Part shown: positions 1 to 64,000 of the stretch, piece after piece | How positions within the stretch are numbered: position 1 is the stretch's first letter | Layout of the letters: each line of letters begins with the position of its first letter | From: Acidobacteriota bacterium | GTDB taxonomy: Bacteria; Acidobacteriota; Thermoanaerobaculia; Thermoanaerobaculales; Sulfomarinibacteraceae | DNA length: 64,000 nt | NCBI GenBank assembly: GCA_013152895.1 | Contig: JAADFN010000181.1 | Coordinates: forward strand, 1,143-65,142 | Reading direction: 5' to 3' | Notes under the pieces: generated by a model | What the model was told of the DNA's origin: nothing | Database searches by the model: none | The model's input: the letters and a program-made list of their open reading frames with translations, nothing else | Made by a program: the position numbers and the translations under genes

Positions 1-155
1 CCTTTTCATCCTTCCAGTCGAGCGCAATTATTCCTTATCGCCGGACACAAGGGTCTCAAGCGTTCATAACCTCCGCACAGTGCGCAACATCACGCCGGGG
101 CGGAGGATCGCGGGGTGTATTCTTGGAAAGAGGTTCAACGATGGAAGGTGGTCTC

Positions 156-2000
156 ATGACGCGACTCGCTCCTGTGATCCTGGCGATGGTGGTCGTCATA
201 TCCAGCGGCCGCGCGATGGCCGACCAGCTGGTGGACGACTTCGAGAACCCGGCCGGATGGTCGGCCTGGTCGTTTTCGAACGGGCCGGAATGCCCCGGGG
301 CGGCGGGCAGCCTGGATCGGATCGCCGGAGCTGGCCGCAACGGTTCGACCGCGGCGCGGCTGCGATTCGATTTCACCGGGGGCGGCTGTCACGTGGGGGC
401 GCGGCGTTCGCTGGAGGGGTTTTCCGCCCGTCGGGGGATCTCCTTCTGGCTCGCCGGCGCCGTGCCGGGAACGCGCCTTTTCGTGTGGTTGACCGACGAG
501 ACGGGTCAGGTCTTCGAGACCTACCTGCCGATGCAAAGCTGCGATTCGCGGAGGTGGGTCCGGTACCGGATCCTGGCGGCCGGGGGCGGTCGGTGGTGGG
601 GTGGCGCTGCGGACGGCGTCTTCCACGGTGGAGCCACGGCCTTGGAGATCCTCCTCGATGTCGGCTATGGCGTTCACCGGACCGGGGAGATCTTTCTCGA
701 TGACGTGACGGCCCTGTCGGGGTCGCGTTTCCGGCTCGACCCCTTCGCCGCCGCGGCCGATGCGCCGGTGCTCTTCCGGGGCCGGTTGCACGATCGCCTC
801 GGGGTCAATGTCAACCTGGCATCGCTGAGTACTAGCCGGCTCGATCGCGCCGCGGCTGCAGGGTTCGGCTGGGTGCGGACGGACATGGCATGGGCCCAGG
901 TGGAGCAGGTCCGCGGCTCGTACGACTTTGCGCCTTACGATGCCCTGGTGGACGCCGTCGAGGCGCGCGGGATGCACGCGTTGCTGATTCTCGACTACTT
1001 CAACCCTCTCTACTGCCGGGATCCCGGATGTGACGAACATACCGGCCCCGTGACCGACACGCAGCAGAACGCCTTTGCTGCGTTCGCCGCCGCTGCCGCA
1101 GCCCATTTCGACGGTCGGGCCGTCTCCCTCGAGGTGTGGAACGAGCCCAACAGTACGAGCTTCTGGCGCCCCGAACCCGATCCGGCTGCGTACGGACGAC
1201 TGGCGGCGAAAACGTTGGCCGCGGTTCGAGAGGCGAGCGCTCGCGTGCCGGTGATCGTCGGCGTCACCGCCGGGGTCGATGTGGATTTTCTCGACGCCGC
1301 CCTGGCGGCCGCCGACCTGTCCAGGGCCGATGGGATCAGCGTGCACCCCTACCGGTCCTTCGAGCCCGAGTCGATCGGAGAGGACATGGCCCTGTTGCGG
1401 GAGACCGTCGCGGCGCGCACCGGTCGCCATGACATCCCGGTGATCTCGGGCGAGTGGGGATACACCACGCTGGAGTTGGGCGGGAGCGGCCCGGAGGCCC
1501 TGCAACGGCAGGCAGTGGCGGCCGTGCGGGAGCTCCTGTCGGCACAACTGTACCGGTTGCCCCTGGCGATCTGGTACGACCTGACGGACGACTGTGGCGA
1601 TCCCACCGAGTGGGAGTGCAACTTTGGTCTCCTGTGGGACGATGGCACGACCCCGAAGCCGGCGTGGAACGCCGTAGCGGCCATGAACCGGATCGTCCCC
1701 GGAGGGAAGGTCCAGGTCTCGGACTGTGGCCAGCCGCCGGCGGTCTACTGTCTCGCTTTTCGTGGTACGAACGGCACGGTCGCGGCACTGTGGAGCGGTC
1801 AGGAGGGGACCCAGGTCACGGTACAGCTGCCCGGCTCCCTCGGGGTGGACGTGCTGGACCTGTTTGGCGCGCCGGCCGGTGGAACGGTCTTCGTCGGGAG
1901 GGAGCTCACATTGAGGGAGGAGGATGGCCCGGTGTACCTTCGCGTGCAACGTCGGCCCAGGAGGTCGAAAGGCCGCCTGGTGCCGGCGAGATTGCAGTAA
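156..2000 (+). CDS. Secreted GH5-like glycoside hydrolase with an N-terminal carbohydrate-binding-like domain
   Basis: ORF 123..2000. The ATG at 156 follows GGAAGGTGG. Signal peptide MTRLAPVILAMVVVISSGRAMA. GH5 hallmarks EVWNEPN (acid/base Glu) and ISGEWGY (nucleophile Glu). Confidence 0.75.
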   Translation: MTRLAPVILAMVVVISSGRAMADQLVDDFENPAGWSAWSFSNGPECPGAAGSLDRIAGAGRNGSTAARLRFDFTGGGCHVGARRSLEGFSARRGISFWLAGAVPGTRLFVWLTDETGQVFETYLPMQSCDSRRWVRYRILAAGGGRWWGGAADGVFHGGATALEILLDVGYGVHRTGEIFLDDVTALSGSRFRLDPFAAAADAPVLFRGRLHDRLGVNVNLASLSTSRLDRAAAAGFGWVRTDMAWAQVEQVRGSYDFAPYDALVDAVEARGMHALLILDYFNPLYCRDPGCDEHTGPVTDTQQNAFAAFAAAAAAHFDGRAVSLEVWNEPNSTSFWRPEPDPAAYGRLAAKTLAAVREASARVPVIVGVTAGVDVDFLDAALAAADLSRADGISVHPYRSFEPESIGEDMALLRETVAARTGRHDIPVISGEWGYTTLELGGSGPEALQRQAVAAVRELLSAQLYRLPLAIWYDLTDDCGDPTEWECNFGLLWDDGTTPKPAWNAVAAMNRIVPGGKVQVSDCGQPPAVYCLAFRGTNGTVAALWSGQEGTQVTVQLPGSLGVDVLDLFGAPAGGTVFVGRELTLREEDGPVYLRVQRRPRRSKGRLVPARLQ

Positions 2001-2313
2001 GCTGCCGCAGCCGCCGTGGCGGTCTTCCATGTTTCCTGATTCGTGAGCTCCTTCCGTGTGGTGCCGTCCGATCGGATCATCCGGGCGTCGAGGCCGAAGA
2101 ATGGCGGGACGGTCGCTTCCCGTCGTCTCCCGGGGTGATGACCTGACGCTTCCAGATGCGTCGCAGGGTGATTCCCGGCTGCCGGCGGGTGAGACGCTCG
2201 CTGCCACGATCCGTCGTGAGTTTTTGCTCCTCACGGGCGGGCGTGGTGGGGTACCCTTGCAGGGTGTAGGTGATGCGGCAACCCGACGGGATGTGTACCG
2301 GGAGGGGACGGCG

Positions 2314-2703
2314 ATGGGGAAGGCTCAAAGCGGCGAGAGAACCGTGAGCGATGGCGGCCGGACGGTGTCGGCGTGGTGGCGGTGGGTGGGGGAGGATCTC
2401 GTCATGGTGATCGGGGGTGGAGCGCGGCCCCACGTGGGCTCGGTGGTGCTGGCGCAGCCCCGGCCGTCGAGCGCGAAACCGGGGCGGCGCTCGGCGACGG
2501 TTTCGGTGTTGAACATTCCGCCGCACAAGGACGAGGCGGTTGCACGCTCGATGGCCGAGACGCTTGCCGTCGAGCTCGGATGCACGGTGGTCGTGACGGC
2601 GGGGATCCACGAGGACGGGCTCGATGCGGCCGGAATCGAGAGCTATCTCGAGCTGGCCGGGCGGCTGGCGCGCGAGCTCATGCGCGCCGTCCGGGTGAGG
2701 TGA
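2314..2703 (+). CDS. LpdD-like small protein (prenylated-flavin chaperone-like fold)
   Basis: The ATG at 2314 follows GGAGGGGA. GGGARPHVGSVV...PPHKDEAVARSMAETLA...CTVVVTAGIHEDGL parallels the GGTNPHIGDV...HKD...TAGIH pattern I recall from Lactobacillus LpdD. Confidence 0.55.
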   Translation: MGKAQSGERTVSDGGRTVSAWWRWVGEDLVMVIGGGARPHVGSVVLAQPRPSSAKPGRRSATVSVLNIPPHKDEAVARSMAETLAVELGCTVVVTAGIHEDGLDAAGIESYLELAGRLARELMRAVRVR

Positions 2704-2709
2704 GAGGGA

Positions 2710-4767
2710 GTGCTCGCGGCGGTCGCCTTCTTCCTGTTCGTGCTCGTGGCCGGCCTGTGCGGCTATGCGCTGCTCGTCCGCCTCGGGTTGCCCGACGGCG
2801 AGGCGTGGGGGCTGGGACGCGCCGCGGGGCTGGTACTGGTCGCGCTACCGGCCTGGTGGGCCGGGTGTCTCGGGTTCGGAGGGTGGCGCTGGGTGGGTGG
2901 GGCCGTTCTGCTGGCCGGAGGCGCTGCGGGCCTGTGGACGTTGTGGAGACGGCGGCCCGGGTGGCGGGAGCTGGCGGCCGCCGAGGCGGTCTTCACGCTC
3001 GGATGGGTCGCCGTTGGCGTGCTGCGCCTCGACCATCCCGCGATTCGGGGGACCGAGAAGCCGATGGATCTCGGGATCTTCGCCACGTTGCTCCGGGCGC
3101 GGTCGTTCCCGCCCCCGGACATGTGGCTCGCGGGGTTCTCGCTGCCGTACTACTACTGGGGCGCGCTGGTGTGGATCGTGCCTCTCGCGCTCGGCGGGCT
3201 TGGGCTGGGAACGGGGTACAACCTCGTCGTCGCGCTGGTGGGCGGTCTGGTTGCGGTGGGTGTTTGGGTTCTCGCGGGGCGTCTTGCCGGTTCAAAGACC
3301 GCCGCGCTGGCAGCGGTCTTTCTCACGATGTTCGCCGGGACGCCGGACGGCCTCCGCCAGCTCTTCGCGGGCCGGGGCCTGGCGTCGCTCGACTACTGGG
3401 CCTCCTCGCGCCAGGTGCCGCACACGATCACCGAGTTTCCGCTGTTCACGCTGTGGCTGGGGGACCTGCATCCCCACCTGCTCTCGCTGCCGCTTGCACT
3501 CCTGGCGGTGGCGCTGGCGGCTCACGCGGCTCTCAAGGGTCTGCGGCCAGCGAATCTCGCGGCGATCGCGGTTGCCTTCGGCGCGACCTGGGCGGCCAAC
3601 CCGTGGGCGATGCCGCCGACGCTTACGGCGGTCGCGCTGATGCTGATCGCGGGCGACGGGCGGTGGCCGGCCGGGAATGGTCTTCGCCGGTGGGGGGCGG
3701 CGGGCACCGTCGCGATCGGCGGTGGGGTCGCGATGGCGCCGTTCCTGCTGGAGTTTCATCCCCCGTTCCACGGTATCGGCTTCGTCCATGCCTGGACGCC
3801 GTTTCCCGATCTGCTGCTCTACGCGGGGCCGCTTCTCGTCCTCGCCGCCGTCGGGGCGCTTGGGCTGGTCGTCGAGAGGCCGGCGGCCGATCCGTCCCGC
3901 CGGCGGATGTGGATCTGGCTCGTTGCGGCGTGGCTCGTGCTGGTGGCGGCGCTGAGCGGGCGGCCGGTGGCGGTGCTGCTGGCCGGGCTGCTCGCCGTGT
4001 TGGTCTGGTGGAGCGTGGCCACGCACGAGCCGGACCCGGACCGGGGCGCGATCTGGCTTGCGGCCCTGGGCGTCTTTCTCTTCCTGGTTCCAGAGATCAT
4101 CTTCGTCCGCGATCCGTACGGGGCGGAGCTCCACCGGATGAACACGGTGTTCAAGGCGTACTTCCAGGGTTGGGTGTTCCTGGCGGTCGCGGCGCCGGTT
4201 CTCTTCCGGAGGGCGCCGGTGAAGCGGCTCGGCGCGGCGGTGCTCGCCGCTGTGCTCGTTCTCCCAGCGCTTCCCGACCTCGCGGGGATGATGACGGCGC
4301 CGTTTCGCGCCGGACGGTTGGGCGTTGCGGGGCTCGAGTGGATGGATCCGGGCGATCTGGCGGCGGTTTCGCGGCTCAAACGCATGCCGCCCGCAACGGT
4401 GTTGGTCGAGGCCGTCGGAAACGCCTACAGCGATTACGCGCGCCTGTCCTCGGCGTCGGGGGTGCCGGCGGTCCTGGGGTGGAGCAACCACGAGCTGGTG
4501 TGGCGCGGCGGCGGGATCGGGCCGGTGCTCGAACGGCGGCGGAAACTGGTTCGCCGGGTTTACACGTGCGGCTCGGCAAAAACGATCCGCGCTCTGGCGG
4601 AAGAGACGCCCTTCGATGTCATCGCCGTGGGCGGCATGGAGCGCCGGACGTATCCACAGCTTGACGAGGACGCGATCCGGCGGGCGGGACGTGTCATCCT
4701 GGACGGGGAGGGAATGATGCTGGTCGATGTTGGGCGGAGCAAACAGCGGCGCGGGGGTGCGCGATGA
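2710..4767 (+). CDS. DUF2298 / YYY-domain (TIGR03662-like) polytopic membrane protein
   Basis: GTG start at 2710 after GAGGGAG. The protein is highly hydrophobic throughout. The signature DMWLAGFSLPYYYWG carries the YYYxG motif. Confidence 0.8.
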   Translation: MLAAVAFFLFVLVAGLCGYALLVRLGLPDGEAWGLGRAAGLVLVALPAWWAGCLGFGGWRWVGGAVLLAGGAAGLWTLWRRRPGWRELAAAEAVFTLGWVAVGVLRLDHPAIRGTEKPMDLGIFATLLRARSFPPPDMWLAGFSLPYYYWGALVWIVPLALGGLGLGTGYNLVVALVGGLVAVGVWVLAGRLAGSKTAALAAVFLTMFAGTPDGLRQLFAGRGLASLDYWASSRQVPHTITEFPLFTLWLGDLHPHLLSLPLALLAVALAAHAALKGLRPANLAAIAVAFGATWAANPWAMPPTLTAVALMLIAGDGRWPAGNGLRRWGAAGTVAIGGGVAMAPFLLEFHPPFHGIGFVHAWTPFPDLLLYAGPLLVLAAVGALGLVVERPAADPSRRRMWIWLVAAWLVLVAALSGRPVAVLLAGLLAVLVWWSVATHEPDPDRGAIWLAALGVFLFLVPEIIFVRDPYGAELHRMNTVFKAYFQGWVFLAVAAPVLFRRAPVKRLGAAVLAAVLVLPALPDLAGMMTAPFRAGRLGVAGLEWMDPGDLAAVSRLKRMPPATVLVEAVGNAYSDYARLSSASGVPAVLGWSNHELVWRGGGIGPVLERRRKLVRRVYTCGSAKTIRALAEETPFDVIAVGGMERRTYPQLDEDAIRRAGRVILDGEGMMLVDVGRSKQRRGGAR

Positions 4768-7157
4768 GCGAGCGCGTGGTTGTTGATGGCTCGACGGGCG
4801 CCTCCGCAGCACGGAGGCGGGCCTGGATCGCGCTGATCCTGCTGGCCGTTGCGCTGCACCTCTGGGGGCTCGGCGGGCGGTCCTTTCACCACGATGAGTC
4901 AATCCACGCGCGCCTGTCGTGGGATCTTCTCCACGAGGGGAGCTACCGGTACGATCCGACCTACCACGGCCCGCTGCTCTACATGCTGACGGCCGGGACC
5001 TTCGCCGTGCTCGGCGATTCCGACTTCACGGCGCGGATCCCCGCGGCGCTGGCCGGGATCCTGATGCTGGCTGTGGCGTGGAAGCTGCGGCGGCCGTTCG
5101 GAGATCGGGCGGCGTGGTGGACGGGGCTCCTCTTCACGGTCTCCCCGATCTTTCTCTACTACGGACGGTTCCTCAGGATGGACCTGATCGAGGCCGTCAC
5201 GGCGTCGGCGGCGTTCCTGGCGCTCTGGGCGGCCATCCGGGGCTCGGACCGGGCGTGGCCGTGGCTCGGGCTGTGGGCCGGGCTCGCCTTCGCGACGAAG
5301 GAAAACGCGTACGTGACGGTATTCCTGGCCGTGCTTGCTGGGGGGATGACCGGGCTCGCCTTCGGGCCGCGGCAGAGCCTCGCGCGGGCGTTGCGGTGGC
5401 TCACGGCGAAGTGGACGGGGATCGCGACGGCCGTGTCGGTCTTCATCGTGGTGACGATTCCGCTCTACACCGTCGGGTTCACGCACCTGGCGGACTGGTG
5501 CTTTCCGCTCAAGGCGATCGCCTACTGGTGGAAGCAGCACGAGATCGCCCGGGTCGGCGGCCCGTGGTGGTACCACCTGCCGCGTCTGGCCCAGTATGAG
5601 TTCCTGCCGATCCTGCTGGCGCTGATCTGGATCGTGCGGCGACGCAAGCGGCTCAAGCCGGTCGAGATCTTCCTGTTCAGCTTCGGCGTGTTGTCGATCG
5701 GGCTTTACTGCTACCTCGGCGAGAAGACTCCGTGGCTCGAGGTGCACCAGGTCTGGGCGTTCATCCCGCTGGCCGGCGCCCAGTTGGCCAGGACCTTCGG
5801 ACGGCGGGGACGGCGGTGGAGCCGGAGCCTGGCGGCGATCGGCCTGGCCGCGACCCTCGTGGTGTCGTTCGTGGCGTCGTTCGTTCTCGACGAGATCTCG
5901 CCGGCGCAGCGGCGCGTCGAGTCGCTGATCTTCGTCCAGACGTGCCCGGAATTCAGGGACGTTGCCATGGAGGGGCTGCGGCTCGCGCGCTCCAACCCCG
6001 GCGTCGTGGCGGCGGTGTCGGGTGAGGCGGCGTGGCCGCTGATGTGGTACTGGAGAAAGACGGGCGTCATGTGGAGCCTGCCGCATCCCGGGCAGCGTCC
6101 GCCGCTCGTGATCTGCGATCCGGAGACGGAGGCCGAGGCGCGAAGCATCCTCGGCCCTGGGTACAGCCGCCGCCGGATTCCCCTGCGGGCGTGGTGGCTG
6201 ATGTACCAACGCAAACCGTCGCTCGAAGAGATCGCCAGGTACGAGCTGACGCGCATTCCGTGGGGCAGCATCGGGTCGACCGATGTCATCGTGCTGACGC
6301 GTATGAAGAAAACTGCGGCCGTCGTCACCAACGTTCCGGTGCCGAAGCGGTTGCAGGAGGCGTTCGGGGCGGTCTCGATGAAGATGCTCGGGACCGGCTG
6401 GCTCGGCGAGCCGCGCGGAATCTCGATCCGTTCCGGCCGTATTGCCGTGGCCGACGCCGCGCTCTCCCAGGTGATGATCCTCGATCCAGCCGGAACGGCG
6501 CGCCGCGTCGACGTTGGAGGGCTCAACCAGCCGGAATCCGTGGTCTGGGCCGGGGCGAACACGTTGCTGGTCGCAGACACGTGGAGCCAGCGGGTTGTTC
6601 GTGTCAATGTCGCCACGGGCCGGGAGGAGACGCTTCCGGCGCCACGGGACGGCTGGTACGGGCCGCGCGGCATCGCGATCGGGCCGGATGGCTCGGTGGC
6701 CGTGACGGACACCGGCCACAAGCGGATCATTCTCTACGCCCCGGATCTCCATCATCGTACGGTGATCGGGCACCCGGGGACCGGCCGGGGTGGCCTGATC
6801 GAGCCGGTCGGGATCGCCTGGCTCGACCGGCAATCTTTCGTCGTGTGCGACACCGGGAACCGCCGGCTCGAAGTCTTCACGACGGACGGCGTGGTGCGCC
6901 GGATCGTTGGGCTCCCGGCCGCGTGGAGCGACTTCTACTCGAGGCCCCAGATCGCGGTGCTGGGGCCTCGCGACTGGATCGTCAGCGATACGCCGGGCAA
7001 GGCGCTGTGGCGGATCCGCGGCACGACCGTCGAGCGCATTGCACTCGGTAGGCTCGGTATGGATCCCACCGGCGTGGCGTGGGACGCCGCCGGGCACGAG
7101 CTGGCCATCGGCGATCTCTCAGGTAAAGTATGGGTGCTGGAGGTTCCCCGTGGGTGA
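4764..7157 (+). CDS. TIGR03663/Agl23-like GT-C-type membrane glycosyltransferase-like protein with a C-terminal NHL-repeat beta-propeller
   Basis: ATGA overlap with the upstream gene. N-terminal WGLGGRSFHHDESIHA loop motif followed by many TM segments. The C-terminal ~250 aa carry NHL repeats (PRGIAIGPDGSVAVTDTGHKRIILY, PVGIAWLDRQSFVVCDTGNRRLEVF). Confidence 0.8.
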   Translation: MSERVVVDGSTGASAARRRAWIALILLAVALHLWGLGGRSFHHDESIHARLSWDLLHEGSYRYDPTYHGPLLYMLTAGTFAVLGDSDFTARIPAALAGILMLAVAWKLRRPFGDRAAWWTGLLFTVSPIFLYYGRFLRMDLIEAVTASAAFLALWAAIRGSDRAWPWLGLWAGLAFATKENAYVTVFLAVLAGGMTGLAFGPRQSLARALRWLTAKWTGIATAVSVFIVVTIPLYTVGFTHLADWCFPLKAIAYWWKQHEIARVGGPWWYHLPRLAQYEFLPILLALIWIVRRRKRLKPVEIFLFSFGVLSIGLYCYLGEKTPWLEVHQVWAFIPLAGAQLARTFGRRGRRWSRSLAAIGLAATLVVSFVASFVLDEISPAQRRVESLIFVQTCPEFRDVAMEGLRLARSNPGVVAAVSGEAAWPLMWYWRKTGVMWSLPHPGQRPPLVICDPETEAEARSILGPGYSRRRIPLRAWWLMYQRKPSLEEIARYELTRIPWGSIGSTDVIVLTRMKKTAAVVTNVPVPKRLQEAFGAVSMKMLGTGWLGEPRGISIRSGRIAVADAALSQVMILDPAGTARRVDVGGLNQPESVVWAGANTLLVADTWSQRVVRVNVATGREETLPAPRDGWYGPRGIAIGPDGSVAVTDTGHKRIILYAPDLHHRTVIGHPGTGRGGLIEPVGIAWLDRQSFVVCDTGNRRLEVFTTDGVVRRIVGLPAAWSDFYSRPQIAVLGPRDWIVSDTPGKALWRIRGTTVERIALGRLGMDPTGVAWDAAGHELAIGDLSGKVWVLEVPRG

Positions 7158-8142
7158 GCGCCCCGAGATCAGCGTCGTCGTCCCCGCGTTCAACGAGGAG
7201 GCGAACGTCGTGCCGATGGTCGAGCGCCTGGTGGCGGCGCTCGACGGCGTCGTCGAGGGCTTCGAGATCGTCTTCATCGACGACGGCTCGAAGGACCGCA
7301 CGTGGGCCGAGGTTGCGGCGCTGGCCGAACGGGACCGGCGGGTGCGCGGCGTGCGATTCGCCCGCAACTTCGGGCACCAGGCGGCTGTGACGGCCGGGAT
7401 CGACGCGGCACGCGGGACGGCAGTGGTCCTCATCGATGCCGATCTGCAGGACCCGCCCGAGGTGATTCCCGAGCTCGTCGCGAAGTGGCGCGAGGGGTTC
7501 GAGGTCGTGTACGCACAGCGCGAGGCCCGGGAGGGCGAGAGCTGGTTCAAGAAGACGACCGCGGCGTTCTTCTACAGGACGTTGCGGGCGATCACCAACG
7601 TCGACATCCCGCTCGACACGGGGGACTTTCGCCTGATGGGACCCCGGGCGGTCGAGGCGTTCCGGGCGTTTGGAGAACGCAACCGGTTCATCCGCGGCCT
7701 CGTGAGTTGGGTGGGATTCGAGCAGGCCGGGGTCCGGTACCGCCGCCATGCGCGGAACGCGGGCGAGACGAAGTACCCGTTGAAGAAGATGATCCGCTTC
7801 GCGATCGACGGCATCACGTCGTTTTCGTTCCTGCCGTTGCGGCTGGCGACCTGGCTCGGCTTCGCCGTCTCGGCCCTGGCCTTCGTCTACATCGTGGTCG
7901 TCATCGGCCTCAAGCTCGCCGGGATCAACTGGCCCGGCTACACGTCGCTGATGGCGTCGATCCTCTTCCTCGGAGGCGTGCAGCTGATCATGATCGGTAT
8001 CCTCGGCGAGTACCTCGGGCGGGTCTTCGACGAGGTCAAGCAGCGGCCGCTCTACCTCGTGGGAGAGAGCACCGACGGGACCGTTCCCGTCGTCGGGAGG
8101 GCCCGCGGCCGGGAGCGGGGCGATGACGAGGCCGGGCGATGA
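7150..8142 (+). CDS. GT2 polyprenyl-phosphate glycosyltransferase (GtrB/ArnC/DPM1-like) with a C-terminal TM pair
   Basis: GTG at 7150 overlaps the upstream stop. Motifs ISVVVPAFNEE, FIDDGSKDRT and IDADLQDPPE. The C-terminus is hydrophobic (FLPLRLATWLGF..., LFLGGVQLIMIGILGEY). Confidence 0.85.
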   Translation: MGERPEISVVVPAFNEEANVVPMVERLVAALDGVVEGFEIVFIDDGSKDRTWAEVAALAERDRRVRGVRFARNFGHQAAVTAGIDAARGTAVVLIDADLQDPPEVIPELVAKWREGFEVVYAQREAREGESWFKKTTAAFFYRTLRAITNVDIPLDTGDFRLMGPRAVEAFRAFGERNRFIRGLVSWVGFEQAGVRYRRHARNAGETKYPLKKMIRFAIDGITSFSFLPLRLATWLGFAVSALAFVYIVVVIGLKLAGINWPGYTSLMASILFLGGVQLIMIGILGEYLGRVFDEVKQRPLYLVGESTDGTVPVVGRARGRERGDDEAGR

Positions 8143-9107
8143 CCGGCGGCGATCGTCCCGCCGCCTTCGGAGGACCGGGATGGTCGCCGCGGACACGAAC
8201 GCTTCGGCAGGAGATCGGTCCGATCTGGTCGCGCTGCGGCGTCGACACGGAATGGATGCCGCTCAAACGGGTGCTCGTGCACGCCCCCGGCCGGGAGCTC
8301 GCGGCATCGGCCGATCCGGGCGCGGTTCAGATGCTTGCGCCGGTCGATCTGGACGTGGCCCGGCGGCAGCACGAGGCGCTCGTGGCGGCGTACCGGCGTC
8401 TCGGTGTCGGCGTGGAGCTGATCGAGCCCGAGGGTGATGTTCCTCCGAACCTGGTGTTTGTCGCCGACCTGTTCCTGATGACGCCGGAGGGCGCCATCGT
8501 CGGGCGGCCGGCCTCGACGGTCCGGGCCGGCGAGGAACGGCACGTGGCCCGGCGCCTGGCGGCGCTCGGGATCCCCATCCTGCGAAGCATCCGGGGGTGC
8601 GGAACCTTCGAAGGCGCCGACGCGCTCTGGCTTGCTCCCACGAAGGTCGTGGTGGGCGTGGGCTTTCGCACCAACCGGGAGGGGTTCCAGCAGGTGGCCT
8701 CGTGCCTCGGGGAGCTCGGTGCCGATGCCGTGGAGGTGGCGCTTCCCCAAGGAGCGATGCACCTGATGGGCACGCTGCGCCTTCTCGACCGTGATCTGGC
8801 GATCGCGTGGCCCGGGCGTCTTGGGCAACGTACCCGTGCGATCCTCGAAGAGGCCGGCTTCGACGTGCTTCTCGTGCCTGACACGGACGAGCTGACGCGC
8901 GGTCAGGCGCTGAACGTGGTCGTTGTGAAGCCCCGCACGGTCCTGATGCCCGCGGGCAATCCAGAGACGCGCCGGTGGCTCGAAGGGCACGGCGTCACGT
9001 GCATCGAAGTGGAGGTTTCGGAGCTCGCCAAGGCCGCGGGTGGGATCGCCTGCATGAGCGGCGTTCTCGAACGAGGGCCGGCGCAGCCGGCGGACGGGGC
9101 GATGTGA
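8139..9107 (+). CDS. Amidinotransferase-fold enzyme (DDAH / arginine deiminase-related)
   Basis: ATGA overlap at 8139. FEGADALWL, HLMGTL and a C-terminal GGIACMSG putative Cys nucleophile are typical of the guanidino-modifying superfamily. Confidence 0.7.
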   Translation: MTGGDRPAAFGGPGWSPRTRTLRQEIGPIWSRCGVDTEWMPLKRVLVHAPGRELAASADPGAVQMLAPVDLDVARRQHEALVAAYRRLGVGVELIEPEGDVPPNLVFVADLFLMTPEGAIVGRPASTVRAGEERHVARRLAALGIPILRSIRGCGTFEGADALWLAPTKVVVGVGFRTNREGFQQVASCLGELGADAVEVALPQGAMHLMGTLRLLDRDLAIAWPGRLGQRTRAILEEAGFDVLLVPDTDELTRGQALNVVVVKPRTVLMPAGNPETRRWLEGHGVTCIEVEVSELAKAAGGIACMSGVLERGPAQPADGAM

Positions 9108-10285
9108 TGGAACGCCCCCGGTGGGACGTGATCGTTGCCGGCGCGGGTCCCGCCGGATGTCACGCGGCGTGGGAGCTGGGCCGGCGGGGATGGCACGTCC
9201 TGCTGATCGACCGTGCGTCATTCCCACGGTGGAAACCATGCGCCGGCGGCATCACGGTCAAAGCCTCGCCATACATCCCCGCGGAGCTTCGCAATCTGTT
9301 CGAGCGCGAGATGTCCGAGGCGGTGATCTCGTACGGGCCACGGCTCGTCACACGCATCCGGTCGTCGCGTCCCGTCGGGTGGGTGGTCCACAGGGAAACG
9401 TTCGATGCGGCCCATCTTGAGCTTGTGCGCTCGCTCGACCGGGTCGACGTGTTGGAAGGTTGCACCGTCCGCGATGTGATCGAGACGGCATGGCAGGTTG
9501 TGGTCACGACCTCGTGCGGCGAGCTCAGGAGCCTGGCGCTCGTCGGGGCGGACGGAGTCGAGAGCCGCGTCAGGAGGGCCATTTTCCCAACGGCCGAGCG
9601 CGAGTTCGCCGCGACGTACGAGATGGAGGCGCGCATGCCCCATATCGAAGACGGTCCCGCATCAGTCTCGTTTGATCTTCAATCGTTTCCGGGAGGCTAT
9701 GGCTGGATCTTTCCCAAGCGGACCACCTTCTCGATCGGGGGCTACGTCGAAGGCGGTCCAGGCGGAGGCCGGGTAGCGCGGGCGCGTCTTGAACGTTTCA
9801 TCGCCTGCTGGCCCCAGCTGGAAGGCAGCGAGCCGGTGCGCGCCCGGGGGTACAGGATCCCCGTCGGGGGAAGCCGCGCCCGCATGAATACCAACCGTAT
9901 CGTGCTTGCCGGCGATGCGGCCGGTACCGTCGATCCGGTGACCGGCGAGGGCATCTCGTACGCCTTCATGACCGGTCACCTGGCCGCCCAGGCCATCGAT
10001 GCGATGCTGAAAACGGGCCGTTCTCTCGACGGGTACGGCCTGCAGCTCTGGTGGAAAATCCACGGGCCGTTCGTCTTGGCCCGCCGGCTTTCCGATCTGC
10101 TCTTTCACCATCCGCGCAGCGCGTTCGAGTACCTGTTCCGGAACCGGCGGATCTGCGGTTGGTTCGTGCGCGTCATTCGCGGGGAGATGACCTATGCTGG
10201 CCTCCTGGCCCGTGCGGCGGTGTTGGCGCCGGTGTTGATCCCATCGCACCGGAACGGCCACGAGGTGACGTTCAATGTGCCGTAA
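9107..10285 (+). CDS. Geranylgeranyl reductase family FAD-dependent oxidoreductase
   Basis: The ATG at 9107 overlaps the upstream TGA by 1 nt. Motifs DVIVAGAGPAGCHAA (FAD GxGxxG), KPCAGGI and LAGDAAG. Confidence 0.8.
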   Translation: MERPRWDVIVAGAGPAGCHAAWELGRRGWHVLLIDRASFPRWKPCAGGITVKASPYIPAELRNLFEREMSEAVISYGPRLVTRIRSSRPVGWVVHRETFDAAHLELVRSLDRVDVLEGCTVRDVIETAWQVVVTTSCGELRSLALVGADGVESRVRRAIFPTAEREFAATYEMEARMPHIEDGPASVSFDLQSFPGGYGWIFPKRTTFSIGGYVEGGPGGGRVARARLERFIACWPQLEGSEPVRARGYRIPVGGSRARMNTNRIVLAGDAAGTVDPVTGEGISYAFMTGHLAAQAIDAMLKTGRSLDGYGLQLWWKIHGPFVLARRLSDLLFHHPRSAFEYLFRNRRICGWFVRVIRGEMTYAGLLARAAVLAPVLIPSHRNGHEVTFNVP

Positions 10286-11888
10286 GCGCGTAACACGTGC
10301 GAGATTCAGACGCGTGGTACTGGTCGTCATGCTTGCCGGCATCGGCGCCACGGTCGCAGGGCCGGCGTGCGCTGACGATCCCTGGATCATCACGACGCCG
10401 GTCACGATCACGCAGCCAACGGATCTCGGAGATGTCATCGTTGCCAGTGGCGGTCGGTTGACGGTCGAAAACGTACCCGACCCGGGGGTGCGCCTTGCCG
10501 GCAATCTCATGGTGGTTGGGCATGGCAGCTTGGTTCTGAAAGACTCGGTCATTCAGTTCATGAGCACGTACAACGGGCAGTATGTCCTCGTGGTGACGGA
10601 CGACGGATCGGCGCTGATCTCGGGGTGCGACTACCGCGTTCCCAACCGGGTCCAGCATGCCCTCTATGCGGGCGGCCGGGGATCGATCGAGATCACCGCC
10701 ACGGATTTCGGGAATGTCCAGCTCGTTGCCGCGGAAGACTCGCACATCGAAGCCACCCGTCTGGACGGCAACTTCGAGGTGATTCTGCAGGAGAGAGGGG
10801 CTATCATCCTCGAAGACATTCCCCGCGATCCCGGGCGTGGCACGCTTTGGGTCTGGCCCGAGTTTCCAGCGGGGAGCACCGCGGTGTACACGCCTCCGGA
10901 GCCGGGCTTCATCGAGTCGTGGAGCTTTCCCCCACCGGGTGCCGTGGGGATTCCCGACACGTGCCACCTCCAGCGGTGCCAGGTGCTTCTGTGGCCGATG
11001 CTGGTCAAGGAGGGGGCCGACCTGACACTCCGGGACATCCCGGAAGACAACAGGGTCATCGTCGGGCTGCATCTGCCACATGCAGAGACGATCACCGGGC
11101 TTGAAAACAACAGGACCTACGCGAATGAAAGGCTTCCACTGGCCGACCGGACGATCCGTCTCGAAAATGCCTCGATCGACACCTGGAACCTCTACCCCGA
11201 GAACGGTGCCAACGTGACCGTCAGGGACTCCGTCATCGGGGAGATGCTCACGTTCGGCGGCGCCCACTCGGTTCTGGAAAACACGACCGTCGATGGGAGC
11301 GGCGGGTATTTCGGCGCTGAGGCCACGTCGGTATCTATTGCACGAAACTGCACGTTCACCTGTGACATCCAAGCGTCGGACGATGCCACGATCGAGCTGC
11401 ACGGATGCCGCATCGAGCCCTATCCCCAAGATACCGATGGAACCATCACGAGGATCGGGGCGTTCGATCGGGCACGCCTCCTGGTGGATGCCTCCGAGGT
11501 TTCGACGAATCCCGTGCTCGGGGGGCAGGGGCTGATCGCGGGAACGTGGATCGAGAATCCTCCCCGCGTGCCTCCCGTTCCGGGCGTGGCGCTCGGCCTG
11601 TACGGAATCGCCTCGCTCTTCACACTTCCCGGTGGGCCTGCGCCCGGGTCGTGGAAGCTGGAAGCCGTGGACGCGGACGGCCACGTGCTGTCGGTTCTCG
11701 GAAGCGGATCGACATCCGGGGACCGCCGGCTGCTGGGCATCTGGGCGGGCGCGCGTGCGGCCAAGACATCCGGGCTCGAGCTCGTGCTCACCGACGGATG
11801 GGGCAGAACGCTGACCGGCTCGGTGAACCTGGCGACGATCGCCCGGCGGTCGTCCCGGGGCGTCCGTCCCGTCACGAAGATGCGCTGA
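10275..11888 (+). CDS. Secreted protein with right-handed parallel beta-helix-like repeats
   Basis: Start overlaps the upstream gene by 11 nt. Signal peptide RRVVLVVMLAGIGATVAGPACA. Periodic repeats have alternating hydrophobic beta-strand patterns (VTVRDSVIGEM..., SVSIARNCTFTCDIQ...). Confidence 0.6.
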   Translation: MCRKRVTRARFRRVVLVVMLAGIGATVAGPACADDPWIITTPVTITQPTDLGDVIVASGGRLTVENVPDPGVRLAGNLMVVGHGSLVLKDSVIQFMSTYNGQYVLVVTDDGSALISGCDYRVPNRVQHALYAGGRGSIEITATDFGNVQLVAAEDSHIEATRLDGNFEVILQERGAIILEDIPRDPGRGTLWVWPEFPAGSTAVYTPPEPGFIESWSFPPPGAVGIPDTCHLQRCQVLLWPMLVKEGADLTLRDIPEDNRVIVGLHLPHAETITGLENNRTYANERLPLADRTIRLENASIDTWNLYPENGANVTVRDSVIGEMLTFGGAHSVLENTTVDGSGGYFGAEATSVSIARNCTFTCDIQASDDATIELHGCRIEPYPQDTDGTITRIGAFDRARLLVDASEVSTNPVLGGQGLIAGTWIENPPRVPPVPGVALGLYGIASLFTLPGGPAPGSWKLEAVDADGHVLSVLGSGSTSGDRRLLGIWAGARAAKTSGLELVLTDGWGRTLTGSVNLATIARRSSRGVRPVTKMR

Positions 11889-11979
11889 CGTATACTTTGC
11901 CCCGACGGATAGGACGGCGCGTACTCCCAGACGAGGAGGGCGGTGGCTCTCGCCATGGATGGGGGAGTGAGGATCTGAG

Positions 11980-13137
11980 ATGTTGCAACGGCTAGGACCT
12001 CGATGGATCGACACGGCTTCGGGAGTGGAGGAGGCGGCCCGCGCATGCCGGGATGCGGGGCGTTTCGCCCTCGATACGGAAGCCGATTCGCTCCACTCGT
12101 ACTTTCACAAGGTGTGTCTCATCCAGGTGTCGGCTGACGGAAGTCATTTCCTGATCGATCCGCTGGCGCTCAACCGGACCGCGCTGGCGCCGCTCTTCGA
12201 AGTCATCGGGGACCCGGCAGTGCCCATCCTGATGCACGGAGCGGATTACGACATTCGCATGCTCGATCGTGATTTCGGCGCGAGGGTCCACGGGCTGGAA
12301 GATACGGAGCTCATGGCGCACCTGCTGGGCGAGCCGAGGACGGGGCTGGCAACGCTTCTCGAACGGGAGCTGGACATTTCTCTGGACAAGAAGTACCAGC
12401 GGGCGGACTGGGGCCGGCGTCCGATTCCGGACGAGATGCTCGATTATGCCGCCGCGGATACAGCGTTCCTGGAGCCGTTGAACGCCAGGCTCCGGCAGCG
12501 GCTCGAAGCGATGGGCCGGTGGGAGTGGGCCGTCGAGGAGTTTCGCCGCATGGAGGAGATCCGCTTTCACCGGGCGGCGCCGAACCCGCTGGCGTTCGAG
12601 CGGGTCAAGGATGTCCGCAGTCTGCGAGGCGGCGCTCGTGACCGGGCATACTCGCTTTTCGTGTGGCGGGACCAGGAGGCGCAGCGGCTCGATATACCGC
12701 CCTTCAAGGTTCTCGGAAATCGTCAGCTTGCAGGGCTCGCGGTGACCCCTCCCACGGATGTTCGTGAGCTGGCGGCGCGCCCTGGGCTTGGATCTCGCTT
12801 TGCACACCGCTGGGGGGCGGACGTTCTCGCCGTGCTGGCGAATCCATCCCCTGCGCCGCCACGCCAGCGCGGCCAGGCGCACCGGCAGCTCGACGCGGCG
12901 CAACTGGCGCGGCTCAGGCGGTTCAGGGCTGCCCGTGATGCGGCCGCGCAGGAGCTTGGACTGGAGCCGGGGCTGCTCTGCCCGAAGGCGCTCCTGGAGA
13001 CGCTGGCGACATGCGACCTGAGGGTCCGCGAGGCCGGCGACCTTGCGGCGTGCGGCCTGGAAGGATGGCGACTGCGTTGCCTCGGAGCGGCATTTGCCGA
13101 AGCGATGGAGACCACGCCGGGAGGGGACGGGTTGTAG
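11980..13137 (+). CDS. rnd: Ribonuclease D (3'-5' exonuclease plus HRDC domain)
   Basis: DEDD motifs FALDTEADSLHSYFHKVCLIQV and HGADYDIRML, plus ADWGRRP. An HRDC-like C-terminal region is present. Confidence 0.85.
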   Translation: MLQRLGPRWIDTASGVEEAARACRDAGRFALDTEADSLHSYFHKVCLIQVSADGSHFLIDPLALNRTALAPLFEVIGDPAVPILMHGADYDIRMLDRDFGARVHGLEDTELMAHLLGEPRTGLATLLERELDISLDKKYQRADWGRRPIPDEMLDYAAADTAFLEPLNARLRQRLEAMGRWEWAVEEFRRMEEIRFHRAAPNPLAFERVKDVRSLRGGARDRAYSLFVWRDQEAQRLDIPPFKVLGNRQLAGLAVTPPTDVRELAARPGLGSRFAHRWGADVLAVLANPSPAPPRQRGQAHRQLDAAQLARLRRFRAARDAAAQELGLEPGLLCPKALLETLATCDLRVREAGDLAACGLEGWRLRCLGAAFAEAMETTPGGDGL

Positions 13138-13139
13138 GG

Positions 13140-13907
13140 ATGCGCGCAGCGGCCTGTATCATCGACATCGACGGGACAGTGGTGACGTCCACCGGGCCGA
13201 TCCCCGGCGCTGCCGGCGCCATCGCGGCGCTCGAACGCGCCGGGATCCGGTACGTGTTCGCCACGAACACGACGCGGCACCCGCGCACCGTTCTGGCCGC
13301 GCGGCTCGCCTCTGCCGGGATCGATGTCGAACCCGAGCGCATCTGGACGGCGCCCGTTGCAGCCGCACGGTGGCTGCAGGCACGCGGCGTGACGCGGGTT
13401 TCACTGCTCCTTCCCAGCGCGAGCTTCGAGGAGTTTTCCGGTTTCGAGGTCGATGACGAGCGCCCGGAGGCCGTTGTTGTCGGCGATCTGGGCCGGGAGT
13501 GGACCTTCGACCGGCTCAACGCCGCTTTTCTCGCCCTGCGCGCCGGCGCCGTCCTGGTGGCGATTCAGAAGAATCGCTGCTGGAACGATGGAACCGGCCT
13601 GAAGCTCGACGCCGGCCCGTTCGTCGCCGCGCTCGAGTACGCCACCGGCCGGACGGCGGAGCTGATCGGAAAACCCGCGGCAGCCTTCTTTGAAACGGCG
13701 ATCTCGTTTCTCCAGGCGCCGAGAGAACGGATCGTCGTCGTCGGGGACAGCGTCGAGAATGACGTCAAAGGCGGTCATGACGCCGGCTGTCAGGCCGTCG
13801 CCGTTCGCACCGGCTCGTTTCGCGAGGACGATCTCGCCGCACTCGCCCGTCCCCCCGAAGCCATCCTCGCCACGATCGCCGCCCTCCCGGATTGGCTCGG
13901 CATCTAG
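13140..13907 (+). CDS. HAD-IIA family hydrolase (NagD/LHPP-like)
   Basis: DxDGT motif IIDIDGTVV, FATNTT and GDSVENDVKGG. The internal ATG at 13140 was chosen because the family N-terminus begins there. Confidence 0.8.
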   Translation: MRAAACIIDIDGTVVTSTGPIPGAAGAIAALERAGIRYVFATNTTRHPRTVLAARLASAGIDVEPERIWTAPVAAARWLQARGVTRVSLLLPSASFEEFSGFEVDDERPEAVVVGDLGREWTFDRLNAAFLALRAGAVLVAIQKNRCWNDGTGLKLDAGPFVAALEYATGRTAELIGKPAAAFFETAISFLQAPRERIVVVGDSVENDVKGGHDAGCQAVAVRTGSFREDDLAALARPPEAILATIAALPDWLGI

Positions 13908-14197
13908 GCCGCATGATCCATGAGCCCTCTGCTACGAGGCGCGGTAGACCACCGTTTTGGTGAGACCAACGATGCCCCGTGTTCGTCCCTGTCCTGGTGC
14001 TCGCAGAGGAACATGAGGATGCTCGCAAACAGTCCGGGCCAGGGCCGCACAATGGCGGGTAAGACGCCGCCCGCCACAACTGAGGGGTACAGGCAGGCAC
14101 GAGCGAATGTGTCGGGTGCAGCGCCGGCTGGGGTCATCGGTGCGCGGGCGATGTGATAGGATGTCTTTACCATCCACGGCTGCGGGGAGCGTAGCCA

Positions 14198-14899
14198 ATG
14201 AACATGCGTATCCGTGATATCGAGCCATCCCAGCGCCCGCGGGAGCGTTTGCTGGCTCACGGCCCCCGCGTTCTCTCCGATGCGGAGCTTCTGGCGGTCC
14301 TCCTTCGTACGGGACGCAGGGGTCAGAGCGCAATCGATGTCGCCCGCCAGATGTTGCAGGAAGAGGGAGGTCTCGCCGGGCTGGCCCGTGCCGGTGCCCG
14401 GAGCCTTGCGGCCAGGCCGGGGTTGGGTCCCGCCAAGGCCGCGACTCTCGCGGCGGCCCTCGAGCTTGCCCACCGTCTCGCCAGCGCCGAGCTGACCCGC
14501 CGGGAACGGCTCGACCGTCCGGAAGCGGTCGGTGGCTATCTCGTCCAGCATCTGGCGCATCACCGCCGCGAGGTCTTCGGGTTCGTCTCGCTTGACGGGA
14601 GGCACGGACTGATCAGGGTGCACGATCTCTCCAACGGGACGCGGCGAACGGCGCCCGTTGATACCGGGGAGCTCTTTCGCGAGGCCGTTCTCGACGGCGC
14701 GTCGGGGATGGTGCTGTATCACAATCATCCGTCGGGGACGCTGGATCCAAGCCGGGACGACCTGGAGCTGACGAAGAGGCTCGTCGCCGGCGGCGCGTTG
14801 ATCGGCGTGGATGTCCTCGATCACTTGATCGTTGCCGGCGCGAGGTGGCTGTCGCTGAGGACGACGCATCCGGGCGTCTTTGGACGCGTAGTAGAATAG
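14198..14899 (+). CDS. radC: RadC-family JAB-domain protein (UPF0758)
   Basis: N-terminal PRERLLAHGPRVLSDAELLAVLLRTG (HhH region). C-terminal JAMM motif HNHPSG...PSRDD. Confidence 0.9.
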   Translation: MNMRIRDIEPSQRPRERLLAHGPRVLSDAELLAVLLRTGRRGQSAIDVARQMLQEEGGLAGLARAGARSLAARPGLGPAKAATLAAALELAHRLASAELTRRERLDRPEAVGGYLVQHLAHHRREVFGFVSLDGRHGLIRVHDLSNGTRRTAPVDTGELFREAVLDGASGMVLYHNHPSGTLDPSRDDLELTKRLVAGGALIGVDVLDHLIVAGARWLSLRTTHPGVFGRVVE

Positions 14900-15086
14900 A
14901 CCTAAGATGAGCGATTCTCACCGGCGATCTGCACCGATCTCTTGCGCTCTGGACACGTGCGGCGATGCTCGACATACCTCTGGGTATGCCTCCGCTCGTC
15001 GCACGCACCGGAGCATCAAGATCTTGGCACATCTCATCCGGCAGAATCGCTCAAGAGGAAGCTCCACGGGGCGGGAGGCAATCGTG

Positions 15087-15623
15087 ATGGTGAAGCGTGG
15101 AATCGTGCTTGTTCTGGCCCTTGGCGTGGGGATGGCCTGTACGTCGGCCAGGGGAACGAAGGAGCTCCAGGTGAAGAGCTGGGCTGCGAGCGGAGTCGCC
15201 TTTTCGTCGCTCAAGGTGTTTTCGTGGAAGCCCGGATCGGACGGGGGTCTCGTCAAGAGCTCGTCCGACACGTATCGTCCCCTTGTCGATCGCGTCCGCG
15301 AGGCGATCATTGGCGAACTTGAAGGCCGGGGATACCGCCTTGCCGACAGCGGCGTGCCTGATTTTTGGGTCTCGTTTCAGGTTGCCATGACGTCTGCAAG
15401 GCGCGTCGTCCCCGGTTCGCGAGAGTCGGGATCGATGAATCCCCATCCTCTCGGCAGCTCCTACGTTCGTACCGGCTTCCTGATGATTTCAATCGGCCTG
15501 CCCGGGCACACCGATCCAGTCTGGACCGGGAGCGCCAGCGGGCAGAGCCCACGTTTGCTCCTCCGCCACATGCAGATCAGGGAGACCGTTCACCGGATCC
15601 TGACGCAGTTTCCGCCCCTGTAG
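15087..15623 (+). CDS. DUF4136-like lipoprotein
   Basis: The ATG at 15087 follows GGGAGG. Lipobox LALGVGMAC. It is a paralog of the gene at 26334..26870 (shared F/VSWKPG...DFW(V/L)SF pattern). Confidence 0.6.
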   Translation: MVKRGIVLVLALGVGMACTSARGTKELQVKSWAASGVAFSSLKVFSWKPGSDGGLVKSSSDTYRPLVDRVREAIIGELEGRGYRLADSGVPDFWVSFQVAMTSARRVVPGSRESGSMNPHPLGSSYVRTGFLMISIGLPGHTDPVWTGSASGQSPRLLLRHMQIRETVHRILTQFPPL

Positions 15624-15629
15624 CCCCAG

Positions 15630-17132
15630 TCACGCCCCTTTCGCCATCTCCGTGGGCGCCGCGTGCTCCCCGCTGTGTTCCGTTCGTTCCGGCTCGATGA
15701 ACTCCTGGTCCCAGACCGGCTTCGTCAGCTCCGCCACCTTGTGGCCGTAATCGACGAGCCCTTCCCGGTACGCCTCATCGTCCAGGGCGGCAGCGGCAGG
15801 CTCGTCCATTGGCGTAGCGCCCGTCTTCCTAATGGCGTTATACGCGAACGCGTAGTGGTCGCGGATCGGGCATGGGACGATCAGGTTCTGAACCTCGGTG
15901 GATTCGCGCTTGTACCCGTACGCGTCCTGCCAGTTACGGATCCGTTGAAACAGCGGATGCATCAGGACGTCCGACAGGTGCCCGCCCTGGCGATAGATGT
16001 CGTTGATGTCCGCGGTCTGGTAGGGGAAGAACACGCACGGCGAGACGTGCCCGTTCCAGTCGATGTAGAAGTAGCCTCCGGGACGGCCGGCCGAGATGCA
16101 TCCGTTGGAGATCGGGCCTCCGTTCCAGAAATCGACGAGGAAGATCTTCTTGTCGAAGATGATGTGCTCCTCGCGCTCGTACATCTTGAGGCGCTGATCG
16201 GGGGTGACCACCAGGTCGAGGGTGAAGCTGCGGCCGATGGGCATGTACTGGAACATCCATCCGTAAACCGCGCCCTGCTCGTTGAAGTAGTAGTCGACGA
16301 ACTCGTCGCTGGTCAGGATATCGACGTTGAGGCGAGTGGCGGTGGCCGAGATCCCGAATGGAACGCCCGCCTCCCGCAGGTTGGCGAATGCCTGCAAGAT
16401 TTTCTCATGGACGCCCTTGCCGCGCCGCTCGTCGGTCTGTTCCTCGAAGCCCTCCACCGAGATCGCGGGGGTCACGTTTCCCAGCCACGCGAGGCGGCGG
16501 GCCACCTCGGGGGTGATCAGGGTCCCGTTGGTGTACACCATGAAGTAGTTGTCGTTGAACTCCTGGAAAATATCGAAGATGTCGTGACCGTCGTCGGTCC
16601 TGTACATGAACGGTTCGCCGCCGGAAATGACCGTGAAGAACGATCCCCAGTCCCGGCGTTTCTCCTCGAGAATCCACCTGAAGACGTCATAGTCCAGCTT
16701 TTCGGTGTTGGCAGCCGTGCTCGAGGCGTAGCACCCCGTGCAGTGCAGGTTACACCGCTTCGTCGGGCTGATCGTGACGAAGCTCGGCGGGCTGAACCCG
16801 TTTCGCTCAACGAACGGGGCCTGGCGGTCGTTCTCGCCGATGATGACATGGCCTACGAAGTTACGGATCAGTGCCCTGCGGACCTGGGGCGAGATGCGGC
16901 CGTCGCCGAGCGCGCGGTCGACGGTGTGAAACAGGTTCGAGAGCACCTGCACCCGGAGCTCTTCCACCCGGCGCGGCCGGTTGTCGGGATTATCCACGAC
17001 GTACCGCTGGTAGAGAAGCTCGTCGCCCTTTTCCAGGGCCCATTTCCGGACGAGTTTTTGTTTGATCGACGTGTCGAGAAGCCCGGTGGAAAGGGACTTC
17101 CAAACAGCGTCGATACGGAGAGAATCCAACAT
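15630..17132 (-). CDS. Radical SAM enzyme (~500 aa) with an N-terminal extension and a twitch/SPASM-like C-terminal Cys region
   Basis: The ATG at 17132 lies 6 nt after GGAGGTG. Motifs CNLHCTGC (CX3CX2C), ISGGEPFMY, and later GCISAGRPGGYFYIDWNGHVSPCVFFP and VPCPIRDH. Confidence 0.85.
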   Translation of the reverse strand: MLDSLRIDAVWKSLSTGLLDTSIKQKLVRKWALEKGDELLYQRYVVDNPDNRPRRVEELRVQVLSNLFHTVDRALGDGRISPQVRRALIRNFVGHVIIGENDRQAPFVERNGFSPPSFVTISPTKRCNLHCTGCYASSTAANTEKLDYDVFRWILEEKRRDWGSFFTVISGGEPFMYRTDDGHDIFDIFQEFNDNYFMVYTNGTLITPEVARRLAWLGNVTPAISVEGFEEQTDERRGKGVHEKILQAFANLREAGVPFGISATATRLNVDILTSDEFVDYYFNEQGAVYGWMFQYMPIGRSFTLDLVVTPDQRLKMYEREEHIIFDKKIFLVDFWNGGPISNGCISAGRPGGYFYIDWNGHVSPCVFFPYQTADINDIYRQGGHLSDVLMHPLFQRIRNWQDAYGYKRESTEVQNLIVPCPIRDHYAFAYNAIRKTGATPMDEPAAAALDDEAYREGLVDYGHKVAELTKPVWDQEFIEPERTEHSGEHAAPTEMAKGA

Positions 17133-17309
17133 GATGCACCTCCACTCAACGTTTGGAAATGCCCGTTCCGGTTCGTCACGTGGCGGATCGGCGGGGCGTA
17201 CAAAGAACAACGTGTAGCCCCGCGCCATTCGGCGGAGCCACCTAGGAAGAACGTAGGTCCCAGGGCTCGAGATCGCAAGGCCTGCTCAGGCCGGGGACAT
17301 GCATCTTGA

Positions 17310-17350
17310 AAGAAGCAGCAAAAGCTGCTATCGGCGTTTTCTTTTCCGGC
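17310..17350 (-). terminator. Candidate intrinsic terminator downstream of the thiolase gene
   Basis: Hairpin AGCAGC-AAAA-GCTGCT at 17314..17329. It is flanked by UCUUUC on the minus strand and GUUUUCUUUUCC on the plus strand. The stem is short (6 bp). Confidence 0.3.
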
Positions 17351-17411
17351 GGCGCGGGGAACCCCCCGGTGGTACCGGGCACCTGGCGGGGGTGCACGAT
17401 GACGCTCCCTG

Positions 17412-18608
17412 CTACAACCTTACGATGACCTCGCCGCTGCCGATGCCGCCGCCGACGCAACGGGTGGTCACACCGATCTCGCCGTCCCGGCGGTGAAGCT
17501 GGTGCACCATGTCGGCCACCTGGCGGGCGCCGGTGCAGCCGACGGGATGGCCGAGGGCGATGCCGCTTCCCCAGAGATTGACCTTGTGGGGCGGGAGAGC
17601 GGGCAAGAACCGGAACGCGGCGCCAAGAACGGCTGCAAACGCCTCGTTGAGCTCGAACAGGTCGACGTCCGCCAGCGTGAGCCCCGCACGATCGAGCAGC
17701 GGTGGGATCACCTTGAACGCGCCCTCACCCATGTACTCGCGTTCGACACCGACGTCGAAAAACGCCCGGAGCTCCGCGAGAGGCTCGACGCCCAGCTCAT
17801 GCGCGTGCTTCCGGGTTGTCAGGACCACGGCAGCCGCGGCGTCGTTGACGCTGGACGCGTTGAGGGTCGTGATGGTCCCGCCGTCCGGTTTGAAGTAGGG
17901 AGGTGCCGCTGCGAGCTCCTCCCGGGTGATCGGCCGGGGCCCTTCATCCCGGGTCACGACGGTGGTTTTCCCGCCCCTTCCCGGAACCTCGACGGGAATA
18001 ACGTAGCCGTCGAACAAGCCGTTGTCCCACGCGGCCAGTGCGTTGTGATGACTCCGGTAGGCGATCTCGTCCTGCTCCTGGCGTGTCAAGCCGTATCGTT
18101 CAACGATGCGCTCGCTGAGGAGACCCATCAGCTCACCCTTCCCAACGTGCGTGTCGGTCAACGCGCCGAAGAGCCCGTCGACGAGCTTCATGTCGCCGTA
18201 GAGCTGGCGGCGGATTCTGCCGGTGAAGAGATACCGCGCAACGTTGCTCATCGACTCGACGCCTCCCCCGACGCCGAGCGCTATCTCGCCGAGAACCAGG
18301 CGCCGGGCGATGCTGTGGATCGCAGCGCCGCCCGAGGCGCAATTCTCGTGGAATGTCGTGGCGGGCGATGTGTACGGAATCCCGGCCCTCAGGGCGGCGT
18401 TGCGGGCAACGTTGGGCGACCGGGGATCCTGCATCACCCAGCCCATGCACGTGTAGTCGACGATCGCAGGATCGATGCCGCCGGCTTCGAGTGCACCCCG
18501 GATGGCGGCGGTGGCGAGATCCTCGGCCTGGAGGGGAGCCAGCCCCCCTCCGATCGAGCCGATCGGCGTTCTCACGGCGGAGACGATCACAACGTCGGAT
18601 TGAGCCAT
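17412..18608 (-). CDS. Acetyl-CoA C-acetyltransferase (thiolase)
   Basis: The ATG at 18608 follows GGAGGGAGG. N-terminal DVVIVSAVRTPIG, and C-terminal thiolase signatures NEAFAAV and GHPVGCTGAR...CVGGG. Confidence 0.9.
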   Translation of the reverse strand: MAQSDVVIVSAVRTPIGSIGGGLAPLQAEDLATAAIRGALEAGGIDPAIVDYTCMGWVMQDPRSPNVARNAALRAGIPYTSPATTFHENCASGGAAIHSIARRLVLGEIALGVGGGVESMSNVARYLFTGRIRRQLYGDMKLVDGLFGALTDTHVGKGELMGLLSERIVERYGLTRQEQDEIAYRSHHNALAAWDNGLFDGYVIPVEVPGRGGKTTVVTRDEGPRPITREELAAAPPYFKPDGGTITTLNASSVNDAAAAVVLTTRKHAHELGVEPLAELRAFFDVGVEREYMGEGAFKVIPPLLDRAGLTLADVDLFELNEAFAAVLGAAFRFLPALPPHKVNLWGSGIALGHPVGCTGARQVADMVHQLHRRDGEIGVTTRCVGGGIGSGEVIVRL

Positions 18609-18738
18609 CTGTCCTCCCTCCGGATGCCCACGGCCGAGATCGCATCTGCTGGCCCGGCGCGTGCTCCGGATGGTATTGTAGATGAGAGGTTGCCGGCCGT
18701 GGTTGCACGGGGTTCCAGTTTCTGGTGAGATTGTCAAC

Positions 18739-19143
18739 GTGAAACACCTTTCTCAAGAACGCGCGAGCTTTCTCCTGACCGTCGCCGGCCGCATCGTGCC
18801 GGAGATCAGGGAGATGGATCCTGACGGCATCTCACGGTTTTTCGGGATCGTCGACGGGGCGCTGGGCGGCCGGCCCCGGAAGGCGCGGCGCCAGTTCGGC
18901 GCGTTTCTTGGCGTGGTGCGCTGGCTTGGTCTCCCGCGTTGGGGGATGCCGTTCGAACGGCTCGATGACGACCGGCAGGACCGGGTGCTCCGGTGGTTGC
19001 AACGCTGTCCCGTCCGGGTGCTCCGCCAGGGGTTCTGGGCTCTCAGGACGATCGTGTTCATGGCGTACTACGGCCAGCCCGAGGTGTGGCCGTCGCTCGG
19101 CTATGAGCCACGGTGGGACGGGAACGAGGCGCTTCATGCGTGA
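18739..19143 (+). CDS. Gluconate 2-dehydrogenase subunit-3-like small protein (partner of the GMC oxidoreductase)
   Basis: Lies directly upstream of the GMC gene and overlaps it. The C-terminal pattern FMAYYGQPEVWPSLGY resembles that family. The start (GTG 18739) is uncertain. I saw no twin-arginine signal. Confidence 0.5.
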   Translation: MKHLSQERASFLLTVAGRIVPEIREMDPDGISRFFGIVDGALGGRPRKARRQFGAFLGVVRWLGLPRWGMPFERLDDDRQDRVLRWLQRCPVRVLRQGFWALRTIVFMAYYGQPEVWPSLGYEPRWDGNEALHA

Positions 19144-20635
19144 GGTGAAGGCGGACATCGTCATCGTCGGCTCCGGCGCCGGCGGCGGTACCGTCGCGAA
19201 CGAGCTCGCGCCGCTGTGCGCCGACGGCATTCGCATCATCGTTTTCGAGCAGGGGCCGAGGCTCAGGGACGATGAGCTGACCGGGCGCGAGGTCGAGATG
19301 GCGCAGCGTCTCTACTTCGAGTCGGGCGGCATGCTGACCCACGACCGGAGCATGACGCTCGCCTGGGCGCGCGCCTATGGCGGATCGACAACCGTTTACA
19401 CGGGGACCTCGATGGTCGTTCCAGGGCATGTCATCGAGGCGTGGAACGTTCCGGGGCTCAGGTGGGACGACGTGCGCGAGCGCTCGAAGAAATACCTCGA
19501 GGAAAACAACGTCCACCTGCTCGAAGAGCGGTTGATCAACGAGAACAACCGCCTGTTCGTGAAGGGCTGCACTGCGCTGGGCTATCGCGTGCGTCAGTTT
19601 CCCGTCAACGTCGAGGGATGCCGGGGCTTGGGCCTGTGCAACCTCGGATGCCCGAACGGGGCCAAGAGGGGGACGCACCGGGTGCAGCTTCCGGCGGCCG
19701 AGCGCCAGGGCGTCGAAGTTGTGACGAACGCGACCGTTTCGAGCGTCACCAAGCGCCGGTGCCTGGTAACGGTTGCACACCGGGAGATCGGCGAGCCATC
19801 GTCGTGGGAACCGGGCGAGTACCGGGTGACGGCGAGGGTCGTGGTCGTTGCTGGCAACGCCGTGAACAGTCCCGTTCTCCTGTTTCGCTCTGGCTTCGGC
19901 GAGTATCTTCCGGCCCTGGGCCGCGGTATCACGCTTCATCCGGCCTTGATCCTGGCAGCGGAGCACGATCATCCGCTCACGAACTTCTTCGGCTTTCCCA
20001 AGAGCTACTTCACTGACGAGTTCCGGGAAGACGGGCGGTTTTTGCTCGAAACCTGCATGTACTACCCGTTTACCACGGCGAAGAACCTCAACGGCTTCGG
20101 CGCGGAGCACTCGAGCTTCATGAAGGGCTTCCGCTCGATGCAGCAGATTCTCGTTCTCGCGCTCGACGATCCTGCCGATACGAACCGCGTCGAGGTGGGC
20201 CGGCACGGCGAGCCGGTCGTCCGGTACCGGCTGGGCAGGAACGTCCTCGACAGCCTGCACGCCTCGATGAAGACCGCGGCGCGGATCTTCTTCGCAGCCG
20301 GGGCGCGCCGCGTTCATGTTCCCGCCGGGACGACGTTCACGATCGGGACGGCCGATGCCGGGAGGCTGGACGATCTGGTTCCCCGGTCGAACGTGCGGCC
20401 GGGCGGGATGTCGATCTCCAGCGCGCACCTGATGGGTGGGTGCCGGATGGGTGCCGACGAGAAGACCTCGGTCACCGATGCGTGGGGCCAGGTGCACGGT
20501 ATTCCCTGGCTGTTCGTGGCGGATTCCTCGCTCTTTCCCCGGTGCTCGGAGGTCAACCCGTACGTCACGGTCATGGCCCTGGCCGATCGGGTGGCCCAGC
20601 GGGTTCGCGAACGTTTCAAGGAGCTGGCCTCATGA
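19136..20635 (+). CDS. GMC family FAD oxidoreductase
   Basis: ADIVIVGSGAGGG dinucleotide fold, and C-terminal GMC signature HLMGGCRMG...VTDAWGQVHGIPWLFVADSSLFP. Confidence 0.85.
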   Translation: MREVKADIVIVGSGAGGGTVANELAPLCADGIRIIVFEQGPRLRDDELTGREVEMAQRLYFESGGMLTHDRSMTLAWARAYGGSTTVYTGTSMVVPGHVIEAWNVPGLRWDDVRERSKKYLEENNVHLLEERLINENNRLFVKGCTALGYRVRQFPVNVEGCRGLGLCNLGCPNGAKRGTHRVQLPAAERQGVEVVTNATVSSVTKRRCLVTVAHREIGEPSSWEPGEYRVTARVVVVAGNAVNSPVLLFRSGFGEYLPALGRGITLHPALILAAEHDHPLTNFFGFPKSYFTDEFREDGRFLLETCMYYPFTTAKNLNGFGAEHSSFMKGFRSMQQILVLALDDPADTNRVEVGRHGEPVVRYRLGRNVLDSLHASMKTAARIFFAAGARRVHVPAGTTFTIGTADAGRLDDLVPRSNVRPGGMSISSAHLMGGCRMGADEKTSVTDAWGQVHGIPWLFVADSSLFPRCSEVNPYVTVMALADRVAQRVRERFKELAS

Positions 20636-22347
20636 GAACACGCGGCGCACGGTTGATCGTCAGGGCGCTCGAGGCCGAGGGAGTGCGGTACACCTTCGGC
20701 ATTCCAGGGACGCACAACATTGAGCTTTATGACGAGCTCGAGCGCAGCGCGACGATCCAGCCGATCCTCGTGACGAGCGAGCAAGCCGCCTCCTTCATCG
20801 CCGACGGTCTTTCGAGGACATCCGGCCAGGTCGGTGTGCTCAACCTCGTTCCGGGTGCCGGCGTGACCCATGCCCTGTCGGGGATCGCGGAGGCCTTTCT
20901 CGACAACGTTCCGTTGGTGGTCATTGCCTCCGGGATCCGGACGGATACGGGCAGGGCCTACCAGCTTCACGCGATCGACCAGCTGGCCGTGCTTGCCCCG
21001 GTGACCAAGGGCGCGTTCCACGCAGAGACGCCTGACGACATCTACCCGTTGATCCGGCAGGCGTTCCGCCTGGCAACCAGCGGAACGCCAGGCCCGGTTG
21101 CGGTCGAGATTCCCGCCAACTTCCTCCTGCTCAGCCAGGAGATCGAGGGTATTCCGCCGCTTCCGGCCCCGGAGGCGGCGCCGGTTCCCGACCCGGACCT
21201 GCTCGAACGCGCGGCCGATCTGCTCAACGGCGCGCGGCAACCGGCGCTCTACATCGGCGCCGGAGCTACCGGAGCCCGCGAGGAGCTCATCGCGATCGCC
21301 GAGAGGCTTGGCGCGCCGGTGACGACGACGATCCAGGGCAAGGGCGTATTCCCGGAAGACCATCCGCTCTGGCTGTGGAACGGCTTCGGCGCATCGGTGC
21401 CGAAGTTCGTGCAACGGATCATGGATGCGTGCGACGTTCTGCTCGCCGTTGGCTGCCGCTTCGGCGAAGTCGCCACGGCGAGCTACGGACTGACACCGCC
21501 TGAAACGTTGATCCACGTGGACATCGATCCAGGCGTGTTCGGCCGGAACTTTCCCGCAGCCGTTGCCATCCCCAGCGACGCCCACGCCTGTGCCGAGGCG
21601 TTGCTCCCGCTGCTCAGGAAACGAGACGGAGCCGGCGGACTGACGCGGTCCATCGCCGCCGGCCACGCCGGCGTCCGTGAACGGTGGCGGAAGAGCCCAA
21701 GCCCGGACCGGGTGACGCCGTTTGCCTTCTTCGAGGCGTTGCAACGGTATGCCGGGCCGGACGCGATCTACGCGACCGATTCCGGCAACGGCACCTTCCT
21801 CGCCATGGAGCACCTCCGCCTGCGGCGTCCGCGCTGCTTCATCGGGCCGGTCGATTTCTCCTGCATGGGCTACGCGGTTCCCGGCGCGATCGGGGCCAAG
21901 CTCGGGAACCGGGAGCGCGACGTGATCGCCCTGGTGGGGGACGGCGCCCTGCTGATGACCGGCCTCGAGCTGATTAGCGCCACCTCGTACGGGGTCGCTC
22001 CGGTGATCTGCGTGCTGCGCGATCGCAAGCTCGGCCAGATCGCCCAGTTCCAGGAGGTTCCTCTGAACCGTTCCACCTGCACCGTGCTGCCCGACTATTC
22101 CGTCGAGGAGCTCGCCCGCGCCACCGGTTGCCGGTACTTCCGGATCCTTCACGACAACGAGCTCGACGGCGTCATCCCGGCCGCGCTGGAGCTTACCCGC
22201 TCCGGCAACCCCGTCATGGTGGAAGTCGCCATCGATGACTCCCGGAAGACATACTTCACGAAGGGAGTCCTCAAGACGAACTTCCTGCGCCTCCCCTGGC
22301 GCGACCGCATCCGCATGCTGACGAGAGCCGTCGCTCGCCGCCTCTGA
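20632..22347 (+). CDS. Thiamine-diphosphate-dependent enzyme (acetolactate synthase large-subunit-like)
   Basis: ATGA overlap with the GMC gene. N-terminal RALEAEGVRYTFGIPG, and a ThDP motif GDGALLM...N-type region. Confidence 0.85.
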   Translation: MRTRGARLIVRALEAEGVRYTFGIPGTHNIELYDELERSATIQPILVTSEQAASFIADGLSRTSGQVGVLNLVPGAGVTHALSGIAEAFLDNVPLVVIASGIRTDTGRAYQLHAIDQLAVLAPVTKGAFHAETPDDIYPLIRQAFRLATSGTPGPVAVEIPANFLLLSQEIEGIPPLPAPEAAPVPDPDLLERAADLLNGARQPALYIGAGATGAREELIAIAERLGAPVTTTIQGKGVFPEDHPLWLWNGFGASVPKFVQRIMDACDVLLAVGCRFGEVATASYGLTPPETLIHVDIDPGVFGRNFPAAVAIPSDAHACAEALLPLLRKRDGAGGLTRSIAAGHAGVRERWRKSPSPDRVTPFAFFEALQRYAGPDAIYATDSGNGTFLAMEHLRLRRPRCFIGPVDFSCMGYAVPGAIGAKLGNRERDVIALVGDGALLMTGLELISATSYGVAPVICVLRDRKLGQIAQFQEVPLNRSTCTVLPDYSVEELARATGCRYFRILHDNELDGVIPAALELTRSGNPVMVEVAIDDSRKTYFTKGVLKTNFLRLPWRDRIRMLTRAVARRL

Positions 22348-22600
22348 GCGCGCGCCATGGCCCCTACCTTGGGAATGCCCGCAGCCCGCGTATCTCGCCA
22401 CTTCCTGCAGCGACCGCAGAAGCATCTGCCATTGCGGCGTTCCTGGCGGCCGGTGGCGTCGTGCGCCGGGAATCCCCACCGATGGACTACCGTATGGCCC
22501 GCAAGGACACCTCCTTCCGTGGGCCAGCGGCGCCGGCGGACCGAGAAACCTGATTGCGTGAATGCTCCCGCGGAAGGCTTGGATCTGGGATAATCCGCGC

Positions 22601-23386
22601 ATGACGCATCGTGCCCGTATTCTCATCACCAACGACGATGGCTACACGTCCCAGGGGATCCAGGTTCTTGCCGAGCGGCTGAAGAGCCTGGGCGAGATCT
22701 GGGTCGTGGCGCCCAACCGGGAGCAGTCGGCGGTGTCGCACGCGTTGACGCTCCACCGGCCGCTTCGGATCGAGCGCCTGGGGACGCGGCGGTTCGCGGT
22801 CGACGGGACGCCGACCGACTGTGTGACGCTGGCGGTCAGCTCGCTGATGAAGGACGATCCTCCCGATCTCGTGATCTCCGGGATCAACTTCGGCCTCAAC
22901 ATGGGGGTCGACGTCCACTACTCGGGGACGGTGTCGGCCGCGTTCGAGGGGGTGATCCTCGGGGTTCCCGGGATCGCGGTGTCGCAGGAGCTCGGGAAGG
23001 GGTTTTCCTACGATCACGCGGCTGCCTTTGCACGTGAGATTGCGACGTGGGTGCTCGAAAACGGGCTTCCCCCAAGCACGCTTCTCAACGTCAACTGTCC
23101 GCTTGGGAGGCCGAAGGGCGTGCGCCTGACGCGGCTCGGGAGCCGGCGCTACACGGAGGGCGTCATCGCCCAGCGCGATCCACGGGGCCGGCGCATCTAC
23201 TGGATCGGTGGGGGAGAGCCTCTGTGGGATCCGATCCCCGGCACCGACTTCCCAACGCTGCACGGGGGCTACATCTCGGTGACGCCGCTGCACCTCGACA
23301 TGACGGCGGCCTCCTTCCTGTCCGATCTGCGCGTGGATCCGCCGAGCTGGGTGTCGTGGGAGCCCAAACATGCCGCGCGGGTTTGA
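22601..23386 (+). CDS. surE: 5'/3'-nucleotidase SurE
   Basis: ILITNDDGYTSQGIQ, PNREQSAVSHALTLHRPLR and SGINFGLN. Confidence 0.9.
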   Translation: MTHRARILITNDDGYTSQGIQVLAERLKSLGEIWVVAPNREQSAVSHALTLHRPLRIERLGTRRFAVDGTPTDCVTLAVSSLMKDDPPDLVISGINFGLNMGVDVHYSGTVSAAFEGVILGVPGIAVSQELGKGFSYDHAAAFAREIATWVLENGLPPSTLLNVNCPLGRPKGVRLTRLGSRRYTEGVIAQRDPRGRRIYWIGGGEPLWDPIPGTDFPTLHGGYISVTPLHLDMTAASFLSDLRVDPPSWVSWEPKHAARV

Positions 23387-24026
23387 GTACCAGCGCCAAC
23401 GGATGGTGGAAGCGCTCCGGGGCTCCGGGATCTCGGACCAACGGGTGCTCGACGCCATGGCGGCGATTCCGCGGCACCTCTTCGTGCCGGCGCAGTGGCG
23501 GCACCAGGCGTACGCCGAGGATGTCTCGATCAACATCGGGCAGGGACAAACGATTTCCCAGCCGCGGGTCGTGGCGGCGATGACCCAGGCGGCGGCCGTT
23601 GGGCCGCAATCGCGGGTGCTCGAGGTGGGGACCGGCTCGGGGTACCAGGCCGCCGTGCTCGCGGCACTCGCCCAGTTCGTCTTTTCGGTCGAGCGGATTT
23701 CCGCGCTGGCACGCGAGGCCAAGAAACGCATGGACGCGCTCGGGATCTCAAACGTCAGCATCAAGGTGATGGATGGAACGCTGGGCTGGCGGGCCCAGGC
23801 ACCGTACGATGCGATCGTGGTCACGGCCGGTGCTCCGGAGGTCCCGGATCCGCTGGTGGAGCAGCTTGCCGACGGCGGGCGGCTGGTGGTTCCGGTCGGT
23901 CCCCTCGACCGGCAGGTGCTCACGATCGTCGAACGGCGGGGGCGCCGGACGAAACGGCGCGTGCTGCAGAACGCGTGCTTCGTGCCGTTGATCGGGCTGC
24001 ACGGGTGGGAGGAGGAACGCGGGTGA
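23370..24026 (+). CDS. pcm: Protein-L-isoaspartate O-methyltransferase
   Basis: VPRHLFVP, QTISQPRVVA and VLEVGTGSGYQAAVLA. It sits in the conserved surE-pcm arrangement. An alternative start lies at 23403. Confidence 0.9.
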   Translation: MPRGFEYQRQRMVEALRGSGISDQRVLDAMAAIPRHLFVPAQWRHQAYAEDVSINIGQGQTISQPRVVAAMTQAAAVGPQSRVLEVGTGSGYQAAVLAALAQFVFSVERISALAREAKKRMDALGISNVSIKVMDGTLGWRAQAPYDAIVVTAGAPEVPDPLVEQLADGGRLVVPVGPLDRQVLTIVERRGRRTKRRVLQNACFVPLIGLHGWEEERG

Positions 24027-24640
24027 AAGAGAAACTATTCGCCTGGATCAACGCCATCGCGGCTTCGCCTCACCCGGGGTGGTACCTCTTTGCGCTGGCG
24101 TTCGCCGAGGCGTCGTTCTTCCCGATTCCTCCCGACACGCTGCTGATTACGCTTGGCGTTGTCAACCCGGAGCGTGCGCTCTGGTACGCGCTCGTGTGTA
24201 CGGTTGGGAGCGTCACCGGCGCCTCGCTCGGGTACACCATCGGCCTGTACGGCGGCCGGCCGATCCTCTACCGGCTCTTCAACCAGGCAAAGGTCGCCGC
24301 CGTCGAACGGCTCTACGACCGGTACAACGCCTGGGCGACCGGCATCGCCGGGCTGACGCCGATCCCGTACAAGGTGTTCACGATCGGCGGGGGTGCATTC
24401 AAGATCAACTTCCGGGTGTTCATGGCGGCGTCCGTGGTCTCCCGTGGCTTCCGTTTCATTGTCGAGGGCATCCTGTTGTACTTCTTCGGGGCACGGATCA
24501 AGGACTTCCTCTACACCCAGTTCAACTGGCTCTCGATCGGCCTCGTCATCCTCGGGATCGCCGGGTTCTGGTTCGTGCATCACGTTGGCAAGGGGGCCCA
24601 TGCGCGCCAGAAGAAGGAGGAAGAAGGCGATGGAGAATGA
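24023..24640 (+). CDS. YqaA/DedA-related membrane protein
   Basis: GTG at 24023 overlaps the pcm stop. FAEASFFPIPPDTLLI motif and four or more hydrophobic segments. Confidence 0.75.
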   Translation: MKEKLFAWINAIAASPHPGWYLFALAFAEASFFPIPPDTLLITLGVVNPERALWYALVCTVGSVTGASLGYTIGLYGGRPILYRLFNQAKVAAVERLYDRYNAWATGIAGLTPIPYKVFTIGGGAFKINFRVFMAASVVSRGFRFIVEGILLYFFGARIKDFLYTQFNWLSIGLVILGIAGFWFVHHVGKGAHARQKKEEEGDGE

Positions 24641-24923
24641 GGCGATCGAAGGCCGGCGCTATCTCGTCCATGGCAGGGTCCAGGGTGTCGGTTTCCGGGC
24701 CTTCGTCTGGCGTGTTGCGGCAGATCTTGGGCTGCGCGGATGGGTCCGGAACCTCCGGGACGGCAGTGTCGAGGTCGTTGCGTGGGCGCCAGGGGCCTCT
24801 CACGTCCGGCTCGAAGCATTGCTCCGGCAAGGTCCCGGCTTGGCCCGCGTCGATGCGATCGATGTGAGTGTGGCGCCACCGGGTGAGATTCCGCCTGGAT
24901 TCGGGATCGAGCGGGACCGATGA
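24630..24923 (+). CDS. acyP: Acylphosphatase
   Basis: VHGRVQGVGFRAFV and GWVRNLRDGSVEV signatures in a ~97-aa protein. Confidence 0.85.
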   Translation: MENEAIEGRRYLVHGRVQGVGFRAFVWRVAADLGLRGWVRNLRDGSVEVVAWAPGASHVRLEALLRQGPGLARVDAIDVSVAPPGEIPPGFGIERDR

Positions 24924-26047
24924 TTCCAATTCTCGGGTCGCCGGGCGGTGTGCTCCGAAAGGCGGTGGAAAAGACCGCGGAGCGCGCCATCGCCGGAGGC
25001 GCTCCGGCCCCGCCGTGGATCGCCGTCGAGAGCGATCACGAGGAATGGCTCAGGCGTGCGTTTCTCGAGCCGCGGTCCGACCGTCGTCGAGGCGTCGTGG
25101 CGGTTTCGAGCGATCGCGGCGTGACAGCCGCGATCACGGCTGGCATCGGCGGTGCAGTGTGGATTCCACCGGGAACGGAAACGATGACCGAGGCGATGCG
25201 AGCGGCCGCGTCCAGTCCAGCTGCTCCGAGGGTCTATAGCCACGAGGCCGGGATGGCGTTGCTCCAGGCCTTGGACATGCAGCACTGCCTGGCCGTTACG
25301 TTCGAGAAGACCGGGCTGTGGCGGGCTCTCCGTGGCGCGCCGCTCCTGGAGCATCTCCTTGCAGCGCTTGCGGAGAGGATTGGATGCCGTTTCGTCCTGA
25401 TCGAAGGTCCGGCGCTCTTTCTTGATGACTGCCGTGAGAACACGGTCGCGCGGGCATGGGAAGCGATTGGTGCATCCGAACCGTTGACGCCGGAAGATGG
25501 GCTGCGGATTGCCGAGGTCAATTGGGTAGAATGGAGTGTGGGAGATGATGGCCTCTATGATCTGCTGCCGCCGGGAACGTGGCGTACGACCGGGAGGAGT
25601 TCGGGTCAAACGAAACCACGCCCGGTTTTCGAGCTACCCTCCGGACGCCAGGTGGGCCTTTGGCGCCCCGGCGTTTCGAGTTCGAACGATGAGATTCCAT
25701 CATCGGGTTGGATCGCCATTGGGCCGGCCGAAGATGGCAAAGGCCGGGTCCTGTGGCAGCTCGTTGCTGCGGGTGGGGCGGTCGGTACGGTTCCCGAGGT
25801 GACCTCGGCCAGGCAGATCGCCAGAGCCGGGGAGGCGCCCGCCGTGCGAATGCCGGGGTGGGCGACGGCGGACCAGCGTGCCGGAACGCCCGGCGGCCTG
25901 TTGCTCCAACGTCTCCTCCGGGAGGCGAACGCCAACGGCCTTCCGCTCTGGGTTCCGAACGTGACCGGCGCCGTGCTCCGGCGGCTTCTGCGCCTCGGGG
26001 GCCGTGCCTGGGTCGACGGCCCCGCCGTCCCGGACGCCCCCGAGTAG
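24920..26047 (+). CDS. Hypothetical protein (375 aa)
   Basis: ATGA-coupled to acyP. It is the only long ORF here with non-shadow amino-acid composition. No motif recognised. Confidence 0.5.
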   Translation: MIPILGSPGGVLRKAVEKTAERAIAGGAPAPPWIAVESDHEEWLRRAFLEPRSDRRRGVVAVSSDRGVTAAITAGIGGAVWIPPGTETMTEAMRAAASSPAAPRVYSHEAGMALLQALDMQHCLAVTFEKTGLWRALRGAPLLEHLLAALAERIGCRFVLIEGPALFLDDCRENTVARAWEAIGASEPLTPEDGLRIAEVNWVEWSVGDDGLYDLLPPGTWRTTGRSSGQTKPRPVFELPSGRQVGLWRPGVSSSNDEIPSSGWIAIGPAEDGKGRVLWQLVAAGGAVGTVPEVTSARQIARAGEAPAVRMPGWATADQRAGTPGGLLLQRLLREANANGLPLWVPNVTGAVLRRLLRLGGRAWVDGPAVPDAPE

Positions 26048-26333
26048 CCGTCTCGTGACATACGGCTCATGTGCCCGCACACCGGCGCTACCAGCGTGCC
26101 GTACTGACGTTCCGGGACACCGAGGAGGCCCGGGAGGAACGGGAGCACGAGAACAGGACCGCTTCGAGCGATTGCATGCCTCGAAAGGACATGCGTGGAA
26201 CACGGGGAAAGGAAGGCCGCCCGGCGAGGGCCTCGACTCGTTTGACCGGTGGCAGACCGTGTGCACGAACCTTTTCTCCATAGATACGTTGAACGGGGAA
26301 AGGGGAGCTTTCGGCTTCCCGAGGGAGATTGCG

Positions 26334-26870
26334 ATGTCTGGTCTTCGAGGCGCTCGTGTGAGCTTGTTGTTATTTATCATGCTCGGGATCGGCGGATGCA
26401 CGCTGTATTCGGTCCCGGAACAGCCTCAGTACGGAGGCGCCGCCATCTGGCGGAATACGACGGTTCCGCTGGATGATCTGGTGACGTTCTCCTGGAAGCC
26501 GGGGACACGGGCGGGGCTCGAGGCAGGGAGCATGCTCATGGCGCCTGGCGTCGTCGACGCGTTCCGGAAGGGGATCGTCGCCAACCTCGCATCATGCTGG
26601 AAACTGAAAAGCTCGGGCCGGGTCGATTTCTGGCTGAGCTTTGCGCTTGAGCCGAATGCGGCTGCGTCACCGGTGCCGGTGCCGGTGCCCACAAATGCCA
26701 GGCCTCCCTTCCTCGAGGTCTTCATCGGTGTGCCGGGATACGGCCGGCCGGCGTGGGCGTCGGCCATCCCGGTTCCGGACGATTTTGCGTCGAGTGGTGC
26801 CGGAATGGACGCGATCGTTCACGATCTGCTCATGGAATTTCCCAACGGTACGCCGCGGCGGTGTCGCTGA
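26334..26870 (+). CDS. DUF4136-like lipoprotein (paralog of 15087..15623)
   Basis: The ATG at 26334 follows GAGGGAG. Lipobox MLGIGGC. Shared VTFSWKPG and DFWLSF motifs. Confidence 0.55.
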   Translation: MSGLRGARVSLLLFIMLGIGGCTLYSVPEQPQYGGAAIWRNTTVPLDDLVTFSWKPGTRAGLEAGSMLMAPGVVDAFRKGIVANLASCWKLKSSGRVDFWLSFALEPNAAASPVPVPVPTNARPPFLEVFIGVPGYGRPAWASAIPVPDDFASSGAGMDAIVHDLLMEFPNGTPRRCR

Positions 26871-26885
26871 GGAATCACGAGGCTC

Positions 26886-28106
26886 CTAGATCACTCCGAT
26901 CAGGGCAAGCCAGGCGACGGCAAGGGCACAGAGGGCGATGGTGAGGGGAATGCCGACACGGGCGTGATCGCGCCAGCTGATCGTGATGCCGGAGGTCGAG
27001 GCGGCCGACGCGACGATGATGTTGGCGATGCTACCGACGAGCAGGAGGTTCCCGGCGAACGTGCTGACGAGCGCGAGAATGACGGCAGCGCCATTGCCGG
27101 CGACGCCCGGTAGCAGCAGCATGACGGCCGGCACGTTCGAGAAGACGTTCGAGCTGATCAGGGTCACCGTGGCCAGGCCGAGAGGTTCGCCGAGCGGCAG
27201 GCCCCACGAGGCCAGGAGGTGGACGCCGCGTGCAGCGAGGCCGGTTGCGACGAGGGCATGGGTCACCACGAACAGGCCGATGAAGAGCAGGAGCAGGTCC
27301 CAGTCGACGAGGCCAAACAGGCGCCGTGATGTCAGCTTCCGGTTGACCAGAAGAATGGCGCCGGCGCCCAGGGCCACCACGGCGCGGGGCGGCGAGCCTG
27401 CGAGAAAAAACAGGACGACGATGGCGAGAACGGCAAGACCCTTGACGGTGTGCCAGCGGGACGGTTCGGGCATCGGTCCGGTGCGAGATTCTTTACCGGC
27501 CGGCCAGCCGTGGAGGTGCTCTCGCCAGACCACGATCACGAACACCCAGACCAGAACGAGCCCGAGCAAGGCTGGAACGCCGCCGTCGACCAGGTATCTC
27601 GCGAAGCTCAGATGGAAGTGCTCGCCGACCAGGATGTTCTGGGGATTGCCGATCAGGGTGGCCGCCGATCCGGTGTTGGCAGCGAGCGCGAGAGCCAGCA
27701 GGTATGGCACCGGGTTGAGATTGCGGCGATACGTGATCTCGAGGACGACCGGCGCAGCCGCGAGACAGACAATATCGTTGGACAGGAGCGCCGAAAGCAG
27801 GCCGGCGACGGCGACGAGCAGCGCCATCAGCGCCCACGGCCCAACGGCTGCGCGGCCGAACCTCCGCGTGACGGCGGTGTAAAAACCGCCGAGACGGAGC
27901 TGGGCCGAGATCAGCATCAGTCCGAAAAGAACGGCCATCGTGTTGACGTCGATCTGGTTCCAGGCATGGGCCGGCGTCATGACGCCGCCGACCACGAGCG
28001 CGATCGCACCGACTATGGCGATGCCGGTGCGATCGAGCGCCAGGCCGGGAAAGTTCCCGAGCATCATACCTGCGTACACGAAGAGGAAGACTGCAAGGAC
28101 CAGCAT
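26886..28106 (-). CDS. ArsB/NhaD-superfamily anion permease (CitMHS-like)
   Basis: Internal ATG at 28106 (MLVLAVFLFVYAG...). The upstream 115 codons are Arg/His-rich and non-membrane. About 10-12 hydrophobic helices. Confidence 0.65.
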   Translation of the reverse strand: MLVLAVFLFVYAGMMLGNFPGLALDRTGIAIVGAIALVVGGVMTPAHAWNQIDVNTMAVLFGLMLISAQLRLGGFYTAVTRRFGRAAVGPWALMALLVAVAGLLSALLSNDIVCLAAAPVVLEITYRRNLNPVPYLLALALAANTGSAATLIGNPQNILVGEHFHLSFARYLVDGGVPALLGLVLVWVFVIVVWREHLHGWPAGKESRTGPMPEPSRWHTVKGLAVLAIVVLFFLAGSPPRAVVALGAGAILLVNRKLTSRRLFGLVDWDLLLLFIGLFVVTHALVATGLAARGVHLLASWGLPLGEPLGLATVTLISSNVFSNVPAVMLLLPGVAGNGAAVILALVSTFAGNLLLVGSIANIIVASAASTSGITISWRDHARVGIPLTIALCALAVAWLALIGVI

Positions 28107-28202
28107 GACGGCCTCAAGAATACACCGGGCCGGCCGGGATGCGCAGTTTCGTCCGTGAAGGGGGAAGCGGTATGATGCGCGCCGGTTGGATGGAGGTGTG
28201 CG

Positions 28203-28712
28203 ATGCGTGTTGCGATCCTGACGACTGGTGGCACGATTGAAAAGACCTACAACGAGCTCGAGGGGAGTCTCCGAAACGACCGTTCGGTGCTGGATGAGAT
28301 CCTCGCGAGCCTGCGCCTGCCCGACCTGCTGATTCTCCCCGTCAACGTGATGTACAAGGACTCGCTCGACATGACGGACGAGGACCGGCTCAAGATTCTC
28401 GCGGCGGTCAAGAACGCGCTGGCACGGTCGGACGCGGTGATCGTGCTGCACGGCACGGACACCCTCTCGGTGACGGGCGAGCTCCTGGCCGGCGAGCTGG
28501 GCAAAGACCTTTCAAAACCGGTTGTTCTGACCGGTGCCATGCGTCCGTACGTGTTCAGGGACTCCGACACCCTTCAGAACGTCACGGAGGCGTTGTTGGC
28601 GGCCAGGCTCGTCGATCCTGGCGTCTATGTCGTGATGCACAACAGGGTATTGCGCTTCCCCGGAGTGATCAAGGATCGGCAGGCGTTGACCTTCCGAAAG
28701 GCCACAGAATAA
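28203..28712 (+). CDS. Asparaginase-domain protein (N-terminal domain only, 169 aa)
   Basis: VAILTTGGTIEKTY (TGGTI active-site motif) and VVLHGTDTL. Confidence 0.7.
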   Translation: MRVAILTTGGTIEKTYNELEGSLRNDRSVLDEILASLRLPDLLILPVNVMYKDSLDMTDEDRLKILAAVKNALARSDAVIVLHGTDTLSVTGELLAGELGKDLSKPVVLTGAMRPYVFRDSDTLQNVTEALLAARLVDPGVYVVMHNRVLRFPGVIKDRQALTFRKATE

Positions 28713-28724
28713 CCGGCGGTAGTG

Positions 28725-29726
28725 TCACACGGACGCCTGTTCCAGTTTCTCGACGCTGTGGGTCGGTCCCAGGGCGACGAGGACATCCCCGGCTTCGACG
28801 GCCGTATCGGGCGGTGGATTGAAGAGGCTTTTCTCTCCCCGCCTGAGGGCCACGACGATCAGGCCGAACCTCTGCCTGACGTTGGCGCTGGCGAGGGTCT
28901 CTCCGGCGAGCTGGCTGCCCGGTCTGATACGAATCTCGGCGAGCTCCAGGTCTGCGTTGGTGCCGGGGAGCGATGCGTCGAGAAAGTCAATGACGGCCGG
29001 CTTGAGGGCCGTGTACGCGATCCGCATCGCACCGGTTCTGTACGGGTTGATCACCGTGTCGGCGCCGGCCAGTTTGAGGGGCTCGTCGGAGCTATCACCA
29101 ACGGCCCGGACGATGATCTTCAGGCCGGGATTCAGCCGCCGCGCCAGCAGGACCATGTAGACATTGTGCGCGTCGTCGGCGAGGCTTGCGATCATCGTTG
29201 CAGCCCTGGCGAGTCCCGCCGCTTCAAGCACCTGCCGCTCGGTGGCGTCCCCCTGTATAACCAGGATGCCCGCCTGTTCGAGCCGACGGCACTGCTCGGC
29301 GTTCCTTTCGATCACGACGAACGGCTCCGAACGCGCCTTGAGGATATCGATCACCGTTTGGCCGGTGCGTCCGGCGCCGCACAGGACGATATGCCTGGTA
29401 AGCTTGTCGATCATGCGATGTTCCTTCCTGAAACCGAGGATCCGGCGGATGTCCGTCTCGACCATCAGGCTGGCGACCACCGACACGGCGTAAAGCATGA
29501 CGCCAACGCCCGACAGGGCCAAGACCATCGTGAAGATCCTGCCGCCCGAAGACAACGGGAAGATTTCACGGAAACCGATGGTCGTGACCGTAATCACGGT
29601 CATATACAGGGCGTCCATCCATGGGGCGTGCTCGATCAGAACGTATCCCACCGTTCCGAAAGCCAGAACCGCGATGGCCAGCCACGCCATGCGAATCGCC
29701 GCGCCGAGCTTCGTGTGCAGCTCCAT
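28725..29726 (-). CDS. 2-TM potassium-channel protein with RCK (TrkA-N/TrkA-C) domains
   Basis: Pore region YMTVITVTTIGFREIF between two TM helices. Rossmann motif VLCGAGRTG. The C-terminal TrkA-C-like region has ELAEIRIRPGSQLAG. Confidence 0.85.
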   Translation of the reverse strand: MELHTKLGAAIRMAWLAIAVLAFGTVGYVLIEHAPWMDALYMTVITVTTIGFREIFPLSSGGRIFTMVLALSGVGVMLYAVSVVASLMVETDIRRILGFRKEHRMIDKLTRHIVLCGAGRTGQTVIDILKARSEPFVVIERNAEQCRRLEQAGILVIQGDATERQVLEAAGLARAATMIASLADDAHNVYMVLLARRLNPGLKIIVRAVGDSSDEPLKLAGADTVINPYRTGAMRIAYTALKPAVIDFLDASLPGTNADLELAEIRIRPGSQLAGETLASANVRQRFGLIVVALRRGEKSLFNPPPDTAVEAGDVLVALGPTHSVEKLEQASV

Positions 29727-29780
29727 GGCTCCATAGTACCCGAGACCGTTACGTGCGAGTGCAGGACACGCCGGGGGGCT

Positions 29781-31442
29781 TTACCGTGGCGGAGCAGCGG
29801 GGATGGGGACGGCGGCGGCCTCGAGCGCTGCCGCTGCCGCCGCTGCCCGGGCACGTTCGAGGTTCGCTGCGATCGCGGAATCCTTGGGCGAGAGCTCGTG
29901 GGCGCGGTCGAACAGGGTCGCAGCATCGGCGAATCGGCTCATCCGGTAGAGCGTAACCCCGACGAGGTCGAGCGCTGCGGGATCATTCGGTTTCTTGGCC
30001 GCCTGCGCCTGGAATGCGGCCAGCGCCCGGCCGAGATGGCGCTGATGGAGCATCAGCAGTCCATCGAGGATTCGACGCCCGTCGGCATCGGTGATGGTGG
30101 TGTTCTTGAGCAGCCGCTGCGCTTTCGCGTCGAGGCCGCTCCGGATCAGCGCCAGTGCGAGCGCCGCGACGACATCCGGAGGGTTGAACTTCTGTTGAAT
30201 GGCGGCCTCGAGGCGGGGCAGCGCGTCGGCAGTCCGGTCGAGGGCCAGTAACGCCTGGCCGGTTCTTGCCTCCAGCTGCGGATCATCCTCCAGCAAGTTG
30301 GCCGCGGATTGAAACGCGGCGAGCGCCTTGCGCGCGTGCCCCTTGGCCAAAAGCAACTCGCCGTATGCGAGCTGCGCCTCGGGCAGCAGCGGGTTTTCTT
30401 CGAGCGCCCGCGCGAGCTCCTTGATGGCCCTGTCGTCCTGGCGCATCCGTGCGTCCAGGAGGCCCAGCGATGCCCATGCTCGATCCGAATGCGGGTGGGC
30501 GTCGCTCAGCTGACGAAAGACATCGCGTGCCGCGGAAAGCTTGCCCATCGCGAGGTAGGTCTCCCCGAGGCGAAGCTGGAGCTCGAGGTTGTCCTGCTGG
30601 TAACTGAGTGCGCTCTTCAACGCGAATTCGGCTTCATCCCAGTGTCCCGCCCGGATGGCGGCTTCCGCAAGCAACTCAAGCGCCGCAACGTTAGCCGGCT
30701 GTCGGTCGACAGCCTTGCGCAGAAGCTTGAGGCTGGTCGTGACATCGCCCTGGTCCAGCAGCCTGTTCGCCCTCAGCACGAGCTCCGGAACGGAGAGCGC
30801 GGAGATCCCCTCCATCTGGGGAGCGGGCGCGGACCTCCCGCCACCAGCCGTCGCGTTCATGCTCTGCTGAAGCTGCGCGGCCTCGTCGCTGCGTCCCATT
30901 TTTCGAAGTATCGCGATCTCCAATGGGAGCAGACGGCCGTCCGTCGGGTAAACCTGCCTGAGATTCTTGACGTCGGCCAGCGCACCTGAAAGGTCCGAAC
31001 CGCTTTGAAGCCGCTGCTGGATCGAATCGATGGTCGCCTCGAGGTCCGGGGGTGGCGGCGAGGGACCGGCCGCCGGGCTGGATGCGACTTCCTTCTTGAT
31101 CCTGTCGAAGAGCTGCAAGAACTCCTGGGTGTAGTAGTCAGGAACGAGCGTCAGTCCGGGATCCTCAAGGAGGGCCGCACGAAGATGGGTCGCGACATTC
31201 TCGCGCCGTCCAAGCGCGAAGAGCGTCCATGCGATGCGCACCTGCAACTGGGCCCGGTGCCCAGGGTTATCGGTTTCGGCGAGAGCCTTGGTATAGAGCC
31301 TGACGGCCTGCGAGAACTTGCCCTGCCGGTACGCGGCGAGGGCGGCCTGCTCGCTCGGCGTAGGTTGATCTGCGTAAAGCGATGGCGCCAGAACGGTGAC
31401 GAACATCGCAAGAATGAGGCAGAGCACGAACCCGCGTTTCAT
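29781..31442 (-). CDS. Secreted tetratricopeptide-repeat protein
   Basis: Signal peptide MKRGFVLCLILAMFVTVLAPSLYA, followed by multiple TPR-like A..Y..AL...P units. Confidence 0.8.
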   Translation of the reverse strand: MKRGFVLCLILAMFVTVLAPSLYADQPTPSEQAALAAYRQGKFSQAVRLYTKALAETDNPGHRAQLQVRIAWTLFALGRRENVATHLRAALLEDPGLTLVPDYYTQEFLQLFDRIKKEVASSPAAGPSPPPPDLEATIDSIQQRLQSGSDLSGALADVKNLRQVYPTDGRLLPLEIAILRKMGRSDEAAQLQQSMNATAGGGRSAPAPQMEGISALSVPELVLRANRLLDQGDVTTSLKLLRKAVDRQPANVAALELLAEAAIRAGHWDEAEFALKSALSYQQDNLELQLRLGETYLAMGKLSAARDVFRQLSDAHPHSDRAWASLGLLDARMRQDDRAIKELARALEENPLLPEAQLAYGELLLAKGHARKALAAFQSAANLLEDDPQLEARTGQALLALDRTADALPRLEAAIQQKFNPPDVVAALALALIRSGLDAKAQRLLKNTTITDADGRRILDGLLMLHQRHLGRALAAFQAQAAKKPNDPAALDLVGVTLYRMSRFADAATLFDRAHELSPKDSAIAANLERARAAAAAAALEAAAVPIPAAPPR

Positions 31443-32009
31443 GCTCCGACTCTAGCCGCCTTCGCCAGAAACGGCAAGCCTCACGCGTTGACGAGGCTGT
31501 TGCGCGGTACCCAGTTTGGAGGTGGGGGCTGTCGGCTTCGTTGTTGGTGAAGGGTCGGTGGGTCGGGGTTTAGGGCGGCTAAGAGAGTAAGAGAGAAGGA
31601 GTCTCGGAAGTGGTGCGTTCGGGCAGTCCTTCCCCAGATGCGGGGTTTCCACGGGCGGGAGGCGGGAGGCCTCGGGCCGCCACGCGTAATCGTCGAGTGC
31701 TGCCGACCGAGGAAGAGAAGAAGGGGAAGAGGTTGCAGAGGGGTCACGGTCCCCGGCCGCAGCCTGATCTGCCCGGACTCAGATTCCGATCACCACAACC
31801 ACCGCCCACCGTCGGGCCGGGTCACGGCGAGGATGTACCGTTCCGGGGGCTTTCGGGATCTCATGGCCCTTCCCGGAGCACGCAGCCGCTCACGTCCCGG
31901 CGCGTCGCGTGCTTTGTTGGGTGCGCTCGTCGCTTCGACGGGTTCCGGATAGGTTGGCCGCTCGCCGTTGAGAGAAATGTGTTGGCGGGGGGCGGGGTAG
32001 AATGCGTGC

Positions 32010-33398
32010 ATGGCTGTGGATCAGGTTCTTGCAGACGGGTTGGGTGGGATTCTTTCCGGTGACGAGTGGACGGTGGAGCGGGAGGAGCTTGAGGCGTACG
32101 GGCATGACGAGACGGAGGACCTGTCGTTTCTGCCGGAGGTTGTCGTGCGTCCGAAGGATCCGGGGGCGGTTCCGGCGATTCTCGAGTTGGCCCACCGGCT
32201 CAAGGTGCCTGTAACGCCGCGGGGCGGCGGGACGGGGCTGTCGGGTGGGGCTCTTCCGGTTCGCGGAGGGATCGTGCTTTCGCTCGACCGGTGCGACCGG
32301 ATCCTCGAGATCGACACCGGGAACATGGTGGCGGTCGTTGAGCCGGGCGTTATCACGCAGGTCCTGCAGGAAGAGGTCGAGAGGGTTGGACTCTACTACC
32401 CGCCCGATCCCGCCTCGCGTGGCTCGTGCACGATCGGGGGCAATCTCGCGGAGAACGCGGGGGGGCCGCACGCTGTCAAGTACGGCGTGACCTCGGACTA
32501 CGTCATGGGTCTCGAAGTTGTCCTGGCGAACGGGAAGGTGCTTCACTGCGGTGGTGCGCGGCGCAAGGACGTGGCCGGGTACGACCTGGCGAAGCTGTTC
32601 GTTGGCTCGGAAGGCACGCTCGGCATCATCACGCGGGCGACGCTGCGTCTCGTGCCGCAACCGGAGGAGCGGGCCGTGCTGCTGGCGTCGTTTTCCTCGC
32701 TCCGCTCGGGGCTCGACGGCGTGCTGGCCGTGTTCAAGGGGCTGACCCCGTCCGCCTGCGAGCTGCTGGAACGTGATGCCGTGGAGGCTGCGGCCAGGCA
32801 TCTCGGGCGTCCCGTCCCCGTACCGGGGGCCGAGGCGCTGATCGTCATGGAGGTCGATGGGTTCACCAGGGATGACGTCGAGCGTCAGATGGTGACCGCC
32901 GGCGAACGCCTGGAAGCGGCGGGCGCCGTCGACGTGCGGGTCGCCATGACCCGCAAGGAGCGGGAAGAGCTGTGGGCCCTGCGCGCGGCGACCGGGGAGG
33001 CCGTCAAGGCGATCTCGACCTACAAGGAGGAGGACTGCTCCGTCCCGCGTTCCCGGATCGGCGAGCTGGTCATGGGGGTCAAGGAGATCGCACGGCGGGC
33101 GGGCATCCGGACGATCTGCTATGGCCACGCCGGGGATGGCAACATCCACGTCAACATCTTGCGCATGGATGCAGACGAAGCGACGTGGCGCGACCGCCTG
33201 CCGGCGGTGATCGAGGAGATCTTCTCGTTGACCGTGAAGCTCGGTGGCAGCATCACGGGCGAACACGGCATCGGCTGGACACAGCGCCGGTACCTTCCGC
33301 TGCAGCTTGGACCGGTCGAGATGGAAACTCTCAAAGCAATCAAGGACGCGCTCGACCCGGACGCCATCCTCAACCCCGGCAAGATCTTCCCCGGTTGA
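32010..33398 (+). CDS. FAD-linked oxidase (GlcD / D-lactate dehydrogenase-like)
   Basis: FAD-binding PCMH region VTPRGGGTGLSGGALP. C-terminal GGSITGEHGIG and DPDAILNPGKIF. Confidence 0.85.
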   Translation: MAVDQVLADGLGGILSGDEWTVEREELEAYGHDETEDLSFLPEVVVRPKDPGAVPAILELAHRLKVPVTPRGGGTGLSGGALPVRGGIVLSLDRCDRILEIDTGNMVAVVEPGVITQVLQEEVERVGLYYPPDPASRGSCTIGGNLAENAGGPHAVKYGVTSDYVMGLEVVLANGKVLHCGGARRKDVAGYDLAKLFVGSEGTLGIITRATLRLVPQPEERAVLLASFSSLRSGLDGVLAVFKGLTPSACELLERDAVEAAARHLGRPVPVPGAEALIVMEVDGFTRDDVERQMVTAGERLEAAGAVDVRVAMTRKEREELWALRAATGEAVKAISTYKEEDCSVPRSRIGELVMGVKEIARRAGIRTICYGHAGDGNIHVNILRMDADEATWRDRLPAVIEEIFSLTVKLGGSITGEHGIGWTQRRYLPLQLGPVEMETLKAIKDALDPDAILNPGKIFPG

Positions 33399-33557
33399 TT
33401 TCGTTCCGTAAAGTGCCGGCCAAGTTCGTTTCGCCGTTCGAAGGCCTGGAGGACGAAGGCGACACAAGTCGGCCAGGCTCCGGCGGAACAACTCCAGCGG
33501 AATCGTGCACATGTGATCTGGCCGGGTTACAATGGGGACCGAGGCTCGGGAGGTTTC

Positions 33558-34067
33558 GTGGACTTTCAAGTTGGGGACAAGGTCGTTTACCCGTCACAGG
33601 GGGTTTCCGTTGTTGAACAGATCGCTGATGAACATCTGGCTGGCCAGGAGATTCGCTGCTATCACTTGAGGCTCCTCAGCACGAACTCCAGGGTCATGGT
33701 GCCGGTCACGAATTCCGAACGCGTCGGGTTGCGCCCGTTGTCGGATGCGAGGGAGGTTGGCCGAGCCCTGCGCCGGCTGCGCGGAGAAGAGGCCGGCGGG
33801 GAGAACGATTGGAAAGACCGCTACAAGGCGAACCTCGACCGGATCAAGACCGGCGATCTGGGAGAAATCGTGGATGTGCTCCTGTGCCTCGCGGACGTGG
33901 CGTCGCGCAAGACCCTTTCGTTCCGCGAGCGGAAGATGTTCGATCATGCGCGCCAACTGCTGGCGTACGAGGTCGCAGAGGTTGAGCAGCGACCGGTCGA
34001 AGTTGTGGACGGCGAGATCGACGAGGTCATTCAAAAGCGTATCCACGACATGGGTGAGGAGAACTGA
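33558..34067 (+). CDS. CarD/CdnL-family RNA-polymerase-binding transcription regulator
   Basis: The GTG at 33558 follows GGGAGG. FQVGDKVVYPSQGVSVVEQI (Tudor-like domain) and SFRERKMFDHARQLL. Confidence 0.85.
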   Translation: MDFQVGDKVVYPSQGVSVVEQIADEHLAGQEIRCYHLRLLSTNSRVMVPVTNSERVGLRPLSDAREVGRALRRLRGEEAGGENDWKDRYKANLDRIKTGDLGEIVDVLLCLADVASRKTLSFRERKMFDHARQLLAYEVAEVEQRPVEVVDGEIDEVIQKRIHDMGEEN

Positions 34068-34083
34068 CGAAGGGAGCATCACG

Positions 34084-34830
34084 GTGAAACGGATCTTGAT
34101 CGCCCTTCTGGCCATCACTGTGGCGTCCGGCGCAGTTGCGAGCGAGCGCACGACGCGCCACACACTCCGCACCATCATCGAAATCCAAAAAAGGGTGGTC
34201 GCGGCGAATCTCGCCAGGCTCGAACGGCGACAGGCGGATCTGCAAGAAGCCTGGTCTCGCGTGGACCGGCTCAGCGCCGACCTGGTGCGTGCCGAGGGGG
34301 AGGGTGAGACCGCCAAGAGTTTGAGCTTGCGCGACCAGGATCTCCGTATCGCCGAGGGTACCCTCGTCATGGCGGTTTTCAGCTGCCAGCAGCTGAGATC
34401 TGCCCTGATGTCTTCTCAGCAGAGCCTCAAACAGATGCAAGACAAGCTCGAACAGCTCGAAAAGGAAGGCAGGAAGGGTCGGGATCCCATTTCCGGGAAA
34501 TGGAAGGTCATCATCGATCCGGGAGGCCAGGAAGGCGTCATGAACCTCGATCTCGATGGGACCCTGGTCACCGGGACCTACACGTTGAATGGCGGCTGGA
34601 CGGGATCGCTGCGCGGCACGTTTGTCGCGGGCAAGATCCGGCTTGAACGGATCGACGCCCAGCTCGGATTCGCCGCCGTGTACCACGCGATCGTCAAGGT
34701 GTCGGACGGTACGGGCCGCATGGAGGGGAGCTGGGAAGGGACCCGTCTGGCAGCCGGGATGCCTGGCAGCGGGACATGGGTCGCGGAAAAAGTGACCAAA
34801 GATAAGAGCTCGGGTTATCCTGAGCCGTGA
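34084..34830 (+). CDS. Secreted coiled-coil protein, unknown function
   Basis: GTG at 34084. Signal peptide VKRILIALLAITVASGAVA. Heptad-rich central region (QQSLKQMQDKLEQLEKEG). Confidence 0.55.
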   Translation: MKRILIALLAITVASGAVASERTTRHTLRTIIEIQKRVVAANLARLERRQADLQEAWSRVDRLSADLVRAEGEGETAKSLSLRDQDLRIAEGTLVMAVFSCQQLRSALMSSQQSLKQMQDKLEQLEKEGRKGRDPISGKWKVIIDPGGQEGVMNLDLDGTLVTGTYTLNGGWTGSLRGTFVAGKIRLERIDAQLGFAAVYHAIVKVSDGTGRMEGSWEGTRLAAGMPGSGTWVAEKVTKDKSSGYPEP

Positions 34831-34907
34831 TGTGTGGAGCGCGGCCTCGAAACGGAGCAAGCGCCTCCAGTGATGGGTGAAATAAGCAGCGAGGAGATAC
34901 CGCACCA

Positions 34908-35525
34908 ATGTTCTTCAACAAGTGGGTTACGCTCGTCCTTGGTCTCATGATCGGTCTTGTCGTTGGCTACGCGTTGGCGGAGCTCCAGCCCGTCCCGCCG
35001 GCGCGGGCGTTGATCAAGGGAATGAACAAGGGGCAGTCCCGAGCGGGTGGAATGCCCCCCGGCCATCCCCCGGTTCCTTCCGGGAACCAGGCGAACTCGC
35101 CGAATCCGGGATTCGCCCAGGAGGTCCAGGACCTCGAAGGTCTGATCGCAAAGGATCCAACGAACTTCGATGCGTTGCGGCAGCTGGGAAACCTGTACTA
35201 CGACCATTCGCAGTGGCCCGAGGCGCAACTCTGGTACGAGCGGGCGCGCAAGATCAAGGGAAACGACCCCAATCTCCTGACGGACCTGGCCGTCGTCTAC
35301 CGGAACCAGCACGAGGCCGGCAAGGCGCTCGAGCTGCTCAACCGTGCGTTGAGAATCGATCCCTCCCACTGGCGAGCGCTCTACAACAAGGTTGTGGTTC
35401 TCCATTTCGACCTTCACCGGCGCCAGGAGGCGATTGCGGCACTGGCGCAACTCGAAGCGTTGAAGAAAACCGATACGAGCATTCCCGATTTGAGCAGGCT
35501 CGAGAAGGATGTGGCGGGCAAGTAG
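34908..35525 (+). CDS. Membrane-anchored TPR protein
   Basis: N-terminal TM segment WVTLVLGLMIGLVVGYALA, then TPR units (LRQLGNLYYDHSQWPEAQLWYERA...). Confidence 0.7.
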   Translation: MFFNKWVTLVLGLMIGLVVGYALAELQPVPPARALIKGMNKGQSRAGGMPPGHPPVPSGNQANSPNPGFAQEVQDLEGLIAKDPTNFDALRQLGNLYYDHSQWPEAQLWYERARKIKGNDPNLLTDLAVVYRNQHEAGKALELLNRALRIDPSHWRALYNKVVVLHFDLHRRQEAIAALAQLEALKKTDTSIPDLSRLEKDVAGK

Positions 35526-35540
35526 CGCCTCACCAGTCAT

Positions 35541-35846
35541 ATGCGACGGCTCCTGATTTTCATCACCGTTTTGTACGTGGTCTGGCGAGTCCTGATCATC
35601 ATTGGCAAGAGGATCCAGAAAAAGGCGGCGTCTGCCAATCCTTTCGCGGGTTTCTCCAGGAACGGGTCGTCGCGGCCAACCGACGAGGCCGGGCAAGGCG
35701 AGCAGCTCGTGGCCTGTTCCCAATGTGGCACGCTCCTTCCCGCCAGCCGGGCTCTTCGCGGACCGCACGGGGTGGTGTTCTGCTCCGAAAAATGCCGCGC
35801 GCTCGCACGGGGGAGCGATGGGGGGGCGAACGATGCCGGCCGGTGA
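35541..35846 (+). CDS. Small membrane-anchored protein with a C-terminal CxxC...C zinc-ribbon-like motif
   Basis: TM segment LLIFITVLYVVWRVLIIIG, and a Cys motif CSQCGTLLP...FCSEKC. Confidence 0.55.
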   Translation: MRRLLIFITVLYVVWRVLIIIGKRIQKKAASANPFAGFSRNGSSRPTDEAGQGEQLVACSQCGTLLPASRALRGPHGVVFCSEKCRALARGSDGGANDAGR

Positions 35847-36396
35847 ACGCCAGGTTCGCCTGGAGCTTGTCATGGCTGGCGCTGTATTGTCTTCGGCTGG
35901 CCTGATCCGGCCCGGCGAGGGCAATCTCTCTGTACGAACAGGCGCGGATTTCCTGATCACGCTTTCCGGTGCCGACAAGGGTGCGTTGAGTGCCAGGGAC
36001 TTGATCTCCGTTGAAATCGGTGGCAACACGATTCCCCAGGGCGCGTCATCGGAAACGCGGATGCACCGGGAGATTTACCGCAGGTATCCCGGCGTGGGCG
36101 CCATCGTGCATGCACATCCGACGGCGATCCTCCGCCTTGCCTCGCAGAATCAAACGCCGGCCGTCTGGGCGACCGAGCTCGGGAGGATCGAGCTTGGCAC
36201 GGTCGGATGGACGGGGTTCTATCCGCCCGGTTCGCCGGCCCTTGCGGAAGCGGTGGCGGTCGCACTGGCCGGGGCGGCCGCCTGCATCCTCGACCAGCAC
36301 GGCGCTGTGAGCGTTGGCGAGTCGGTTGAACGGGCGCTGAGGAGGATGTTGCTCCTGGAGCATCATGCGGCGCTGACACCGCCACGCGCGAGGTGA
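35833..36396 (+). CDS. Class II aldolase/adducin-family protein
   Basis: GNLSVR, SSETRMHREIY and AIVHAHP metal-binding motifs. The start overlaps the upstream gene by 14 nt. Confidence 0.75.
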   Translation: MPAGERQVRLELVMAGAVLSSAGLIRPGEGNLSVRTGADFLITLSGADKGALSARDLISVEIGGNTIPQGASSETRMHREIYRRYPGVGAIVHAHPTAILRLASQNQTPAVWATELGRIELGTVGWTGFYPPGSPALAEAVAVALAGAAACILDQHGAVSVGESVERALRRMLLLEHHAALTPPRAR

Positions 36397-36399
36397 TGC

Positions 36400-37713
36400 A
36401 TGACCACCGAGGACCCCGGACGCACCGGTACGACGCCGCTGGCCGACCGGATGCGGCCGCAAAACCTCGACGAGGTCGTGGGGCAGGAAGCGCTCGTTGG
36501 TTCAGGCGGGATCCTGAGGAGGTTTGTCCAGAGCGGGGAATTTCCCTCGATGGTGCTGTGGGGGCCGCCGGGGTGTGGGAAGACGACGATCGCCCGCCTG
36601 CTCGCCCGGCTCGCCGGTGCCGAGGTCGTGACATTTTCCGCCGTGCTTTCCGGGGTCAAGGAGGCCCGGGCGGTCATGGCGGAGGCCAAGAGCCGCCGCG
36701 AGATGTTCGGGACGAAGACGGTACTGTTCGTCGACGAGATTCATCGGTTCAACCGCGCCCAGCAGGATGCGTTTCTGCCCTACGTCGAGTCGGGCGACAT
36801 CGTTCTGGTCGGCGCCACGACGGAGAACCCCTCGTTCGAGCTCAACCGGGCGCTGCTTTCCAGGTTGAAAGTCTATGTGCTGGAGGCACTGTCCGAGGAC
36901 GATCTCGTGAGCCTCCTCCAACGGGCGCTCAACGATTCCGAACGTGGCCTCGGAAACGTGGCCGTGTCCGTCGGTCGCGACGTTCTCGAGCTCATCGCCC
37001 GGCTCGGCGCGGGCGATGCCAGGCAGGCGCTCAACCACCTCGAGATGGCCGTGTCGGCGGCCGTTTCGGAGGGACGGGACGAGGTTGACCGCGAGCTCGT
37101 CAAGCGAGTCGCGCAGCGAATGCTGGCGGTCTACGACAAGGGGCGCGAGGAGCACTACAACTTGATCTCGGCGCTCCACAAGTCGATCCGGAACTCCGAC
37201 GTCGATGCGGCGCTCTACTGGCTCGGACGGATGCTCGAAGGCGGGGCGGACCCGAGATTCGTGGCGCGCAGGCTGCTGCGGGTTGCGTCGGAAGACGTCG
37301 GTATGGCCGACCCCCGGGCGCTGGAGCAGGCGTCCGCTGCCGCCCACGCCGTCGAGCACATCGGGATGCCGGAGTGCGAGCTGGCGCTGGCCCAGTGCGC
37401 CGTCTACCTCTGCCTGACGCCCAAATCGAACGCGCTGTATACGGCATACACGGCCGTCAAGAAGGAAATTGCCCGGCGCCCCGGATTGCCGGTGCCGCTC
37501 CATCTCCGCAACGCGCCCACCGCGATGATGAAGGAGCTTGGCTACGGGAAGGGATACCGCTACGCCCACGACGAACCGGGGCACGTCGCCGACATGGACT
37601 GCCTTCCTTCCGAGCTGGCAGGGACCACCTTCTACCGGCCGGCCGAGGAGGGGTGGGAGGCCCGGATCCGTCAGAGGCTCAAGGAGATCGCCGAGGCGAA
37701 GAGGCGGCGCTGA
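36400..37713 (+). CDS. rarA: Replication-associated recombination protein A (AAA+ ATPase)
   Basis: PLADRMRPQNLDEVVGQ, Walker A GPPGCGKTT, FVDEIHRFN, and the MgsA C-terminal region GYRYAHD. Confidence 0.9.
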   Translation: MTTEDPGRTGTTPLADRMRPQNLDEVVGQEALVGSGGILRRFVQSGEFPSMVLWGPPGCGKTTIARLLARLAGAEVVTFSAVLSGVKEARAVMAEAKSRREMFGTKTVLFVDEIHRFNRAQQDAFLPYVESGDIVLVGATTENPSFELNRALLSRLKVYVLEALSEDDLVSLLQRALNDSERGLGNVAVSVGRDVLELIARLGAGDARQALNHLEMAVSAAVSEGRDEVDRELVKRVAQRMLAVYDKGREEHYNLISALHKSIRNSDVDAALYWLGRMLEGGADPRFVARRLLRVASEDVGMADPRALEQASAAAHAVEHIGMPECELALAQCAVYLCLTPKSNALYTAYTAVKKEIARRPGLPVPLHLRNAPTAMMKELGYGKGYRYAHDEPGHVADMDCLPSELAGTTFYRPAEEGWEARIRQRLKEIAEAKRRR

Positions 37714-37724
37714 GCCCGGCCTGG

Positions 37725-38912
37725 CTATTCGGCCGGGTGTGGTGGATCGAACGCGGGGATGCCCGTCAGGTACTGGCCGAGGATCAACGTGTGGATGTCG
37801 TGTGTCCCCTCGTAGGTGTAGACCGTTTCCAGGTTCATCATGTGGCGCATGATCGGGTAGTCGTTGACGATGCCGTTGGCACCGTGGATCTCCCGCGCGA
37901 TCTTGGCGCACTCGCGCGCGACCCAGACGTTGTTCCGCTTGGCCAGCGAGACGGCCTGGTGGGTCATCGTCCCGGCGTCCTTCATACGTCCGAGCTGCAA
38001 CGCCAGGAGCTGCCCCTTGACGATCTCGGAGTACATCCATACCAGCTTTTCCTGCTGGAGCTGGTGAGCCGCAATCGGCCGTCCCCCGAACTGGATCCGC
38101 GTCGTGGCGTAGTCGAGCGCGGCGGAAAACGTGGCCATGGCGGAGCCGATGGCGCCCCAGGCGATGCCGTACCGCGCCTGTGTCAGGCACATCAACGGAT
38201 TCTTGAGCCCGGTCGTGCCGGGAAGGATGGCGTCTCCCGGAATCCGGCAGTCCTCGAGGACGAGCTGTGACGTGATCGATGCCCTGAGCGAGTACTTGCC
38301 CGTGTGATCGACCGTGGAGAAGCCCGTCGTGCCACGTTCGACGAGAAACCCGCGCACGCCATCGGGCGTCCGCGCCCAGACGACCGCGATGTCGGCGATC
38401 GAGCCGTTCGTGATCCACGCCTTTTCGCCGTTGAGCACCCAACCATCACCGTCCCGCACGGCCGTCGTCCGCATCCCGCCGGGGTTCGATCCGAAGTCGG
38501 GTTCCGTCAGCCCAAAGCATCCGATCGCCTCGCCGCGGCCGAGCCGCGGGATCCACCGGTCCTTCTGCTCCTTCGAGCCCCACTGCAGGATCGGGTACAT
38601 GACGAGCGCCGACTGTACCGAGATGAACGAGCGTAACCCCGAATCGGCGCGTTCGAGCTCCTGGTTGATCAGCCCGTACCCGACGCCCCCGAGGCCCGGC
38701 AGGCCGTACTCCGAGTAATTCGCGCCCAAGAGCCCGAGCTTCGCCATCTCGGGGATGAGCTCCCTGGGGAAATGCTCGTTCCACGCCCAGTCCTCGATGT
38801 TGGGAAGGATCCGGTCGGCCGCCCAGCGCCGGACCGTGTCGCGGATCATCCGCTCCTCCTCGGTGAGCAGCGCATCGACGTGGTAGAGATCGAGATCTTC
38901 AAGCTTCGGCAT
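37725..38912 (-). CDS. gcdH: Acyl-CoA dehydrogenase, glutaryl-CoA dehydrogenase-like
   Basis: Internal ATG at 38912 (MPKLEDLDLYHVDALLTEEE). CFGLTEPDFGSNPGGM, WITNGSIADIAVVWA and YEGTHDIHTLILG. The upstream 215 codons of the ORF are Pro/Ser/Arg junk. Confidence 0.85.
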   Translation of the reverse strand: MPKLEDLDLYHVDALLTEEERMIRDTVRRWAADRILPNIEDWAWNEHFPRELIPEMAKLGLLGANYSEYGLPGLGGVGYGLINQELERADSGLRSFISVQSALVMYPILQWGSKEQKDRWIPRLGRGEAIGCFGLTEPDFGSNPGGMRTTAVRDGDGWVLNGEKAWITNGSIADIAVVWARTPDGVRGFLVERGTTGFSTVDHTGKYSLRASITSQLVLEDCRIPGDAILPGTTGLKNPLMCLTQARYGIAWGAIGSAMATFSAALDYATTRIQFGGRPIAAHQLQQEKLVWMYSEIVKGQLLALQLGRMKDAGTMTHQAVSLAKRNNVWVARECAKIAREIHGANGIVNDYPIMRHMMNLETVYTYEGTHDIHTLILGQYLTGIPAFDPPHPAE

Positions 38913-39015
38913 GACGGCTCCCTCGCCTCCCGGGTGCCCGGGTTTCGCCATCATTCTGGCACAGCCCGCGGTAGCAAGGAAGGTCCGGCACCCGCCCGAG
39001 GCCTGGGGCCGCGGG

Positions 39016-40035
39016 TCAGAGCCAGCCGGCGAGGTTGTCGAGAGCGATGGCGGCGAGCGCTTCGACGTGGGCGGGGGTGTCGTTGAGCGCGGGGATGTAA
39101 CGGAGCTCGCCGCCCCCGGCGGCGTTGAACAGCGTGCGGTCTTCGATGGCGATTTCGTTGAGCGTTTCCAGGCAGTCGGCTGCAAATCCAGGGCAGAGGA
39201 CGTCGGCCGCCGCCACGCCTTCCCGTCCCCAGCGCTCGAGCGTCGCATCGGTGCACGGTTCGAGCCACGACTCGCGACCGAAGCGTGACTGGAATGAGAC
39301 CGTCCACGAGCCCTGGTCGAGCCCGAGCTCGCGCGCCAGTAACGACGCCGTTGCGGCGCACTCGGCCGGGTACGGGTCTCCGGCATCGGCATATCGCCGG
39401 GGGATGCTGTGAAAGGAAAGGAGGAAGCGCTGCCCGGGACCGTGCACGTGCCAGTGCGCGCGCACCGAGGCGGCGAGGGCGGCGATGTAGCGCGGGTCGG
39501 AGGCGTATCCGGAGATGGTGCGAATCGTGGGAACGTCGCGCCACCGGGCGAGCTCACGTCCTACCGCGTCGATCGCCGAACCGGTCGTGGTCGCCGAGCG
39601 CTGGGGAAACAGTGGCAGGACGAGGATCCGCGCGCACCCGGCTTCAGCCAGCTCACGCAACCCGGACGCCAGCGAGGGGCGGCCGTACCGCATGCCCATT
39701 CGGACGGGGACTGCCCGTCCCGCGGATGCGGCGATCTCGCGTTCCATCGCGTGCGCGAGGCGGCGCGTGATGGCGATCAACGGCGAACCACCGGGGGTCC
39801 AGATCTTTTCGTACCTGCGAGCGGAGCTGTGCGAGCGGTGGGGGAGGATAACGAGGTTGAGCAGGAGCCACCACGGCAGGCGCGGCGCCTCGACAACCCG
39901 CCGATCACTGAGGAACTGGCGTAGGTAACGGCGGACGGCGCGGGGTGCCGGAGCATCTGGTGAGCCCAGGTTGGTGACGAGTATGCCAGGCCTCGGCGGG
40001 GTGACACGGGCGCGGGACGACCAGTACGCGCCCAT
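39016..40035 (-). CDS. hemH: Ferrochelatase
   Basis: ILVTNLGSPDAP, YLRQFLSDRRVV, FSFHSIP and CPGFAADCLETL. Confidence 0.9.
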   Translation of the reverse strand: MGAYWSSRARVTPPRPGILVTNLGSPDAPAPRAVRRYLRQFLSDRRVVEAPRLPWWLLLNLVILPHRSHSSARRYEKIWTPGGSPLIAITRRLAHAMEREIAASAGRAVPVRMGMRYGRPSLASGLRELAEAGCARILVLPLFPQRSATTTGSAIDAVGRELARWRDVPTIRTISGYASDPRYIAALAASVRAHWHVHGPGQRFLLSFHSIPRRYADAGDPYPAECAATASLLARELGLDQGSWTVSFQSRFGRESWLEPCTDATLERWGREGVAAADVLCPGFAADCLETLNEIAIEDRTLFNAAGGGELRYIPALNDTPAHVEALAAIALDNLAGWL

Positions 40036-40186
40036 GTCAGGCGGCTCTCCCGGCGGCGGCGCGACGCGCGCCGGAATGATCCCTGGAGGCGGTTGTCGTC
40101 GCGTGGCGGACGGTGCATGCGCCGTTCATGGCAGTATTCTACGTTGTTCCGGGCTCTATCTGTCACCATTCCAGATTCCATTGGGC

Positions 40187-41095
40187 TTACCGCAAGAAGA
40201 GGAGAACGCCTCCGAGCACAGCGACCAGCGCTCCGGCGACGGCGATCGGCCGGGGCCGGTCGTGATAGGCGATCCACGAAGGGATGAGAATCGTCACCGG
40301 CGTCGTTCCTATGAGAGCCTGGGCGACGCCGGCCTCGGCGTTCTTGATCGCCACGAGCGAGAGCCAGACACCGAGCACCGGTCCCACGACGATGCCCGTC
40401 CCGAGCGCGGGCCATGCCTCCCGGTTCCGCAGGCTCCTGAGCGTTGCCGGCAGCCTGCCGATCAGAAGGGTGAGCAGGAACAGGCCCACGGTGGCCCACA
40501 CCATGCGTAACAACGTCGCCGGGAGTGGATCGAGGGACCGCATCCCCACCTTGGCGAAAGTCGCCCCGAGCCCCTGTCCCGCTGCGCCGAGGAAGGCGGC
40601 CGAAAAGCCCCGACGGACGGTCGCCGGGGACTGATGGCGGAAAACCTCTCCGCCGTCATCGCGCCCGACCGTCGCCAACGCCACGCCGCCGATGATCACC
40701 GTGATTCCGGCCAGGGCGATCAGGCTCAGATGCTCGTGGAGCAAGATCCAGGCGCTGATGACCGTGACGATCGGCGCCGTGGACATCACCAGGAGCGAGC
40801 GCCGCGGCCCGATCATCGTAAATGACGTGAAGAGGAACATGTCCCCCAGTGTCAGTCCGGTGATCCCGCTCAGCCCGAGCCAGAAGTGTTCGTGAAGACC
40901 CGCCGAGACCGGCCACGGCGATCCGGTGGCGATCCAGAGACTTGCCGAGAGAAGCACGACGGCGAGGGGCAACCGGGCGAAATTGACCGCCCACGCCCCG
41001 ATCTTCCTGCCAGCGGACGTGAACACGATCGCCGTCAACGCCCAGAGAACAGACGTGATGACTGCCGCGATCTCGCCGAGGCTGAGAGCCGTCAC
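40187..41095 (-). CDS. EamA/DMT-family transporter
   Basis: Ten predicted TM helices in two EamA-like halves, 302 aa. Confidence 0.8.
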   Translation of the reverse strand: MTALSLGEIAAVITSVLWALTAIVFTSAGRKIGAWAVNFARLPLAVVLLSASLWIATGSPWPVSAGLHEHFWLGLSGITGLTLGDMFLFTSFTMIGPRRSLLVMSTAPIVTVISAWILLHEHLSLIALAGITVIIGGVALATVGRDDGGEVFRHQSPATVRRGFSAAFLGAAGQGLGATFAKVGMRSLDPLPATLLRMVWATVGLFLLTLLIGRLPATLRSLRNREAWPALGTGIVVGPVLGVWLSLVAIKNAEAGVAQALIGTTPVTILIPSWIAYHDRPRPIAVAGALVAVLGGVLLFLR

Positions 41096-41188
41096 GAATC
41101 ACACCCGGGCGCGAAAGCCATGCGCATGCCCAGATCCTACCGCACCGCACCCAGGGCGCACAGCCGCGCCAACGCCGGAAGCCGGGGA

Positions 41189-42829
41189 TCAGGGAGCGAC
41201 GGCCAGGGTTCGTGCAGGAGCGGGGAGCCGGCCGATATGCACCTTCTGGGCCCTGGTGCGCCCGTCCGGCCAGCGGATGGTCAACGTGTGGTCGCCGGAG
41301 GGAACCTTGACCTTGATGAGCGGAAGCTTGCCAAGCTTCTTGCCGTCAAAGAACGCGGTAGCGCCTGCCGGAGCGCCGATGTCATAGACCACCGTAAGCT
41401 CTCCCACGTTCAGCAGGAGCGAGATGGTTTTCGTCCTCCACGTCACGTTCCTGTCAAACGATCTCGCGCCAAACCCGGGGAGGGACAGGGTGAACCGGTG
41501 CCGCCCCTGGGAGAGCCGGAGCTTTTTGATCTGAACCCGCCGTCTTCCGATCCGCTTTCCATCGATGCGAAGCATCGCTGGTGGGTCGATGAGCACGCGC
41601 ACCGAAACGGGTCCGCTCGGCGTGGGGGTGGCGGTTGGGGTCGGCGTCATGGTGGGCGTTGGTGTCGCGGATGGTGTCGGCGTCGGCGTCGGTGGAGGCG
41701 TCGGCGTTGGTGTCGGCGTCGGCGTCGGGATCCATGGAGCGCCCGCGGGTCCGAAGACGAAGGTTTGTGCGCGGGGAGAGAAGTACAGGAACCCCGCGGC
41801 GCCAGCGAGTAGCACGAGCATAACGATAAACAGGATCCAAGCGGGGCTCGAGCTTGAGACTTCGTTCATGGCCGGCTCGAGATGTTTGAGCGGGACGGAA
41901 TCGGGCGTTTCCATCCTGGCTGGAAGCGGCTCGGTCGAGGGGAGGTTGCTGGTCGTCCGTTTCTGTTTCATCGTGACGATGGCGTCACGGAGAATCGCGG
42001 GAGGATCGTGCTCCTCCGCGTCGAACGGCTCGACACGGCGAAGGGCCTCGGCAAGGTCGTTGGCCGAGGCAAAGCGTTCGTCCGGATCCTTGGCCAAACA
42101 CCTGAGGATGATGTCTTCCAGCGCCTGTGGACACCATGCAGCCCTGACCCGTGGCGGTTCGGGAACTTCATTGACGATCTTGTAGAGGATGTTGCTCAGG
42201 GAGTTTCCCTGGAAGGGAGAGACGCCCGTGATGAGCTCGTAGGCCACGGCTCCGACAGAGAACAGGTCCGAACGCCGGTCGAGGCCCGTCCCCTGAATCT
42301 GCTCAGGCGAAAGATATCCCGCGGTGCCAAGGGCGACACCGGTCTGCGTCAGGCGGCTGACGTCGCCGATCGACTTCGCAATCCCGAAATCCATGAGCTT
42401 GACGAGACCATCCTCCAGCACGTGGATGTTCGAGGGCTTGATGTCCCGGTGAATGACGCCGCGCGAGTGAGCGAACTCGAGGCCCTCGCAGACCTGGAGA
42501 AGCAGTGCGATGACGGCCAAGGGGTTCTCGTCGAACAGGTGCGCCCCCAGGAGCTCGTCGACGTCGTACCCGTTGAGGAGCTCCTGGACGAGGTACGGCA
42601 CCTCGTCCTCGATGCCGAAATCGAAAATGAGCGTGATGTTGGGATGGACGAGGTTCCCGACGAACTGGGCTTCCTTGAAGAACCTCTTCCGGATCTCGGG
42701 ATCGGGCGTCGCGCAGGTCTTGATGGCAACGTACCGCTTGATGAAGGGATCCCACGCCTTGTAGATGATGCCGAAGCCGCCCATGGCGATCTTGTCTCGG
42801 ATCTCGTACTTTCCGATGTGCTTCAGCAT
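41189..42829 (-). CDS. Ser/Thr protein kinase with a TM segment, a Pro-Thr linker and two PEGA-like extracytoplasmic domains
   Basis: Hanks motifs GGFGIIYKA, VAIK, HRDIKPSNI, DFGIA and GTAGYLSPE. TM segment WILFIVMLVLLAGAAGFLYF. PEGA-like motif VPSGDHTLTIRWPDG. Confidence 0.9.
   Translation of the reverse strand: MLKHIGKYEIRDKIAMGGFGIIYKAWDPFIKRYVAIKTCATPDPEIRKRFFKEAQFVGNLVHPNITLIFDFGIEDEVPYLVQELLNGYDVDELLGAHLFDENPLAVIALLLQVCEGLEFAHSRGVIHRDIKPSNIHVLEDGLVKLMDFGIAKSIGDVSRLTQTGVALGTAGYLSPEQIQGTGLDRRSDLFSVGAVAYELITGVSPFQGNSLSNILYKIVNEVPEPPRVRAAWCPQALEDIILRCLAKDPDERFASANDLAEALRRVEPFDAEEHDPPAILRDAIVTMKQKRTTSNLPSTEPLPARMETPDSVPLKHLEPAMNEVSSSSPAWILFIVMLVLLAGAAGFLYFSPRAQTFVFGPAGAPWIPTPTPTPTPTPPPTPTPTPSATPTPTMTPTPTATPTPSGPVSVRVLIDPPAMLRIDGKRIGRRRVQIKKLRLSQGRHRFTLSLPGFGARSFDRNVTWRTKTISLLLNVGELTVVYDIGAPAGATAFFDGKKLGKLPLIKVKVPSGDHTLTIRWPDGRTRAQKVHIGRLPAPARTLAVAP
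41620..41730 (-). repeat. Imperfect hexanucleotide (GGCGTC/GGTGTC)n tract encoding the (PT)n linker of the kinase
   Basis: Plus strand reads ...ggtgtcggcgtcggcgtcggtggaggcgtcggcgttggtgtcggcgtcggcgtcggg. It translates on the minus strand to PTPTPTPTPTPPPTPTPTPSATPTPTMTPTPTATPTP. Confidence 0.8.
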
Positions 42830-42945
42830 GTGCCCACGTCCTCTCCGTAGACGTATTATTCACGAGTTGGCGCGAATAATAAAGGAGGCCGTCCCCGGGA
42901 GACTCGATCGCTGATACGCACGGTGGCGCGGGGAAGCCGGCGGGC

Positions 42946-43650
42946 TCATGTCAGCCGGAGGCTGTCGAGCTCGATCGTCTGCTGCGTTTGCCGTACCTTG
43001 ATGATGGTACGGGGCGGATAGAACCCTCCGCGGAGGGTGGCGTTCGGGTAGGTGATCGAGCCGGGACCCAGCAGGACACCCGGGTTGAGGACCGTGTTAC
43101 AGCCCGTCTTGACGCCGTCGCCCAGGATGGCGCCGAACTTTCTCAAGCCGGTGTGGATCACCTCGCCACCGATGCGCATGGTGACCTCGCGGCCAACGTT
43201 CTTGACGTTCGAGAGGATGGTGCCGGCACCGAGATTGACATCCCGGCCGAGGATCGAGTCACCGACGTACGCCTGGTGGGGTGCCTTGGCGCCGGGGAAC
43301 AGGATGGCGCCCTTGACCTCGGTATGGGCGCCGACGAGCGATCCCTCTCCCAGGATCACGTGTTGACGGACGTATGCGCCGGTCCGGATCTGGGCGTTGG
43401 CCCCAATGATTGCGGGGCCGATGATCACGGCGCCGGGTTCGATGTGACACCCCTCGGCGATGTGGACCCGTGAGCCGAGGATGTGGACCCCTTCGGGCAG
43501 GTTGATCTGGATCGACCAGTCCTCCCACGCGTCGAGGTAGGTGGCAAGCTGGGCGCCGAGGGCGGACCAGGCAGGTTGACCCGCCGCGAAGATGCGGGCA
43601 TGCAGCCAGCCCTCGAGGGAGAAGAATGTGCCGGGCGAAAAATCCTGCAT
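42946..43650 (-). CDS. Left-handed beta-helix (hexapeptide-repeat) transferase, GlmU C-terminal-like
   Basis: The ATG at 43650 lies 6 nt after GGAGG and overlaps the upstream TGA. Repeated [LIV]G..[AV].I hexapeptides (IGPAIIGANAQIRTGAYV..., LGRDVNLGAGTILSN). Confidence 0.7.
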   Translation of the reverse strand: MQDFSPGTFFSLEGWLHARIFAAGQPAWSALGAQLATYLDAWEDWSIQINLPEGVHILGSRVHIAEGCHIEPGAVIIGPAIIGANAQIRTGAYVRQHVILGEGSLVGAHTEVKGAILFPGAKAPHQAYVGDSILGRDVNLGAGTILSNVKNVGREVTMRIGGEVIHTGLRKFGAILGDGVKTGCNTVLNPGVLLGPGSITYPNATLRGGFYPPRTIIKVRQTQQTIELDSLRLT

Positions 43651-44879
43651 CACGTACCTCCTCGCGTATCACCGGTCCGCCGGACGACCACGACCGTCTG
43701 GTCGTCCTCCAGCGGCCGGTTTTCACTGAACGATGATACGGCGTCGAAGATCGTGCCGATGATCTTCGACGCCGGCATGTCGCCCAGTCCCCCGACCAGC
43801 TTTTCGAGACGCGCCACGGAGAACTCCTCGTCGTTGCCCGGGTGGTGGGCCTCGGTGATTCCGTCGGTGTACAGAACGAAGAAGTCGCCCGGCGCCATGT
43901 GAAAGAGGTCAAAGCAGTACCGGCTATCCGGCATCGGGCCGAGAATCATGCCCCCCGTGCTGAGCTCCTCGATCGTTCCGGTCTTTCTGACGAGGAGACC
44001 GGGGGGATGCCCCGCGTTGCAGTACACGACGCCGCCGCCGACCTGCAGCTCTGCGAGGAAGAGCGACACGAACTTCGTCGCCAGCCTGCTCCGGTGGATG
44101 ATGCTGTTGAGCCGCTCAAGCGTCCTGGTGATCTTGAACTCCCGCGAGAGTCCCATTCTCAAGCCGGTGTAGACGTCTCTGACCTGCAGCGCGGCGGGCA
44201 ACCCGTGGCCCGTTGCATCGGCGATGACGACGTTGACGGTCATGTCGGTCAGGGTGATGAAATCGTAGAAATCTCCACCGACGACCTCGGCGGGAATTGT
44301 GCGGGCCGCCATGTCGAAACCTTCGTACTTGGGAATTCGGCTTGGAAGGATCGATTCTTGAATACGGCGGGCCTCTTCCAGGATCTCGTACATCCGTTCC
44401 TCGCGAAGCTTCTGGTTGATGGCAAGCCGCACGATATTGAGGATCGCGATGAGGTCTTCCTGGGCCGAGCTGGCCGGGGCGACGTCGAACGAGAGTGCAT
44501 ACCTCCTGTCCGCGACCATGATCGCGGCAAAATGATCCCGCGTCCCGATCTCGGATTCGAGCGAGGCGTCCAGGCCGGTGTCCGAAAGCGACATGCTGAC
44601 GCAGCCCTCGTCGTACAGACGCTCAAAAGGATGGTAATCGGTGGGGATCCGGAGCCCGAGCGGCGCCCTCGTCACCGTGCCAAACGTGCCGACGAGCTCG
44701 TAGTTCCCGAAATCATCCCGGGCGTAAATGCGTCCCCCCGTGATGCCAAGATCGTCGGAAAAGCTTTCGACGAGGAACTGGGCGGTCTGCCGGATCGTCT
44801 CGAGCGGCGTGGAGGCGTTGGCTATGGTCTCCAGAGCGCGTTCGATTCGGCGGAAAAGTGAAACCGGGCGGCGCGGCAT
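43650..44879 (-). CDS. GAF-domain PP2C-type (SpoIIE/RsbU-like) phosphatase
   Basis: C-terminal PPM motifs GGDFYDF, IADATGHG and LYTDGITEA. The N-terminal ~170 aa are GAF-like. Confidence 0.8.
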   Translation of the reverse strand: MPRRPVSLFRRIERALETIANASTPLETIRQTAQFLVESFSDDLGITGGRIYARDDFGNYELVGTFGTVTRAPLGLRIPTDYHPFERLYDEGCVSMSLSDTGLDASLESEIGTRDHFAAIMVADRRYALSFDVAPASSAQEDLIAILNIVRLAINQKLREERMYEILEEARRIQESILPSRIPKYEGFDMAARTIPAEVVGGDFYDFITLTDMTVNVVIADATGHGLPAALQVRDVYTGLRMGLSREFKITRTLERLNSIIHRSRLATKFVSLFLAELQVGGGVVYCNAGHPPGLLVRKTGTIEELSTGGMILGPMPDSRYCFDLFHMAPGDFFVLYTDGITEAHHPGNDEEFSVARLEKLVGGLGDMPASKIIGTIFDAVSSFSENRPLEDDQTVVVVRRTGDTRGGT

Positions 44880-45055
44880 GCCGGAATAATGTCACGGGTT
44901 TTGCGTTTGCACAAGACGGTGGCCGGGGAATATAGCCGATGGGTATCCCTCGCCACGACCGGAATCCAAAACAGCCCGGGAAAGCTCTGGGGGCGAGCCT
45001 CAACGAGCTTGTGTACAATTGTGCCCCGGCGAGCTCCTTCGCCTTGGAGGTCTTG

Positions 45056-45538
45056 GTGAAAGCCCTTATCGGAACGAGCGTATTGATCGTGATGGGCGCT
45101 GTGATGGCGCTGACAACGGCCGGATGCCACCGGGGCATCTCCGAAGAATCGGCGCCTCCCGTGCTTGCGTCCCACAGTGAGGGAAGCGTGGACTGGACGA
45201 GAAGCTGGGACGCTGCGGTCAAAAAGGCGCGGTCGAAGAATAGAACGATCCTGATCGACTTTTATGCCGATTGGTGCATCTGGTGCCGGCGGCTCGATGC
45301 GACCACCTACCGCGATCCCAAGGTCGTGGCATTCCTGACTGATCGCGTGGTAGCCACGAAGCTGAACGTCGACAAAAGAGAGGGCCGCAGCCTGTCCACC
45401 AAGTACCACGTTGACGGGCTCCCGACCATCCTGCTCCTGTCTGCGGACGGCCGCGAGCTCGGAAGGATCCCCGGTTACATGCCCGCCGGACAGTTCCTCG
45501 ACCGCCTAAACCAGATTCTCGGAACGGCCTCCAGGTAA
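45056..45538 (+). CDS. Thioredoxin-fold lipoprotein (DsbD-gamma / thioredoxin_7-like)
   Basis: The GTG at 45056 lies 6 nt after GGAGG. Lipobox ALTTAGC. Redox motif FYADWCIWCRRLD. Confidence 0.7.
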   Translation: MKALIGTSVLIVMGAVMALTTAGCHRGISEESAPPVLASHSEGSVDWTRSWDAAVKKARSKNRTILIDFYADWCIWCRRLDATTYRDPKVVAFLTDRVVATKLNVDKREGRSLSTKYHVDGLPTILLLSADGRELGRIPGYMPAGQFLDRLNQILGTASR

Positions 45539-45552
45539 GATCCCGGGGGATC
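45539..45552. other. Perfect 14-nt palindrome GATCCC-GG-GGGATC between the convergent stop codons
   Basis: Read directly at 45539..45552, between TAA (45536-45538) and the minus-strand TGA (45551-45553). It could act as a bidirectional hairpin. There is no U tract. Confidence 0.25.
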
Positions 45553-45970
45553 AACTGGAAGAGCGGGCGGGCTGGGTGAAGATCTCGGCGAAGCTGGTAT
45601 CTTCTGACAGCAGGGCGGGGCAGTCGCGAGCCGTGAGCCATGCGTGGTAGAGCCTGGTATTGCCGGCCTTCTTGATGCCGAGGTGGAGCTCCGGCTCGAG
45701 GCCGCAGCGGGACCAGAGGTCGAGGAGAATGAGTGAGCGCTTGAGGCATCGTCCCATGTGACGTGGGGGAAGGAACGAAGCGGTACGAGAGACGAGCGCA
45801 CCGGCGACAACGGGATCACGGAGAGGACGTGGGAGGGGAGAGACGCCGGAAAGCCACGCAGGAAGCTCGTCGAGGCCGTGCCGGCGGTAGCCGAAGGCGA
45901 CGCGAGCGGCGGCGAGCCCGACCCACGGGAGCAGGCAAAGCGCGCGAACCGCATTCCTTCTCATGCTCAT
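45551..45970 (-). CDS. Lasso-peptide B2-type transglutaminase-like cysteine protease (Transglut_core3-like)
   Basis: The ATG at 45970 is in an ATGA overlap with the upstream stop. MGRCLKRSLILLDLWSRCGLEPELHLGI...RLYHAWLTARD matches the Cys...His...Asp layout of lasso B2 proteins. 139 aa. Confidence 0.7.
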   Translation of the reverse strand: MSMRRNAVRALCLLPWVGLAAARVAFGYRRHGLDELPAWLSGVSPLPRPLRDPVVAGALVSRTASFLPPRHMGRCLKRSLILLDLWSRCGLEPELHLGIKKAGNTRLYHAWLTARDCPALLSEDTSFAEIFTQPARSSS

Positions 45971-47085
45971 GCCCGGCGTTTCACAACCTGTTCGAGGGCC
46001 TCGGCATACGCGCACGCTGCGCTTGAGGGACCCAGGATATCGCCATCTTCGACCAGCGCCTGCGCGTGGCACCGGCCGCAGTACGCAAGCCTCGAACATG
46101 TGGCGCAACCGCGAAGGTCCTGGCGCCGGATCTTGCGGAGCTTCGCAAGCCACGGCGACGTCTCCCAGATCTCCCGAAAGCTCATCTCGTTGATATTTCC
46201 CGATGAAGCAGGAAGGACATTGCACGCCAACACGTCTCCAGAAGGGGTAATGTTGGCGTACCGCACGCCCGCAGCGCAGAGTGGCCCGTCGCCGGCTGGT
46301 TGTTCGGCGTCATCGATCTCGCACCCGGTCTCCGGACCACCCCTGCCCAGCTGCACGGCATCTTCCGGGGCGAGGCGGAGCTTCAGCGGATCGGTGTTTC
46401 CATCCTTCCGGGCGAAGATTTTCGTATAGACCTTCGCCGGAACGTCGAGCTCCCCGGCAAGCTCGGGGACCGAGCTGCCACCATCGGGATTGAGAGTGGA
46501 GAGAGGAACGGTGAGCTCGACGGGGACGCCGCGCTCCCGTAACCGTGTGATGGCCGCGCGCACGGCCCTGAACGATCCCGGGATCGATGTGACGGCCTCG
46601 AAGACTGCTGGATCGCCGCTGTGGAAGCTGATCTCCGTCTGGAGGCCGAGCTCGGCGATACGATCGGCAGTCGGCTCATCGATCAGGGCGCCATTGGTGA
46701 GCAGCATGACCTGGAAGCCCAGGCTCCTCGCGTGCCTGGCGATCAGCGCCCAGTCTTTTCTCAGAAGCGGCTCGCCGCCCGTAAGCGCGAGGAAGAGCGT
46801 TCCCATGTCTGCGAGCTCATCCAGGAGGCGCATCAGACGTTCGGTTGAAACGCCGTTGGGAGCGTTGAAGTCCGGGATGTAGCAGTGACGGCAGCGGAAG
46901 TTGCAACGCCATGTCAGCTCGATGGAGATATCGAGCGGAATCAGCTCGCGAGCGGCCCGCTGGACCAGGCTGCGGAAGTGCGGCATGCCCTTGGTTTCGA
47001 TGCCCAGGTTTTCGGCCGTTCGCACGGGCACATGGCCCTGAGAGGCGCCCTCGTCGAAACGGTTCGTGCCGCGCGGGTCGCTCAT
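45967..47085 (-). CDS. Radical SAM/SPASM-domain peptide-modifying enzyme
   Basis: CNFRCRHC (CX3CX2C) and LTGGEPLL. SPASM-like C-terminus CAAGVRYANITPSGDVLAC...CATCSRLAYCGRC. The start at 47085 is in an ATGA overlap. An alternative start is 46986 (MPHFRSL). Confidence 0.85.
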   Translation of the reverse strand: MSDPRGTNRFDEGASQGHVPVRTAENLGIETKGMPHFRSLVQRAARELIPLDISIELTWRCNFRCRHCYIPDFNAPNGVSTERLMRLLDELADMGTLFLALTGGEPLLRKDWALIARHARSLGFQVMLLTNGALIDEPTADRIAELGLQTEISFHSGDPAVFEAVTSIPGSFRAVRAAITRLRERGVPVELTVPLSTLNPDGGSSVPELAGELDVPAKVYTKIFARKDGNTDPLKLRLAPEDAVQLGRGGPETGCEIDDAEQPAGDGPLCAAGVRYANITPSGDVLACNVLPASSGNINEMSFREIWETSPWLAKLRKIRRQDLRGCATCSRLAYCGRCHAQALVEDGDILGPSSAACAYAEALEQVVKRRA

Positions 47086-47819
47086 GCCGGGGCCGTGATC
47101 AGGTCCCATACCGACGGATCGGGGCGGAAGGCGAGGCGCCACACCGGGACCGAGGAGGCCAGCGCGCTCAACGTTTCAAAAGCGTCCGCAAATGCGGAGG
47201 CTTGCTCGACCGGCCAGTAGAAGTGACGCCGAAGCTCCCGGACGGCGCTGGGGGCGCCGAGCCGTGTCCGCACGTTTTCAGGACCGTGCTCCAACACAAA
47301 AACTCCGGCGAGCGGCGCATGGCCGGGACGTGCACGCCAGTAGGGGAGCGAGACGCCCTCGAAACCGCGAGTTGAAGCACGAACGAGGGCGAGCTCATCG
47401 CAGAGCGCGCGATCGCCACACAGGGCCGCAAGAGTGCTCTTGCCGCTCCCAGAGACGCCGCAACAAAGGTACCCGCGGTTTGCGTCCGTCAGGAGAGCCG
47501 CGTGGGCAACGATGGCCGGGGCGAGGAACTGTGGCAGCAGGTTTCTCAGGATACTGTCAACGTGATCGAGCGTGGCAGCCGTCCGCAGGGTGACGACACG
47601 GCCCGTCCCGTCCCACTCGACGGCCGGGCCGGCCTCTCCGGGTCGGTAAACGAGGATGGCGTCGGGCCCCGACGACGAGCTGCCGAATCCTTCGAACCGT
47701 CTTTTCAAGGCCCCGATTCGTGCCTCGTCGCCGGTACGAAACTCGATGGCAGCCCCGCCCATGTCAACTCGATGTGAGAACGTGCCCGGTAATTCGTCGG
47801 TGGGAAGGGGGGCGTTCAT
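47082..47819 (-). CDS. HPr-kinase-C-terminal-like P-loop protein (lasso-type precursor kinase candidate)
   Basis: Walker A CCGVSGSGKSTLAALCGDRALCDELALV resembles the HprK P-loop and following DD region. ATGA overlaps at both ends. Confidence 0.7.
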   Translation of the reverse strand: MNAPLPTDELPGTFSHRVDMGGAAIEFRTGDEARIGALKRRFEGFGSSSSGPDAILVYRPGEAGPAVEWDGTGRVVTLRTAATLDHVDSILRNLLPQFLAPAIVAHAALLTDANRGYLCCGVSGSGKSTLAALCGDRALCDELALVRASTRGFEGVSLPYWRARPGHAPLAGVFVLEHGPENVRTRLGAPSAVRELRRHFYWPVEQASAFADAFETLSALASSVPVWRLAFRPDPSVWDLITAPA

Positions 47820-48220
47820 GAATTCTGAGGATTTGTATTGCAGAGGTCACTGACGCCCGGTTGGAGAGCACAGGTTCCGGCAAACTGCCGAATCTCCTCC
47901 CGCCACTCGATCCGCGGTGCGGCCGCGCTCTCGGTGGTGTTCGGATCGGTTGGAAGACGACCCTCGAATTCGATCAGGCCTTCGCCGGCCAGATCCTTGA
48001 GAAAGGCGGCAAGATGTGATCGTGGAGTTTCGCCAACCCCGGCTTCGCTCAGCAGCAACCGCTCGAGATCTTCGAATTCGGCAGGCGTGGCGAGGGCGTT
48101 CCACACTCTGCCTGCAGTGACATTGAGCCCGTACATCTGCTTCCGTGACAAGTGGACAATGACCGTTTCTCCGCCGACATTCCTCCAGGCAAGGCCCTCC
48201 GCCCTCCGGATCCTTTCCAT
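47816..48220 (-). CDS. PqqD-family RiPP recognition element (lasso B1-like) with a 47-aa C-terminal tail
   Basis: The ATG at 48220 lies 6 nt after GGAGGGAGGA. LAWRNVGGETVIVHLSRKQMYGLNVTAGRVWNAL...LKDLAGEGLIE is PqqD-like. The tail is TDPNTTESAAAPRIEWREEIRQFAGTCALQPGVSDLCNTNPQNS. Confidence 0.7.
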   Translation of the reverse strand: MERIRRAEGLAWRNVGGETVIVHLSRKQMYGLNVTAGRVWNALATPAEFEDLERLLLSEAGVGETPRSHLAAFLKDLAGEGLIEFEGRLPTDPNTTESAAAPRIEWREEIRQFAGTCALQPGVSDLCNTNPQNS

Positions 48221-48286
48221 CCTCGATCCTCCCTCCATCTTCAAGCTCTACTCGTTATGCGTCTGCCCATCCCCCCGGCGAGGGCG

Positions 48287-48841
48287 TTACTGCACGATAA
48301 AAAAGTACGTCGGGTCGGGACAGGGCTTTCGCATCCCATCCATCTGGATCTCAACTTTCCATCGCCCGTAGAGCGAGCTCGTCACGATACTCGATCCCGC
48401 GACTGGCAACCGGACATTTATTGAATCGTAGAGAACATTGTTGTATTTCAGCGCCTGTGGCGCCTTGATCCGGACGGGATACGGGTACCCGGCCAGCCGT
48501 CGGCTTCCCATCGGCGTGTGTCCTTTTTGCGGCGCCACGGGGACGTTGAGCGTCTGGTACAGGTGGCCGCGCGGCGTATAGACCTTGAGCGTCACCACGT
48601 GGTTCTTGTCGAGCTTGCCCTGGAACAACACGTGAAACACGAGATCCGTCGTCCGTGTGGCCGAGAAACGATTCCGGCTGAGCTGCGCCGGGGTATCCAC
48701 GGCGGTGACGATGACCTGGGGGCAGGTCGATGCCGGTGGCCCAACGTAGCCGTGAACCTGCGTCTGAGCGAAGAGCGGGACACCGGAAAGAACCATGACG
48801 CCTGTCACAACAAGCGCAGAGCGAAGTGAACGGTATTTCAT
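48287..48841 (-). CDS. Secreted protein of unknown function (184 aa)
   Basis: Signal peptide MKYRSLRSALVVTGVMVLSGVPLFAQ. It starts 9 nt downstream of the giant gene's stop. Beta-rich sequence, no recognised motif. Confidence 0.6.
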   Translation of the reverse strand: MKYRSLRSALVVTGVMVLSGVPLFAQTQVHGYVGPPASTCPQVIVTAVDTPAQLSRNRFSATRTTDLVFHVLFQGKLDKNHVVTLKVYTPRGHLYQTLNVPVAPQKGHTPMGSRRLAGYPYPVRIKAPQALKYNNVLYDSINVRLPVAGSSIVTSSLYGRWKVEIQMDGMRKPCPDPTYFFIVQ

Positions 48842-48850
48842 GGCGCCTCC

Positions 48851-51800
48851 TTACTGAAGCGGTACCTGGACGCCATACACGGCGCCCGATTCAGAGCCGA
48901 CATAGAGTGTGCTGTTGACGTGGTCGTATGCGGGACTGCCGATCGTCGCCGAGCCATCTCCGAGCGTGACCGACGTGACGACGCTTCCATCCGCTGCGCT
49001 GAGCTGGTAGAGCTTGCCGTCGCTCGATCCGGCGTAGAGATAGGTGGGGTCGGCTCCGAAAACATGTAGAGGAATCGACGGTGAGGCGACACTGGTCTGT
49101 TTCCAGCCGAGGCTGGCGGAGCTTCCATCGTCCGTGATCGCCCAGATGTCGTTCGTCGTCGAGAAGTAGAGCCGACGCGGCGTCGACTGCGTGAACTGCG
49201 GAATGACATAGCCCTTGACCGGTCCATCGTCCGTGGCGTATGACCAGATCGTGTGCCCGTCAGCCGGATCGATCGCGTACACGATGCCGGAGTTGTTCCC
49301 GACATAGATCCGCCCGCCGTACAGGATCGGTGCGCCATCGATGTCACCGAGCGCCACCGACCAGACCTTCGTCAAGCTCGTTCCGTCGAAGCTCAGGCAC
49401 CACAAGGTGTCCTTCGATCCACCGGTCGAGCTTTCGCGGCTGGCGAAGTAGAGCCGGTTCGAGGCGTAGTCCACGCTGGCCGCCGACGAGATGATGCCAA
49501 TCCCGTTTGAACCACCGCCGTTATTGAAGCTGGTGATCGTGCTCCCGTCCGACGGATCGAGCATGTACATCGCGTTGTCCGCCGTTGCATCACGGGATCC
49601 GGCGAAGAGGACGCTCCAGCTTCCCCCAAAGTCGGTAAACATCCCGGCGGGGGACGCCAGCAGGATGTTTGAGAGCTGTGCGCTTTGCCAGAGGGTCACG
49701 CCGGTCTCGGCATTGACGGCGTAGACGTGGCCGTCCTCGGAACCGAGAAACACGACCATGGACGCGCCCGAGACGACGCTGGTCGGCACGACCGGCGGCC
49801 GGGCTTCTGCCGGGCCGTTCATCGCCATCGGCTTCCACGAATAGCTGCCGGTCCGCGGCCATGTGCCCCCGGAATCCCCGGGGTTCATCCCGTGCAGGAC
49901 ACGATCGTTCGAGACGGCCCACGTCGCGCCCGTCCCGATCGCCCCGGGATACACGCCGTTCGGCGCCAGCGCAGTGGCCTCCGAGTTGTAGACCCACTTG
50001 ACCTTGCCCGACGTGTCGAACGGTCTGGCTGTGACCGTCTTGGCGGACGAGAAGTTACCCGCGCCATCGTCCACGAAGGCGGTGTAATAGTACGTCGTTC
50101 CGTTGGTCAGCCCCGTGTCGGTGTAGCTGTCGTACGCTCCGAGGCTTCCGGCCTGGCTGACGATCGGTGTACACGTTGACTCGTCGGGGTAGGCCGACGT
50201 GTCGCGGCAGATTTTCGTCGATCCGTACACTCCGGTGGACGGGTTGACCCACTCGAGCGTGACCTGGCCGGAAGTCGCCCGGGCCGTGAAGCTCTGGAGC
50301 GGATCCGACGTCCCGGAGCTGCAGGTCGAGCCGGACAAGTTGGTTACCGAGACATCATCGATCAGCCATCCCACATAGGTGTTGTAATAGGAGTCCACTG
50401 AATCAAAGGTAAACCGAATGATCATATCGCTGGGAGATGATGGTGGAGATAGCGCGATGTCTCCCGACGCGGTCCACGCTGCGCCTGACGCATCGGCACA
50501 ATCCTTGTACCAGACCTGGTTCCAGGTCGTTCCTCCATCGTACGAGACGTCTACCTTCGTGATGTCATAGCCTCCGCTCGAATAACTTTCGACTTGCCGC
50601 CAGTATTCGAAGCTCAAGAGTGACGACGATGTGACGCCGGAGATTGTCGGCGACGTCAACGTGCCGGTGGTTGTTGCCCCGGTGTCGTAGTCGCAGCTCG
50701 AGTCCTGGCCGTAGTACCACGCATGCGTTCCCGACGTGGCCGGGGGACTGACACAACCGGTGCTGTTGACCTCGTGCCACAGCCCTCCGCTCGCGGTCCA
50801 TCCCGTCGATCCCGATTCGAAGTCTTCGGTCCAGGTGGTGTTGCCGGCCACTCCGCTCTTTTCGATCGTGTTGGCATCCTCGAAGCCGCCGTTGCAGGCA
50901 CCGCCATGCCCGACCGACGAGTCTTCGGCCCGAACGATGTAGTAGTACGTCGTGCCTCCGGCGACCGTCGTGTCTTCGTAATAGAGGTTCGTCACGCAGC
51001 TCGCCATGAGGGTGGACGAGTCAGGCGTGAAGCCGGACGTCGTGGATCGGTAGATGTTGTAGACGATCGAGGTACCGGTGGCGCAGTTCGACGTCGCGGC
51101 GTTCCACTCGAGCTTGAGGCCGCAGGTGCTGCCGGCCATTACGGTCACCGATTGGAGACCGTCGAACGTCGGTGGCGCACCCACGTTGTCGACGGCGGAT
51201 GCCGTGGTTCCGCCGTCGGTGGCGCACCCGTACCCGTTCGTCGCCTGGATACCGTAACTGTACGTTGTGCCGTTCGTGCCGGTCGTGTCGACGTACGAGG
51301 TCGTCGTTTCGGAAACATCGCTGGCGATCGCGCTGCCGCCGCGCAGGACGGAAAAGCTCCGGGTTCCAGATCCCCCGTCGTTCCAGGTCGCGGGCGTGTT
51401 CCATGTCAGGACGACGCCTGTGTCGTCGCATGCGTCACGGTCGGTTGCGGTCTGGATCCCGCCGAACGCGAACGAGTGGTCCGCGTCGGCCCCCGAGGTT
51501 CCCGCCGACCATGCGCTCGTGTTGCTGCAATTGTCGTTGACCGCCTGGACCGTGTAGGTGTGCGTTGCCGCATCGCCAGGCGTGTCCGTGTAGCTCGTTG
51601 CCGTGACCCCGGTCGCCACCGTGGTGCCATCGCGAGCCACGTTGTACGAGGTGGCGTTCGCCGCGGCGCTCCACGATACGCCGATACCGCTTGCAGCGCA
51701 CACCGAGATATCGCTCACGCTCGGTGCTGATGGCGTTGCCGGGAAGGCATCGGCGTCCGAAGCGGATGTCGCCGCCGACCACGCACCGGTGCAGGTCGAG

Positions 51801-54004
51801 TTGGTGCCGCGCACCTGGTAGGTATGGGAGGCCGAGTCGCCCGGGTTGTACGAGTACGGACTGCTCACGTTGGTGATCGTTGTCGTTCCGTCGATCAGCA
51901 GGTCGTACGCCGTCGCGCCGGTGACGGAGGTCCAACTGACCGTGACGCCTGTCTGTGCGCACTGGTCATCATCGCTGACGGACGGCGCCGCCGGCGTTGC
52001 GGGGGAGTCGTCTGCATCCGTGAAGCTCTGGGCGGCGCTGTCGGTGTAGCAGGTGTCGTCGAGCGCGCGAATAACGTAGCTATGAGAATTGGTATCGCCG
52101 GGGTTGTACAGGTCTCCCGAGGCGTAGTTGCTGACCGCAAGTGCGCCGTCAACGTAAAGATCGTGGCTCGTTGCGCCTGAGCCTGCCGTGTAGTTGACGT
52201 GTACGCCGTCCTGGGCGCACGCGCTGTTGTCTGTAATCGAGGTGATGACCGGCTGCCCCGGATCGGTGCATACGGCGCAGTCGGAGTACTTGAACGATGC
52301 GATGCGGGTGTGCCACTGGAAGTCACCGGTCGCGGTGTAATACTCCTGGGTGTACCAGAACGTGCAGTCATCGGAAGGGTCAATGCTCATCGAGGAGTAA
52401 TCACCCCATCGGCTGTGACCATCCTGCGAGCCGGTACCGTCCACAATCGACGATTCTGCCTGGGTCATCTCGTTCAGCGTATCGCCAGCGAGCCTTCCCG
52501 TGTAGTAAATCGAGGGGTACACGGATGAGCTGGACGCGCTGTATCCAAGCGCCATGTTCCCCATGTGATCCATCGCGATCGATCCCATCCAACGTGAAGT
52601 ACCGTCAGGTTCGTACGTTCCTGACTGGTAGATCGTGGGTGTTCCACCGGGATCCCTGATCTCATACCACCTGATGGCACTGTCGGCAGACGAGCCCGTG
52701 ACCGAGTGATTGACCACGAGCGACTCGTGATCGCCCGGGAAGTTCCGGTAGGCGAGGCGGTACATCATCCGGTCTGCCAGCGAATCCAGCTGCTGGGTGA
52801 CGCCCGGTTGTGCGATGCACGTGCCACCACTGCACGCTTCACTGAAGCTTGCGACGGTGAGTGTGGTCGGCCCCGTGAAGGTAGAATTGCTCGAATTGCT
52901 CCAGTCGATATGAAGCTTCCAGAAGAGCAGGCTCTGGCCGTCGCCTCCTTTTGCGACGACGTATTCCGGCGACCCCGAAGGCGGCTCGTTCGGTCCCTCC
53001 ATGTCGGCCGGCAGCAGGCCACCGTAGCTCGAATAGGGCCCAAAGCACTGGGTCACGGCGTTGGCATCGCCGTTGATCATCGCGGTACGGTCGTACGCGC
53101 AGATTTCGCCTCCGTCCCAGGTTTGGCCGTTGGCAAACATGTTGTACGTAATGTAGTACCCGTCCGGCCAGACTCCCATCTTGGGATAGTCGTTGAAGTC
53201 GGAGAAAGTATACTCGTAGAGGTACCAGGATCCGGTGGGATCGGACGTCTGGGAAACAGCGATACATTGATAATAGTTTGTCTTGTCATCGGTTTGCGAG
53301 ACCGCGAACTGCGTCATGATCCACCGGTTCGCCATTTGATCGTACTCGACGATCGGGTCGCCATCGTTGTCGTCGGCGCACTCGTTACCCGAGCCGAGGC
53401 TGCTCCAGAGGGTGTTCCCAGCGGCAGGTCCGTATGCGACGCTGGCATCGGACTTGTTGAAAATCGTGAACATCGTATTCGTCCACTGAACGTAGTAGTT
53501 CAGGCCGACGTCACCCTCAGTGTCTGGTGGTTCACTTGCGATCGTATAGCCGGACAGGCCATCCCCGCCACCTTCGAAGTTCAAGATCGGCGCCGGCATC
53601 AGCCTGGTACCCGGGGTCGTCTGGTCCGTGTAATGCAACTTGGAAGGTGGTGCTCCACCACCTTTGACCGCGTTCGGTGGCATGTTGATGCCCTCGGGAA
53701 GCTCGTGTTCCGGCATGAGGCGGATTTTCTTCGCAACAGGGAGCGGCTTGATGGTGCGCAGCGGGGGAGTCACGGCAAACGCGACGGGCCTGTAGACCGT
53801 GGCACCCTGCTTTTCCGGGGGGCTTGAGCCGTGCCACTGTGCATTGACGACCGGGACCGCGCCGAGCAGCAAAAGCCCTGGAAGGACGGCTAGCCCGAGC
53901 CATCGGCGAACCTGCGAACCCATCGCATGAGCGTCCGGATTCGTCTGAGGTCCCCCAGGCGCATGATTATCCCTCGACCCCCGTGTATTCTTGGATTCCA
54001 ACAT
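48851..54004 (-). CDS. Giant secreted multidomain protein (1717 aa): N-terminal unknown domain, tandem Fn3/Ig-like modules, a jelly-roll (MAM-like) domain and a C-terminal PQQ/BamB-like beta-propeller
   Basis: The ATG at 54004 follows GGAGGGG. Signal region SQVRRWLGLAVLPGLLLLGAVPVVNAQ. Propeller blades VYAVNAETGVTLWQS, VYAIDPADGHTIWSY and LYQLSAADGSVVTS. Jelly-roll region WTEDFESGSTGWTASGGLWH...GWLIDDVSV. Confidence 0.85.
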   Translation of the reverse strand: MLESKNTRGSRDNHAPGGPQTNPDAHAMGSQVRRWLGLAVLPGLLLLGAVPVVNAQWHGSSPPEKQGATVYRPVAFAVTPPLRTIKPLPVAKKIRLMPEHELPEGINMPPNAVKGGGAPPSKLHYTDQTTPGTRLMPAPILNFEGGGDGLSGYTIASEPPDTEGDVGLNYYVQWTNTMFTIFNKSDASVAYGPAAGNTLWSSLGSGNECADDNDGDPIVEYDQMANRWIMTQFAVSQTDDKTNYYQCIAVSQTSDPTGSWYLYEYTFSDFNDYPKMGVWPDGYYITYNMFANGQTWDGGEICAYDRTAMINGDANAVTQCFGPYSSYGGLLPADMEGPNEPPSGSPEYVVAKGGDGQSLLFWKLHIDWSNSSNSTFTGPTTLTVASFSEACSGGTCIAQPGVTQQLDSLADRMMYRLAYRNFPGDHESLVVNHSVTGSSADSAIRWYEIRDPGGTPTIYQSGTYEPDGTSRWMGSIAMDHMGNMALGYSASSSSVYPSIYYTGRLAGDTLNEMTQAESSIVDGTGSQDGHSRWGDYSSMSIDPSDDCTFWYTQEYYTATGDFQWHTRIASFKYSDCAVCTDPGQPVITSITDNSACAQDGVHVNYTAGSGATSHDLYVDGALAVSNYASGDLYNPGDTNSHSYVIRALDDTCYTDSAAQSFTDADDSPATPAAPSVSDDDQCAQTGVTVSWTSVTGATAYDLLIDGTTTITNVSSPYSYNPGDSASHTYQVRGTNSTCTGAWSAATSASDADAFPATPSAPSVSDISVCAASGIGVSWSAAANATSYNVARDGTTVATGVTATSYTDTPGDAATHTYTVQAVNDNCSNTSAWSAGTSGADADHSFAFGGIQTATDRDACDDTGVVLTWNTPATWNDGGSGTRSFSVLRGGSAIASDVSETTTSYVDTTGTNGTTYSYGIQATNGYGCATDGGTTASAVDNVGAPPTFDGLQSVTVMAGSTCGLKLEWNAATSNCATGTSIVYNIYRSTTSGFTPDSSTLMASCVTNLYYEDTTVAGGTTYYYIVRAEDSSVGHGGACNGGFEDANTIEKSGVAGNTTWTEDFESGSTGWTASGGLWHEVNSTGCVSPPATSGTHAWYYGQDSSCDYDTGATTTGTLTSPTISGVTSSSLLSFEYWRQVESYSSGGYDITKVDVSYDGGTTWNQVWYKDCADASGAAWTASGDIALSPPSSPSDMIIRFTFDSVDSYYNTYVGWLIDDVSVTNLSGSTCSSGTSDPLQSFTARATSGQVTLEWVNPSTGVYGSTKICRDTSAYPDESTCTPIVSQAGSLGAYDSYTDTGLTNGTTYYYTAFVDDGAGNFSSAKTVTARPFDTSGKVKWVYNSEATALAPNGVYPGAIGTGATWAVSNDRVLHGMNPGDSGGTWPRTGSYSWKPMAMNGPAEARPPVVPTSVVSGASMVVFLGSEDGHVYAVNAETGVTLWQSAQLSNILLASPAGMFTDFGGSWSVLFAGSRDATADNAMYMLDPSDGSTITSFNNGGGSNGIGIISSAASVDYASNRLYFASRESSTGGSKDTLWCLSFDGTSLTKVWSVALGDIDGAPILYGGRIYVGNNSGIVYAIDPADGHTIWSYATDDGPVKGYVIPQFTQSTPRRLYFSTTNDIWAITDDGSSASLGWKQTSVASPSIPLHVFGADPTYLYAGSSDGKLYQLSAADGSVVTSVTLGDGSATIGSPAYDHVNSTLYVGSESGAVYGVQVPLQ
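50851..52261 (-). repeat. Protein-level tandem repeat: about five Fn3/Ig-like modules inside the giant CDS
   Basis: Recurring pattern C(A)..G(V).V.W....GATsYdL..DG......S.YsY.PGD...HTY.V.a.N..C (for example CAQTGVTVSWTSVTGATAYDLLIDG..., CAASGIGVSWSAAANATSYNVARDG...). It spans residues ~590-1060 counted from the track ORF. Confidence 0.7.
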
Positions 54005-54048
54005 GTTCCCCTCCAGTCCCAAAACCAAGGCAAGTCTCTCTTATCATC

Positions 54049-54077
54049 TATATAGCATCTCACGGGACTCGGTGCAA
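54049..54077 (-). promoter_or_regulatory. Candidate sigma70-type promoter for the giant-protein/RiPP unit
   Basis: Minus strand reads TTGCAC (54077-54072), a 17-nt spacer, then TATATA (54054-54049). It lies ~45 nt upstream of the ATG at 54004, in a visibly AT-richer divergent intergenic region. Confidence 0.35.
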
Positions 54078-54336
54078 GTCACTCCTTGGTCTGAGTGAGA
54101 AGTTTACAGAACTTTCACAAAGGAACAGCGCGAAGAGCGCATAGAAGTAACTGCGGACACGTAACTTAGGGATTACCCGCTTTGTAGCTGAGAACCGGTC
54201 GCAAGGCAGCGATATATTGGAATTTCGCAACTTCCCGGCTGGGAGGACGGATCGAGGTTGCTCGGCTACTTTGCGACGGGATTTCTGCAGCTGGCACCAT
54301 GAGCCCGGCTGCGCTATGGTCTTCTCGGAGGTGGCT

Positions 54337-55275
54337 ATGGAAAAACGGCCGCGGGCTCTCGTAACGGGTGGAGCAGGATTTCTTGGATCGCATCTGTGCG
54401 AGCGGTTGCTCGACGAGGGATGCTCGGTGGTTTGTATGGACAACCTCATCACCGGATCGCTCACCAACATCGAACATCTCTTCGGACGAGAAGGGTTCGT
54501 CTTCGTCAAACATGACGTGACAAACTTCATCCATGTGCCGGGACGGGTCGATTACATCCTGCACTTCGCGTCGCCAGCGTCGCCGATCGACTACCTCAAG
54601 CTCCCGATCCAGACGCTCAAGGTCGGGTCGCTCGGGACACACAAGGCGCTTGGGCTGGCGAAATCGAAGGGTTCGCGCTTCCTGCTCGCGTCGACGTCGG
54701 AGGTCTACGGCGATCCGCTCGTGCATCCCCAGCCGGAGAGCTACTGGGGCAACGTTCATCCGGTGGGACCGCGCGGCGTTTACGACGAGGCCAAGCGATT
54801 CGCCGAGGCGTTGACGATGGCGTACCATCGGCATCACGGGGTCGAGACGCGCATCGTTCGAATCTTCAATACCTACGGGCCGCGGATGCGGGCAGGGGAT
54901 GGGCGGGTGGTGCCGACGTTCATCAACCAGGCCCTGGCTGGAGAGCCGCTGACGGTCTTTGGGGATGGATCTCAGACGCGGTCTTTCTGCTACGTGGACG
55001 ATCTCGTCGAGGGCCTCTGGCGGCTTCTCAACTCGGATCATGCTGAGCCCGTCAATATCGGGAATCCCAAGGAGATGACCGTTCTCCAGTTTGCGAAGGA
55101 GATCGTCCGGCTGACCGGGTCGAAATCGAAGATCGTGTTCGAGCCGTTGCCGGAGGATGATCCAAAGGTTCGCCAACCAGATATCACTCTGGCTCGCAAG
55201 CTTCTCGAGTGGGAGCCAGAAGTTCCGCTGGATCGGGGGCTGGCCCGCACGATCGAGTACTTCAAGAACGCGTGA
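54337..55275 (+). CDS. UDP-glucuronate decarboxylase (UDP-xylose synthase), SDR family
   Basis: The ATG at 54337 follows [29 protein letters not shown] and YDEAKR catalytic motif. Confidence 0.9.
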
Positions 55276-55336
55276 GTCCCGGGCGCGATGGATTCGAAAA
55301 CGATGATGGTACATCACATCGGACTCCTCCGGTGCC

Positions 55337-55365
55337 TTGACGCGTGAGATACCCAAGACTAGATT
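55337..55365 (+). promoter_or_regulatory. Candidate sigma70-type promoter
   Basis: TTGACG (55337-55342), a 17-nt spacer, then TAGATT (55360-55365), ~80 nt upstream of the ATG at 55445. Confidence 0.3.
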
Positions 55366-55444
55366 GAGAGAGGATACGGACACGGTGAAAGCGAATCTAT
55401 CGTTCATGTCTGGTTTCATGTCTTGTGAGCCCTGGAGGTGTTTC

Positions 55445-56395
55445 ATGGTGTCTCGAGTTCTTGTTGGGGCGCTCGTGGTTGCCGTTCTTGCCGCGGCGGT
55501 CCCGGCGTCGGCCCAGGTTGTCTCTCCCGTTCATTTTCTTCCGGTGGTTGTCAAGGCGAAGGGCGTTGCAGGCACGCTTTGGCGCAGCGATGTCTCCATC
55601 ACGAACTTGACGAACAAGGCAGTCACGGTGACCGCTGCATACCTCCCCGAAAAACAGACGAACTTTCCACCGTTGCAGCACACGCACGAGTTCACGTTGC
55701 AGTCGAGACAGACGATTCTCGTGGAGGATGTTGTCGGGAAGTGGTTCCCCGGCTTTGGCGACAATACGAAGGGTGCCATGCTGGTGTACACGGAGAATCC
55801 TTCCTTCAGCAAGGGGATGTTCCTGAGCAAGGACGCGCTCATGGCCCAGGGGAAGGGTGAGGCGGCGCCGTCTCTGGCGGTCACAAGCCGGGCGTACAAC
55901 GCGGCGAATCCGGATGCGACGTATGGCCAGACCGTTGCGTCGAATCCGTACGGCTATTTTTTCGGAATCGCGGCCGGTGAGATGACCGGTATGCGGCAAG
56001 ACACGAGGTTCCGCACGAACATCGGGGTGGTCAACCTCTCGGGACTGACGGCGGCCGTGCTGGTCACGGTGTACGACGAGACGGGACGCCTCCTCGCTCA
56101 CAAGACTGAGCATGTTGAGGGGTTCTCCCTCCGACAGTGGAACCTCAAGCGTGAGTTCGGGGTCGACGGTCTGCACGACGGCTTGGTTGAGGTGAAGATC
56201 GATCCGTCGGTCGCAAATCAGGACCCCTGTGGCAACACGGCGGGCGGCCTGTCTCCGATGCTGGTCGCGTATTATTCGAAAAACGACTTCGCCACGGGAG
56301 ATGCCGAGTTCGGCGTCGCCCAGGTGGACTGGAGGCAGTACGCGGTGGAGTGCCACGAAAGCCCGATGGAGCAGTGTCCGGCCGTCGGTGAGTGA
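55445..56395 (+). CDS. Secreted protein of unknown function
   Basis: The ATG at 55445 follows GGAGGTG. Signal peptide MVSRVLVGALVVAVLAAAVPASA. N-terminal HFLPVVVKAKGVAGTLWRSDVSITN pattern. Confidence 0.6.
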   Translation: MVSRVLVGALVVAVLAAAVPASAQVVSPVHFLPVVVKAKGVAGTLWRSDVSITNLTNKAVTVTAAYLPEKQTNFPPLQHTHEFTLQSRQTILVEDVVGKWFPGFGDNTKGAMLVYTENPSFSKGMFLSKDALMAQGKGEAAPSLAVTSRAYNAANPDATYGQTVASNPYGYFFGIAAGEMTGMRQDTRFRTNIGVVNLSGLTAAVLVTVYDETGRLLAHKTEHVEGFSLRQWNLKREFGVDGLHDGLVEVKIDPSVANQDPCGNTAGGLSPMLVAYYSKNDFATGDAEFGVAQVDWRQYAVECHESPMEQCPAVGE

Positions 56396-56413
56396 CCCTT
56401 GGCCGCGGATCGT

Positions 56414-57199
56414 TCAGCTGATACGTGCCTTGGCGGCGAGCTCGCGTGCCAGCGCAATCTCGTGGCGAGAAAGCTCGCCCCGCGTCAACTCGATACCGAG
56501 CGCCCGGCTGATACCATGTGTGAGGGCGTCGTACAGGACGGCGAGCGGTGGAACGTCCCCGAGCTCGGCCGCGACCGTGGTCAGGGAGGAGCGCAGCGTA
56601 CGGTCGCCGGGGAGGCCGACTGCCCCGGCCTGCAGCACCCCGTCCCAGTCCAGAAGCCATGCGCCGTGCTGGAGGACGATTCCGTTGTGAAGCCGCATGG
56701 CTGAACCGATGATTTTCTTCCCGCTCACGGCGACCTCGCCTCCTGCGGGGGCCTGGAAGCAGGGGATGGACGAAGCCGGGGAGGGCAGGCGCATGTTGAT
56801 CTCGCCCGGAGTCAGCGTGGCATCGATGCCGATGGCGCGGCACGCCAGCACCAGGCCGGAGCAGATCATCCTGTACGCCTCCTGGAGATGACGGGGCAAG
56901 ATGCCCGTGCCAAGCGGTGCGATGACGGCATAGGTCAGCTCGTGATGATGCAACACGGCCCGGCCGCCGGTGGGACGGCGGACGACATCGACTCCGTGGC
57001 TTCGGCAGAACGCCATGTCCACAGCCTCCGGAAGCTGGTGCCGCCCAAGTGAGAGACAGGGTGGAGCCCACCGGTAGAGTCTCAATGTCGGTGGCGCTTC
57101 GCCGGCGGCGGCGGCCTCGGTGATCGCCATGTCGCGGCCCATGTTCAGCGAGCCGGAAAGCGGATCATCGACGATCAGCCGCCATGCGTTGCTGCTCAA
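56414..57199 (-). CDS. Lipoate-protein ligase / octanoyltransferase family protein (BPL_LplA_LipB)
   Basis: TLRLYRWAPPCLSLGRHQ, VVRRPTGGRAVLH and a SGKKIIGSA lysine motif. Confidence 0.8.
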   Translation of the reverse strand: MSSNAWRLIVDDPLSGSLNMGRDMAITEAAAAGEAPPTLRLYRWAPPCLSLGRHQLPEAVDMAFCRSHGVDVVRRPTGGRAVLHHHELTYAVIAPLGTGILPRHLQEAYRMICSGLVLACRAIGIDATLTPGEINMRLPSPASSIPCFQAPAGGEVAVSGKKIIGSAMRLHNGIVLQHGAWLLDWDGVLQAGAVGLPGDRTLRSSLTTVAAELGDVPPLAVLYDALTHGISRALGIELTRGELSRHEIALARELAAKARIS

Positions 57200-58179
57200 T
57201 GCTCACCATCCAGTGAGGCCCAGCGGCGCCAGGCGGATGCGAGTGGCTCGCCTCCCGACCACAAGGCACGCGTGAAGGCCTCGACCCAGGGATCGAAGCC
57301 CGGGATGACGCGGAGGTTGTCCTCCTCGGACAGGATTCTCGGGTCTTGAGAGAGGGGCGCCAGCGCTGAAGCGGCCCGCCTCAGCCGCCATCCCCACGAG
57401 CTTTCTTCGTACGACTGGTCGAGGCGGCGGGCCCACAGGCGGAGCAGCGCCGCGGTCTTGACGGCGCCGGGGTGTGAGCCTGCCGGTGCAGCGTTGGGGA
57501 TCACGGGATCCATCCCCAGCCGGTGAATGACGATACCTGCCCGCCGTTCAAGGGCGTGGAGCCCACGGCTGACGTCGGCATGGAAGAGGCAGTTCTCGAA
57601 TTGCTCCTCGTCCCCCGAGCCATCGACGCCATCGAGGATCCGGTGACGGTCCTTCGGAGTCAGGAGCAGGGGGGCGGCCACCGCAAACCCGGCGCCGGCG
57701 CCGTGGAGGCGCTCAATTCGTCGTTCGAGCTCAGCCGCGGCGCCGGGAAAAGGAAACAGGCCAAGTACCGCACCCCAGGCACGTGCACTCCAGCTTTGTG
57801 GGATCTGGATGGTGTGCGAAAGGGGGGAAGGGAGCACGGGTACCAGCGCGATGACCCGCGATTCCCCATCGTGTTCGCCGAGTCCGAGATCATCCGGCGT
57901 GATGGATGGATCGTCGAGCACGAGCAGCACCGAGCTCCCCCGTTCCAGGAGCCGCTCCAGGGCGTCGAGGCGCTTCCGGATCACGCGGGCGAAGGCCATC
58001 GCGCAGATGGGCGGCCGTGGGACGACGGTCTCGGCCGGTAGGATCCGGCGGGGGGCGTCTTCCCACACGATGCCCATACGGATGGGATCAAGCGATACCG
58101 AAGAGACCGGAAGATAGCCGGGACGCACCACGTGCGTAACCGGGAAGAGATCGGGGAATGCGGGCTCAATCCGCTTCAT
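57196..58179 (-). CDS. Hypothetical protein (~327 aa)
   Basis: ATGA-coupled to the lipoate ligase gene. Non-shadow composition. No motif recognised. The start is uncertain (58179 or 58194). Confidence 0.5.
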   Translation of the reverse strand: MKRIEPAFPDLFPVTHVVRPGYLPVSSVSLDPIRMGIVWEDAPRRILPAETVVPRPPICAMAFARVIRKRLDALERLLERGSSVLLVLDDPSITPDDLGLGEHDGESRVIALVPVLPSPLSHTIQIPQSWSARAWGAVLGLFPFPGAAAELERRIERLHGAGAGFAVAAPLLLTPKDRHRILDGVDGSGDEEQFENCLFHADVSRGLHALERRAGIVIHRLGMDPVIPNAAPAGSHPGAVKTAALLRLWARRLDQSYEESSWGWRLRRAASALAPLSQDPRILSEEDNLRVIPGFDPWVEAFTRALWSGGEPLASAWRRWASLDGEH

Positions 58180-58819
58180 TGGAACCCCTGTCAAGAAAGA
58201 CCTCCCAAACGGAAGGCCCTGCGGAGGCGCCCTTTTCGATGGAGCGCGCCACGTACTTGGCGAGAACGTCCGTTTCCAGGTGCAGCGCGTCTCCCGGGCG
58301 GCGTCTGCCGAGCGCCGTCGCCTCGAGGGTCGCCGGGATCAATGCCACCTCGAACCAGCCGTCTCCCAGCGCTGCGACGGTCAGGGACACACCATCCAGT
58401 GCAACGCTGCCCTTGACGGCGACCTCGCGGCTCTGCGCCGTCGGCAGCGAGATCCGCCAGCGGGCGAACGAGCCGGCGTTGGAGATCGATAAAATACGAA
58501 CGACCGCGTCGACGTGGCCCTGAACGAAATGTCCGCCCAGCCGGCCTCCGGCGCGAAGCGCCCTTTCGAGATTGACCGCATCGCCGGGGCGGAGCGAAGA
58601 CAGGCGCGTCCGGCTCAAGGTTTCCGGCGAAAGATCGGCGGAAAAGGCGCCTGGCTCTGGCTCCACGGCGGTCAGGCACGCGCCGTTGACGGCGACACTG
58701 TCGCCTTTACGCGGATCCTCGTCATCGGGCCAGCGCGCCTGGATCCGCAGCCTGAAACCGCCCGCCGTCCGGGAGGTTTCCACAACCGATCCGACGGCTT
58801 CAATCAGCCCGGTGAACAT
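58166..58819 (-). CDS. ribE: Riboflavin synthase
   Basis: MFTGLIE N-terminus, GDSVAVNGACLT, and the second-half repeat GSVALDGVSLTV. Confidence 0.9.
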   Translation of the reverse strand: MFTGLIEAVGSVVETSRTAGGFRLRIQARWPDDEDPRKGDSVAVNGACLTAVEPEPGAFSADLSPETLSRTRLSSLRPGDAVNLERALRAGGRLGGHFVQGHVDAVVRILSISNAGSFARWRISLPTAQSREVAVKGSVALDGVSLTVAALGDGWFEVALIPATLEATALGRRRPGDALHLETDVLAKYVARSIEKGASAGPSVWEVFLDRGSNEAD

Positions 58820-59945
58820 CAGCCTCGTTTGCCCGGATCACCCGGATCTCCACATCGGTATCGTGTCGAGTCACAGAAACGATGATATACCTTTTCGCCT
58901 CATCGAGCATCCCCGCGCCGAGGCCTCCAATCGCGGCAGGCGCCTGGACCCCCCCGATGATCACGGGCGCCAGGAAAAGCTCGATCTCATCGGCGAGCCC
59001 TGCATCGTTGAACGATCCGTGAACCGCCGGGCCTCCCTCGACGAGCAAAGAGACGACCGGCTCGGCCGCCAGCGCGCGCAGGAGGGTAGTGAGGGCGGGC
59101 CGCCCATCCGGCCCGGGCTCGATCTCGAGGAGGCGGACGCCGGCATCGCGGAACCGTTCGCGCCGGTCGGCCGGGGCGCGATCCGTATGAACGAGCAGCA
59201 CACTTTCCGGATCCTCGCGGATCAATGCCGCGTCGGCGGGAATGTCAAGCGCGGAGTCCAGGACGATCCGCAACCACCGTCCGTTGGGGTTGAGCCCGAG
59301 GCGCCGCGTCAGGCGCGGGTTGTCGGCGCGAACGGTGCCGGCGCCGACGAGAATTGCGTCGTACTCCTCGCGCAACTCGAGACTGCGCCGCCTGGCCGCC
59401 TCGCACGTGATCCACCGGGAATCTCCGCGCCGGGTGGCGACCTTGCCATCGAGGCTGACGGCAGCCTTGAGCGTGATCCACGGCTTCTGCGCGCTGGCCC
59501 AGTGGAGCCACCGGTAGTTCAGGCGCCGTGCCTCCACAGCCGCCACGCCCATGGTGACCTGGACGCCACCGCTTCGCAGGCGCGCAGCGCCACCCCCCGC
59601 TTGCGGGTTTGGATCGGGAATGGCGATGACGACCCGCGCCATCCCCGCCTCGAGAATGGCGTCCGTGCATGGAGGCGTTTTGCCGTAGTGATTGCATGGC
59701 TCCAGGGTAACGTAGAGGGTACCGCTGCGGGCCCGTTCCCCGGCCTCTGCCAGGGCGTTGATCTCTGCGTGGGGTCCTCCAACTCTCTCGTGAAATCCCT
59801 CGCCGGCGAGGCGACCTTCAACATCGAGGATGACGGCGCCGACCATCGGATTGGGAGAGGCGCCGAAGCGCCCGCGGGCGGCCAGCTCGAGGGCACGGCG
59901 CATCCAGCGGAGATCAGTCTCGTTGGGAGAGTGATCGCCCATCAT
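58800..59945 (-). CDS. ribD: Bifunctional riboflavin biosynthesis deaminase/reductase
   Basis: Internal ATG at 59945. Deaminase zinc motifs HAEINAL and PCNHYGKTPPC. The reductase half has KAAVSLDGK. Confidence 0.9.
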   Translation of the reverse strand: MMGDHSPNETDLRWMRRALELAARGRFGASPNPMVGAVILDVEGRLAGEGFHERVGGPHAEINALAEAGERARSGTLYVTLEPCNHYGKTPPCTDAILEAGMARVVIAIPDPNPQAGGGAARLRSGGVQVTMGVAAVEARRLNYRWLHWASAQKPWITLKAAVSLDGKVATRRGDSRWITCEAARRRSLELREEYDAILVGAGTVRADNPRLTRRLGLNPNGRWLRIVLDSALDIPADAALIREDPESVLLVHTDRAPADRRERFRDAGVRLLEIEPGPDGRPALTTLLRALAAEPVVSLLVEGGPAVHGSFNDAGLADEIELFLAPVIIGGVQAPAAIGGLGAGMLDEAKRYIIVSVTRHDTDVEIRVIRANEADVHRAD

Positions 59946-59949
59946 TCCA

Positions 59950-60879
59950 TCACGACGCTGCGAGCAGCGCATCGACGAACTCCTCGGGATCGAACGGGAG
60001 AAGATCGTCTTCGCCCTCGCCAACGCCGACCCAGCGAACCGGGAGCCCGAGCCCCTCGGCGATCGCCAGAATCACGCCACCCTTCGCCGTGCCATCGAGC
60101 TTCGTCAGGACGACCCCGGTCACCCCGGCGGTCGCGCCGAACCTCTGCGCCTGCTCGATGCCGTTTGAGCCGGTCGTTGCGTCGAGGACGAGCAGGACGT
60201 CGTGTGGGGCGCCGGCAACCTCCCGGGCGGCGACCCTGCGGACTTTTTCAAGTTCTTTCATCAAGTTGGCGCGGGTGTGGAGCCTCCCGGCGGTGTCGAC
60301 CAGCACGTCGTCGGCGTTGCGCGCCTTCGCCCGGGCGATGGCGTCGAAAACCACCGCGGCGGGGTCAGCGCCCTCGCCCTGGTGCACGAGTGGAACACCT
60401 ATGCGATCCGCCCAGTACTGGAGCTGCTCAACGGCGGCCGCGCGGAAGGTATCGGCCGCCGCGAGAAGCACGGTGCGCCCGGCATCGTGGTACCTCTTGG
60501 CGAGCTTCGCGGCGGTCGTCGTCTTCCCCGTCCCGTTGACGCCGACCAAGAGCGTGACGCGTGGACGCTCGCCTGGAGCTTCGGCCGGGAAGGGGTGCTC
60601 CACGGACTTCAAGAGTCCGACGAGCCGTTGACGAAGGGCCGGCCGGAGTTGCTCGGCGTTTTCAATCTCGCCGGAACGAACCGCCTCCTTCAGCTCAGCG
60701 GCGAGACGAAGGGAGAGGGATACGCCGGTGTCCGCGGCGATCAGGGCTTCCTCGACGCGATCGATGTGCCATTCTTCCACGGGGCCGGTCCGGCGAAATG
60801 CCTCGCCGACCTTCTCCAAAAACTCCGTGTGCGTCATGAACAGGCCACGCTTGAGCTTGGCCAGAATTGTACGGGTCAC
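59950..60879 (-). CDS. ftsY: Signal-recognition-particle receptor FtsY (short form, NG domain only)
   Basis: GVNGTGKTTT, AADTFRAAA, DTAGRLH, TKLDGTAKGG. Confidence 0.9.
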   Translation of the reverse strand: MTRTILAKLKRGLFMTHTEFLEKVGEAFRRTGPVEEWHIDRVEEALIAADTGVSLSLRLAAELKEAVRSGEIENAEQLRPALRQRLVGLLKSVEHPFPAEAPGERPRVTLLVGVNGTGKTTTAAKLAKRYHDAGRTVLLAAADTFRAAAVEQLQYWADRIGVPLVHQGEGADPAAVVFDAIARAKARNADDVLVDTAGRLHTRANLMKELEKVRRVAAREVAGAPHDVLLVLDATTGSNGIEQAQRFGATAGVTGVVLTKLDGTAKGGVILAIAEGLGLPVRWVGVGEGEDDLLPFDPEEFVDALLAAS

Positions 60880-60905
60880 TGTATCCTCCGAGCGTTCCGA
60901 TTGGC

Positions 60906-61268
60906 TCAGGCGAGCTCCCGCTCGATGACCCGAGCCGCTCTCCGGAGGTAATAGCCTGCCTTGGCGGGCAGGCCGTTCCGGCGGAGCACGAGCACAACAT
61001 AGTAACCGTCGGAAAGCAGCTCAGTCAATGACGTCAGGTGAGCCGCAGAGATCGTATAAGAACGCACAAAGCCGGCTTCGGTCGCCTCAAACGCCTGATT
61101 GATCCTTCTTTTGAAGATGCTGTGATATGCCCCTTCGACCTTGAGCTCATATGGATCGCCCTCCCTCGTGACGCACTCGATCGTTTCGCCCTCGTGATCA
61201 AGAAAAATGGCACCAACAGCTTCGGGAACATCGACGAGGAGGTTTGTTAAAATATAATTGAACGGCAT
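60906..61268 (-). CDS. Roadblock/LC7 (MglB-like) domain protein
   Basis: A 120-aa product starting MPFNYILTNLLVDVPEAVGAIFLDHEGETI. The alpha-beta-alpha pattern is typical of Roadblock/LC7. TGATG overlap with the upstream TPR reading frame. Confidence 0.65.
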   Translation of the reverse strand: MPFNYILTNLLVDVPEAVGAIFLDHEGETIECVTREGDPYELKVEGAYHSIFKRRINQAFEATEAGFVRSYTISAAHLTSLTELLSDGYYVVLVLRRNGLPAKAGYYLRRAARVIERELA

Positions 61269-62051
61269 CACTGTCCCTTGAGAACTGTTCTCGCCTGACT
61301 GGCCCACGGGGAGTCGGGCGCATTGGAAATGATCTGCTCCAAGTATTTTCGAGCACGGTCCTTCTTGCCTGCCAGTATCAGGGTCTCTGCAAGTTGGAGC
61401 GTCGCCTCGGGACGCTCCGGGAACTTCAGGTGGGCGGCCTCGAGCGTGGCAATCGCTGCATCGAGCTTCCCCTGCTTTTGCTGAACCTCGGAGAGCCTGA
61501 GACACGCCTGGAACACGGGCACCGGCGCCTCGGCCGCCCTGCGGAGGTTTTCCTCCGCCGCAACGAGACGTCCCATCTGAAGATACGTCATGCCGAGATT
61601 GTAATAAACCTGCCACCGGTGCGGGTAGGTCATATCGGAAAGAACCCCGAGAAACGACCTCGGCCAGACGGTACTGCTTCAACGCCAGGTACGCTACCCC
61701 CCGGTTGTTGCGAGCGTTCGAAAACGACGGAATCAAGGTCAGCGCCTTGTTGAACGCTTCGATGCTTTGCGCGGGTTTGTGGAGGCGCAGATAACACAGC
61801 CCGATCATGTTGTACGCAGTCGCATTGTTCGGCTCAAGCCGGGCCGCCTCCTGAAAGCGTTTCAACGCCGCCTGGAAATGCCCCTGTTGGAGGTCCACGG
61901 AACCCTGGCGCATTACCGTAAAGGGATAGAGTGGATTCTTGACCGACATTGCCGAGGGGTTTCCCGTTCGCTCGGGTCCGCCCGTGCTTGCGCAGGATGG
62001 CAAGATCAGGAGCGTGCCACACAGCAGAAGAACGAGAGAGGAACGTTTCAT
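61268..62051 (-). pseudogene. TPR lipoprotein (PilF/PilW-like) interrupted by a +1 frameshift
   Basis: The N-terminal part (from ATG 62051, lipobox LILPSC, TPR units) is in one frame. The TPR continuation ...FLGVLSDMTYPHRWQVYYNLGMTYLQMG... to the stop at 61268 is in the +1 frame. The switch must lie between 61640 and 61678. Confidence 0.55.
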
Positions 62052-63802
62052 GAGGCCTCCTGGTTTGATTCCGGGTCACGTGGATCTATGAGCGGCGGTG
62101 TCGTGCGTGGCGGCGGGGTGATATCGCCCGCGGCCACGGCAGCAGCGAGGGCCTCGATGACTTTTGGGTCGAACCTGATGCCCGCCATCGCCCTCATCCT
62201 ATCAAGCACAACCTCTAACCGCAGCGCCCGCTGGTAGGGCCGGTCCGTCGTCATGGCGTCGAACGTATCGGCAACACCGATAATCCTGGCTACAAGCGGG
62301 ATGGTTTCGCCCGTCAGGTGGTCCGGATACCCGCTTCCGTCCCACATTTCATGATGGTTCCGGATGCCCGGGATGATATCTCTCAGCATGCGGATCGGCG
62401 CCATGATCTGGGCGCCAATCACCGGGTGCTGGCGCATGACGGCGAATTCCTCGGCGGTGAGACGGCCGGGTTTCTTGAGGATATCGTCCCGGATTCCAAG
62501 CTTCCCGACGTCGTGAAGAATGGCCGCAATCCGGATTCTGAAGACCTGTTCCTGGGACAGGCCGAGATGACGCGCGATGGCCATCGAAAATGAGCTGACT
62601 CGTTCTGCGTGGCCGCGGGTATACGGATCCTTGGCATCGATGGCCGCAGCCAGGGTACGGATCGTTTCCAGGAATAGCTCCTGGTTTTGTCTCAGGGCCT
62701 GTTTGAGCCGGCGAACCAGGCTTTCAATGTTGCCAGCCATGTTATTGAAATTCGTTGCGAGGTGCGCGAGCTCGTTGTAGCCGGCGACGTTCGCGCGGAC
62801 GGTCAAGTTCCCACCGGCCAGTTCCGAGGTGACTCCCGCGAGGCGCTGGAGTGGGCGGATCATGAAACCGCTCAGGAAGTACCCAAGTGCCAGGGCGCCA
62901 CCGGCAGCGATACCGGTGACGATGAGCGTCCGGATTTGCATGGCACGAACGAAGGCGAACGCCTTTGCCGTTGGGCGCTCGACGATAACGCCCCAGCGAG
63001 GCTGGCCGACGGGGGCGATAGAGCCAAGCATCTGCTGGGCGCCGTCTCCCGCACGGGTGCGGTACACCCTGGTCAACCGGAGGGGCTTGATCAAGAAGTC
63101 GTGTACGAGAGGAGATCCGGCCATGGAGCGGCCGGCGAGGCCTGGCCGCGAGGCGAGCACAACGCGGCCCTTGTGATCGATGATGGCGATATTGAGCCCG
63201 GCAAGCGCGTTGTCATGGAGCCTTTCCTGGAGACCGTTGAGGTCGACGGCGCCGCAGAGAACGGCGCGGGGCTTCGTGCCGCCGGAGCTCGTCAACGGGT
63301 ACGCAAACGTCGCGACGCCCGCCGTGAGACCGGGGAGAGGAACGTGCAGGCGTTGCGTCACTTTGCCCGCAAAAGCTGCCTTCCGGTCCTGTGCGAACAG
63401 GGCCGTGAGTCGTTGCTCTGCAGATGGGCGGAGGTTTCGCGTCCGGACAAATGCGCCCTTCCCCGATTGGTCCAAAATCTCGAGGCGCAAGATGGCGGGA
63501 TCATGTTGCGCCAGAGTCGCAAGGAGAGATTCCAGGTCCTGGGGAGAGAACGATCCCGCAGCTTCGAGCGCCCGGACCGTGCTGCTTAGCCGTGTGCTGT
63601 GAACCGTGTAAAAAAGCGAGACCTCGCTCGCCAGGCTGACCGCCTGGCGCGTCAGGTATTGCTTCTCGATGGTCGTCAAATGCTCGCGGTTCCGTGCGGC
63701 GAGCAACAGCCCGACGGCTACCAGCGGCACCACGGTAACGAGAACAAGCGTGGCGATGATCGGATAGCTGAGACTCGACCGGAAACGTCGGAACACGCTC
63801 AT
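62048..63802 (-). CDS. Membrane sensor with periplasmic Cache-like region, HAMP and HD-GYP domains (cyclic-di-GMP phosphodiesterase family)
   Basis: HAMP region PLQRLAGVTSELAGGNLTVR. HD-GYP motifs HAERVS, LHDVGK and HHEMWDGSGYP. ATG at 63802; the track start at 63817 is a TTG. Confidence 0.85.
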   Translation of the reverse strand: MSVFRRFRSSLSYPIIATLVLVTVVPLVAVGLLLAARNREHLTTIEKQYLTRQAVSLASEVSLFYTVHSTRLSSTVRALEAAGSFSPQDLESLLATLAQHDPAILRLEILDQSGKGAFVRTRNLRPSAEQRLTALFAQDRKAAFAGKVTQRLHVPLPGLTAGVATFAYPLTSSGGTKPRAVLCGAVDLNGLQERLHDNALAGLNIAIIDHKGRVVLASRPGLAGRSMAGSPLVHDFLIKPLRLTRVYRTRAGDGAQQMLGSIAPVGQPRWGVIVERPTAKAFAFVRAMQIRTLIVTGIAAGGALALGYFLSGFMIRPLQRLAGVTSELAGGNLTVRANVAGYNELAHLATNFNNMAGNIESLVRRLKQALRQNQELFLETIRTLAAAIDAKDPYTRGHAERVSSFSMAIARHLGLSQEQVFRIRIAAILHDVGKLGIRDDILKKPGRLTAEEFAVMRQHPVIGAQIMAPIRMLRDIIPGIRNHHEMWDGSGYPDHLTGETIPLVARIIGVADTFDAMTTDRPYQRALRLEVVLDRMRAMAGIRFDPKVIEALAAAVAAGDITPPPRTTPPLIDPRDPESNQEAS

Positions 63803-64000
63803 GAGCACACCGTTCAATATACCACGAGCCGTTTCAGGGCATCTCGGGTACAGGACGGTGCGTGGGATATCATCGGGGATAGCCCGCGTGTCTTACACAC
63901 GTTCGTCGCGGGATCGAGGAGGCGTTTGTCAGTGTGGCGTTTCGACCAAGGTGGGGCCGAGGCGTGCTTGTGGCACGGCGCAGGCGGCACCACGGCGAGA

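Follow-up and report, generated by a model that had tools for sequence, protein, structure and literature searches.

A conserved four-gene core, probably for lipid-linked-sugar glycosylation, and three recently added genes in an acidobacterial genome

The 64,000-nt stretch of DNA analysed here (the window), which belongs to a Thermoanaerobaculia-type MAG of an uncultured acidobacterium, carries seven co-directional ORFs, g1-g7, on the + strand at 2314-11888. We consider it reasonably likely that this locus is a mosaic, in which a core for periplasmic glycosylation with lipid-linked sugars (g1-g4) is followed by recently added genes (g5-g7). Among the related loci, g1-g4 are the only conserved unit, and g5-g7 joined them recently in one small lineage. 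In our analysis, the core is most likely a module in the style of Gtr, Arn and Pmt systems, which would depend on a polyprenyl-phosphate sugar and use two uncharacterised GT-C families.

Table 1. The seven genes of the cluster and the two genes downstream.
Feature	Position	Strand	Description
g1	2314-2703	+	LpdD-like small cytoplasmic protein, PAC/LpdD chaperone fold, 129 aa
g2	2710-4767	+	YYY-domain/DUF2298 polytopic membrane protein, 685 aa; predicted GT-C fold, C-terminal periplasmic domain
g3	4764-7157	+	TIGR03663/Agl23-like PMT_2 (GT-C) membrane domain and periplasmic NHL beta-propeller
g4	7150-8142	+	Putative polyprenyl-phosphate hexose synthase (GT2, GtrB-like), 330 aa; cytoplasmic catalytic domain
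g5	8139-9107	+	DDAH/arginine-deiminase-fold hydrolase, cytoplasmic, 322 aa
g6	9107-10285	+	FAD-dependent geranylgeranyl-reductase-family enzyme, cytoplasmic, 392 aa
g7	10275-11888	+	Secreted all-beta protein, 537 aa: signal peptide, beta-helix-like body, C-terminal beta-sandwich
RNase D	11980-13137	+	Downstream of g7; DNA_pol_A_exo1 and HRDC domains (Pfam)
HAD hydrolase	~13140-13907	+	3' of RNase D; HAD domain (Pfam)

Gene structure of the cluster

A 6-nt gap (2704-2709) separates g1 from g2. The other junctions are overlaps of 4 nt (g2/g3, ATGA), 8 nt (g3/g4), 4 nt (g4/g5, ATGA), 1 nt (g5/g6, TGATG) and 11 nt (g6/g7), all of them exactly where the initial annotation had placed them. Most of the seven starts are preceded by purine-rich stretches resembling Shine-Dalgarno sequences. 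The start of g1 was inferred, as its ORF is open back to 2056; in favour of the ATG at 2314 are the GGGAGG that precedes it and the beginning of the Pfam match at residue 14. At a GC content of ~68%, long spurious antisense ORFs occur, such as the one at 8052-9239 on the - strand, over g5. Six of the seven genes had highly significant family matches and g7 had more than 200 conserved homologues. Therefore, g1-g7 are, judged from their sequences, genuine genes rather than chance ORFs. No consensus promoter or terminator was found at either end of the cluster, so its transcriptional limits are only presumed.

Conservation across related loci

We compared synteny over 52 related loci. The unit that was kept comprised LpdD-like, DUF2298, (Agl23-like) and GtrB-like genes, often divergent from ispG; no fewer than 17 distinct loci have ispG next to g1 in divergent orientation. 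In 27 of the 52, a g1 homologue precedes g2. About half of the loci have g3 between g2 and g4, and in about 21 loci g2 and g4 were adjacent without g3. Gene g4 followed g2 (or g2-g3) in 39 of the 44 judgeable cases. The polyprenyl-phosphate-sugar/GT-C module proposed in the initial annotation is thus backed, for g2-g3-g4 together with g1, by class-wide synteny. The accompanying statement that YYY-domain and TIGR03663 proteins co-occur mainly in Archaea and Chloroflexi is outdated: hundreds of the homologues are acidobacterial.

The order of g1-g4 was kept across the class, but that of all seven genes was not. Genes g5-g6 stood behind the core in 3 of the ~31 judgeable species-level loci, all belonging to one subclade, and were missing there in the other ~28. 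Within this subclade all seven genes stand in the same order, with amino-acid identities of 55-86% (L010, L001/L011/L077 and L012), and the g4/g5, g5/g6 and g6/g7 overlaps are conserved (window, L010, L001 and L012). As g5-g6 are rarely found behind the core and the orthologues of g5 and g7 sit elsewhere, g5-g7 were regarded as additions.

Families and predicted folds of the core proteins

Protein g4 matched PF00535 in Pfam (1.1e-33) and, among PDB entries, GtrB of Synechocystis (sll0501, 5EKP; 1.2e-94 over residues 6-306) and ArnC (1e-45). With two C-terminal TM helices at ~228-290, it is a GT2 of the GtrB/ArnC type, as initially annotated. Its best NCBIfam match was the PgfS model (1.1e-85; 288 bits against an equivalog cutoff of 500), and the match to the ArnC model (1.2e-50) was also below the equivalog cutoff. 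Every score of g4 against the NCBIfam equivalogs fell below cutoff, so that none of them assigns a sugar to it.

Protein g2 scored 354.8 bits against the NCBIfam model TIGR03662 (cutoff, 300.25) and matched PF10060 (1.5e-82; Pfam), which bears out its naming as a YYY-domain protein; its LPYYYWG motif occupies residues 145-151. We found no sequence similarity between g2 and g3, or between either of them and solved GT-C structures. An AF2 model of g2 (pLDDT 90.5, pTM 0.92) was compared with the PDB by Foldseek; the best match was DPY19 (1.4e-6), followed by STT3, AglB, AftA, PglB and ArnT (probability 0.98-1.0); besides AftA, the arabinosyltransferases AftB and EmbB were matched. The TM-scores were modest (0.32-0.42). 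On this model, a GT-C glycosyltransferase fold is predicted for g2 (DUF2298) too. Loop regions hold the invariant E116, K117, M119 and D120 (TEKxMDLG), D137 and the DLHPH motif. The GT-C-like fold of g2 had been missed previously.

Protein g3 exceeded the cutoff of TIGR03663 (257.7 against 126.25 bits; NCBIfam), in agreement with its description as Agl23-like. Its putative GT-C assignment rests on the Pfam PMT_2 match, at residues 68-213 (3.7e-15); none of the tests run supported membership in GT39 or GT105. The motifs HHDE(S/A)IHA and DPTYHGP were identical in 16 of the 16 homologues inspected, and the DE of the former mirrors the catalytic DE in loop 1 of PMTs. The C-terminal domain matched NHL in Pfam (1.3e-13) and NHL propeller structures (up to 2e-22), and the propeller extends over residues ~533-797 (nt ~6360-7154). 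Ahead of its last TM helix, g3 has a K/R-rich loop, which according to the predicted topology would put this domain outside the cytoplasm. The propeller was absent from the initial annotation.

To our knowledge, no member of the TIGR03663 family other than Agl23 has been characterised, and the partner of Agl23, Agl22, is, as Lu et al. reportedly described in 2020, a GT2 dolichyl-phosphate hexose synthase. NCBIfam names the family after the flippase activity ('flippase activity-associated protein Agl23'). The purified Haloarcula protein (HhAgl23) translocates a lipid-linked glycan in vitro and rescues a yeast rft1 deletion, and Agl22 is the named glycosyltransferase of the same pathway (PMC11182771). 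This description of Agl23 as a flippase had also been overlooked. A similar division of labour, in which g3 only flips the polyprenyl-phosphate hexose and g2 is the sole glycosyltransferase, would suit a cluster that encodes no GtrA/ArnEF-type flippase and has no other flippase gene, and would also suit the GT-C fold and invariant acidic loop residues of g2. However, it seemed unlikely to us. A PMT_2 match, an invariant DE motif and a large NHL domain are not needed by a pure flippase, and g2 and g4 adjoin each other without g3 in the loci mentioned above. In addition, three loci have a g3 homologue on its own next to type IV pilin genes, an arrangement that suits a transferase specific for its acceptor more than a dedicated flippase.

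The initial reading of g1 as LpdD-like was supported by matches to PF21758 (2.9e-32; Pfam) and to the LpdD structures 8PZH/8P4W (1e-6; PDB). LpdD is the prFMNH2-binding chaperone of a UbiD-type gallate decarboxylase in Lactiplantibacillus plantarum, and the PF21758 fold family is common to both proteins. LpdD has a His/His/Asp metal site, the proposed binding site for the cofactor phosphate; g1 has it too, its H40/H71/D73 aligning with H35/H61/D63 of LpdD. Among the g1 orthologue matches, the motifs PHVG and AG[IV]H were found in 29/30 and 30/30, respectively, and the third metal ligand is Glu in most. Unlike LpdD, g1 adjoins DUF2298 and GtrB-like genes and is divergent from ispG, and neither UbiD nor UbiX was found within the window. 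For these reasons, the ligand of g1 probably differs from that of LpdD. Gene g1 is a conserved partner of the glycosylation module; its product may be a cytoplasmic accessory protein with a His/His/acidic metal-phosphate site, for which a phosphorylated prenyl compound is a possible ligand.

The three downstream genes

The amidinotransferase fold proposed for g5 was upheld as a DDAH/ADI fold. It matched the DDAH of P. aeruginosa (1.8e-20), with the Cys/His/Glu triad and the equivalents of D66, R85 and R132 aligned and conserved, and scored 83-110 bits against NCBIfam DDAH equivalogs with cutoffs of 300-450. Similarly, g6 proved to be a member of the geranylgeranyl reductase (GGR) superfamily (TIGR02032; 194.5 bits, cutoff 158.8). 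Its best PDB matches were two archaeal enzymes, Sulfolobus GGR and Thermoplasma DGGGPL reductase, with which it shares the catalytic Cys and the YxWxFP motif; the KPC cysteine and GGYxWxFPK of g6 align with Sulfolobus GGR. It was far below the NCBIfam equivalog cutoffs and was rejected as BchP/ChlP (120 bits, cutoff 343), as MenJ (72 bits, cutoff 700) and as an archaeal lipid (DGGGPL) reductase (77 bits, cutoff 580). Unlike the archaeal GGRs, g6 adjoins a glycosylation module, and among the fetched loci it is confined to the seven-gene subclade.

No match to g7 was found in Pfam, NCBIfam or PDB sequences. All of its 209 homologues that had a source name were acidobacterial 'hypothetical protein' entries, and on these matches g7 is a clade-restricted family. 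Its AF2 model (pLDDT 91.3) was closest in Foldseek to tailspikes, Ag43 and polygalacturonases, at E >= 2e-3, and its N-terminus has a hydrophobic segment and a cleavage-like site (ACA|DD). The earlier label of secreted beta-helix therefore holds, in that g7 is secreted and all-beta and is closest in fold to beta-helices. Elsewhere, the usual neighbours of g7 orthologues are not glycosylation genes but a SAM methyltransferase (convergent), an RNase D and a HAD hydrolase, and the RNase D and HAD hydrolase pair follows the orthologues in L008, L009, L001 and L010. The same pair downstream in the window is the ancestral g7 neighbourhood, outside the glycosylation module.

According to the initial annotation, the seven genes form one self-contained pathway. 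In such a pathway, the polyprenyl carrier would be saturated by g6 (dolichol-like) and charged with a sugar by g4, g5 would alter this sugar or the head group, g2/g3 would carry out the transfer, and g7 would serve as acceptor or process the glycan. Some observations are in line with this: all seven genes overlap or nearly so, their order is kept in the subclade, g6 has the GGR catalytic residues and is no orthologue of BchP, MenJ or the archaeal lipid reductase, and g7 is secreted and beta-helical, as are many carbohydrate-active proteins. There is also a precedent in ArnC-ArnD-ArnT, where a lipid-linked sugar is modified after its synthesis and before its transfer. However, we consider such a pathway quite improbable, given the scarcity of g5-g6 behind the core. 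Orthologues of g5 at 49-61% identity occur without any module gene nearby; of 44 metagenome loci with g5 orthologues, many of them short contigs, 42 lacked an adjacent module, and the neighbours there were varied. Moreover, g5 retains the alpha-carboxylate-binding arginines of DDAHs, whose substrates are free amino acids. As the window retains the conserved downstream context of g7, this gene looks like the edge of another neighbourhood.

The overlaps do not decide the question either. Unrelated genes overlap in the window as well, e.g. at 43650-43653 (hexapeptide transferase and SpoIIE-type phosphatase) and at 57196-57199 (an unknown gene and a lipoate ligase, within an FtsY-RibD-RibE-X-LplA run); tight packing and 4-nt overlaps are common across it. 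Therefore, gene overlaps here are no evidence for a shared pathway. Genes g5-g7 are probably not integral to the pathway of the core. At best, the carrier lipid might be modified by g6 in this lineage, and the overlaps conserved from g4 to g7 could reflect recruitment to the pathway in the subclade.

Proposed function of the core

From gene order, families, fold predictions and synteny, we infer the chemistry of the steps, the topology, the acceptor and the flipping protein as follows. At the cytoplasmic face, g4 would use a nucleotide sugar to load polyprenyl phosphate with a sugar of the hexose type. This lipid-linked product would then cross the inner membrane, possibly via g3, since its archaeal homologue Agl23 flips in vitro. 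The GT-C-fold proteins g2 and/or g3 would move the sugar onto a periplasmic or surface acceptor, which the periplasmic NHL propeller of g3 probably holds. By analogy, we consider a protein acceptor more likely than a glycan, because in g3 a protein-binding repeat domain accompanies PMT_2, and g3 homologues elsewhere lie beside pilin genes.

It is also conceivable, though on the whole doubtful, that the core decorates a non-protein envelope polymer (LPS/O-antigen, lipid A or exopolysaccharide) in the manner of GtrABC or ArnC/ArnT. The closest relatives of g4 are GtrB and ArnC, the g2 model also matches ArnT, AftA, AftB and EmbB, and g0, which encodes a secreted GH5-like protein, is located just upstream in the window; in L107, a GT4 and another PMT-like gene are near the module. 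However, g0 is not conserved beside the module in relatives, and the top structural matches of g2 are protein-modifying GT-Cs (DPY19, STT3 and AglB). The propeller that g3 pairs with PMT_2 is of a protein-interaction type, and in some genomes g3 homologues adjoin pilin and PilY1 genes.

Comparison with known glycosylation systems

In the enterobacterial GtrA/GtrB/GtrC (O-antigen glucosylation) and ArnC/ArnT (lipid A modification) systems, the polyprenyl-phosphate-sugar GT2 has two C-terminal TM helices, like g4, and a GT-C-fold membrane enzyme uses the lipid-sugar donor at the outer face, as we propose here. Unlike them, the cluster has no GtrA or ArnE/F flippase gene, its GT-C partners are DUF2298 and TIGR03663 proteins instead of GtrC or ArnT, and the LpdD-like conserved partner sets it apart.

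The pairing of g3 with g4 parallels that of Agl23 with the glycosyltransferase Agl22 in the dolichyl-phosphate hexose glycosylation of Haloarcula hispanica. However, the host here is a bacterium and the carrier is presumably polyprenyl phosphate, not dolichol. Unlike Agl23, g3 has an added NHL propeller and a DUF2298 partner, and its flippase role is putative.

Protein O-mannosylation, as in actinobacterial Ppm1/Pmt, eukaryotic PMT and TMTC (PMT_2 and TPR) and Streptococcus mutans Pgf (PgfS), likewise relies on a GT2 lipid-sugar synthase and on a GT-C of the PMT family whose repeat domain binds proteins outside the cytoplasm. The DE loop motif of g3 resembles that of PMTs, and PgfS is the best NCBIfam match of g4, although below its equivalog cutoff (288 against 500 bits); g3 was no GT39/GT105 member by the tests run. 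The repeat domain of g3 is NHL, in contrast to the MIR or TPR of PMT/TMTC.

Gene layout and conservation of the cluster

The cluster comprises seven ORFs (g1 to g7), all on the plus strand. These are real genes: strong family matches support six of them, and for g7 there are over 200 conserved homologues. The initial annotation had read their junctions exactly: a 6-nt gap between g1 and g2, followed by overlaps of 4, 8, 4, 1 and 11 nt. Purine-rich stretches resembling Shine-Dalgarno sequences precede most of the starts. Long spurious antisense ORFs are common in the window because its G+C content is about 68%; one of them lies over g5. Scans of the window for promoters and terminators, Rfam families and tRNAs gave nothing informative.

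Overlaps of 4 nt and tight packing also join unrelated genes elsewhere in the window, for example a hexapeptide transferase with a SpoIIE-type phosphatase. Five further genes, from FtsY to lipoate-protein ligase, are likewise packed one behind another and overlap. Genes that overlap in this genome therefore need not share a pathway. It is a cautionary case: in a compact genome with high G+C content, overlapping genes alone do not define a pathway. The GH5-like gene upstream of g1 was found beside the module in none of the related loci.

We searched for related loci with g2 as the anchor, taking one genome per species, and scored synteny by tblastn with the window proteins. The search returned 52 loci, about 45 of Thermoanaerobaculia type and the rest from Chloroflexi; each spans at most 22 kb, so that presence and absence counts concern the surroundings of the module only. 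The GtrB-like gene g4 follows g2 or g2-g3 in 39 of the 44 judgeable loci. A homologue of g1, the LpdD-like gene, lies upstream of g2, usually immediately, in 27 of the 52. About half of the loci have the Agl23-like gene g3 between g2 and g4, and in about 21 loci lacking g3 these two genes are directly adjacent. In the window g2 and g3 overlap by 4 nt. They stand side by side in about 27 of the 52 loci, and this pair is all that the Chloroflexi loci (including L057 and L059-L061) retain. The co-occurrence of TIGR03662 and TIGR03663 is also noted in the descriptions of the two families.

By comparison, g5-g6 follow g4 in only three of about 31 judgeable loci (L010, L011 and L012). In a neighbor-joining tree of g3, the window, L010, L001 and L012 form one subclade, and its outgroups L032 and L004 lack g5-g6. 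Thus, of the seven-gene unit that had been proposed, g2, g3 and g4 together with g1 are conserved as a module, but the genes behind them are not. YYY-domain and TIGR03663 proteins were also said to co-occur mainly in Archaea and Chloroflexi, which is out of date: the module is abundant and conserved in Thermoanaerobaculia.

Features located in the window and in related loci (L-numbers, fetched from other genomes or metagenomes)
Feature	Location	Strand	Remarks
Seven-gene cluster g1 to g7	2314-11888	+	
GH5-like (cellulase family) secreted protein	123-2000	+	625 aa; unassigned N-terminal domain; 313 nt upstream of g1
Spurious antisense ORF	8052-9239	-	over g5
Radical SAM protein	15630-17228	-	532 aa, unusually long
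Radical SAM/SPASM gene, second	45967-47142	-	
PQQ/BamB-like beta-propeller protein	48851-54028	-	1725 aa; also a rhamnogalacturonan-lyase-type beta-sheet domain
NAD-dependent sugar epimerase/dehydratase	54217-55275	opposite to the propeller gene	after the propeller gene
FtsY, RibD, riboflavin synthase (RibE), unknown protein, lipoate-protein ligase (LplA)	56414-60879	-	head to tail with overlaps
Full-length g3 homologues (Agl23-like plus NHL)	L003:10001-13634; L005:10001-13777; L006:10001-14242		52-55% identity; without g2 or g4
ispG, examples	L001:5946-7849; L106:5696-7355	divergent from g1	at least 15 other loci in addition
Class I SAM methyltransferase after g7 orthologues	L007:11493-12323; L008:11938-13690; L009:9559-10329; L004:18682-20479; L001:17098-17928	convergent	before RNase D; almost always

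Proteins of the core

The g4 protein (330 aa) is a GT2 glycosyltransferase of GtrB/ArnC type over its full length, with a GT-A domain, a DxD motif (DAD, in VVLIDADLQD) and two C-terminal transmembrane helices at about residues 228-290. It matched Synechocystis GtrB (5EKP) at 1.2e-94 over residues 6-306 and ArnC at 1e-45. It fell below every NCBIfam equivalog cutoff, the level that would imply a sugar specificity (PgfS, 287.6 bits against 500; ArnC, 172.3 against 529).

Both g2 and g3 exceeded the curated cutoffs of the families to which the initial annotation had assigned them. For g2 (685 aa), TIGR03662 (Chlor_Arch_YYY/DUF2298) scored 354.8 bits against 300.25 over residues 2-659, and PF10060 matched at 1.5e-82. 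Its motif LPYYYWG (residues 145-151) does not vary among 50 homologues. A search against PDB sequences gave no match for g2. Its AlphaFold model (pLDDT 90.5, pTM 0.92) is multi-helical, and Foldseek matched it to GT-C enzymes, namely DPY19 (1.4e-6), STT3, AglB, AftA, PglB and ArnT, with probabilities of 0.98-1.0 and TM-scores of 0.32-0.42. DPY19 is a C-mannosyltransferase. In the predicted structure, a GT-C membrane fold is combined with an extracytoplasmic C-terminal domain. These matches of the model make it most likely that DUF2298 is itself a GT-C enzyme. In our literature search no paper was found that names DUF2298 as GT-C, and the initial annotation had not proposed it either. GT-C enzymes would be expected to have a catalytic acidic residue in their first extracytoplasmic loop; candidates in g2 are the invariant E116 and D120 (in TEKPMDLG) and D137.

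The g3 protein (797 aa) scored 257.7 bits against 126.25 for TIGR03663/Agl23 over residues 21-433 and matched PMT_2 at 3.7e-15. It is 100% identical to an NCBI entry named 'MAG: TIGR03663 family protein [Acidobacteria bacterium]', and relatives of g3 carry the labels Thermoanaerobaculia, Thermoanaerobaculales or Sulfomarinibacteraceae. Every homologue inspected has the same HHDE(S/A)IHA motif (with HHDE at residues 41-44) and the same DPTYHGP. These contain the invariant N-terminal DE dipeptide and the HGP tripeptide of the TIGRFAM description. The membrane domain showed no similarity to g2 in a profile-profile comparison and no match in a profile search of PDB sequences.

At its C-terminus (residues about 533-797), g3 carries an NHL beta-propeller that had been overlooked. 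Several g3 copies between g2 and g4 lack it (L027, L028, L034, L035, L037 and L041, where matches end near query residue 515). The propeller is thus an accessory domain that members of this GT-C family may have or lack. Full-length g3 homologues also occur without g2 or g4, in L003, L005 and L006, where they form one clade of the g3 tree. There a PAS histidine kinase gene precedes them, and type IV minor-pilin (N_methyl) genes and a cluster containing PilY1 follow directly downstream. This gene context hints at a pilin-related acceptor.

The g1 protein (129 aa) belongs to PF21758 (2.9e-32; 111.2 bits against a cutoff of 27) and matched LpdD crystal structures at 1e-6. The LpdD metal ligands H35, H61 and D63 align to H40, H71 and D73 of g1. 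Of 30 orthologue matches, 29 keep PHVG and all keep AG[IV]H; most have Glu as the third ligand. We found neither UbiD nor UbiX, whether in the annotated ORFs of the 64-kb window or in those related loci that had been annotated with Pfam, and a canonical LpdD/UbiD system was rejected on this ground. Instead, at least 17 distinct related loci have ispG (GcpE), which encodes HMBPP synthase of the MEP isoprenoid pathway, next to g1 and divergent from it. In these loci a GHMP kinase is often found further upstream. We did not find ispG in the window, so the arrangement seems to have been lost there. It might be speculated that g1 binds a phosphorylated prenyl ligand, as is suggested by the conserved metal-phosphate site, the conservation beside the module and the pairing with ispG.

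Genes behind the core

The g5 protein (322 aa) has the DDAH/arginine-deiminase fold and belongs to the amidinotransferase superfamily, whose enzymes modify guanidino groups. Residues C249, H162, E114, D66, R85 and R132 of PaDDAH have identical counterparts in g5, and these are invariant in four aligned orthologues. By this alignment the Cys-His-Glu triad is intact, as are the guanidino- and carboxylate-binding Asp/Arg residues. Assignment of g5 as a DDAH equivalog was rejected (109.8 bits against 340, 86.2 against 450 and 83 against 300). A metagenome search anchored on g5 gave 44 loci, only two of which have module genes. In the remaining loci its neighbours vary (nitroreductase, polysaccharide deacetylase, a ParC-like protein, DctM and peptidase M48).

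The g6 protein (392 aa) belongs to the geranylgeranyl reductase (GGR) superfamily (TIGR02032, 194.5 bits against 158.8), and its KPC, with the catalytic Cys, and GGYGWIFPK, containing the YxWxFP motif, align to Sulfolobus GGR. Identities as a chlorophyll, menaquinone or archaeal-lipid reductase were rejected (BchP/ChlP, 120 bits against 343; MenJ, 72 against 700; DGGGPL reductase, 77 against 580). The initial annotation had held that a grouping of g6 with chlorophyll or menaquinone reductases would speak against its pathway; judged by these NCBIfam cutoffs, no such grouping was seen.

The g7 protein (537 aa) has a signal peptide, and searches of Pfam, NCBIfam and PDB sequences gave nothing for it. 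Modelling (pLDDT 91.3) shows an all-beta protein with a C-terminal beta-sandwich, and the nearest folds, those of tailspikes, Ag43 and polygalacturonases, were matched weakly (E >= 2e-3). On long contigs, g7 orthologues adjoin RNase D, a HAD hydrolase and a convergent SAM methyltransferase, the last sometimes together with a radical-SAM/SPASM gene. The window, too, has RNase D and HAD downstream of g7, which places g7 at the edge of a different conserved neighbourhood. In the window and in L010, the stretch from g7 to RNase D showed no homologue of that methyltransferase. Unknown proteins of 591 aa (L004) and 530 aa (L009) beside g7 orthologues were tested as g7 paralogues and are not paralogues.

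The window itself has two radical SAM genes. The longer one corresponds to no NCBIfam equivalog, its best matches being NirJ2 and mycofactocin maturase at about 70 bits. A large beta-propeller protein and a sugar epimerase/dehydratase are also encoded.

Taken together, the best reading of g5, g6 and g7 is that they joined the cluster recently. The overlapping junctions from g4 to g7 are kept in the subclade (L010, L001 and L012), so some recruitment to the pathway is possible there; g6, for example, might tailor the carrier lipid.

Possible mechanism and acceptor

The best-supported reading of the module is three-step glycosylation that depends on a lipid-linked sugar. The g4 enzyme would charge polyprenyl phosphate with a sugar, the lipid-linked sugar would cross the membrane, and g2 and/or g3 would transfer the sugar to an extracytoplasmic acceptor. 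Judging from charge distribution and homology, g1, g5, g6 and the catalytic domain of g4 would be cytoplasmic, the C-terminal domains of g2 and g3 periplasmic, and g7 exported.

No other gene is present for the flipping step, and g3 may supply it. Haloarcula Agl23 has been described as a putative flippase of hexose-P-dolichol, and when purified it flips a lipid-linked glycan in vitro; it is the only member of the family for which such activity on lipid-linked sugars has been demonstrated (PMC11182771). The PMT_2 domain, the invariant DE motif and the periplasmic NHL propeller argue that g3 is also, or instead, a transferase. The module therefore bears on whether proteins of Agl23 type are flippases, transferases or both.

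As for the acceptor, we favour a protein, by analogy, because the top structural matches of g2 are protein-modifying GT-C enzymes, the 'PMT_2 plus repeat domain' layout of g3 is that of TMTC/PMT enzymes, and g3 homologues stand alone beside minor-pilin and PilY1 genes in three loci. LPS or EPS is a serious rival as the acceptor. A much bolder scheme can be drawn for the subclade, a 'dolichol-like' bacterial pathway. Here g6 would saturate the polyprenyl carrier and g1 would be a prenyl-phosphate chaperone handing the carrier lipid to GtrB/GT-C enzymes; the divergent pairing of g1 with ispG hints at co-regulation with isoprenoid synthesis. DUF2298 and the NHL-tagged Agl23 homologue would be two new families of bacterial protein glycosyltransferases, possibly acting on pilins. 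We consider this scheme improbable.

DUF2298/YYY and TIGR03663 are widespread families of membrane proteins, and to our knowledge no bacterial member of either has been characterised. None of the component families is new to the catalogues, and public records already name the genes by family. What is new is the conservation and abundance of the module in Thermoanaerobaculia, beyond Archaea and Chloroflexi, and its constant bacterial partner, a GtrB homologue that an LpdD-fold protein and ispG usually accompany. The predicted GT-C nature of DUF2298, the variable NHL domain of g3 and its alternative site beside pilin genes are also new. New, too, is that the 'seven-gene operon' is a lineage-specific mosaic. 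Acidobacteriota are a major phylum of soils and sediments and are rarely cultured. If the module works as proposed, DUF2298/YYY and TIGR03663 would be assigned to lipid-sugar-dependent envelope glycosylation in this phylum.

With LpdD, g1 shares PF21758 and the His/His/Asp metal site, but no UbiD or UbiX was found near it; the module suggests that the LpdD chaperone fold has a new role unconnected with UbiD. As a whole, the module resembles the GtrABC, ArnC/ArnT, Ppm1/Pmt and PgfS/PgfM systems and the archaeal Agl22/Agl23 pair.

Follow-up and report, generated by a model that had tools for sequence, protein, structure and literature searches.

A probable RiPP module of lasso ancestry in Acidobacteriota, with a radical SAM/SPASM enzyme in the place of the cyclase and a putative precursor fused to the recognition protein

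Results

A four-gene operon conserved as a unit

We focused on an operon of four minus-strand genes (45551-48220) within a 64-kb stretch of DNA from an Acidobacteriota bacterium (the window), which probably represents a RiPP-type module from the kinase-bearing (paeninodin-like) branch of lasso systems, with a radical SAM/SPASM enzyme in the place of the cyclase and with the substrate fused to the B1/PqqD protein. The first gene codes for a PqqD-type RRE protein, the second for a P-loop protein resembling HprK, the third for a radical SAM/SPASM enzyme, and the last for a cysteine protease of the B2 type (Table 1). Consecutive genes are joined by three ATGA start/stop overlaps (47816-47819, 47082-47085, and 45967-45970), and the PqqD gene is preceded by a ribosome-binding site (GGAGGGAGGA). 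This layout is as an earlier note on this DNA had described it, and all of the peptide strings quoted there were found in the sequence. The module measures 2.7 kb and four genes, putative substrate included.

The module is kept across distinct GTDB species genomes of Acidobacteriota, and the identical gene order was seen in dozens of genomes, showing that the arrangement is far beyond chance. Among loci of the fused type 1, the HprK-like gene is adjacent in 32 of 33 and B2 is present in 29 of 32, and the radical SAM gene always lies between the kinase-like and B2 genes, so the four genes do recur as a unit, as proposed. Three loci (L001, L003, and L085) carry the four-gene module together with neighbors for NTP_transf_5, PMT_2 glycosyltransferase, or sulfotransferase proteins. 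NTP_transf_5 is found in 27 related loci, and a sulfotransferase is likewise encoded in related loci.

Table 1 Features of the operon and of the two genes upstream of it (positions in the window)
Feature	Positions	Strand	Description or basis
Giant secreted protein	48851..54028	-	Maximal ORF 1725 aa; unassigned N-terminal part, FN3-like repeats, and C-terminal BamB/PQQ_2-type beta-propeller
Secreted protein p184	48287..48841	-	184 aa; signal peptide and Ig-like beta-sandwich; co-conserved
PqqD-family RRE protein with putative C-terminal precursor tail	47819..48220	-	134 aa; Pfam PqqD; AF2 RRE fold
Putative fused precursor peptide, PRIEWREEIRQFAG-TCALQPGVSDLCNTNPQNS	47819..47917	-	Residues 102-134; conserved tail register and free-standing homologs
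Leader-like motif P102-E109 (P-R-I-E-W-R-E-E)	47894-47917	-	Within fused tail
Putative core T116-S134	47819-47875	-	Within fused tail; Cys117, Cys127, and C-terminal Ser
HprK/ScmC-like P-loop protein, putative peptide Ser/Thr kinase	47082..47819	-	245 aa; NCBIfam and structure-profile matches, synteny
Walker A motif GVSGSGKST	47433-47459	-	In HprK-like protein
Radical SAM/SPASM enzyme	45967..47085	-	372 aa from ATGA start; Pfam Radical_SAM and SPASM
CxxxCxxC	46882-46905	-	Radical SAM motif
SPASM Cys cluster C327-C339	46069-46107	-	In radical SAM/SPASM enzyme
B2-type transglutaminase-like cysteine protease	45551..45970	-	139 aa; Transglut_core3
Putative catalytic Cys75	45746-45748	-	In B2 protease
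Putative catalytic His109	45644-45646	-	In B2 protease

Family placement of the four proteins

The family placement proposed from the letters alone held for three of the proteins, which score over Pfam thresholds. The PqqD protein reaches 39.2 bits against PF05402 (gathering score, 23.4), as a lasso B1 protein would, and 34.7 bits against the Bacillota-specific NCBIfam model lasso_PqqD_Bac (cut-off, 80). Likewise in line with a lasso B2 protein, the protease reaches 40 bits against Transglut_core3 (threshold, 26) and a borderline 32.3 bits against NCBIfam lasso_biosyn_B2 (cut-off, 33), and neither its C75 nor its H109 varies across 29 homologs.

The radical SAM enzyme exceeds both Pfam thresholds (Radical_SAM, 83.7 bits; SPASM, 36.3 bits). 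Cysteines 61, 65, 68, 270, 288, 327, 330, 336, and 339 are invariant in its family, so the SPASM cysteines are complete, and the enzyme thereby shows the full set of auxiliary-cluster cysteines of sactipeptide/ranthipeptide maturases. Its nearest solved relatives in the PDB are the peptide modifiers SkfB (2e-24) and PqqE (5e-23). No NCBIfam family cut-off is reached: the top matches are the heme enzymes AhbD (128.8 bits) and NirJ2 (127.2 bits), both with cut-offs of 500, and the peptide maturases GeoRSP, WgkB, PqqE, and MftC score similarly. The scores are 118.4 bits for the GeoRSP equivalog (cut-off, 400), 98 for PqqE (381), 97 for MftC (265), and 89 for ScmE (400). No N-terminal RRE of its own was found in the enzyme. 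Given that its homologs are ∼343 aa long, compared with 372 aa from the ATGA start, the true start may be the ATG at 46986 (MPHFRSL) and not the overlap.

For the HprK-like protein, the earlier assignment as HprK_C-like is supported by NCBIfam and structure profiles, but the homology is weak and there is no Pfam hit. It matches NCBIfam HprK_rel_A with E = 5e-6 (25.8 bits; cut-off, 200) and ScmC with E = 2.6e-3 (17.2 bits; cut-off, 125), and the family profile matches the HPr kinase structures 1ko7 (8e-5 over 72 residues) and 1jb1 (2e-4 over 60 residues). Searches with single sequences gave no matches beyond generic P-loop families, PEPCK_ATP (5 members), and, once, Hpr_kinase_C. Invariant or almost invariant positions are H106, G121, S123, G124, G126, K127, T129, D141, and E142, and the family thus combines the P-loop GxSGxGKS, the upstream His, the downstream acidic pair, and the homology beyond the P-loop that characterize the HPr kinase/phosphorylase superfamily. 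Since this homology is weak, we treat kinase activity as an assumption.

No lasso cyclase near the operon

In agreement with the earlier statement that the window lacks an asparagine-synthetase-like ORF, no SGGxDS or relaxed PP-loop motif was found in any frame of the 64 kb. The same holds near the homologs, since no PP-loop/Asn-synthetase signature occurs within 10 kb in ∼80 related loci and no Asn_synthase Pfam hit within 10 kb in the annotated neighborhoods L001, L002, L003, and L085. The window and the close loci thus lack the macrolactam cyclase (C) of a lasso cluster, which could be located in another part of the genome, at a distance of more than 10 kb. The label “lasso-type” used earlier is suitable for the ancestry of the module and not for its product, given the missing cyclase and a putative core in which no conserved acidic acceptor was seen.

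A putative precursor at the C terminus of the PqqD protein

In the AF2 model of the PqqD protein, residues 1-86 adopt the RRE fold and are followed by a variable linker (87-101) and by a tail of ∼33 residues with the pattern P-x-I-x-W-x-E-E ... C-x9-C ... Ser. This tail-bearing architecture comprises ∼138 cluster representatives at 50% identity, 124 of which were used to count spacings. The C-x9-C motif is kept in 106/124 tails, the distance from the Trp to the first Cys is 11 in 94/124, and that from the second Cys to the end is 6 to 7 in 113/124, while the linker before the tail varies in both length and sequence. The last residue is Ser in 82/124 and Thr in 10/124 (together 92/124); tails of type 2 lack the C-terminal Ser. 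Differences between tails fall mostly on third codon positions (974, 835, and 1541 for the three positions), indicating that selection acts on the coding sequence. No Asp or Glu is conserved at a fixed ring position (7 to 9) of the core, whose start depends on the putative cleavage site.

In relatives, the tail motif is also encoded by a small ORF of its own, which adjoins the HprK-like or radical SAM gene in eight loci (L045-47, L050, L055, L058, L066, and L059), of which three are from Rokubacteria, one is from Kofleriaceae, and four are from other Acidobacteriota. All eight free-standing forms contain the complete lasso-type leader motif [Y/W]xxPx[I/V], which is bound by discrete RREs of lasso and LPP systems (PMC13381572). 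Fused tails retain the Pro and the I/V of this motif, with an aromatic residue at P-3 only in ∼30/133, as expected if tethering relaxes RRE binding; in the window tail, only P-x-I is left (AAAPRI). In contrast to the fused type-1 loci, none of the eight free-standing loci has B2. Four free-standing precursors lack the C-terminal Ser yet are found with the kinase-like gene.

Hence, the precursor appears to be fused to the C terminus of the PqqD recognition protein. The earlier note had not located a precursor, which by this reading is fused to the PqqD C terminus and stands free in distant relatives. Using our own regex and HMM scans, which could let short divergent ORFs escape, we found no other conserved small ORF. 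The window operon itself has no room for a further ORF, because the gap between p184 and the PqqD gene is 66 nt and the other junctions overlap. In an AF2 model, residues 104-109 form a beta-strand (block pLDDT, 86) beside the RRE and the core is disordered, a docking in cis that was confident in only one of five models from a 6-sequence alignment.

Secreted proteins encoded upstream

The conserved unit in this clade is larger than the four genes, as it includes p184 and the giant beta-propeller protein. Both are adjacent to the module in 26 to 27 of 33 fused type-1 loci, in 5/5 type-2 loci, and in most free-standing loci, even where gene order or strand differs, amounting to co-conservation in ∼80% of fused loci. 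p184 by itself is present in 27/33 fused type-1, 5/5 type-2, and 6/8 free-standing loci, and homologs of the giant protein adjoin p184 in more than 30 loci. The upstream intergenic gaps are short (9 and 66 nt), and neither contains a convincing terminator. The giant protein matches Pfam PQQ_2 (55 bits) and RGI_lyase and, in the PDB, beta-propeller designs and BamB, while p184 has no Pfam or NCBIfam hits and is predicted by AF2 as an all-beta fold (pLDDT, 81.5) with weak Foldseek matches. Neither protein contains a leader-like motif. Even though these co-conserved neighbors are secreted proteins, no exporter gene was found in the cluster.

Discussion

A proposed pathway

Taken together, gene content and tail conservation suggest a pathway in which the RRE domain (residues 1-86) would bind its own leader-like segment (102-109) in cis, leaving the Cys-bearing core of roughly 19 residues exposed. 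The radical SAM/SPASM enzyme would then put one or two intramolecular cross-links into the C-x9-C core, and Cys-derived thioethers would be the likeliest product. The HprK-like protein may phosphorylate a Ser or Thr, most plausibly the Ser conserved at the C terminus. Finally, B2 would cut the core off the RRE-leader part, probably near F-A-G | x-C, and each RRE molecule would be used a single time. We put forward more tentatively, at somewhat below even chances, that this represents a novel class, in which a recognition protein that is its own precursor (RRE-leader-core) is cross-linked, phosphorylated, and excised by B2, and in which the product serves as a ligand or peptide-derived cofactor, in concert with or inside the giant beta-propeller protein and p184.

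Alternative explanations

Given their proximity, the module could instead be a maturation system for the secreted proteins, with the cross-linked tail serving the giant protein or p184 as cofactor, subunit, or ligand, or with the radical SAM enzyme modifying them directly. Such systems have precedents in QhpD/QhpC of quinohemoprotein amine dehydrogenase and in the peptide-derived cofactors PQQ and mycofactocin, and this explanation agrees with the adjacency of both genes across changes of order and strand, with the short gaps lacking a convincing terminator, and with a beta-propeller of the PQQ_2/BamB type. However, L001, L003, and L085 have the module with neither the giant protein nor p184, the tail lacks a signal peptide, an exporter gene is missing, neither secreted protein contains a leader-like motif, and the fold matches of p184 are weak, so we consider it rather unlikely. 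Quite improbable, in our view, is that a separate small precursor exists and that the PqqD tail only serves for docking, autoinhibition, or metal binding. Most RiPP precursors do have genes of their own, and our scans may miss short divergent ORFs, but tail homologs stand free at the expected precursor position with a canonical RRE-binding leader motif, and no other conserved small ORF was found.

An ordinary lasso pathway, with the cyclase and precursor elsewhere in the genome and the radical SAM protein as a tailoring enzyme, would fit the fact that the window covers 64 kb of the genome and that B1, B2, and an HprK-like kinase typify lasso clusters of the paeninodin type (PMC13381572). We regard it as very improbable in light of the cyclase signatures missing within 10 kb in ∼80 loci, the constant position of the radical SAM gene between the kinase and B2 genes, and the putative core, in which no conserved Asp or Glu was seen at ring positions 7 to 9. 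Just as little can be said for a system that is not directed at a peptide, in which the radical SAM protein is a cofactor- or heme-type (AhbD/NirJ-like) enzyme with functionally unrelated neighbors. AhbD and NirJ2 do top the NCBIfam list, but they remain far under their cut-offs with peptide maturases scoring similarly, the nearest solved structures are SkfB and PqqE, and in dozens of genomes translation of the enzyme is tightly coupled to that of an RRE protein and a leader-type protease.

Relation to known systems

We found no description of this system or gene combination in the literature. The closest published relatives of the probable lasso-derived module are the cyclase-less linear polyphosphorylated peptides (LPPs), reported only from Bacillota (Popov et al., Nat Commun 2026, PMC13381572). 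The earlier note's view of an unknown RiPP combination thus stands for the combination itself, but the missing cyclase is less unprecedented than assumed there, since LPPs are cyclase-less, kinase-bearing lasso relatives, though with an SpI peptidase and not B2. LPPs and the module share the character of a cyclase-less lasso offshoot with a discrete RRE and an HprK-like kinase, the NTP transferase (in relatives of the module), the same leader-motif logic, and a frequent location inside cell-envelope or polysaccharide loci. Unlike the module, LPP systems have an SpI-type signal peptidase, an MsbA-like exporter, and separate precursors of 35 to 200 aa, with neither radical SAM nor B2. The LPP set of SpI-type leader peptidase, NTP transferase, and MsbA-like exporter is missing from the operon and its flanks (42.9-55.4 kb), where we found no ABC exporter, SpI, or NTP_transf_5.

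Paeninodin-type lasso systems (A, B1, B2, and C plus HprK-like kinase, NTP transferase, and sulfotransferase) share with the module the discrete RRE, the Cys/His B2, and the HprK-like protein, as well as, in its relatives, the free-standing [Y/W]xxPx[I/V] peptides and the loci with NTP_transf_5 and sulfotransferase. The phospho-acceptor of paeninodin is a C-terminal Ser, which the terminal Ser of the module recalls. In contrast to these systems, the module has no cyclase, always contains the radical SAM/SPASM enzyme, has its putative precursor fused to B1, and has a putative C-x9-C core in which no conserved acidic ring acceptor was seen.

Among systems based on radical SAM chemistry, the SynChlorMet (Scm) cassette and GeoRSP, as defined by NCBIfam/TIGRFAM, share a PqqD homolog and a PqqE-like radical SAM/SPASM protein, with an HprK-like ScmC in Scm. 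The module differs in scores far under the cut-offs (for Scm, both ScmC and ScmE), in a single radical SAM gene where Scm has two (ScmE and ScmF), in the presence of B2, and in the putative fused precursor. Sactipeptide/ranthipeptide maturases and QhpD likewise belong to the radical SAM/SPASM enzymes and modify peptides that contain Cys, with SkfB as the nearest solved structure, and QhpC, itself cross-linked, becomes part of a periplasmic enzyme with a beta-propeller subunit; unlike the module, these systems lack a kinase, a B2-type protease, and a fusion of RRE and precursor. Cys-S to carbon thioether cross-links characterize sactipeptide/ranthipeptide products, and in the module the conserved C-x9-C core is what is seen in this respect. 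PQQ (PqqA/D/E) and mycofactocin (MftA/B/C/E) combine a PqqD-type RRE with a SPASM radical SAM enzyme whose site of action lies close to the C terminus of a small peptide, followed by proteolysis, whereas the module has PqqE and MftC scores under the cut-offs, a different core, and additional kinase-like and B2 proteins. In borosins (OphMA-type), the core is fused to the C terminus of a pathway protein and one protein is consumed per product, but the fused partner is a catalytic methyltransferase instead of a noncatalytic recognition domain, and chemistry and organisms are unrelated.

If our interpretation is true, the module would define a new RiPP family, widespread among Acidobacteriota that are uncultured and more distantly represented in Rokubacteria and in a Kofleriaceae genome, in which recognition, protease, and kinase parts of lasso systems are reused with radical SAM chemistry replacing the cyclase. 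We know of no earlier natural precursor fused to its own RRE, so the module would be the first. The fusion would then be a natural test of the leader affinity that is required, with the aromatic anchor decaying once the leader is tethered. For genome-mining tools that are blind to precursors, a practical rule would be to inspect how “long” PqqD proteins extend at their C termini. The close genetic association with a secreted beta-propeller giant is a hint of a nonantibiotic role.

Organization and conservation of the four-gene module

We found open reading frames (ORFs) for all four module genes at the positions that the earlier note had assigned to them (see the table of features), and the ATGA start/stop overlaps by which it had coupled them are present at every junction (47816-47819, 47082-47085, and 45967-45970). 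A scan for promoters and terminators returned nothing informative. The family names proposed for the genes held for three of the four proteins, which exceeded curated thresholds in a Pfam search: the PqqD-like protein (PqqD, 39.2 bits), the radical SAM/SPASM enzyme (Radical_SAM, 83.7 bits; SPASM, 36.3 bits), and the B2 protease (Transglut_core3, 40 bits), the last of which also scored 32.3 bits against a cut-off of 33 with the NCBIfam lasso B2 model. The second protein of the operon, named HprK-like, could be assigned only weakly from its single sequence, which had no match in Pfam and reached E = 5e-6 with the NCBIfam model HprK_rel_A. None of the four small module proteins matched PHROGs.

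To assess conservation, we used an alignment of radical SAM homologs to collect 80 loci representing distinct GTDB species, whose ORFs in all six frames were then scanned with profiles built iteratively from the window proteins. The order PqqD, HprK-like, radical SAM, B2 is kept on one strand in the closest ∼45 loci, all of which belong to Acidobacteriota (Thermoanaerobaculia, Holophagae, and others) and share at least 47% radical SAM identity. Among loci flanked by sufficient sequence, an adjacent HprK-like gene occurs in 32 of 33 and B2 in 29 of 32, so that the set which the earlier note had read from a single stretch is conserved as a unit. Seven loci with more distant radical SAM relatives (31 to 38% identity; L044, L053, L057, L071, L078, L079, and L081, from Planctomycetota, Elusimicrobia, Desulfobacterales, and Verrucomicrobiota) are arranged as HprK-like, short tailless PqqD (∼95 amino acids), radical SAM; motif scans of these loci detected no precursor.

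The claim that the operon has no cyclase was also borne out. Neither the PP-loop motif SGG[LIVMAC]DS nor its relaxed form S[GA]GxD[ST] occurs in any frame of the 64-kb window or in any of the 40 loci with the fused architecture, in which the PqqD protein carries a precursor-like C-terminal tail. Clear matches are confined to distant loci and resemble NAD synthetase or GMP synthase, and Asn_synthase is absent within 10 kb in the four neighborhoods with precomputed Pfam annotation.

A candidate precursor fused to the PqqD protein

The most informative addition to the earlier note is a putative precursor fused to the RRE. PqqD proteins of the module's clade have ∼130 to 140 amino acids, compared with ∼90 for a discrete RRE, and their alignments show a variable linker beyond the RRE, followed by a conserved C-terminal tail, which in the window protein reads PRIEWREEIRQFAG-TCALQPGVSDLCNTNPQNS. 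Since a word-indexed protein search gave only 6 relatives, we turned to HMMER and searched 1.84 billion representatives exhaustively, which returned 142 proteins at E < 1e-10, ∼138 of them with the tail. In the first of two kinds of tail (type 1, 124 representatives), the distance from the Trp to the first Cys is 11 residues in 94, the two Cys are spaced as C-x9-C in 106, and 6 to 7 residues separate the second Cys from the C terminus in 113; 82 of these tails end in Ser and 10 in Thr. Type-2 tails (14 representatives) follow the consensus WREEVARVTHQTSPPQxIxNPQCxx, with a single Cys. Pairwise tail differences number 974, 835, and 1,541 at the first, second, and third codon positions, respectively; this dominance of the third position indicates that conservation acts on the protein. 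In this second type (L037 to L041, and P0277, P0279, P0302, and others), the lone Cys lies within an N-x-x-C motif, and the loci mostly lack B2 while keeping the genes for the kinase-like protein and the radical SAM enzyme, along with two upstream genes for secreted proteins (p184 and the giant protein described below).

What is decisive is the occurrence of this peptide, in eight loci, as a small ORF that stands free of the PqqD gene. Three are from Rokubacteria (L055, L058, and L066; for example, MDTEQAGRSEQAGEPAQRAYEPPRITWEEDFQPYAFSTCGKMAGQGFICNLHRNS) and four from other Acidobacteriota (L045 to L047 and L050; ...KKTWQVPAIEWEEDYEPVVFSASCTSQPFNCGAGARD), and in these seven the HprK-like gene directly follows the ORF; in the remaining one, from Kofleriaceae (L059), the ORF directly precedes the radical SAM gene. 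Where upstream sequence suffices, these loci have a separate PqqD gene elsewhere. All eight free-standing forms contain [Y/W]xxPx[I/V] (as WQVPAI, YEPPRI, or YEAPAI), which is the motif that discrete RREs recognize in lasso pathways and in the linear polyphosphorylated peptide (LPP) family (PMC13381572). Fused tails retain the Pro and the I/V, with an aromatic residue at P-3 in only ∼30 of 133; this erosion would be expected if a covalently tethered leader had less need to bind tightly. The window PqqD protein was modeled by AF2 with the RRE fold at residues 1 to 86, a low-confidence linker, and a disordered core at 113 to 134; residues 104 to 109 (IEWREE) are modeled as a β-strand within a block (101 to 110) of mean pLDDT 86. 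This arrangement would fit presentation of the tail in cis by the RRE, for which it is weak evidence, given that the run used a 6-sequence alignment and yielded just one confident model out of five.

Putative maturation enzymes

The radical SAM enzyme has a CxxxCxxC motif and, by homolog alignment, the complete set of invariant SPASM cysteines, and it carries no N-terminal RRE of its own. In an NCBIfam profile search it stayed below every cut-off, with AhbD (129 bits), NirJ2 (127), GeoRSP (118), WgkB (105), PqqE (98), and MftC (97) scoring highest, and its nearest solved structures are the thioether synthase SkfB (2e-24) and then PqqE (5e-23). Given a conserved, Cys-bearing core and SkfB as the closest solved structure, the most economical guess for its chemistry, and only a guess, would be Cys-derived thioether cross-linking of the core. 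The N-x-x-C β-thioether motif was considered as well: it occurs as NPQC in type-2 tails, but Asn stands three residues before the second Cys in only ∼4 of 14 type-1 tails, and we keep it as a lead only. Homologs of the enzyme have ∼343 amino acids, to which the ATGA start of the window gene adds about 30 to 33 N-terminal residues (46986-47085, minus strand); the actual start may therefore be the ATG at 46986. In that case, a spacer of 96 nt would separate it from the kinase-like gene.

For the HprK-like protein, a 49-member family alignment shows a His, a G-x-S-G-x-G-K-S-T P-loop, and a D-E pair that are invariant or nearly so, and the family profile matches the HPr kinase structures 1ko7 (8e-5) and 1jb1 (2e-4) over 60 to 72 residues, beyond the P-loop alone. 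In paeninodin-type lasso and LPP clusters, HprK-like kinases phosphorylate a Ser of the precursor (PMC13381572), so that in type-1 tails the conserved Ser/Thr at the C terminus is a plausible acceptor for the putative kinase. The phosphorylation site is uncertain, since this residue is missing from type-2 tails and from some of the free-standing forms.

Cys75 and His109 of the B2 protease are invariant among its homologs, and its profile matched no solved structure by sequence. B2 is present in 29 of 32 fused type-1 loci, 1 of 4 type-2 loci, and none of the 8 free-standing loci, and this tracking of precursor architecture suggests that B2 cuts the core free of the RRE-leader. Judged by the register of lasso leaders, cleavage would fall near F-A-G | x-C and yield a core of ∼19 residues from the window PqqD protein.

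Relation to known systems

The module has B1, B2, a kinase, and the leader motif in common with kinase-bearing lasso pathways, but the cyclase that defines a lasso cluster is missing, and we therefore do not regard it as one. The LPP family, published in 2026, is likewise cyclase-less, but it has an SpI peptidase and an exporter; the module lacks both and adds a radical SAM enzyme, so it is not an LPP cluster. Scores for the uncharacterized SynChlorMet and GeoRSP definitions are far below their cut-offs. The fusion has a conceptual parallel in borosins, whose core is joined to a protein of the pathway; there the partner is the enzyme, here the recognition domain. Full-text literature searches, in which most subscription-journal papers were not covered, yielded no account of the gene set and none of an RRE fused in nature to its precursor, so that a prior description is possible. 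The lack of a PP-loop motif, the recurrence of the unit, and the lack of a literature match support the earlier note's view of a cyclase-less, undescribed set, and show that the set is conserved. We read the module as a radical SAM RiPP pathway assembled from lasso-type parts, whose precursor would present itself and for which the proposed chemistry is plausible.

Genomic neighborhood

The conserved neighborhood extends beyond the coordinates of the earlier note to the two genes immediately upstream. The first, for p184, occurs in 27 of 33 fused type-1, 5 of 5 type-2, and 6 of 8 free-standing loci. Two cysteines of its product, C40 and C174, are nearly invariant; the protein has no match in Pfam or NCBIfam and was modeled by AF2 as an Ig-like β-sandwich (pLDDT 81.5), and Foldseek returned only weak, generic matches to this fold (PDE6D/UNC119 and CARDB; TM 0.3 to 0.5), from which we assigned no function. 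Homologs of the second, the giant protein, adjoin p184 in more than 30 loci, including ones where the pair is divergent from or downstream of the module; ∼560 of its N-terminal residues lack a family match in Pfam and NCBIfam. No exporter that could bring a cytoplasmic peptide to these secreted neighbors is encoded with the module.

Accessory enzymes of paeninodin and LPP clusters recur among the module's relatives: NTP_transf_5 (PF14907) in 27 related loci and not in the window, a PMT_2 glycosyltransferase in L003 and L085, and a sulfotransferase (Sulfotransfer_3) also in L085. The module of L001 has genes of polysaccharide synthesis type around it, namely Wzy_C and a chain-length kinase.

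Features of the window and accessory genes of related loci (positions in the window unless a locus is named)
Feature	Coordinates	Strand	Remarks
PqqD-like protein	47819-48220	-	ORF at these coordinates; strong GGAGGGAGGA site upstream
HprK-like protein	47082-47819	-	ORF at these coordinates
Radical SAM/SPASM enzyme	45967-47085	-	ORF at these coordinates
B2 protease	45551-45970	-	ORF at these coordinates
p184	48287-48841	-	Secreted 184-aa protein
Giant secreted protein, 1725 aa	48851-54028	-	FN3-like repeats; C-terminal BamB/PQQ_2-type β-propeller
Thioredoxin-like gene	44939-45538	+	Resembles DsbD C-terminal domain; N-terminal hydrophobic segment
SpoIIE/PP2C phosphatase	43650-44879	-	Downstream of module
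Hexapeptide-repeat GlmU-like acetyltransferase	42946-43653	-	Overlaps SpoIIE/PP2C gene
Ser/Thr protein kinase	41189-42829	-	Long (PT)n linker; PEGA domain
Upstream housekeeping genes	56414-63817	-	Lipoate-protein ligase, riboflavin synthase, RibD, FtsY, TPR protein, HAMP-HD-GYP-type protein
NTP_transf_5, Sulfotransfer_3, or PMT_2 genes adjoining module	L001 7457-8674; L055 10815-12158; L046 7198-8256; L085 5375-8627; L003 6425-8266

The ORFs at 54166-55446, 55397-56356, and 57196-58194 had no Pfam match. The thioredoxin-like gene converges on B2, with 12 nt between the stop codons; as no related locus has a homolog, we rejected it as a module member. Beyond it, the SpoIIE/PP2C, GlmU-like, and Ser/Thr kinase genes together span 41189-44879 on the minus strand, and four related loci (L011, L012, L034, and L002) likewise have a SpoIIE homolog downstream of their module.

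Follow-up and report, generated by a model that had tools for sequence, protein, structure and literature searches.

The DNA analysed here (the window) is a 64,000-nucleotide stretch of an Acidobacteriota contig, and the feature of interest lies on its minus strand, in an operon whose usual gene order, with some variants among homologous loci, is a secreted 184-aa protein (p184), an RRE-tail protein, an HprK/ScmC-like P-loop protein, a PqqE-like radical SAM/SPASM enzyme and a lasso-B2-type protease. The PqqD/RRE-tail gene occupies the minus-strand ORF at 47816-48244, in which an ATG at 48220, preceded by GGAGGGAGG, gives a protein of 134 aa. Residues 1-84 (47969-48220) make up the RRE, a PqqD-fold domain (Pfam PF05402, E 8.8e-10). 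The Pfam match stops at residue 83 of 134, the final fold element in the AlphaFold2 model comprises residues 83-85, and 47819-47959 translates exactly to RLPTDPNTTESAAAPRIEWREEIRQFAGTCALQPGVSDLCNTNPQNS, so that the end of the fold and the 47-aa tail behind it are as first described from the sequence in an earlier note. Beyond the RRE come a Pro/Ala/Glu-rich variable linker (residues 85-101, 47918-47968), a leader-like strand motif, P-R-I-E-W-R-E-E-I-R-Q-F-A-G-T (residues 102-116, 47873-47917), delimited by its conservation and by a strand in the AlphaFold2 model, and a core-like C-terminal peptide, CALQPGVSDLCNTNPQNS (residues 117-134, 47819-47872), recognized by a family pattern and by predicted disorder.

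The earlier count of A or T in the third position of 13 of the final 25 codons is correct; the GC3 of that segment, 12/25, compares with 0.78 in adjacent genes (binomial P about 0.001), and a value as low is seen in only 0.5% of the 25-codon windows of neighbouring genes. Third positions were, however, overstated as "overwhelmingly G/C", with a background of 78% and only 64% over the RRE-tail gene as a whole. The low tail GC3 is not a family feature, as the value in homologs is only slightly lowered (0.76 vs 0.81).

Operon and neighbouring genes

The junctions between the RRE-tail and ScmC-like genes, the ScmC-like and radical SAM genes, and the radical SAM and B2 genes are each an ATGA overlap, the gap from p184 to the RRE-tail gene is 66 nt, and the homologous loci are equally compact, their genes overlapping or lying 23-81 nt apart. 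These distances bear out the earlier remark that a separate precursor gene would not fit: neither in the window nor in the homologous loci does the conserved module leave space for a conventional short precursor ORF.

The HprK/ScmC-like P-loop protein (245 aa, 47082-47819, minus strand), whose start overlaps the RRE-tail stop, matches NCBIfam TIGR04352 HprK_rel_A at E 5e-6 and ScmC at E 0.0026, both under the curated cut-offs; homologs of it have a precomputed PF27840 ScmC match, and the Walker A motif G-x-S-G-x-G-K-S-T is kept in 26 of them. The radical SAM/SPASM enzyme (373 aa from an ATG overlapping the ScmC stop, 45967-47085, minus strand) is recognized by Pfam Radical_SAM (E 2e-23) and SPASM (E 7e-9) and has no RRE domain of its own according to Pfam. 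Among PDB sequences it matches PqqE best (6c8v, E 4e-17), followed by SkfB; its CX3CX2C motif and SPASM cysteines are kept in homologs, and in most loci long enough to include it the gene is coupled to the RRE within the operon. The last gene encodes a transglutaminase-like cysteine protease of the lasso-B2 type (139 aa, 45551-45970, minus strand; Pfam Transglut_core3 E 1.4e-9, above the Pfam cut-off), which scores 30.6 bits against a cut-off of 33 with NCBIfam lasso_biosyn_B2 (NF033537); its motifs G-x-C-L-x-R-S-L and H-A-W, with the catalytic Cys and His, are invariant in 12 homologs. As for the RRE family itself, the lasso_PqqD profile NF033536 matches 33 of 78 members, under its cut-off, and the ScmD profile matches 20 of the 78 weakly. 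The cluster has no conserved exporter.

Upstream of the RRE-tail gene, p184 (48287-48841, minus strand) is a secreted domain with no Pfam or NCBIfam match, two invariant Cys and a hydrophobic, signal-peptide-like N-terminus, read by eye from the sequence rather than with a prediction tool. Where upstream sequence is available, p184 immediately precedes the RRE-tail gene in the majority of loci, whichever of the two tail types (described below) they have. Next to it, at 48851-54028 on the minus strand, is the gene for a giant secreted protein of 1725 aa with a C-terminal BamB/PQQ_2-type beta-propeller (Pfam PQQ_2 E 1e-14, and Beta-prop_ACSF4). A homologous giant gene is found upstream in loci L001, L029 and L030; in L036, L041 and L049 p184 and the giant protein are joined in one fusion, the joined giant gene being homologous in L036 and L049. 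Both proteins have signal-peptide-like N-terminal segments and no leader-like motif. Clustering of the neighbours in 36 loci gave only three recurrent families, namely p184, the giant protein and a sulfatase. A role for the radical SAM enzyme as a sulfatase maturase (anSME) was considered and rejected; the sulfatase adjoins in only 3 loci, and the tail has no C/S-x-P-x-R motif.

The tail family

A family set of 142 representatives was assembled at E<=1e-10, and 154 sequences were inspected for the tail, which is present in about 140 clusters (50% identity) and in 31/31 metagenome loci; these loci came from a DNA-pattern scan of metagenome contigs, and all are true members. The bacteria that carry it are of high GC content (58-74%). 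About 123 of the 154 inspected sequences have the pattern W-x10-C-x9-C-x6-7-end. Of 123 representatives, 106 have a Cys-Cys spacing of 10 and 81 end in Ser; counted otherwise, a terminal Ser ends 73 of 103 two-Cys tails (71%) and about 31 of the 36 tails read in loci.

Throughout the family the tail runs from a hypervariable Pro/Ala/Glu linker through a conserved strand to a conserved end that is predicted to be disordered. The strand consensus is P-x-[IV]-x-W-x-E-E, with P102, I/V104, W106 and E108 near-invariant; the C-terminal family pattern is C-[AG]-F-x-P-G-Q-x3-C-[ND]-Q-x-P-x1-2-S, or in a broader form C-[AG]-F-x-P-G-Q-x3-C-x3-P-x1-2-S. Mean pairwise identity is 0.10 for the gap-rich linker, which also varies in length, 0.42 for the strand motif, 0.41 for the C-terminal peptide and 0.31 for the RRE; the two tail Cys had served to select sequences, and hence the figure for the C-terminal 18 residues was also computed without them, giving 0.34. 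By these alignments the C-terminal part is at least as conserved as the RRE, with hypervariability confined to the linker, and in some subfamilies the end is near-invariant (TCAFLPGQNPLCNQVPFS) though the RRE falls to about 40% identity. The picture of a conserved RRE with a hypervariable tail, which the earlier note had proposed to look for among homologs, fails in that form.

A second tail type keeps the strand motif and the same p184/ScmC context but has a single Cys, in the C-terminal peptide Q-x-S-P-P-x2-I-G-N-P-x-C-x2; it ends in ...NPQC-x-x, with no terminal Ser, and its loci retain the ScmC-like gene. RRE residue 40 tracks the tail type, being W in 143/143 two-Cys tails and L/F in the SPP tails. 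One constant strand with two C-terminal types looks like the usual pattern of constant leader and alternative cores. In the tail-less relative L050, which was checked for a split-off precursor, the spacer holds only a (GAGTAC)n repeat and no bounded ORF. A search of 5.8 billion sequences with a tail-only profile gave no match; so short a motif cannot reach useful E-values against a set of that size, and the result is not evidence that stand-alone motif peptides are absent.

Predicted fold and docking

The closest PDB fold for the RRE is that of the lasso B1 protein TbiB1 with bound leader (5v1v, TM 0.83). AlphaFold2 gives a beta-strand at residues 104-109 with a block pLDDT of 96, and the same strand, with a pLDDT of 97, in a homolog of about 40% identity. 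The C-terminal peptide has a pLDDT of only 54-61 in the window protein and 46-48 in the homolog, and the segment is therefore predicted to be disordered. AlphaFold2 places the strand on the RRE, where it would presumably pair with the leader-binding edge (beta3/alpha3), though the program may here just be reproducing a learned RRE-leader geometry. Covariation (MI/APC) is dominated by the subfamily split, and pairs from the strand to alpha3/beta3 are weak, with ranks of only 52-84 for D76/E80-R107 and F73/N33-P102.

Lasso-like features of the tail

When +1 is set at residue 118, the tail has an invariant W at -12, I/V at -14, Ser/Thr at -2 in 64 of 103 representatives (62%) and Gly/Ala/Ser/Cys at +1 in 85%. 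The published lasso leader motif is YxxPxL at -17 to -12 plus Thr(-2), with Ile/Val(-2) exceptions, and B1 is required by both kinase and B2 (PMC10368454); the P-x-[IV]-x-W of the RRE-tail motif matches YxxPxL in register and differs from it in residues. The cleavage after ...AGTC put forward in the earlier note is consistent with a B1/B2 register at the family level, but two of the residues by which it had been recognized are not general: with the cut taken after the first Cys, Thr(-2) is present in 21 of 103 representatives (20%), and an acidic residue at core positions 7-9, such as the Asp8 of the window, in 23 of 103 (22%). Position 125 is Pro in 36, Gly in 15 and Asp in 11 of 92 members.

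HprK homologs are known to phosphorylate lasso precursors on the C-terminal Ser (PMC8498205). The link drawn in the earlier note between a kinase and the terminal Ser is weakened: 73 of 103 two-Cys tails end in Ser, but none of the single-Cys tails does, and since these still keep the ScmC-like gene, the role proposed for the kinase is uncertain.

A proposed substrate built into the RRE protein, and its alternatives

The reading that we favour, with a probability of about 0.5, is that the RRE-tail protein would be a self-contained precursor, combining RRE, leader and core, of an undescribed, non-lasso radical-SAM peptide pathway. The proposal of the earlier note that a precursor-like tail is fused in cis to its own RRE gains support from the family-wide presence of the tail, the lack of a separate precursor gene, the layout of linker, strand and Cys-containing end, and the coupled enzymes; neither an RRE-precursor fusion nor this gene set turned up in the literature searched. 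From the architecture, the conservation, the gene linkage, the intact motifs and the predicted docking we infer the chemical steps and the cleavage as follows. The P-x-[IV]-x-W-x-E-E strand would fold back, by way of the flexible linker, into the leader-binding groove of its own RRE, and this docking would present the disordered, usually Ser-ended C-x9-C peptide to the translationally coupled enzymes. The PqqE-like radical SAM/SPASM enzyme would then modify the peptide, most plausibly by a Cys-based cross-link or by some other radical modification, the HprK/ScmC-like protein might phosphorylate its Ser or otherwise spend ATP on it, and the B2-type protease would free a peptide of about 17-18 residues, the cut falling after Cys117 if the lasso register applies. 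A tail-derived product is not a lasso peptide, and conservation of the core throughout a diverse family makes a conserved cofactor-, signal- or ligand-type peptide likelier than a variable antibiotic.

Several features speak for such a built-in substrate: the three-part layout is typical of leader plus core, the RRE is structurally nearest to a lasso B1 protein with its leader bound, and the partner enzymes fit, in that the radical SAM enzyme has no RRE and the catalytic motifs of all three enzymes are conserved. The lasso register of the tail, the second tail type with its change at RRE residue 40, and the Ser that ends 71% of two-Cys tails count on the same side. Against it, a C-terminal peptide so conserved might equally be structural or serve to dock proteins, a leader with an invariant Cys at -1 would be out of the ordinary, no exporter is conserved, and p184 and the giant protein, the tightest neighbours, are left outside the model. 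To spend one 117-aa protein on each 17-aa peptide is costly, though borosins do likewise.

The tail had first been taken for a lasso-type precursor, to be cut by B2 after AGTC, closed into an Ala1-Asp8 macrolactam and phosphorylated on its terminal Ser. This reading has in its favour a B1-like RRE beside a B2-like protease, an HprK-like gene as in paeninodin-type clusters, and in the window the residues Thr(-2), Ala1, Asp8 and the terminal Ser, but it is already contradicted, and we regard it as very improbable. No Asn-synthetase-like cyclase was found in the operon genes or in the larger window ORFs scanned with Pfam, and neighbour clustering of the 36 homologous loci gave no recurrent extra family of the cyclase type beside p184, the giant protein and the sulfatase. 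The lasso rules are not conserved, Thr(-2) and the acidic residue being confined to the minorities given above and all three rules holding jointly in 2 of 103 members; and the pattern T-x-[GASC]-x5-7-[DE], present in the window tail, is by itself no better than chance because it also occurs in 13% of shuffles of the same 47 residues. What does go beyond chance is the family-wide conservation of the tail. That conservation also rules out the suggestion, which the low GC3 of the last 25 codons (12/25) might invite, that the tail is a read-through, a mis-called stop or a frameshift artefact of MAG assembly; the same frame and motif recur in independent NCBI, ENA, JGI and Logan assemblies, and the stop codon that ends the tail shares bases with the start of the gene behind it, a tight junction also seen in homologs, so that we give an artefact practically no weight.

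A more serious alternative, and the main rival, though less likely than a built-in substrate, is that the tail is a permanent extension of the RRE, its strand a pseudo-leader that fills or gates the groove and its Cys-containing end a dock for the radical SAM, ScmC-like or B2 protein or a binding site for a metal or Fe-S cluster, with the substrate encoded elsewhere, as an unlinked small gene, p184 or the giant protein. The conservation of the C-terminal 18 residues, which equals or exceeds that of the RRE and reaches the near-invariant TCAFLPGQNPLCNQVPFS in some subfamilies, is what one might expect of such a part, a pair of invariant Cys at a constant distance could well hold a metal or cluster, no neighbours are more consistent than p184 and the giant protein, which are at times fused together, and an exporter is not conserved. 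A groove blocked in cis would, however, bar other leaders, yet a catalytically intact B2-type protease is kept, and published B2 activity depends on leader-bound B1 (PMC10368454). p184 and the giant protein have signal-peptide-like N-termini and no leader-like motif; the C-terminal peptide is predicted to be disordered in two models, and two C-terminal types on one strand motif are more easily understood as alternative cores than as a single docking element.

If the tail is a built-in substrate, a broader proposal may be made tentatively, namely that the family represents a new RiPP class in which a single-use RRE, leader and core in one polypeptide would have its conserved C-x9-C peptide processed by the radical SAM/SPASM, HprK-like and B2 enzymes to a small conserved product, serving p184 and the beta-propeller as cofactor or ligand much as PQQ serves periplasmic quinoproteins; this could also account for further PqqD/radical-SAM cassettes that lack a recognized precursor, SynChlorMet among them. 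Genome mining for RiPPs presumes a small separate precursor gene beside the RRE, a premise that would fail for a widespread family whose RRE carries its own leader-like strand and core-like peptide. Such a family would make sense of orphan RRE/radical-SAM cassettes with no identifiable precursor, provide a natural design for cis-presentation, so far only engineered as leader-enzyme fusions, and point to a Cys-based radical SAM product conserved in high-GC, so far uncultured bacteria. Should the strand be a pseudo-leader instead, it would represent a new mode of RRE regulation.

Comparison with known systems

Relative to RRE-dependent radical SAM/SPASM RiPP pathways in general, the differing feature of this system is that no short precursor is separately encoded. 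With the split-B lasso systems that have an HPr-kinase homolog (paeninodin, pseudomycoidin, Bsf type) it shares a discrete TbiB1-like PqqD-fold RRE, a transglutaminase-like B2 with conserved Cys and His, an HprK-like P-loop protein, a hydrophobic anchor at -12/-14, a small +1 residue and a frequent terminal Ser. It differs from them in having no lasso cyclase, no conserved acidic ring acceptor and no ABC exporter; position -2, Thr in those systems, is here usually Ser, Ala or some other residue, the operon has a radical SAM/SPASM enzyme instead, and the precursor-like sequence lies inside the RRE protein rather than in a separate gene.

The pathways to PQQ (PqqD/PqqE) and mycofactocin (MftB/MftC) likewise place a discrete PqqD-family RRE beside a SPASM radical SAM enzyme and have a C-terminal target peptide that is conserved, not hypervariable, together with a dedicated peptidase; the secreted PQQ_2-type beta-propeller next to our operon recalls the quinoproteins that use PQQ, as an analogy only. 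In those pathways, however, the precursors PqqA and MftA are separate small genes and the target residues are Glu/Tyr and Val-Tyr, as against a Cys pair here, and the RRE-tail system has no homologs of PqqB/C or MftD/E/F, with NCBIfam scores far under the family cut-offs. The SynChlorMet (SCM) system, NCBIfam TIGR04248-TIGR04251, has in common with it an HprK-like ScmC relative, a PqqD relative and a SPASM radical SAM enzyme. The scores are nevertheless low (17.2 bits against a cut-off of 125 for ScmC, 88.7 against 400 for ScmE), each locus here has one radical SAM gene and not two, and the B2 protease and p184 are present; no precursor is known to have been identified for SCM in the TIGRFAMs descriptions.

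There is also a likeness to the borosins (OphMA-type), in which a folded biosynthetic protein carries the core in frame at its C-terminal end and is consumed together with it (PMC8429565). In these mostly fungal systems the fused partner is the modifying methyltransferase itself, whereas in the RRE-tail family it is only the RRE of about 85 aa, which has no catalytic domain, and the enzymes are separate proteins, so that the analogy is one of architecture only.

The RRE-tail gene and its operon

The window is part of an Acidobacteriota MAG (NOZ79557.1). The ORF of the RRE-tail protein -- a PqqD-fold protein with a C-terminal extension -- had been read on the minus strand at 47816-48244, and the translation agrees; the start is an ATG at 48220, with the Shine-Dalgarno sequence GGAGGGAGG ahead of it, giving 134 aa. 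The 47-aa tail quoted in the earlier note is the exact product of 47819-47959. The Pfam PqqD match spans residues 18-83, and the RRE fold ends at residues 83-85 in the AlphaFold2 model. Successive junctions between the genes for the RRE-tail protein, a ScmC-like protein, a radical SAM/SPASM enzyme and a lasso-type B2 protease show ATGA overlaps, the sole gap being the 66 nt between the gene for the secreted protein p184 and the RRE-tail gene; the operon is translationally coupled. The 13 A/T-ending codons counted among the last 25 are indeed there: GC3 in this stretch (47819-47893, minus strand) is 12/25 vs. 0.78 in neighbouring genes (P about 0.001), where 0.5% of 25-codon windows are equally low. 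Since the dip in the homologs is slight (0.76 vs. 0.81), no functional meaning has been assigned to it.

A degenerate DNA pattern matched 31 metagenome loci with GC contents of 58-74%, and 31/31 carry true members of the family. Where the loci are long enough, the usual order is p184, RRE-tail, ScmC-like, radical SAM/SPASM and B2; the radical SAM gene immediately follows the RRE-tail gene in L023, L033 and L039, the ScmC-like gene lies upstream in L038, and B2 directly follows the RRE-tail gene in L048. Conserved features include the B2 catalytic motifs (G-x-C-L-x-R-S-L and H-A-W), the Walker A of the ScmC-like protein, which is distantly related to HprK (TIGR04352, E 5e-6), and the CX3CX2C and SPASM cysteines of the radical SAM enzyme, which has no N-terminal RRE and finds its best solved-structure match in PqqE.

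Conservation and predicted structure of the tail

The tail is present in all six close homologs (6/6). When 1.84 billion representatives were searched with a profile, 142 proteins reached E<=1e-10, almost all of them 120-160 aa long and aligned over their full length. The ending W-x10-C-x9-C-x6-7 is found in about 123 of 154 inspected sequences; 106 of these 123 two-Cys tails have the exact Cys-Cys spacing, and 81 end in Ser. Column by column, the tail consists of a linker rich in Pro, Ala and Glu, at residues 85-101 (pairwise identity 0.10), a strand motif, P102-x-[IV]104-x-W106-x-E108-E (0.42), and a C-terminal peptide, C117-[AG]-F-x-P-G-Q-x3-C127-[ND]-Q-x-P131-x1-2-S (0.41), while the RRE domain of the same family stands at 0.31. 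In one subfamily TCAFLPGQNPLCNQVPFS is nearly invariant although the RRE domains share just about 40% identity. A second tail type, seen in at least 14 representatives (P0097, P0099, P0111, P0122, P0139, P0151 and others; loci L051 and L052), keeps the strand motif as P-x-[IV]-x-W-x-E but finishes with Q-x-S-P-P-x2-I-G-N-P-x-C-x2, which has one Cys and lacks the terminal Ser; its p184/ScmC context is unchanged. At RRE residue 40, 143/143 two-Cys members have Trp, and the second type has Leu or Phe.

One locus, L050, has a tail-less PqqD protein (P0131, 99 aa) flanked by ScmC-like and radical SAM/SPASM genes and followed by a 105-nt spacer of (GAGTAC)n hexamer repeats (L050:396-500). This spacer holds no bounded ORF, one frame giving EYEYVYEY..., and the locus may be degenerate or rearranged, or an assembly artefact.

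AlphaFold2, given a 78-sequence alignment, modelled the RRE fold plus a beta-strand at 104-109 (block pLDDT 96; mean pLDDT 86), with residues 111-134 at 54-61; P0050, modelled as a further target with about 40% identity and a longer linker, gave 97 for the strand and 46-48 for the C-terminus. The closest structure to the RRE part is the leader-bound lasso B1 protein TbiB1 (5v1v, TM 0.83), and from this sequence-based modelling we infer that strand 104-109 lies on the leader-binding edge of the RRE. Covariation toward that placement is weak (D76/E80-R107, F73/N33-P102).

A putative self-contained precursor

The reading preferred here, with a probability of roughly one half, is that the RRE-tail protein is a self-contained precursor. 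The tail strand would dock in cis on its own RRE; the Cys-containing peptide behind it, predicted to be disordered, would thereby be presented to the HprK-like protein, the B2 protease and the radical SAM enzyme, which lacks an RRE. In lasso leaders the B1/B2 geometry sets YxxPxL at -17 to -12 and Thr at -2 (PMC10368454); if kept, it would place cleavage after Cys117, the predicted site coinciding with the first cut proposed in the earlier note. Such a cut puts W106 at -12 and I104 at -14; 62% of members then have Ser/Thr at -2, and 85% have Gly/Ala/Ser/Cys at +1. In lasso systems, HprK homologs phosphorylate the precursor on its C-terminal Ser (PMC8498205), an activity that would be consistent with the frequent terminal Ser, though not with the single-Cys tails.

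That the tail is specifically a lasso-type precursor, as the note had proposed, now appears highly improbable: no lasso cyclase was detected in the operon, among the window ORFs scanned or as a recurrent neighbour in the homologous loci, an acidic acceptor is present in just 23 of 103 members and Thr(-2) in just 21, and the three lasso rules for the precursor sequence hold jointly in only 2/103. The lasso-like pattern of the window tail itself arises in 13% of same-residue shuffles. The main rival, less probable than the precursor reading but far more so than a lasso, is that the tail serves as a pseudo-leader or docking element, with the substrate encoded elsewhere; the high conservation of the "core" peptide speaks for this, as does the tie to p184 and its giant neighbour, which a self-contained precursor leaves unexplained.

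Neighbouring genes

p184 (window 48287-48841, minus strand; L001:1479-2033; L017:1288-1857; L051:805-1359; L052:1-483) is a secreted domain of about 184 aa with two invariant Cys and no match in Pfam or NCBIfam. In most loci with upstream sequence, for both tail types, it immediately precedes the RRE-tail gene (L015 is an exception); at L036:5194-11583, L049:6176-11281 and L041:926-1942 it forms the C-terminal end of a fusion with the giant protein. The giant secreted proteins (1400-2100 aa) contain a beta-propeller of the BamB/PQQ_2 type; in the window the gene (48851-54028, minus strand) precedes p184 by 9 nt.

Directly downstream of B2, L027:149-2386, L029:1-771 and L032:2867-5074 encode a sulfatase/TPR protein (about 740 aa). 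The formylglycine motif is C/S-x-P-x-R, and because the tail lacks it, no connection with the maturation of sulfatases is evident. Downstream of the window operon lie a thioredoxin-like protein (44939-45538, plus strand), a SpoIIE/PP2C phosphatase (43650-44879, minus) and a Ser/Thr kinase with a Pro/Thr-rich linker (41189-42829, minus). In L001 a metallo-beta-lactamase gene replaces the thioredoxin-like gene, which is thus probably outside the system; a SpoIIE gene recurs there, farther downstream. Upstream of the L017 cluster is a divergent PF14907 (NTP_transf_5) nucleotidyltransferase (L017:23-1186, minus strand); the pseudomycoidin lasso cluster has a kinase and a nucleotidyltransferase (PMC8498205), a likeness at the level of enzyme type.

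Comparison with known systems

The family is not covered by any NCBIfam model; among the curated models, lasso_PqqD, ScmD, ScmC, HprK_rel_A and lasso B2 come nearest, every score falling under its cut-off. Our literature search found no description of an RRE-precursor fusion or of this gene set, and a 2025 RRE survey goes no further than reporting that 21% of PF05402 proteins exceed discrete RRE length, without other annotation. The parts resemble those of the split-B, kinase-type lasso clusters, minus the cyclase. In borosins the core peptide is also fused to a biosynthetic protein (PMC8429565), but there the partner is the enzyme itself, whereas here it is the RRE. The RRE and radical SAM pair is comparable to PqqD/PqqE, and the beta-propeller beside it is reminiscent, by analogy, of PQQ and its quinoproteins.
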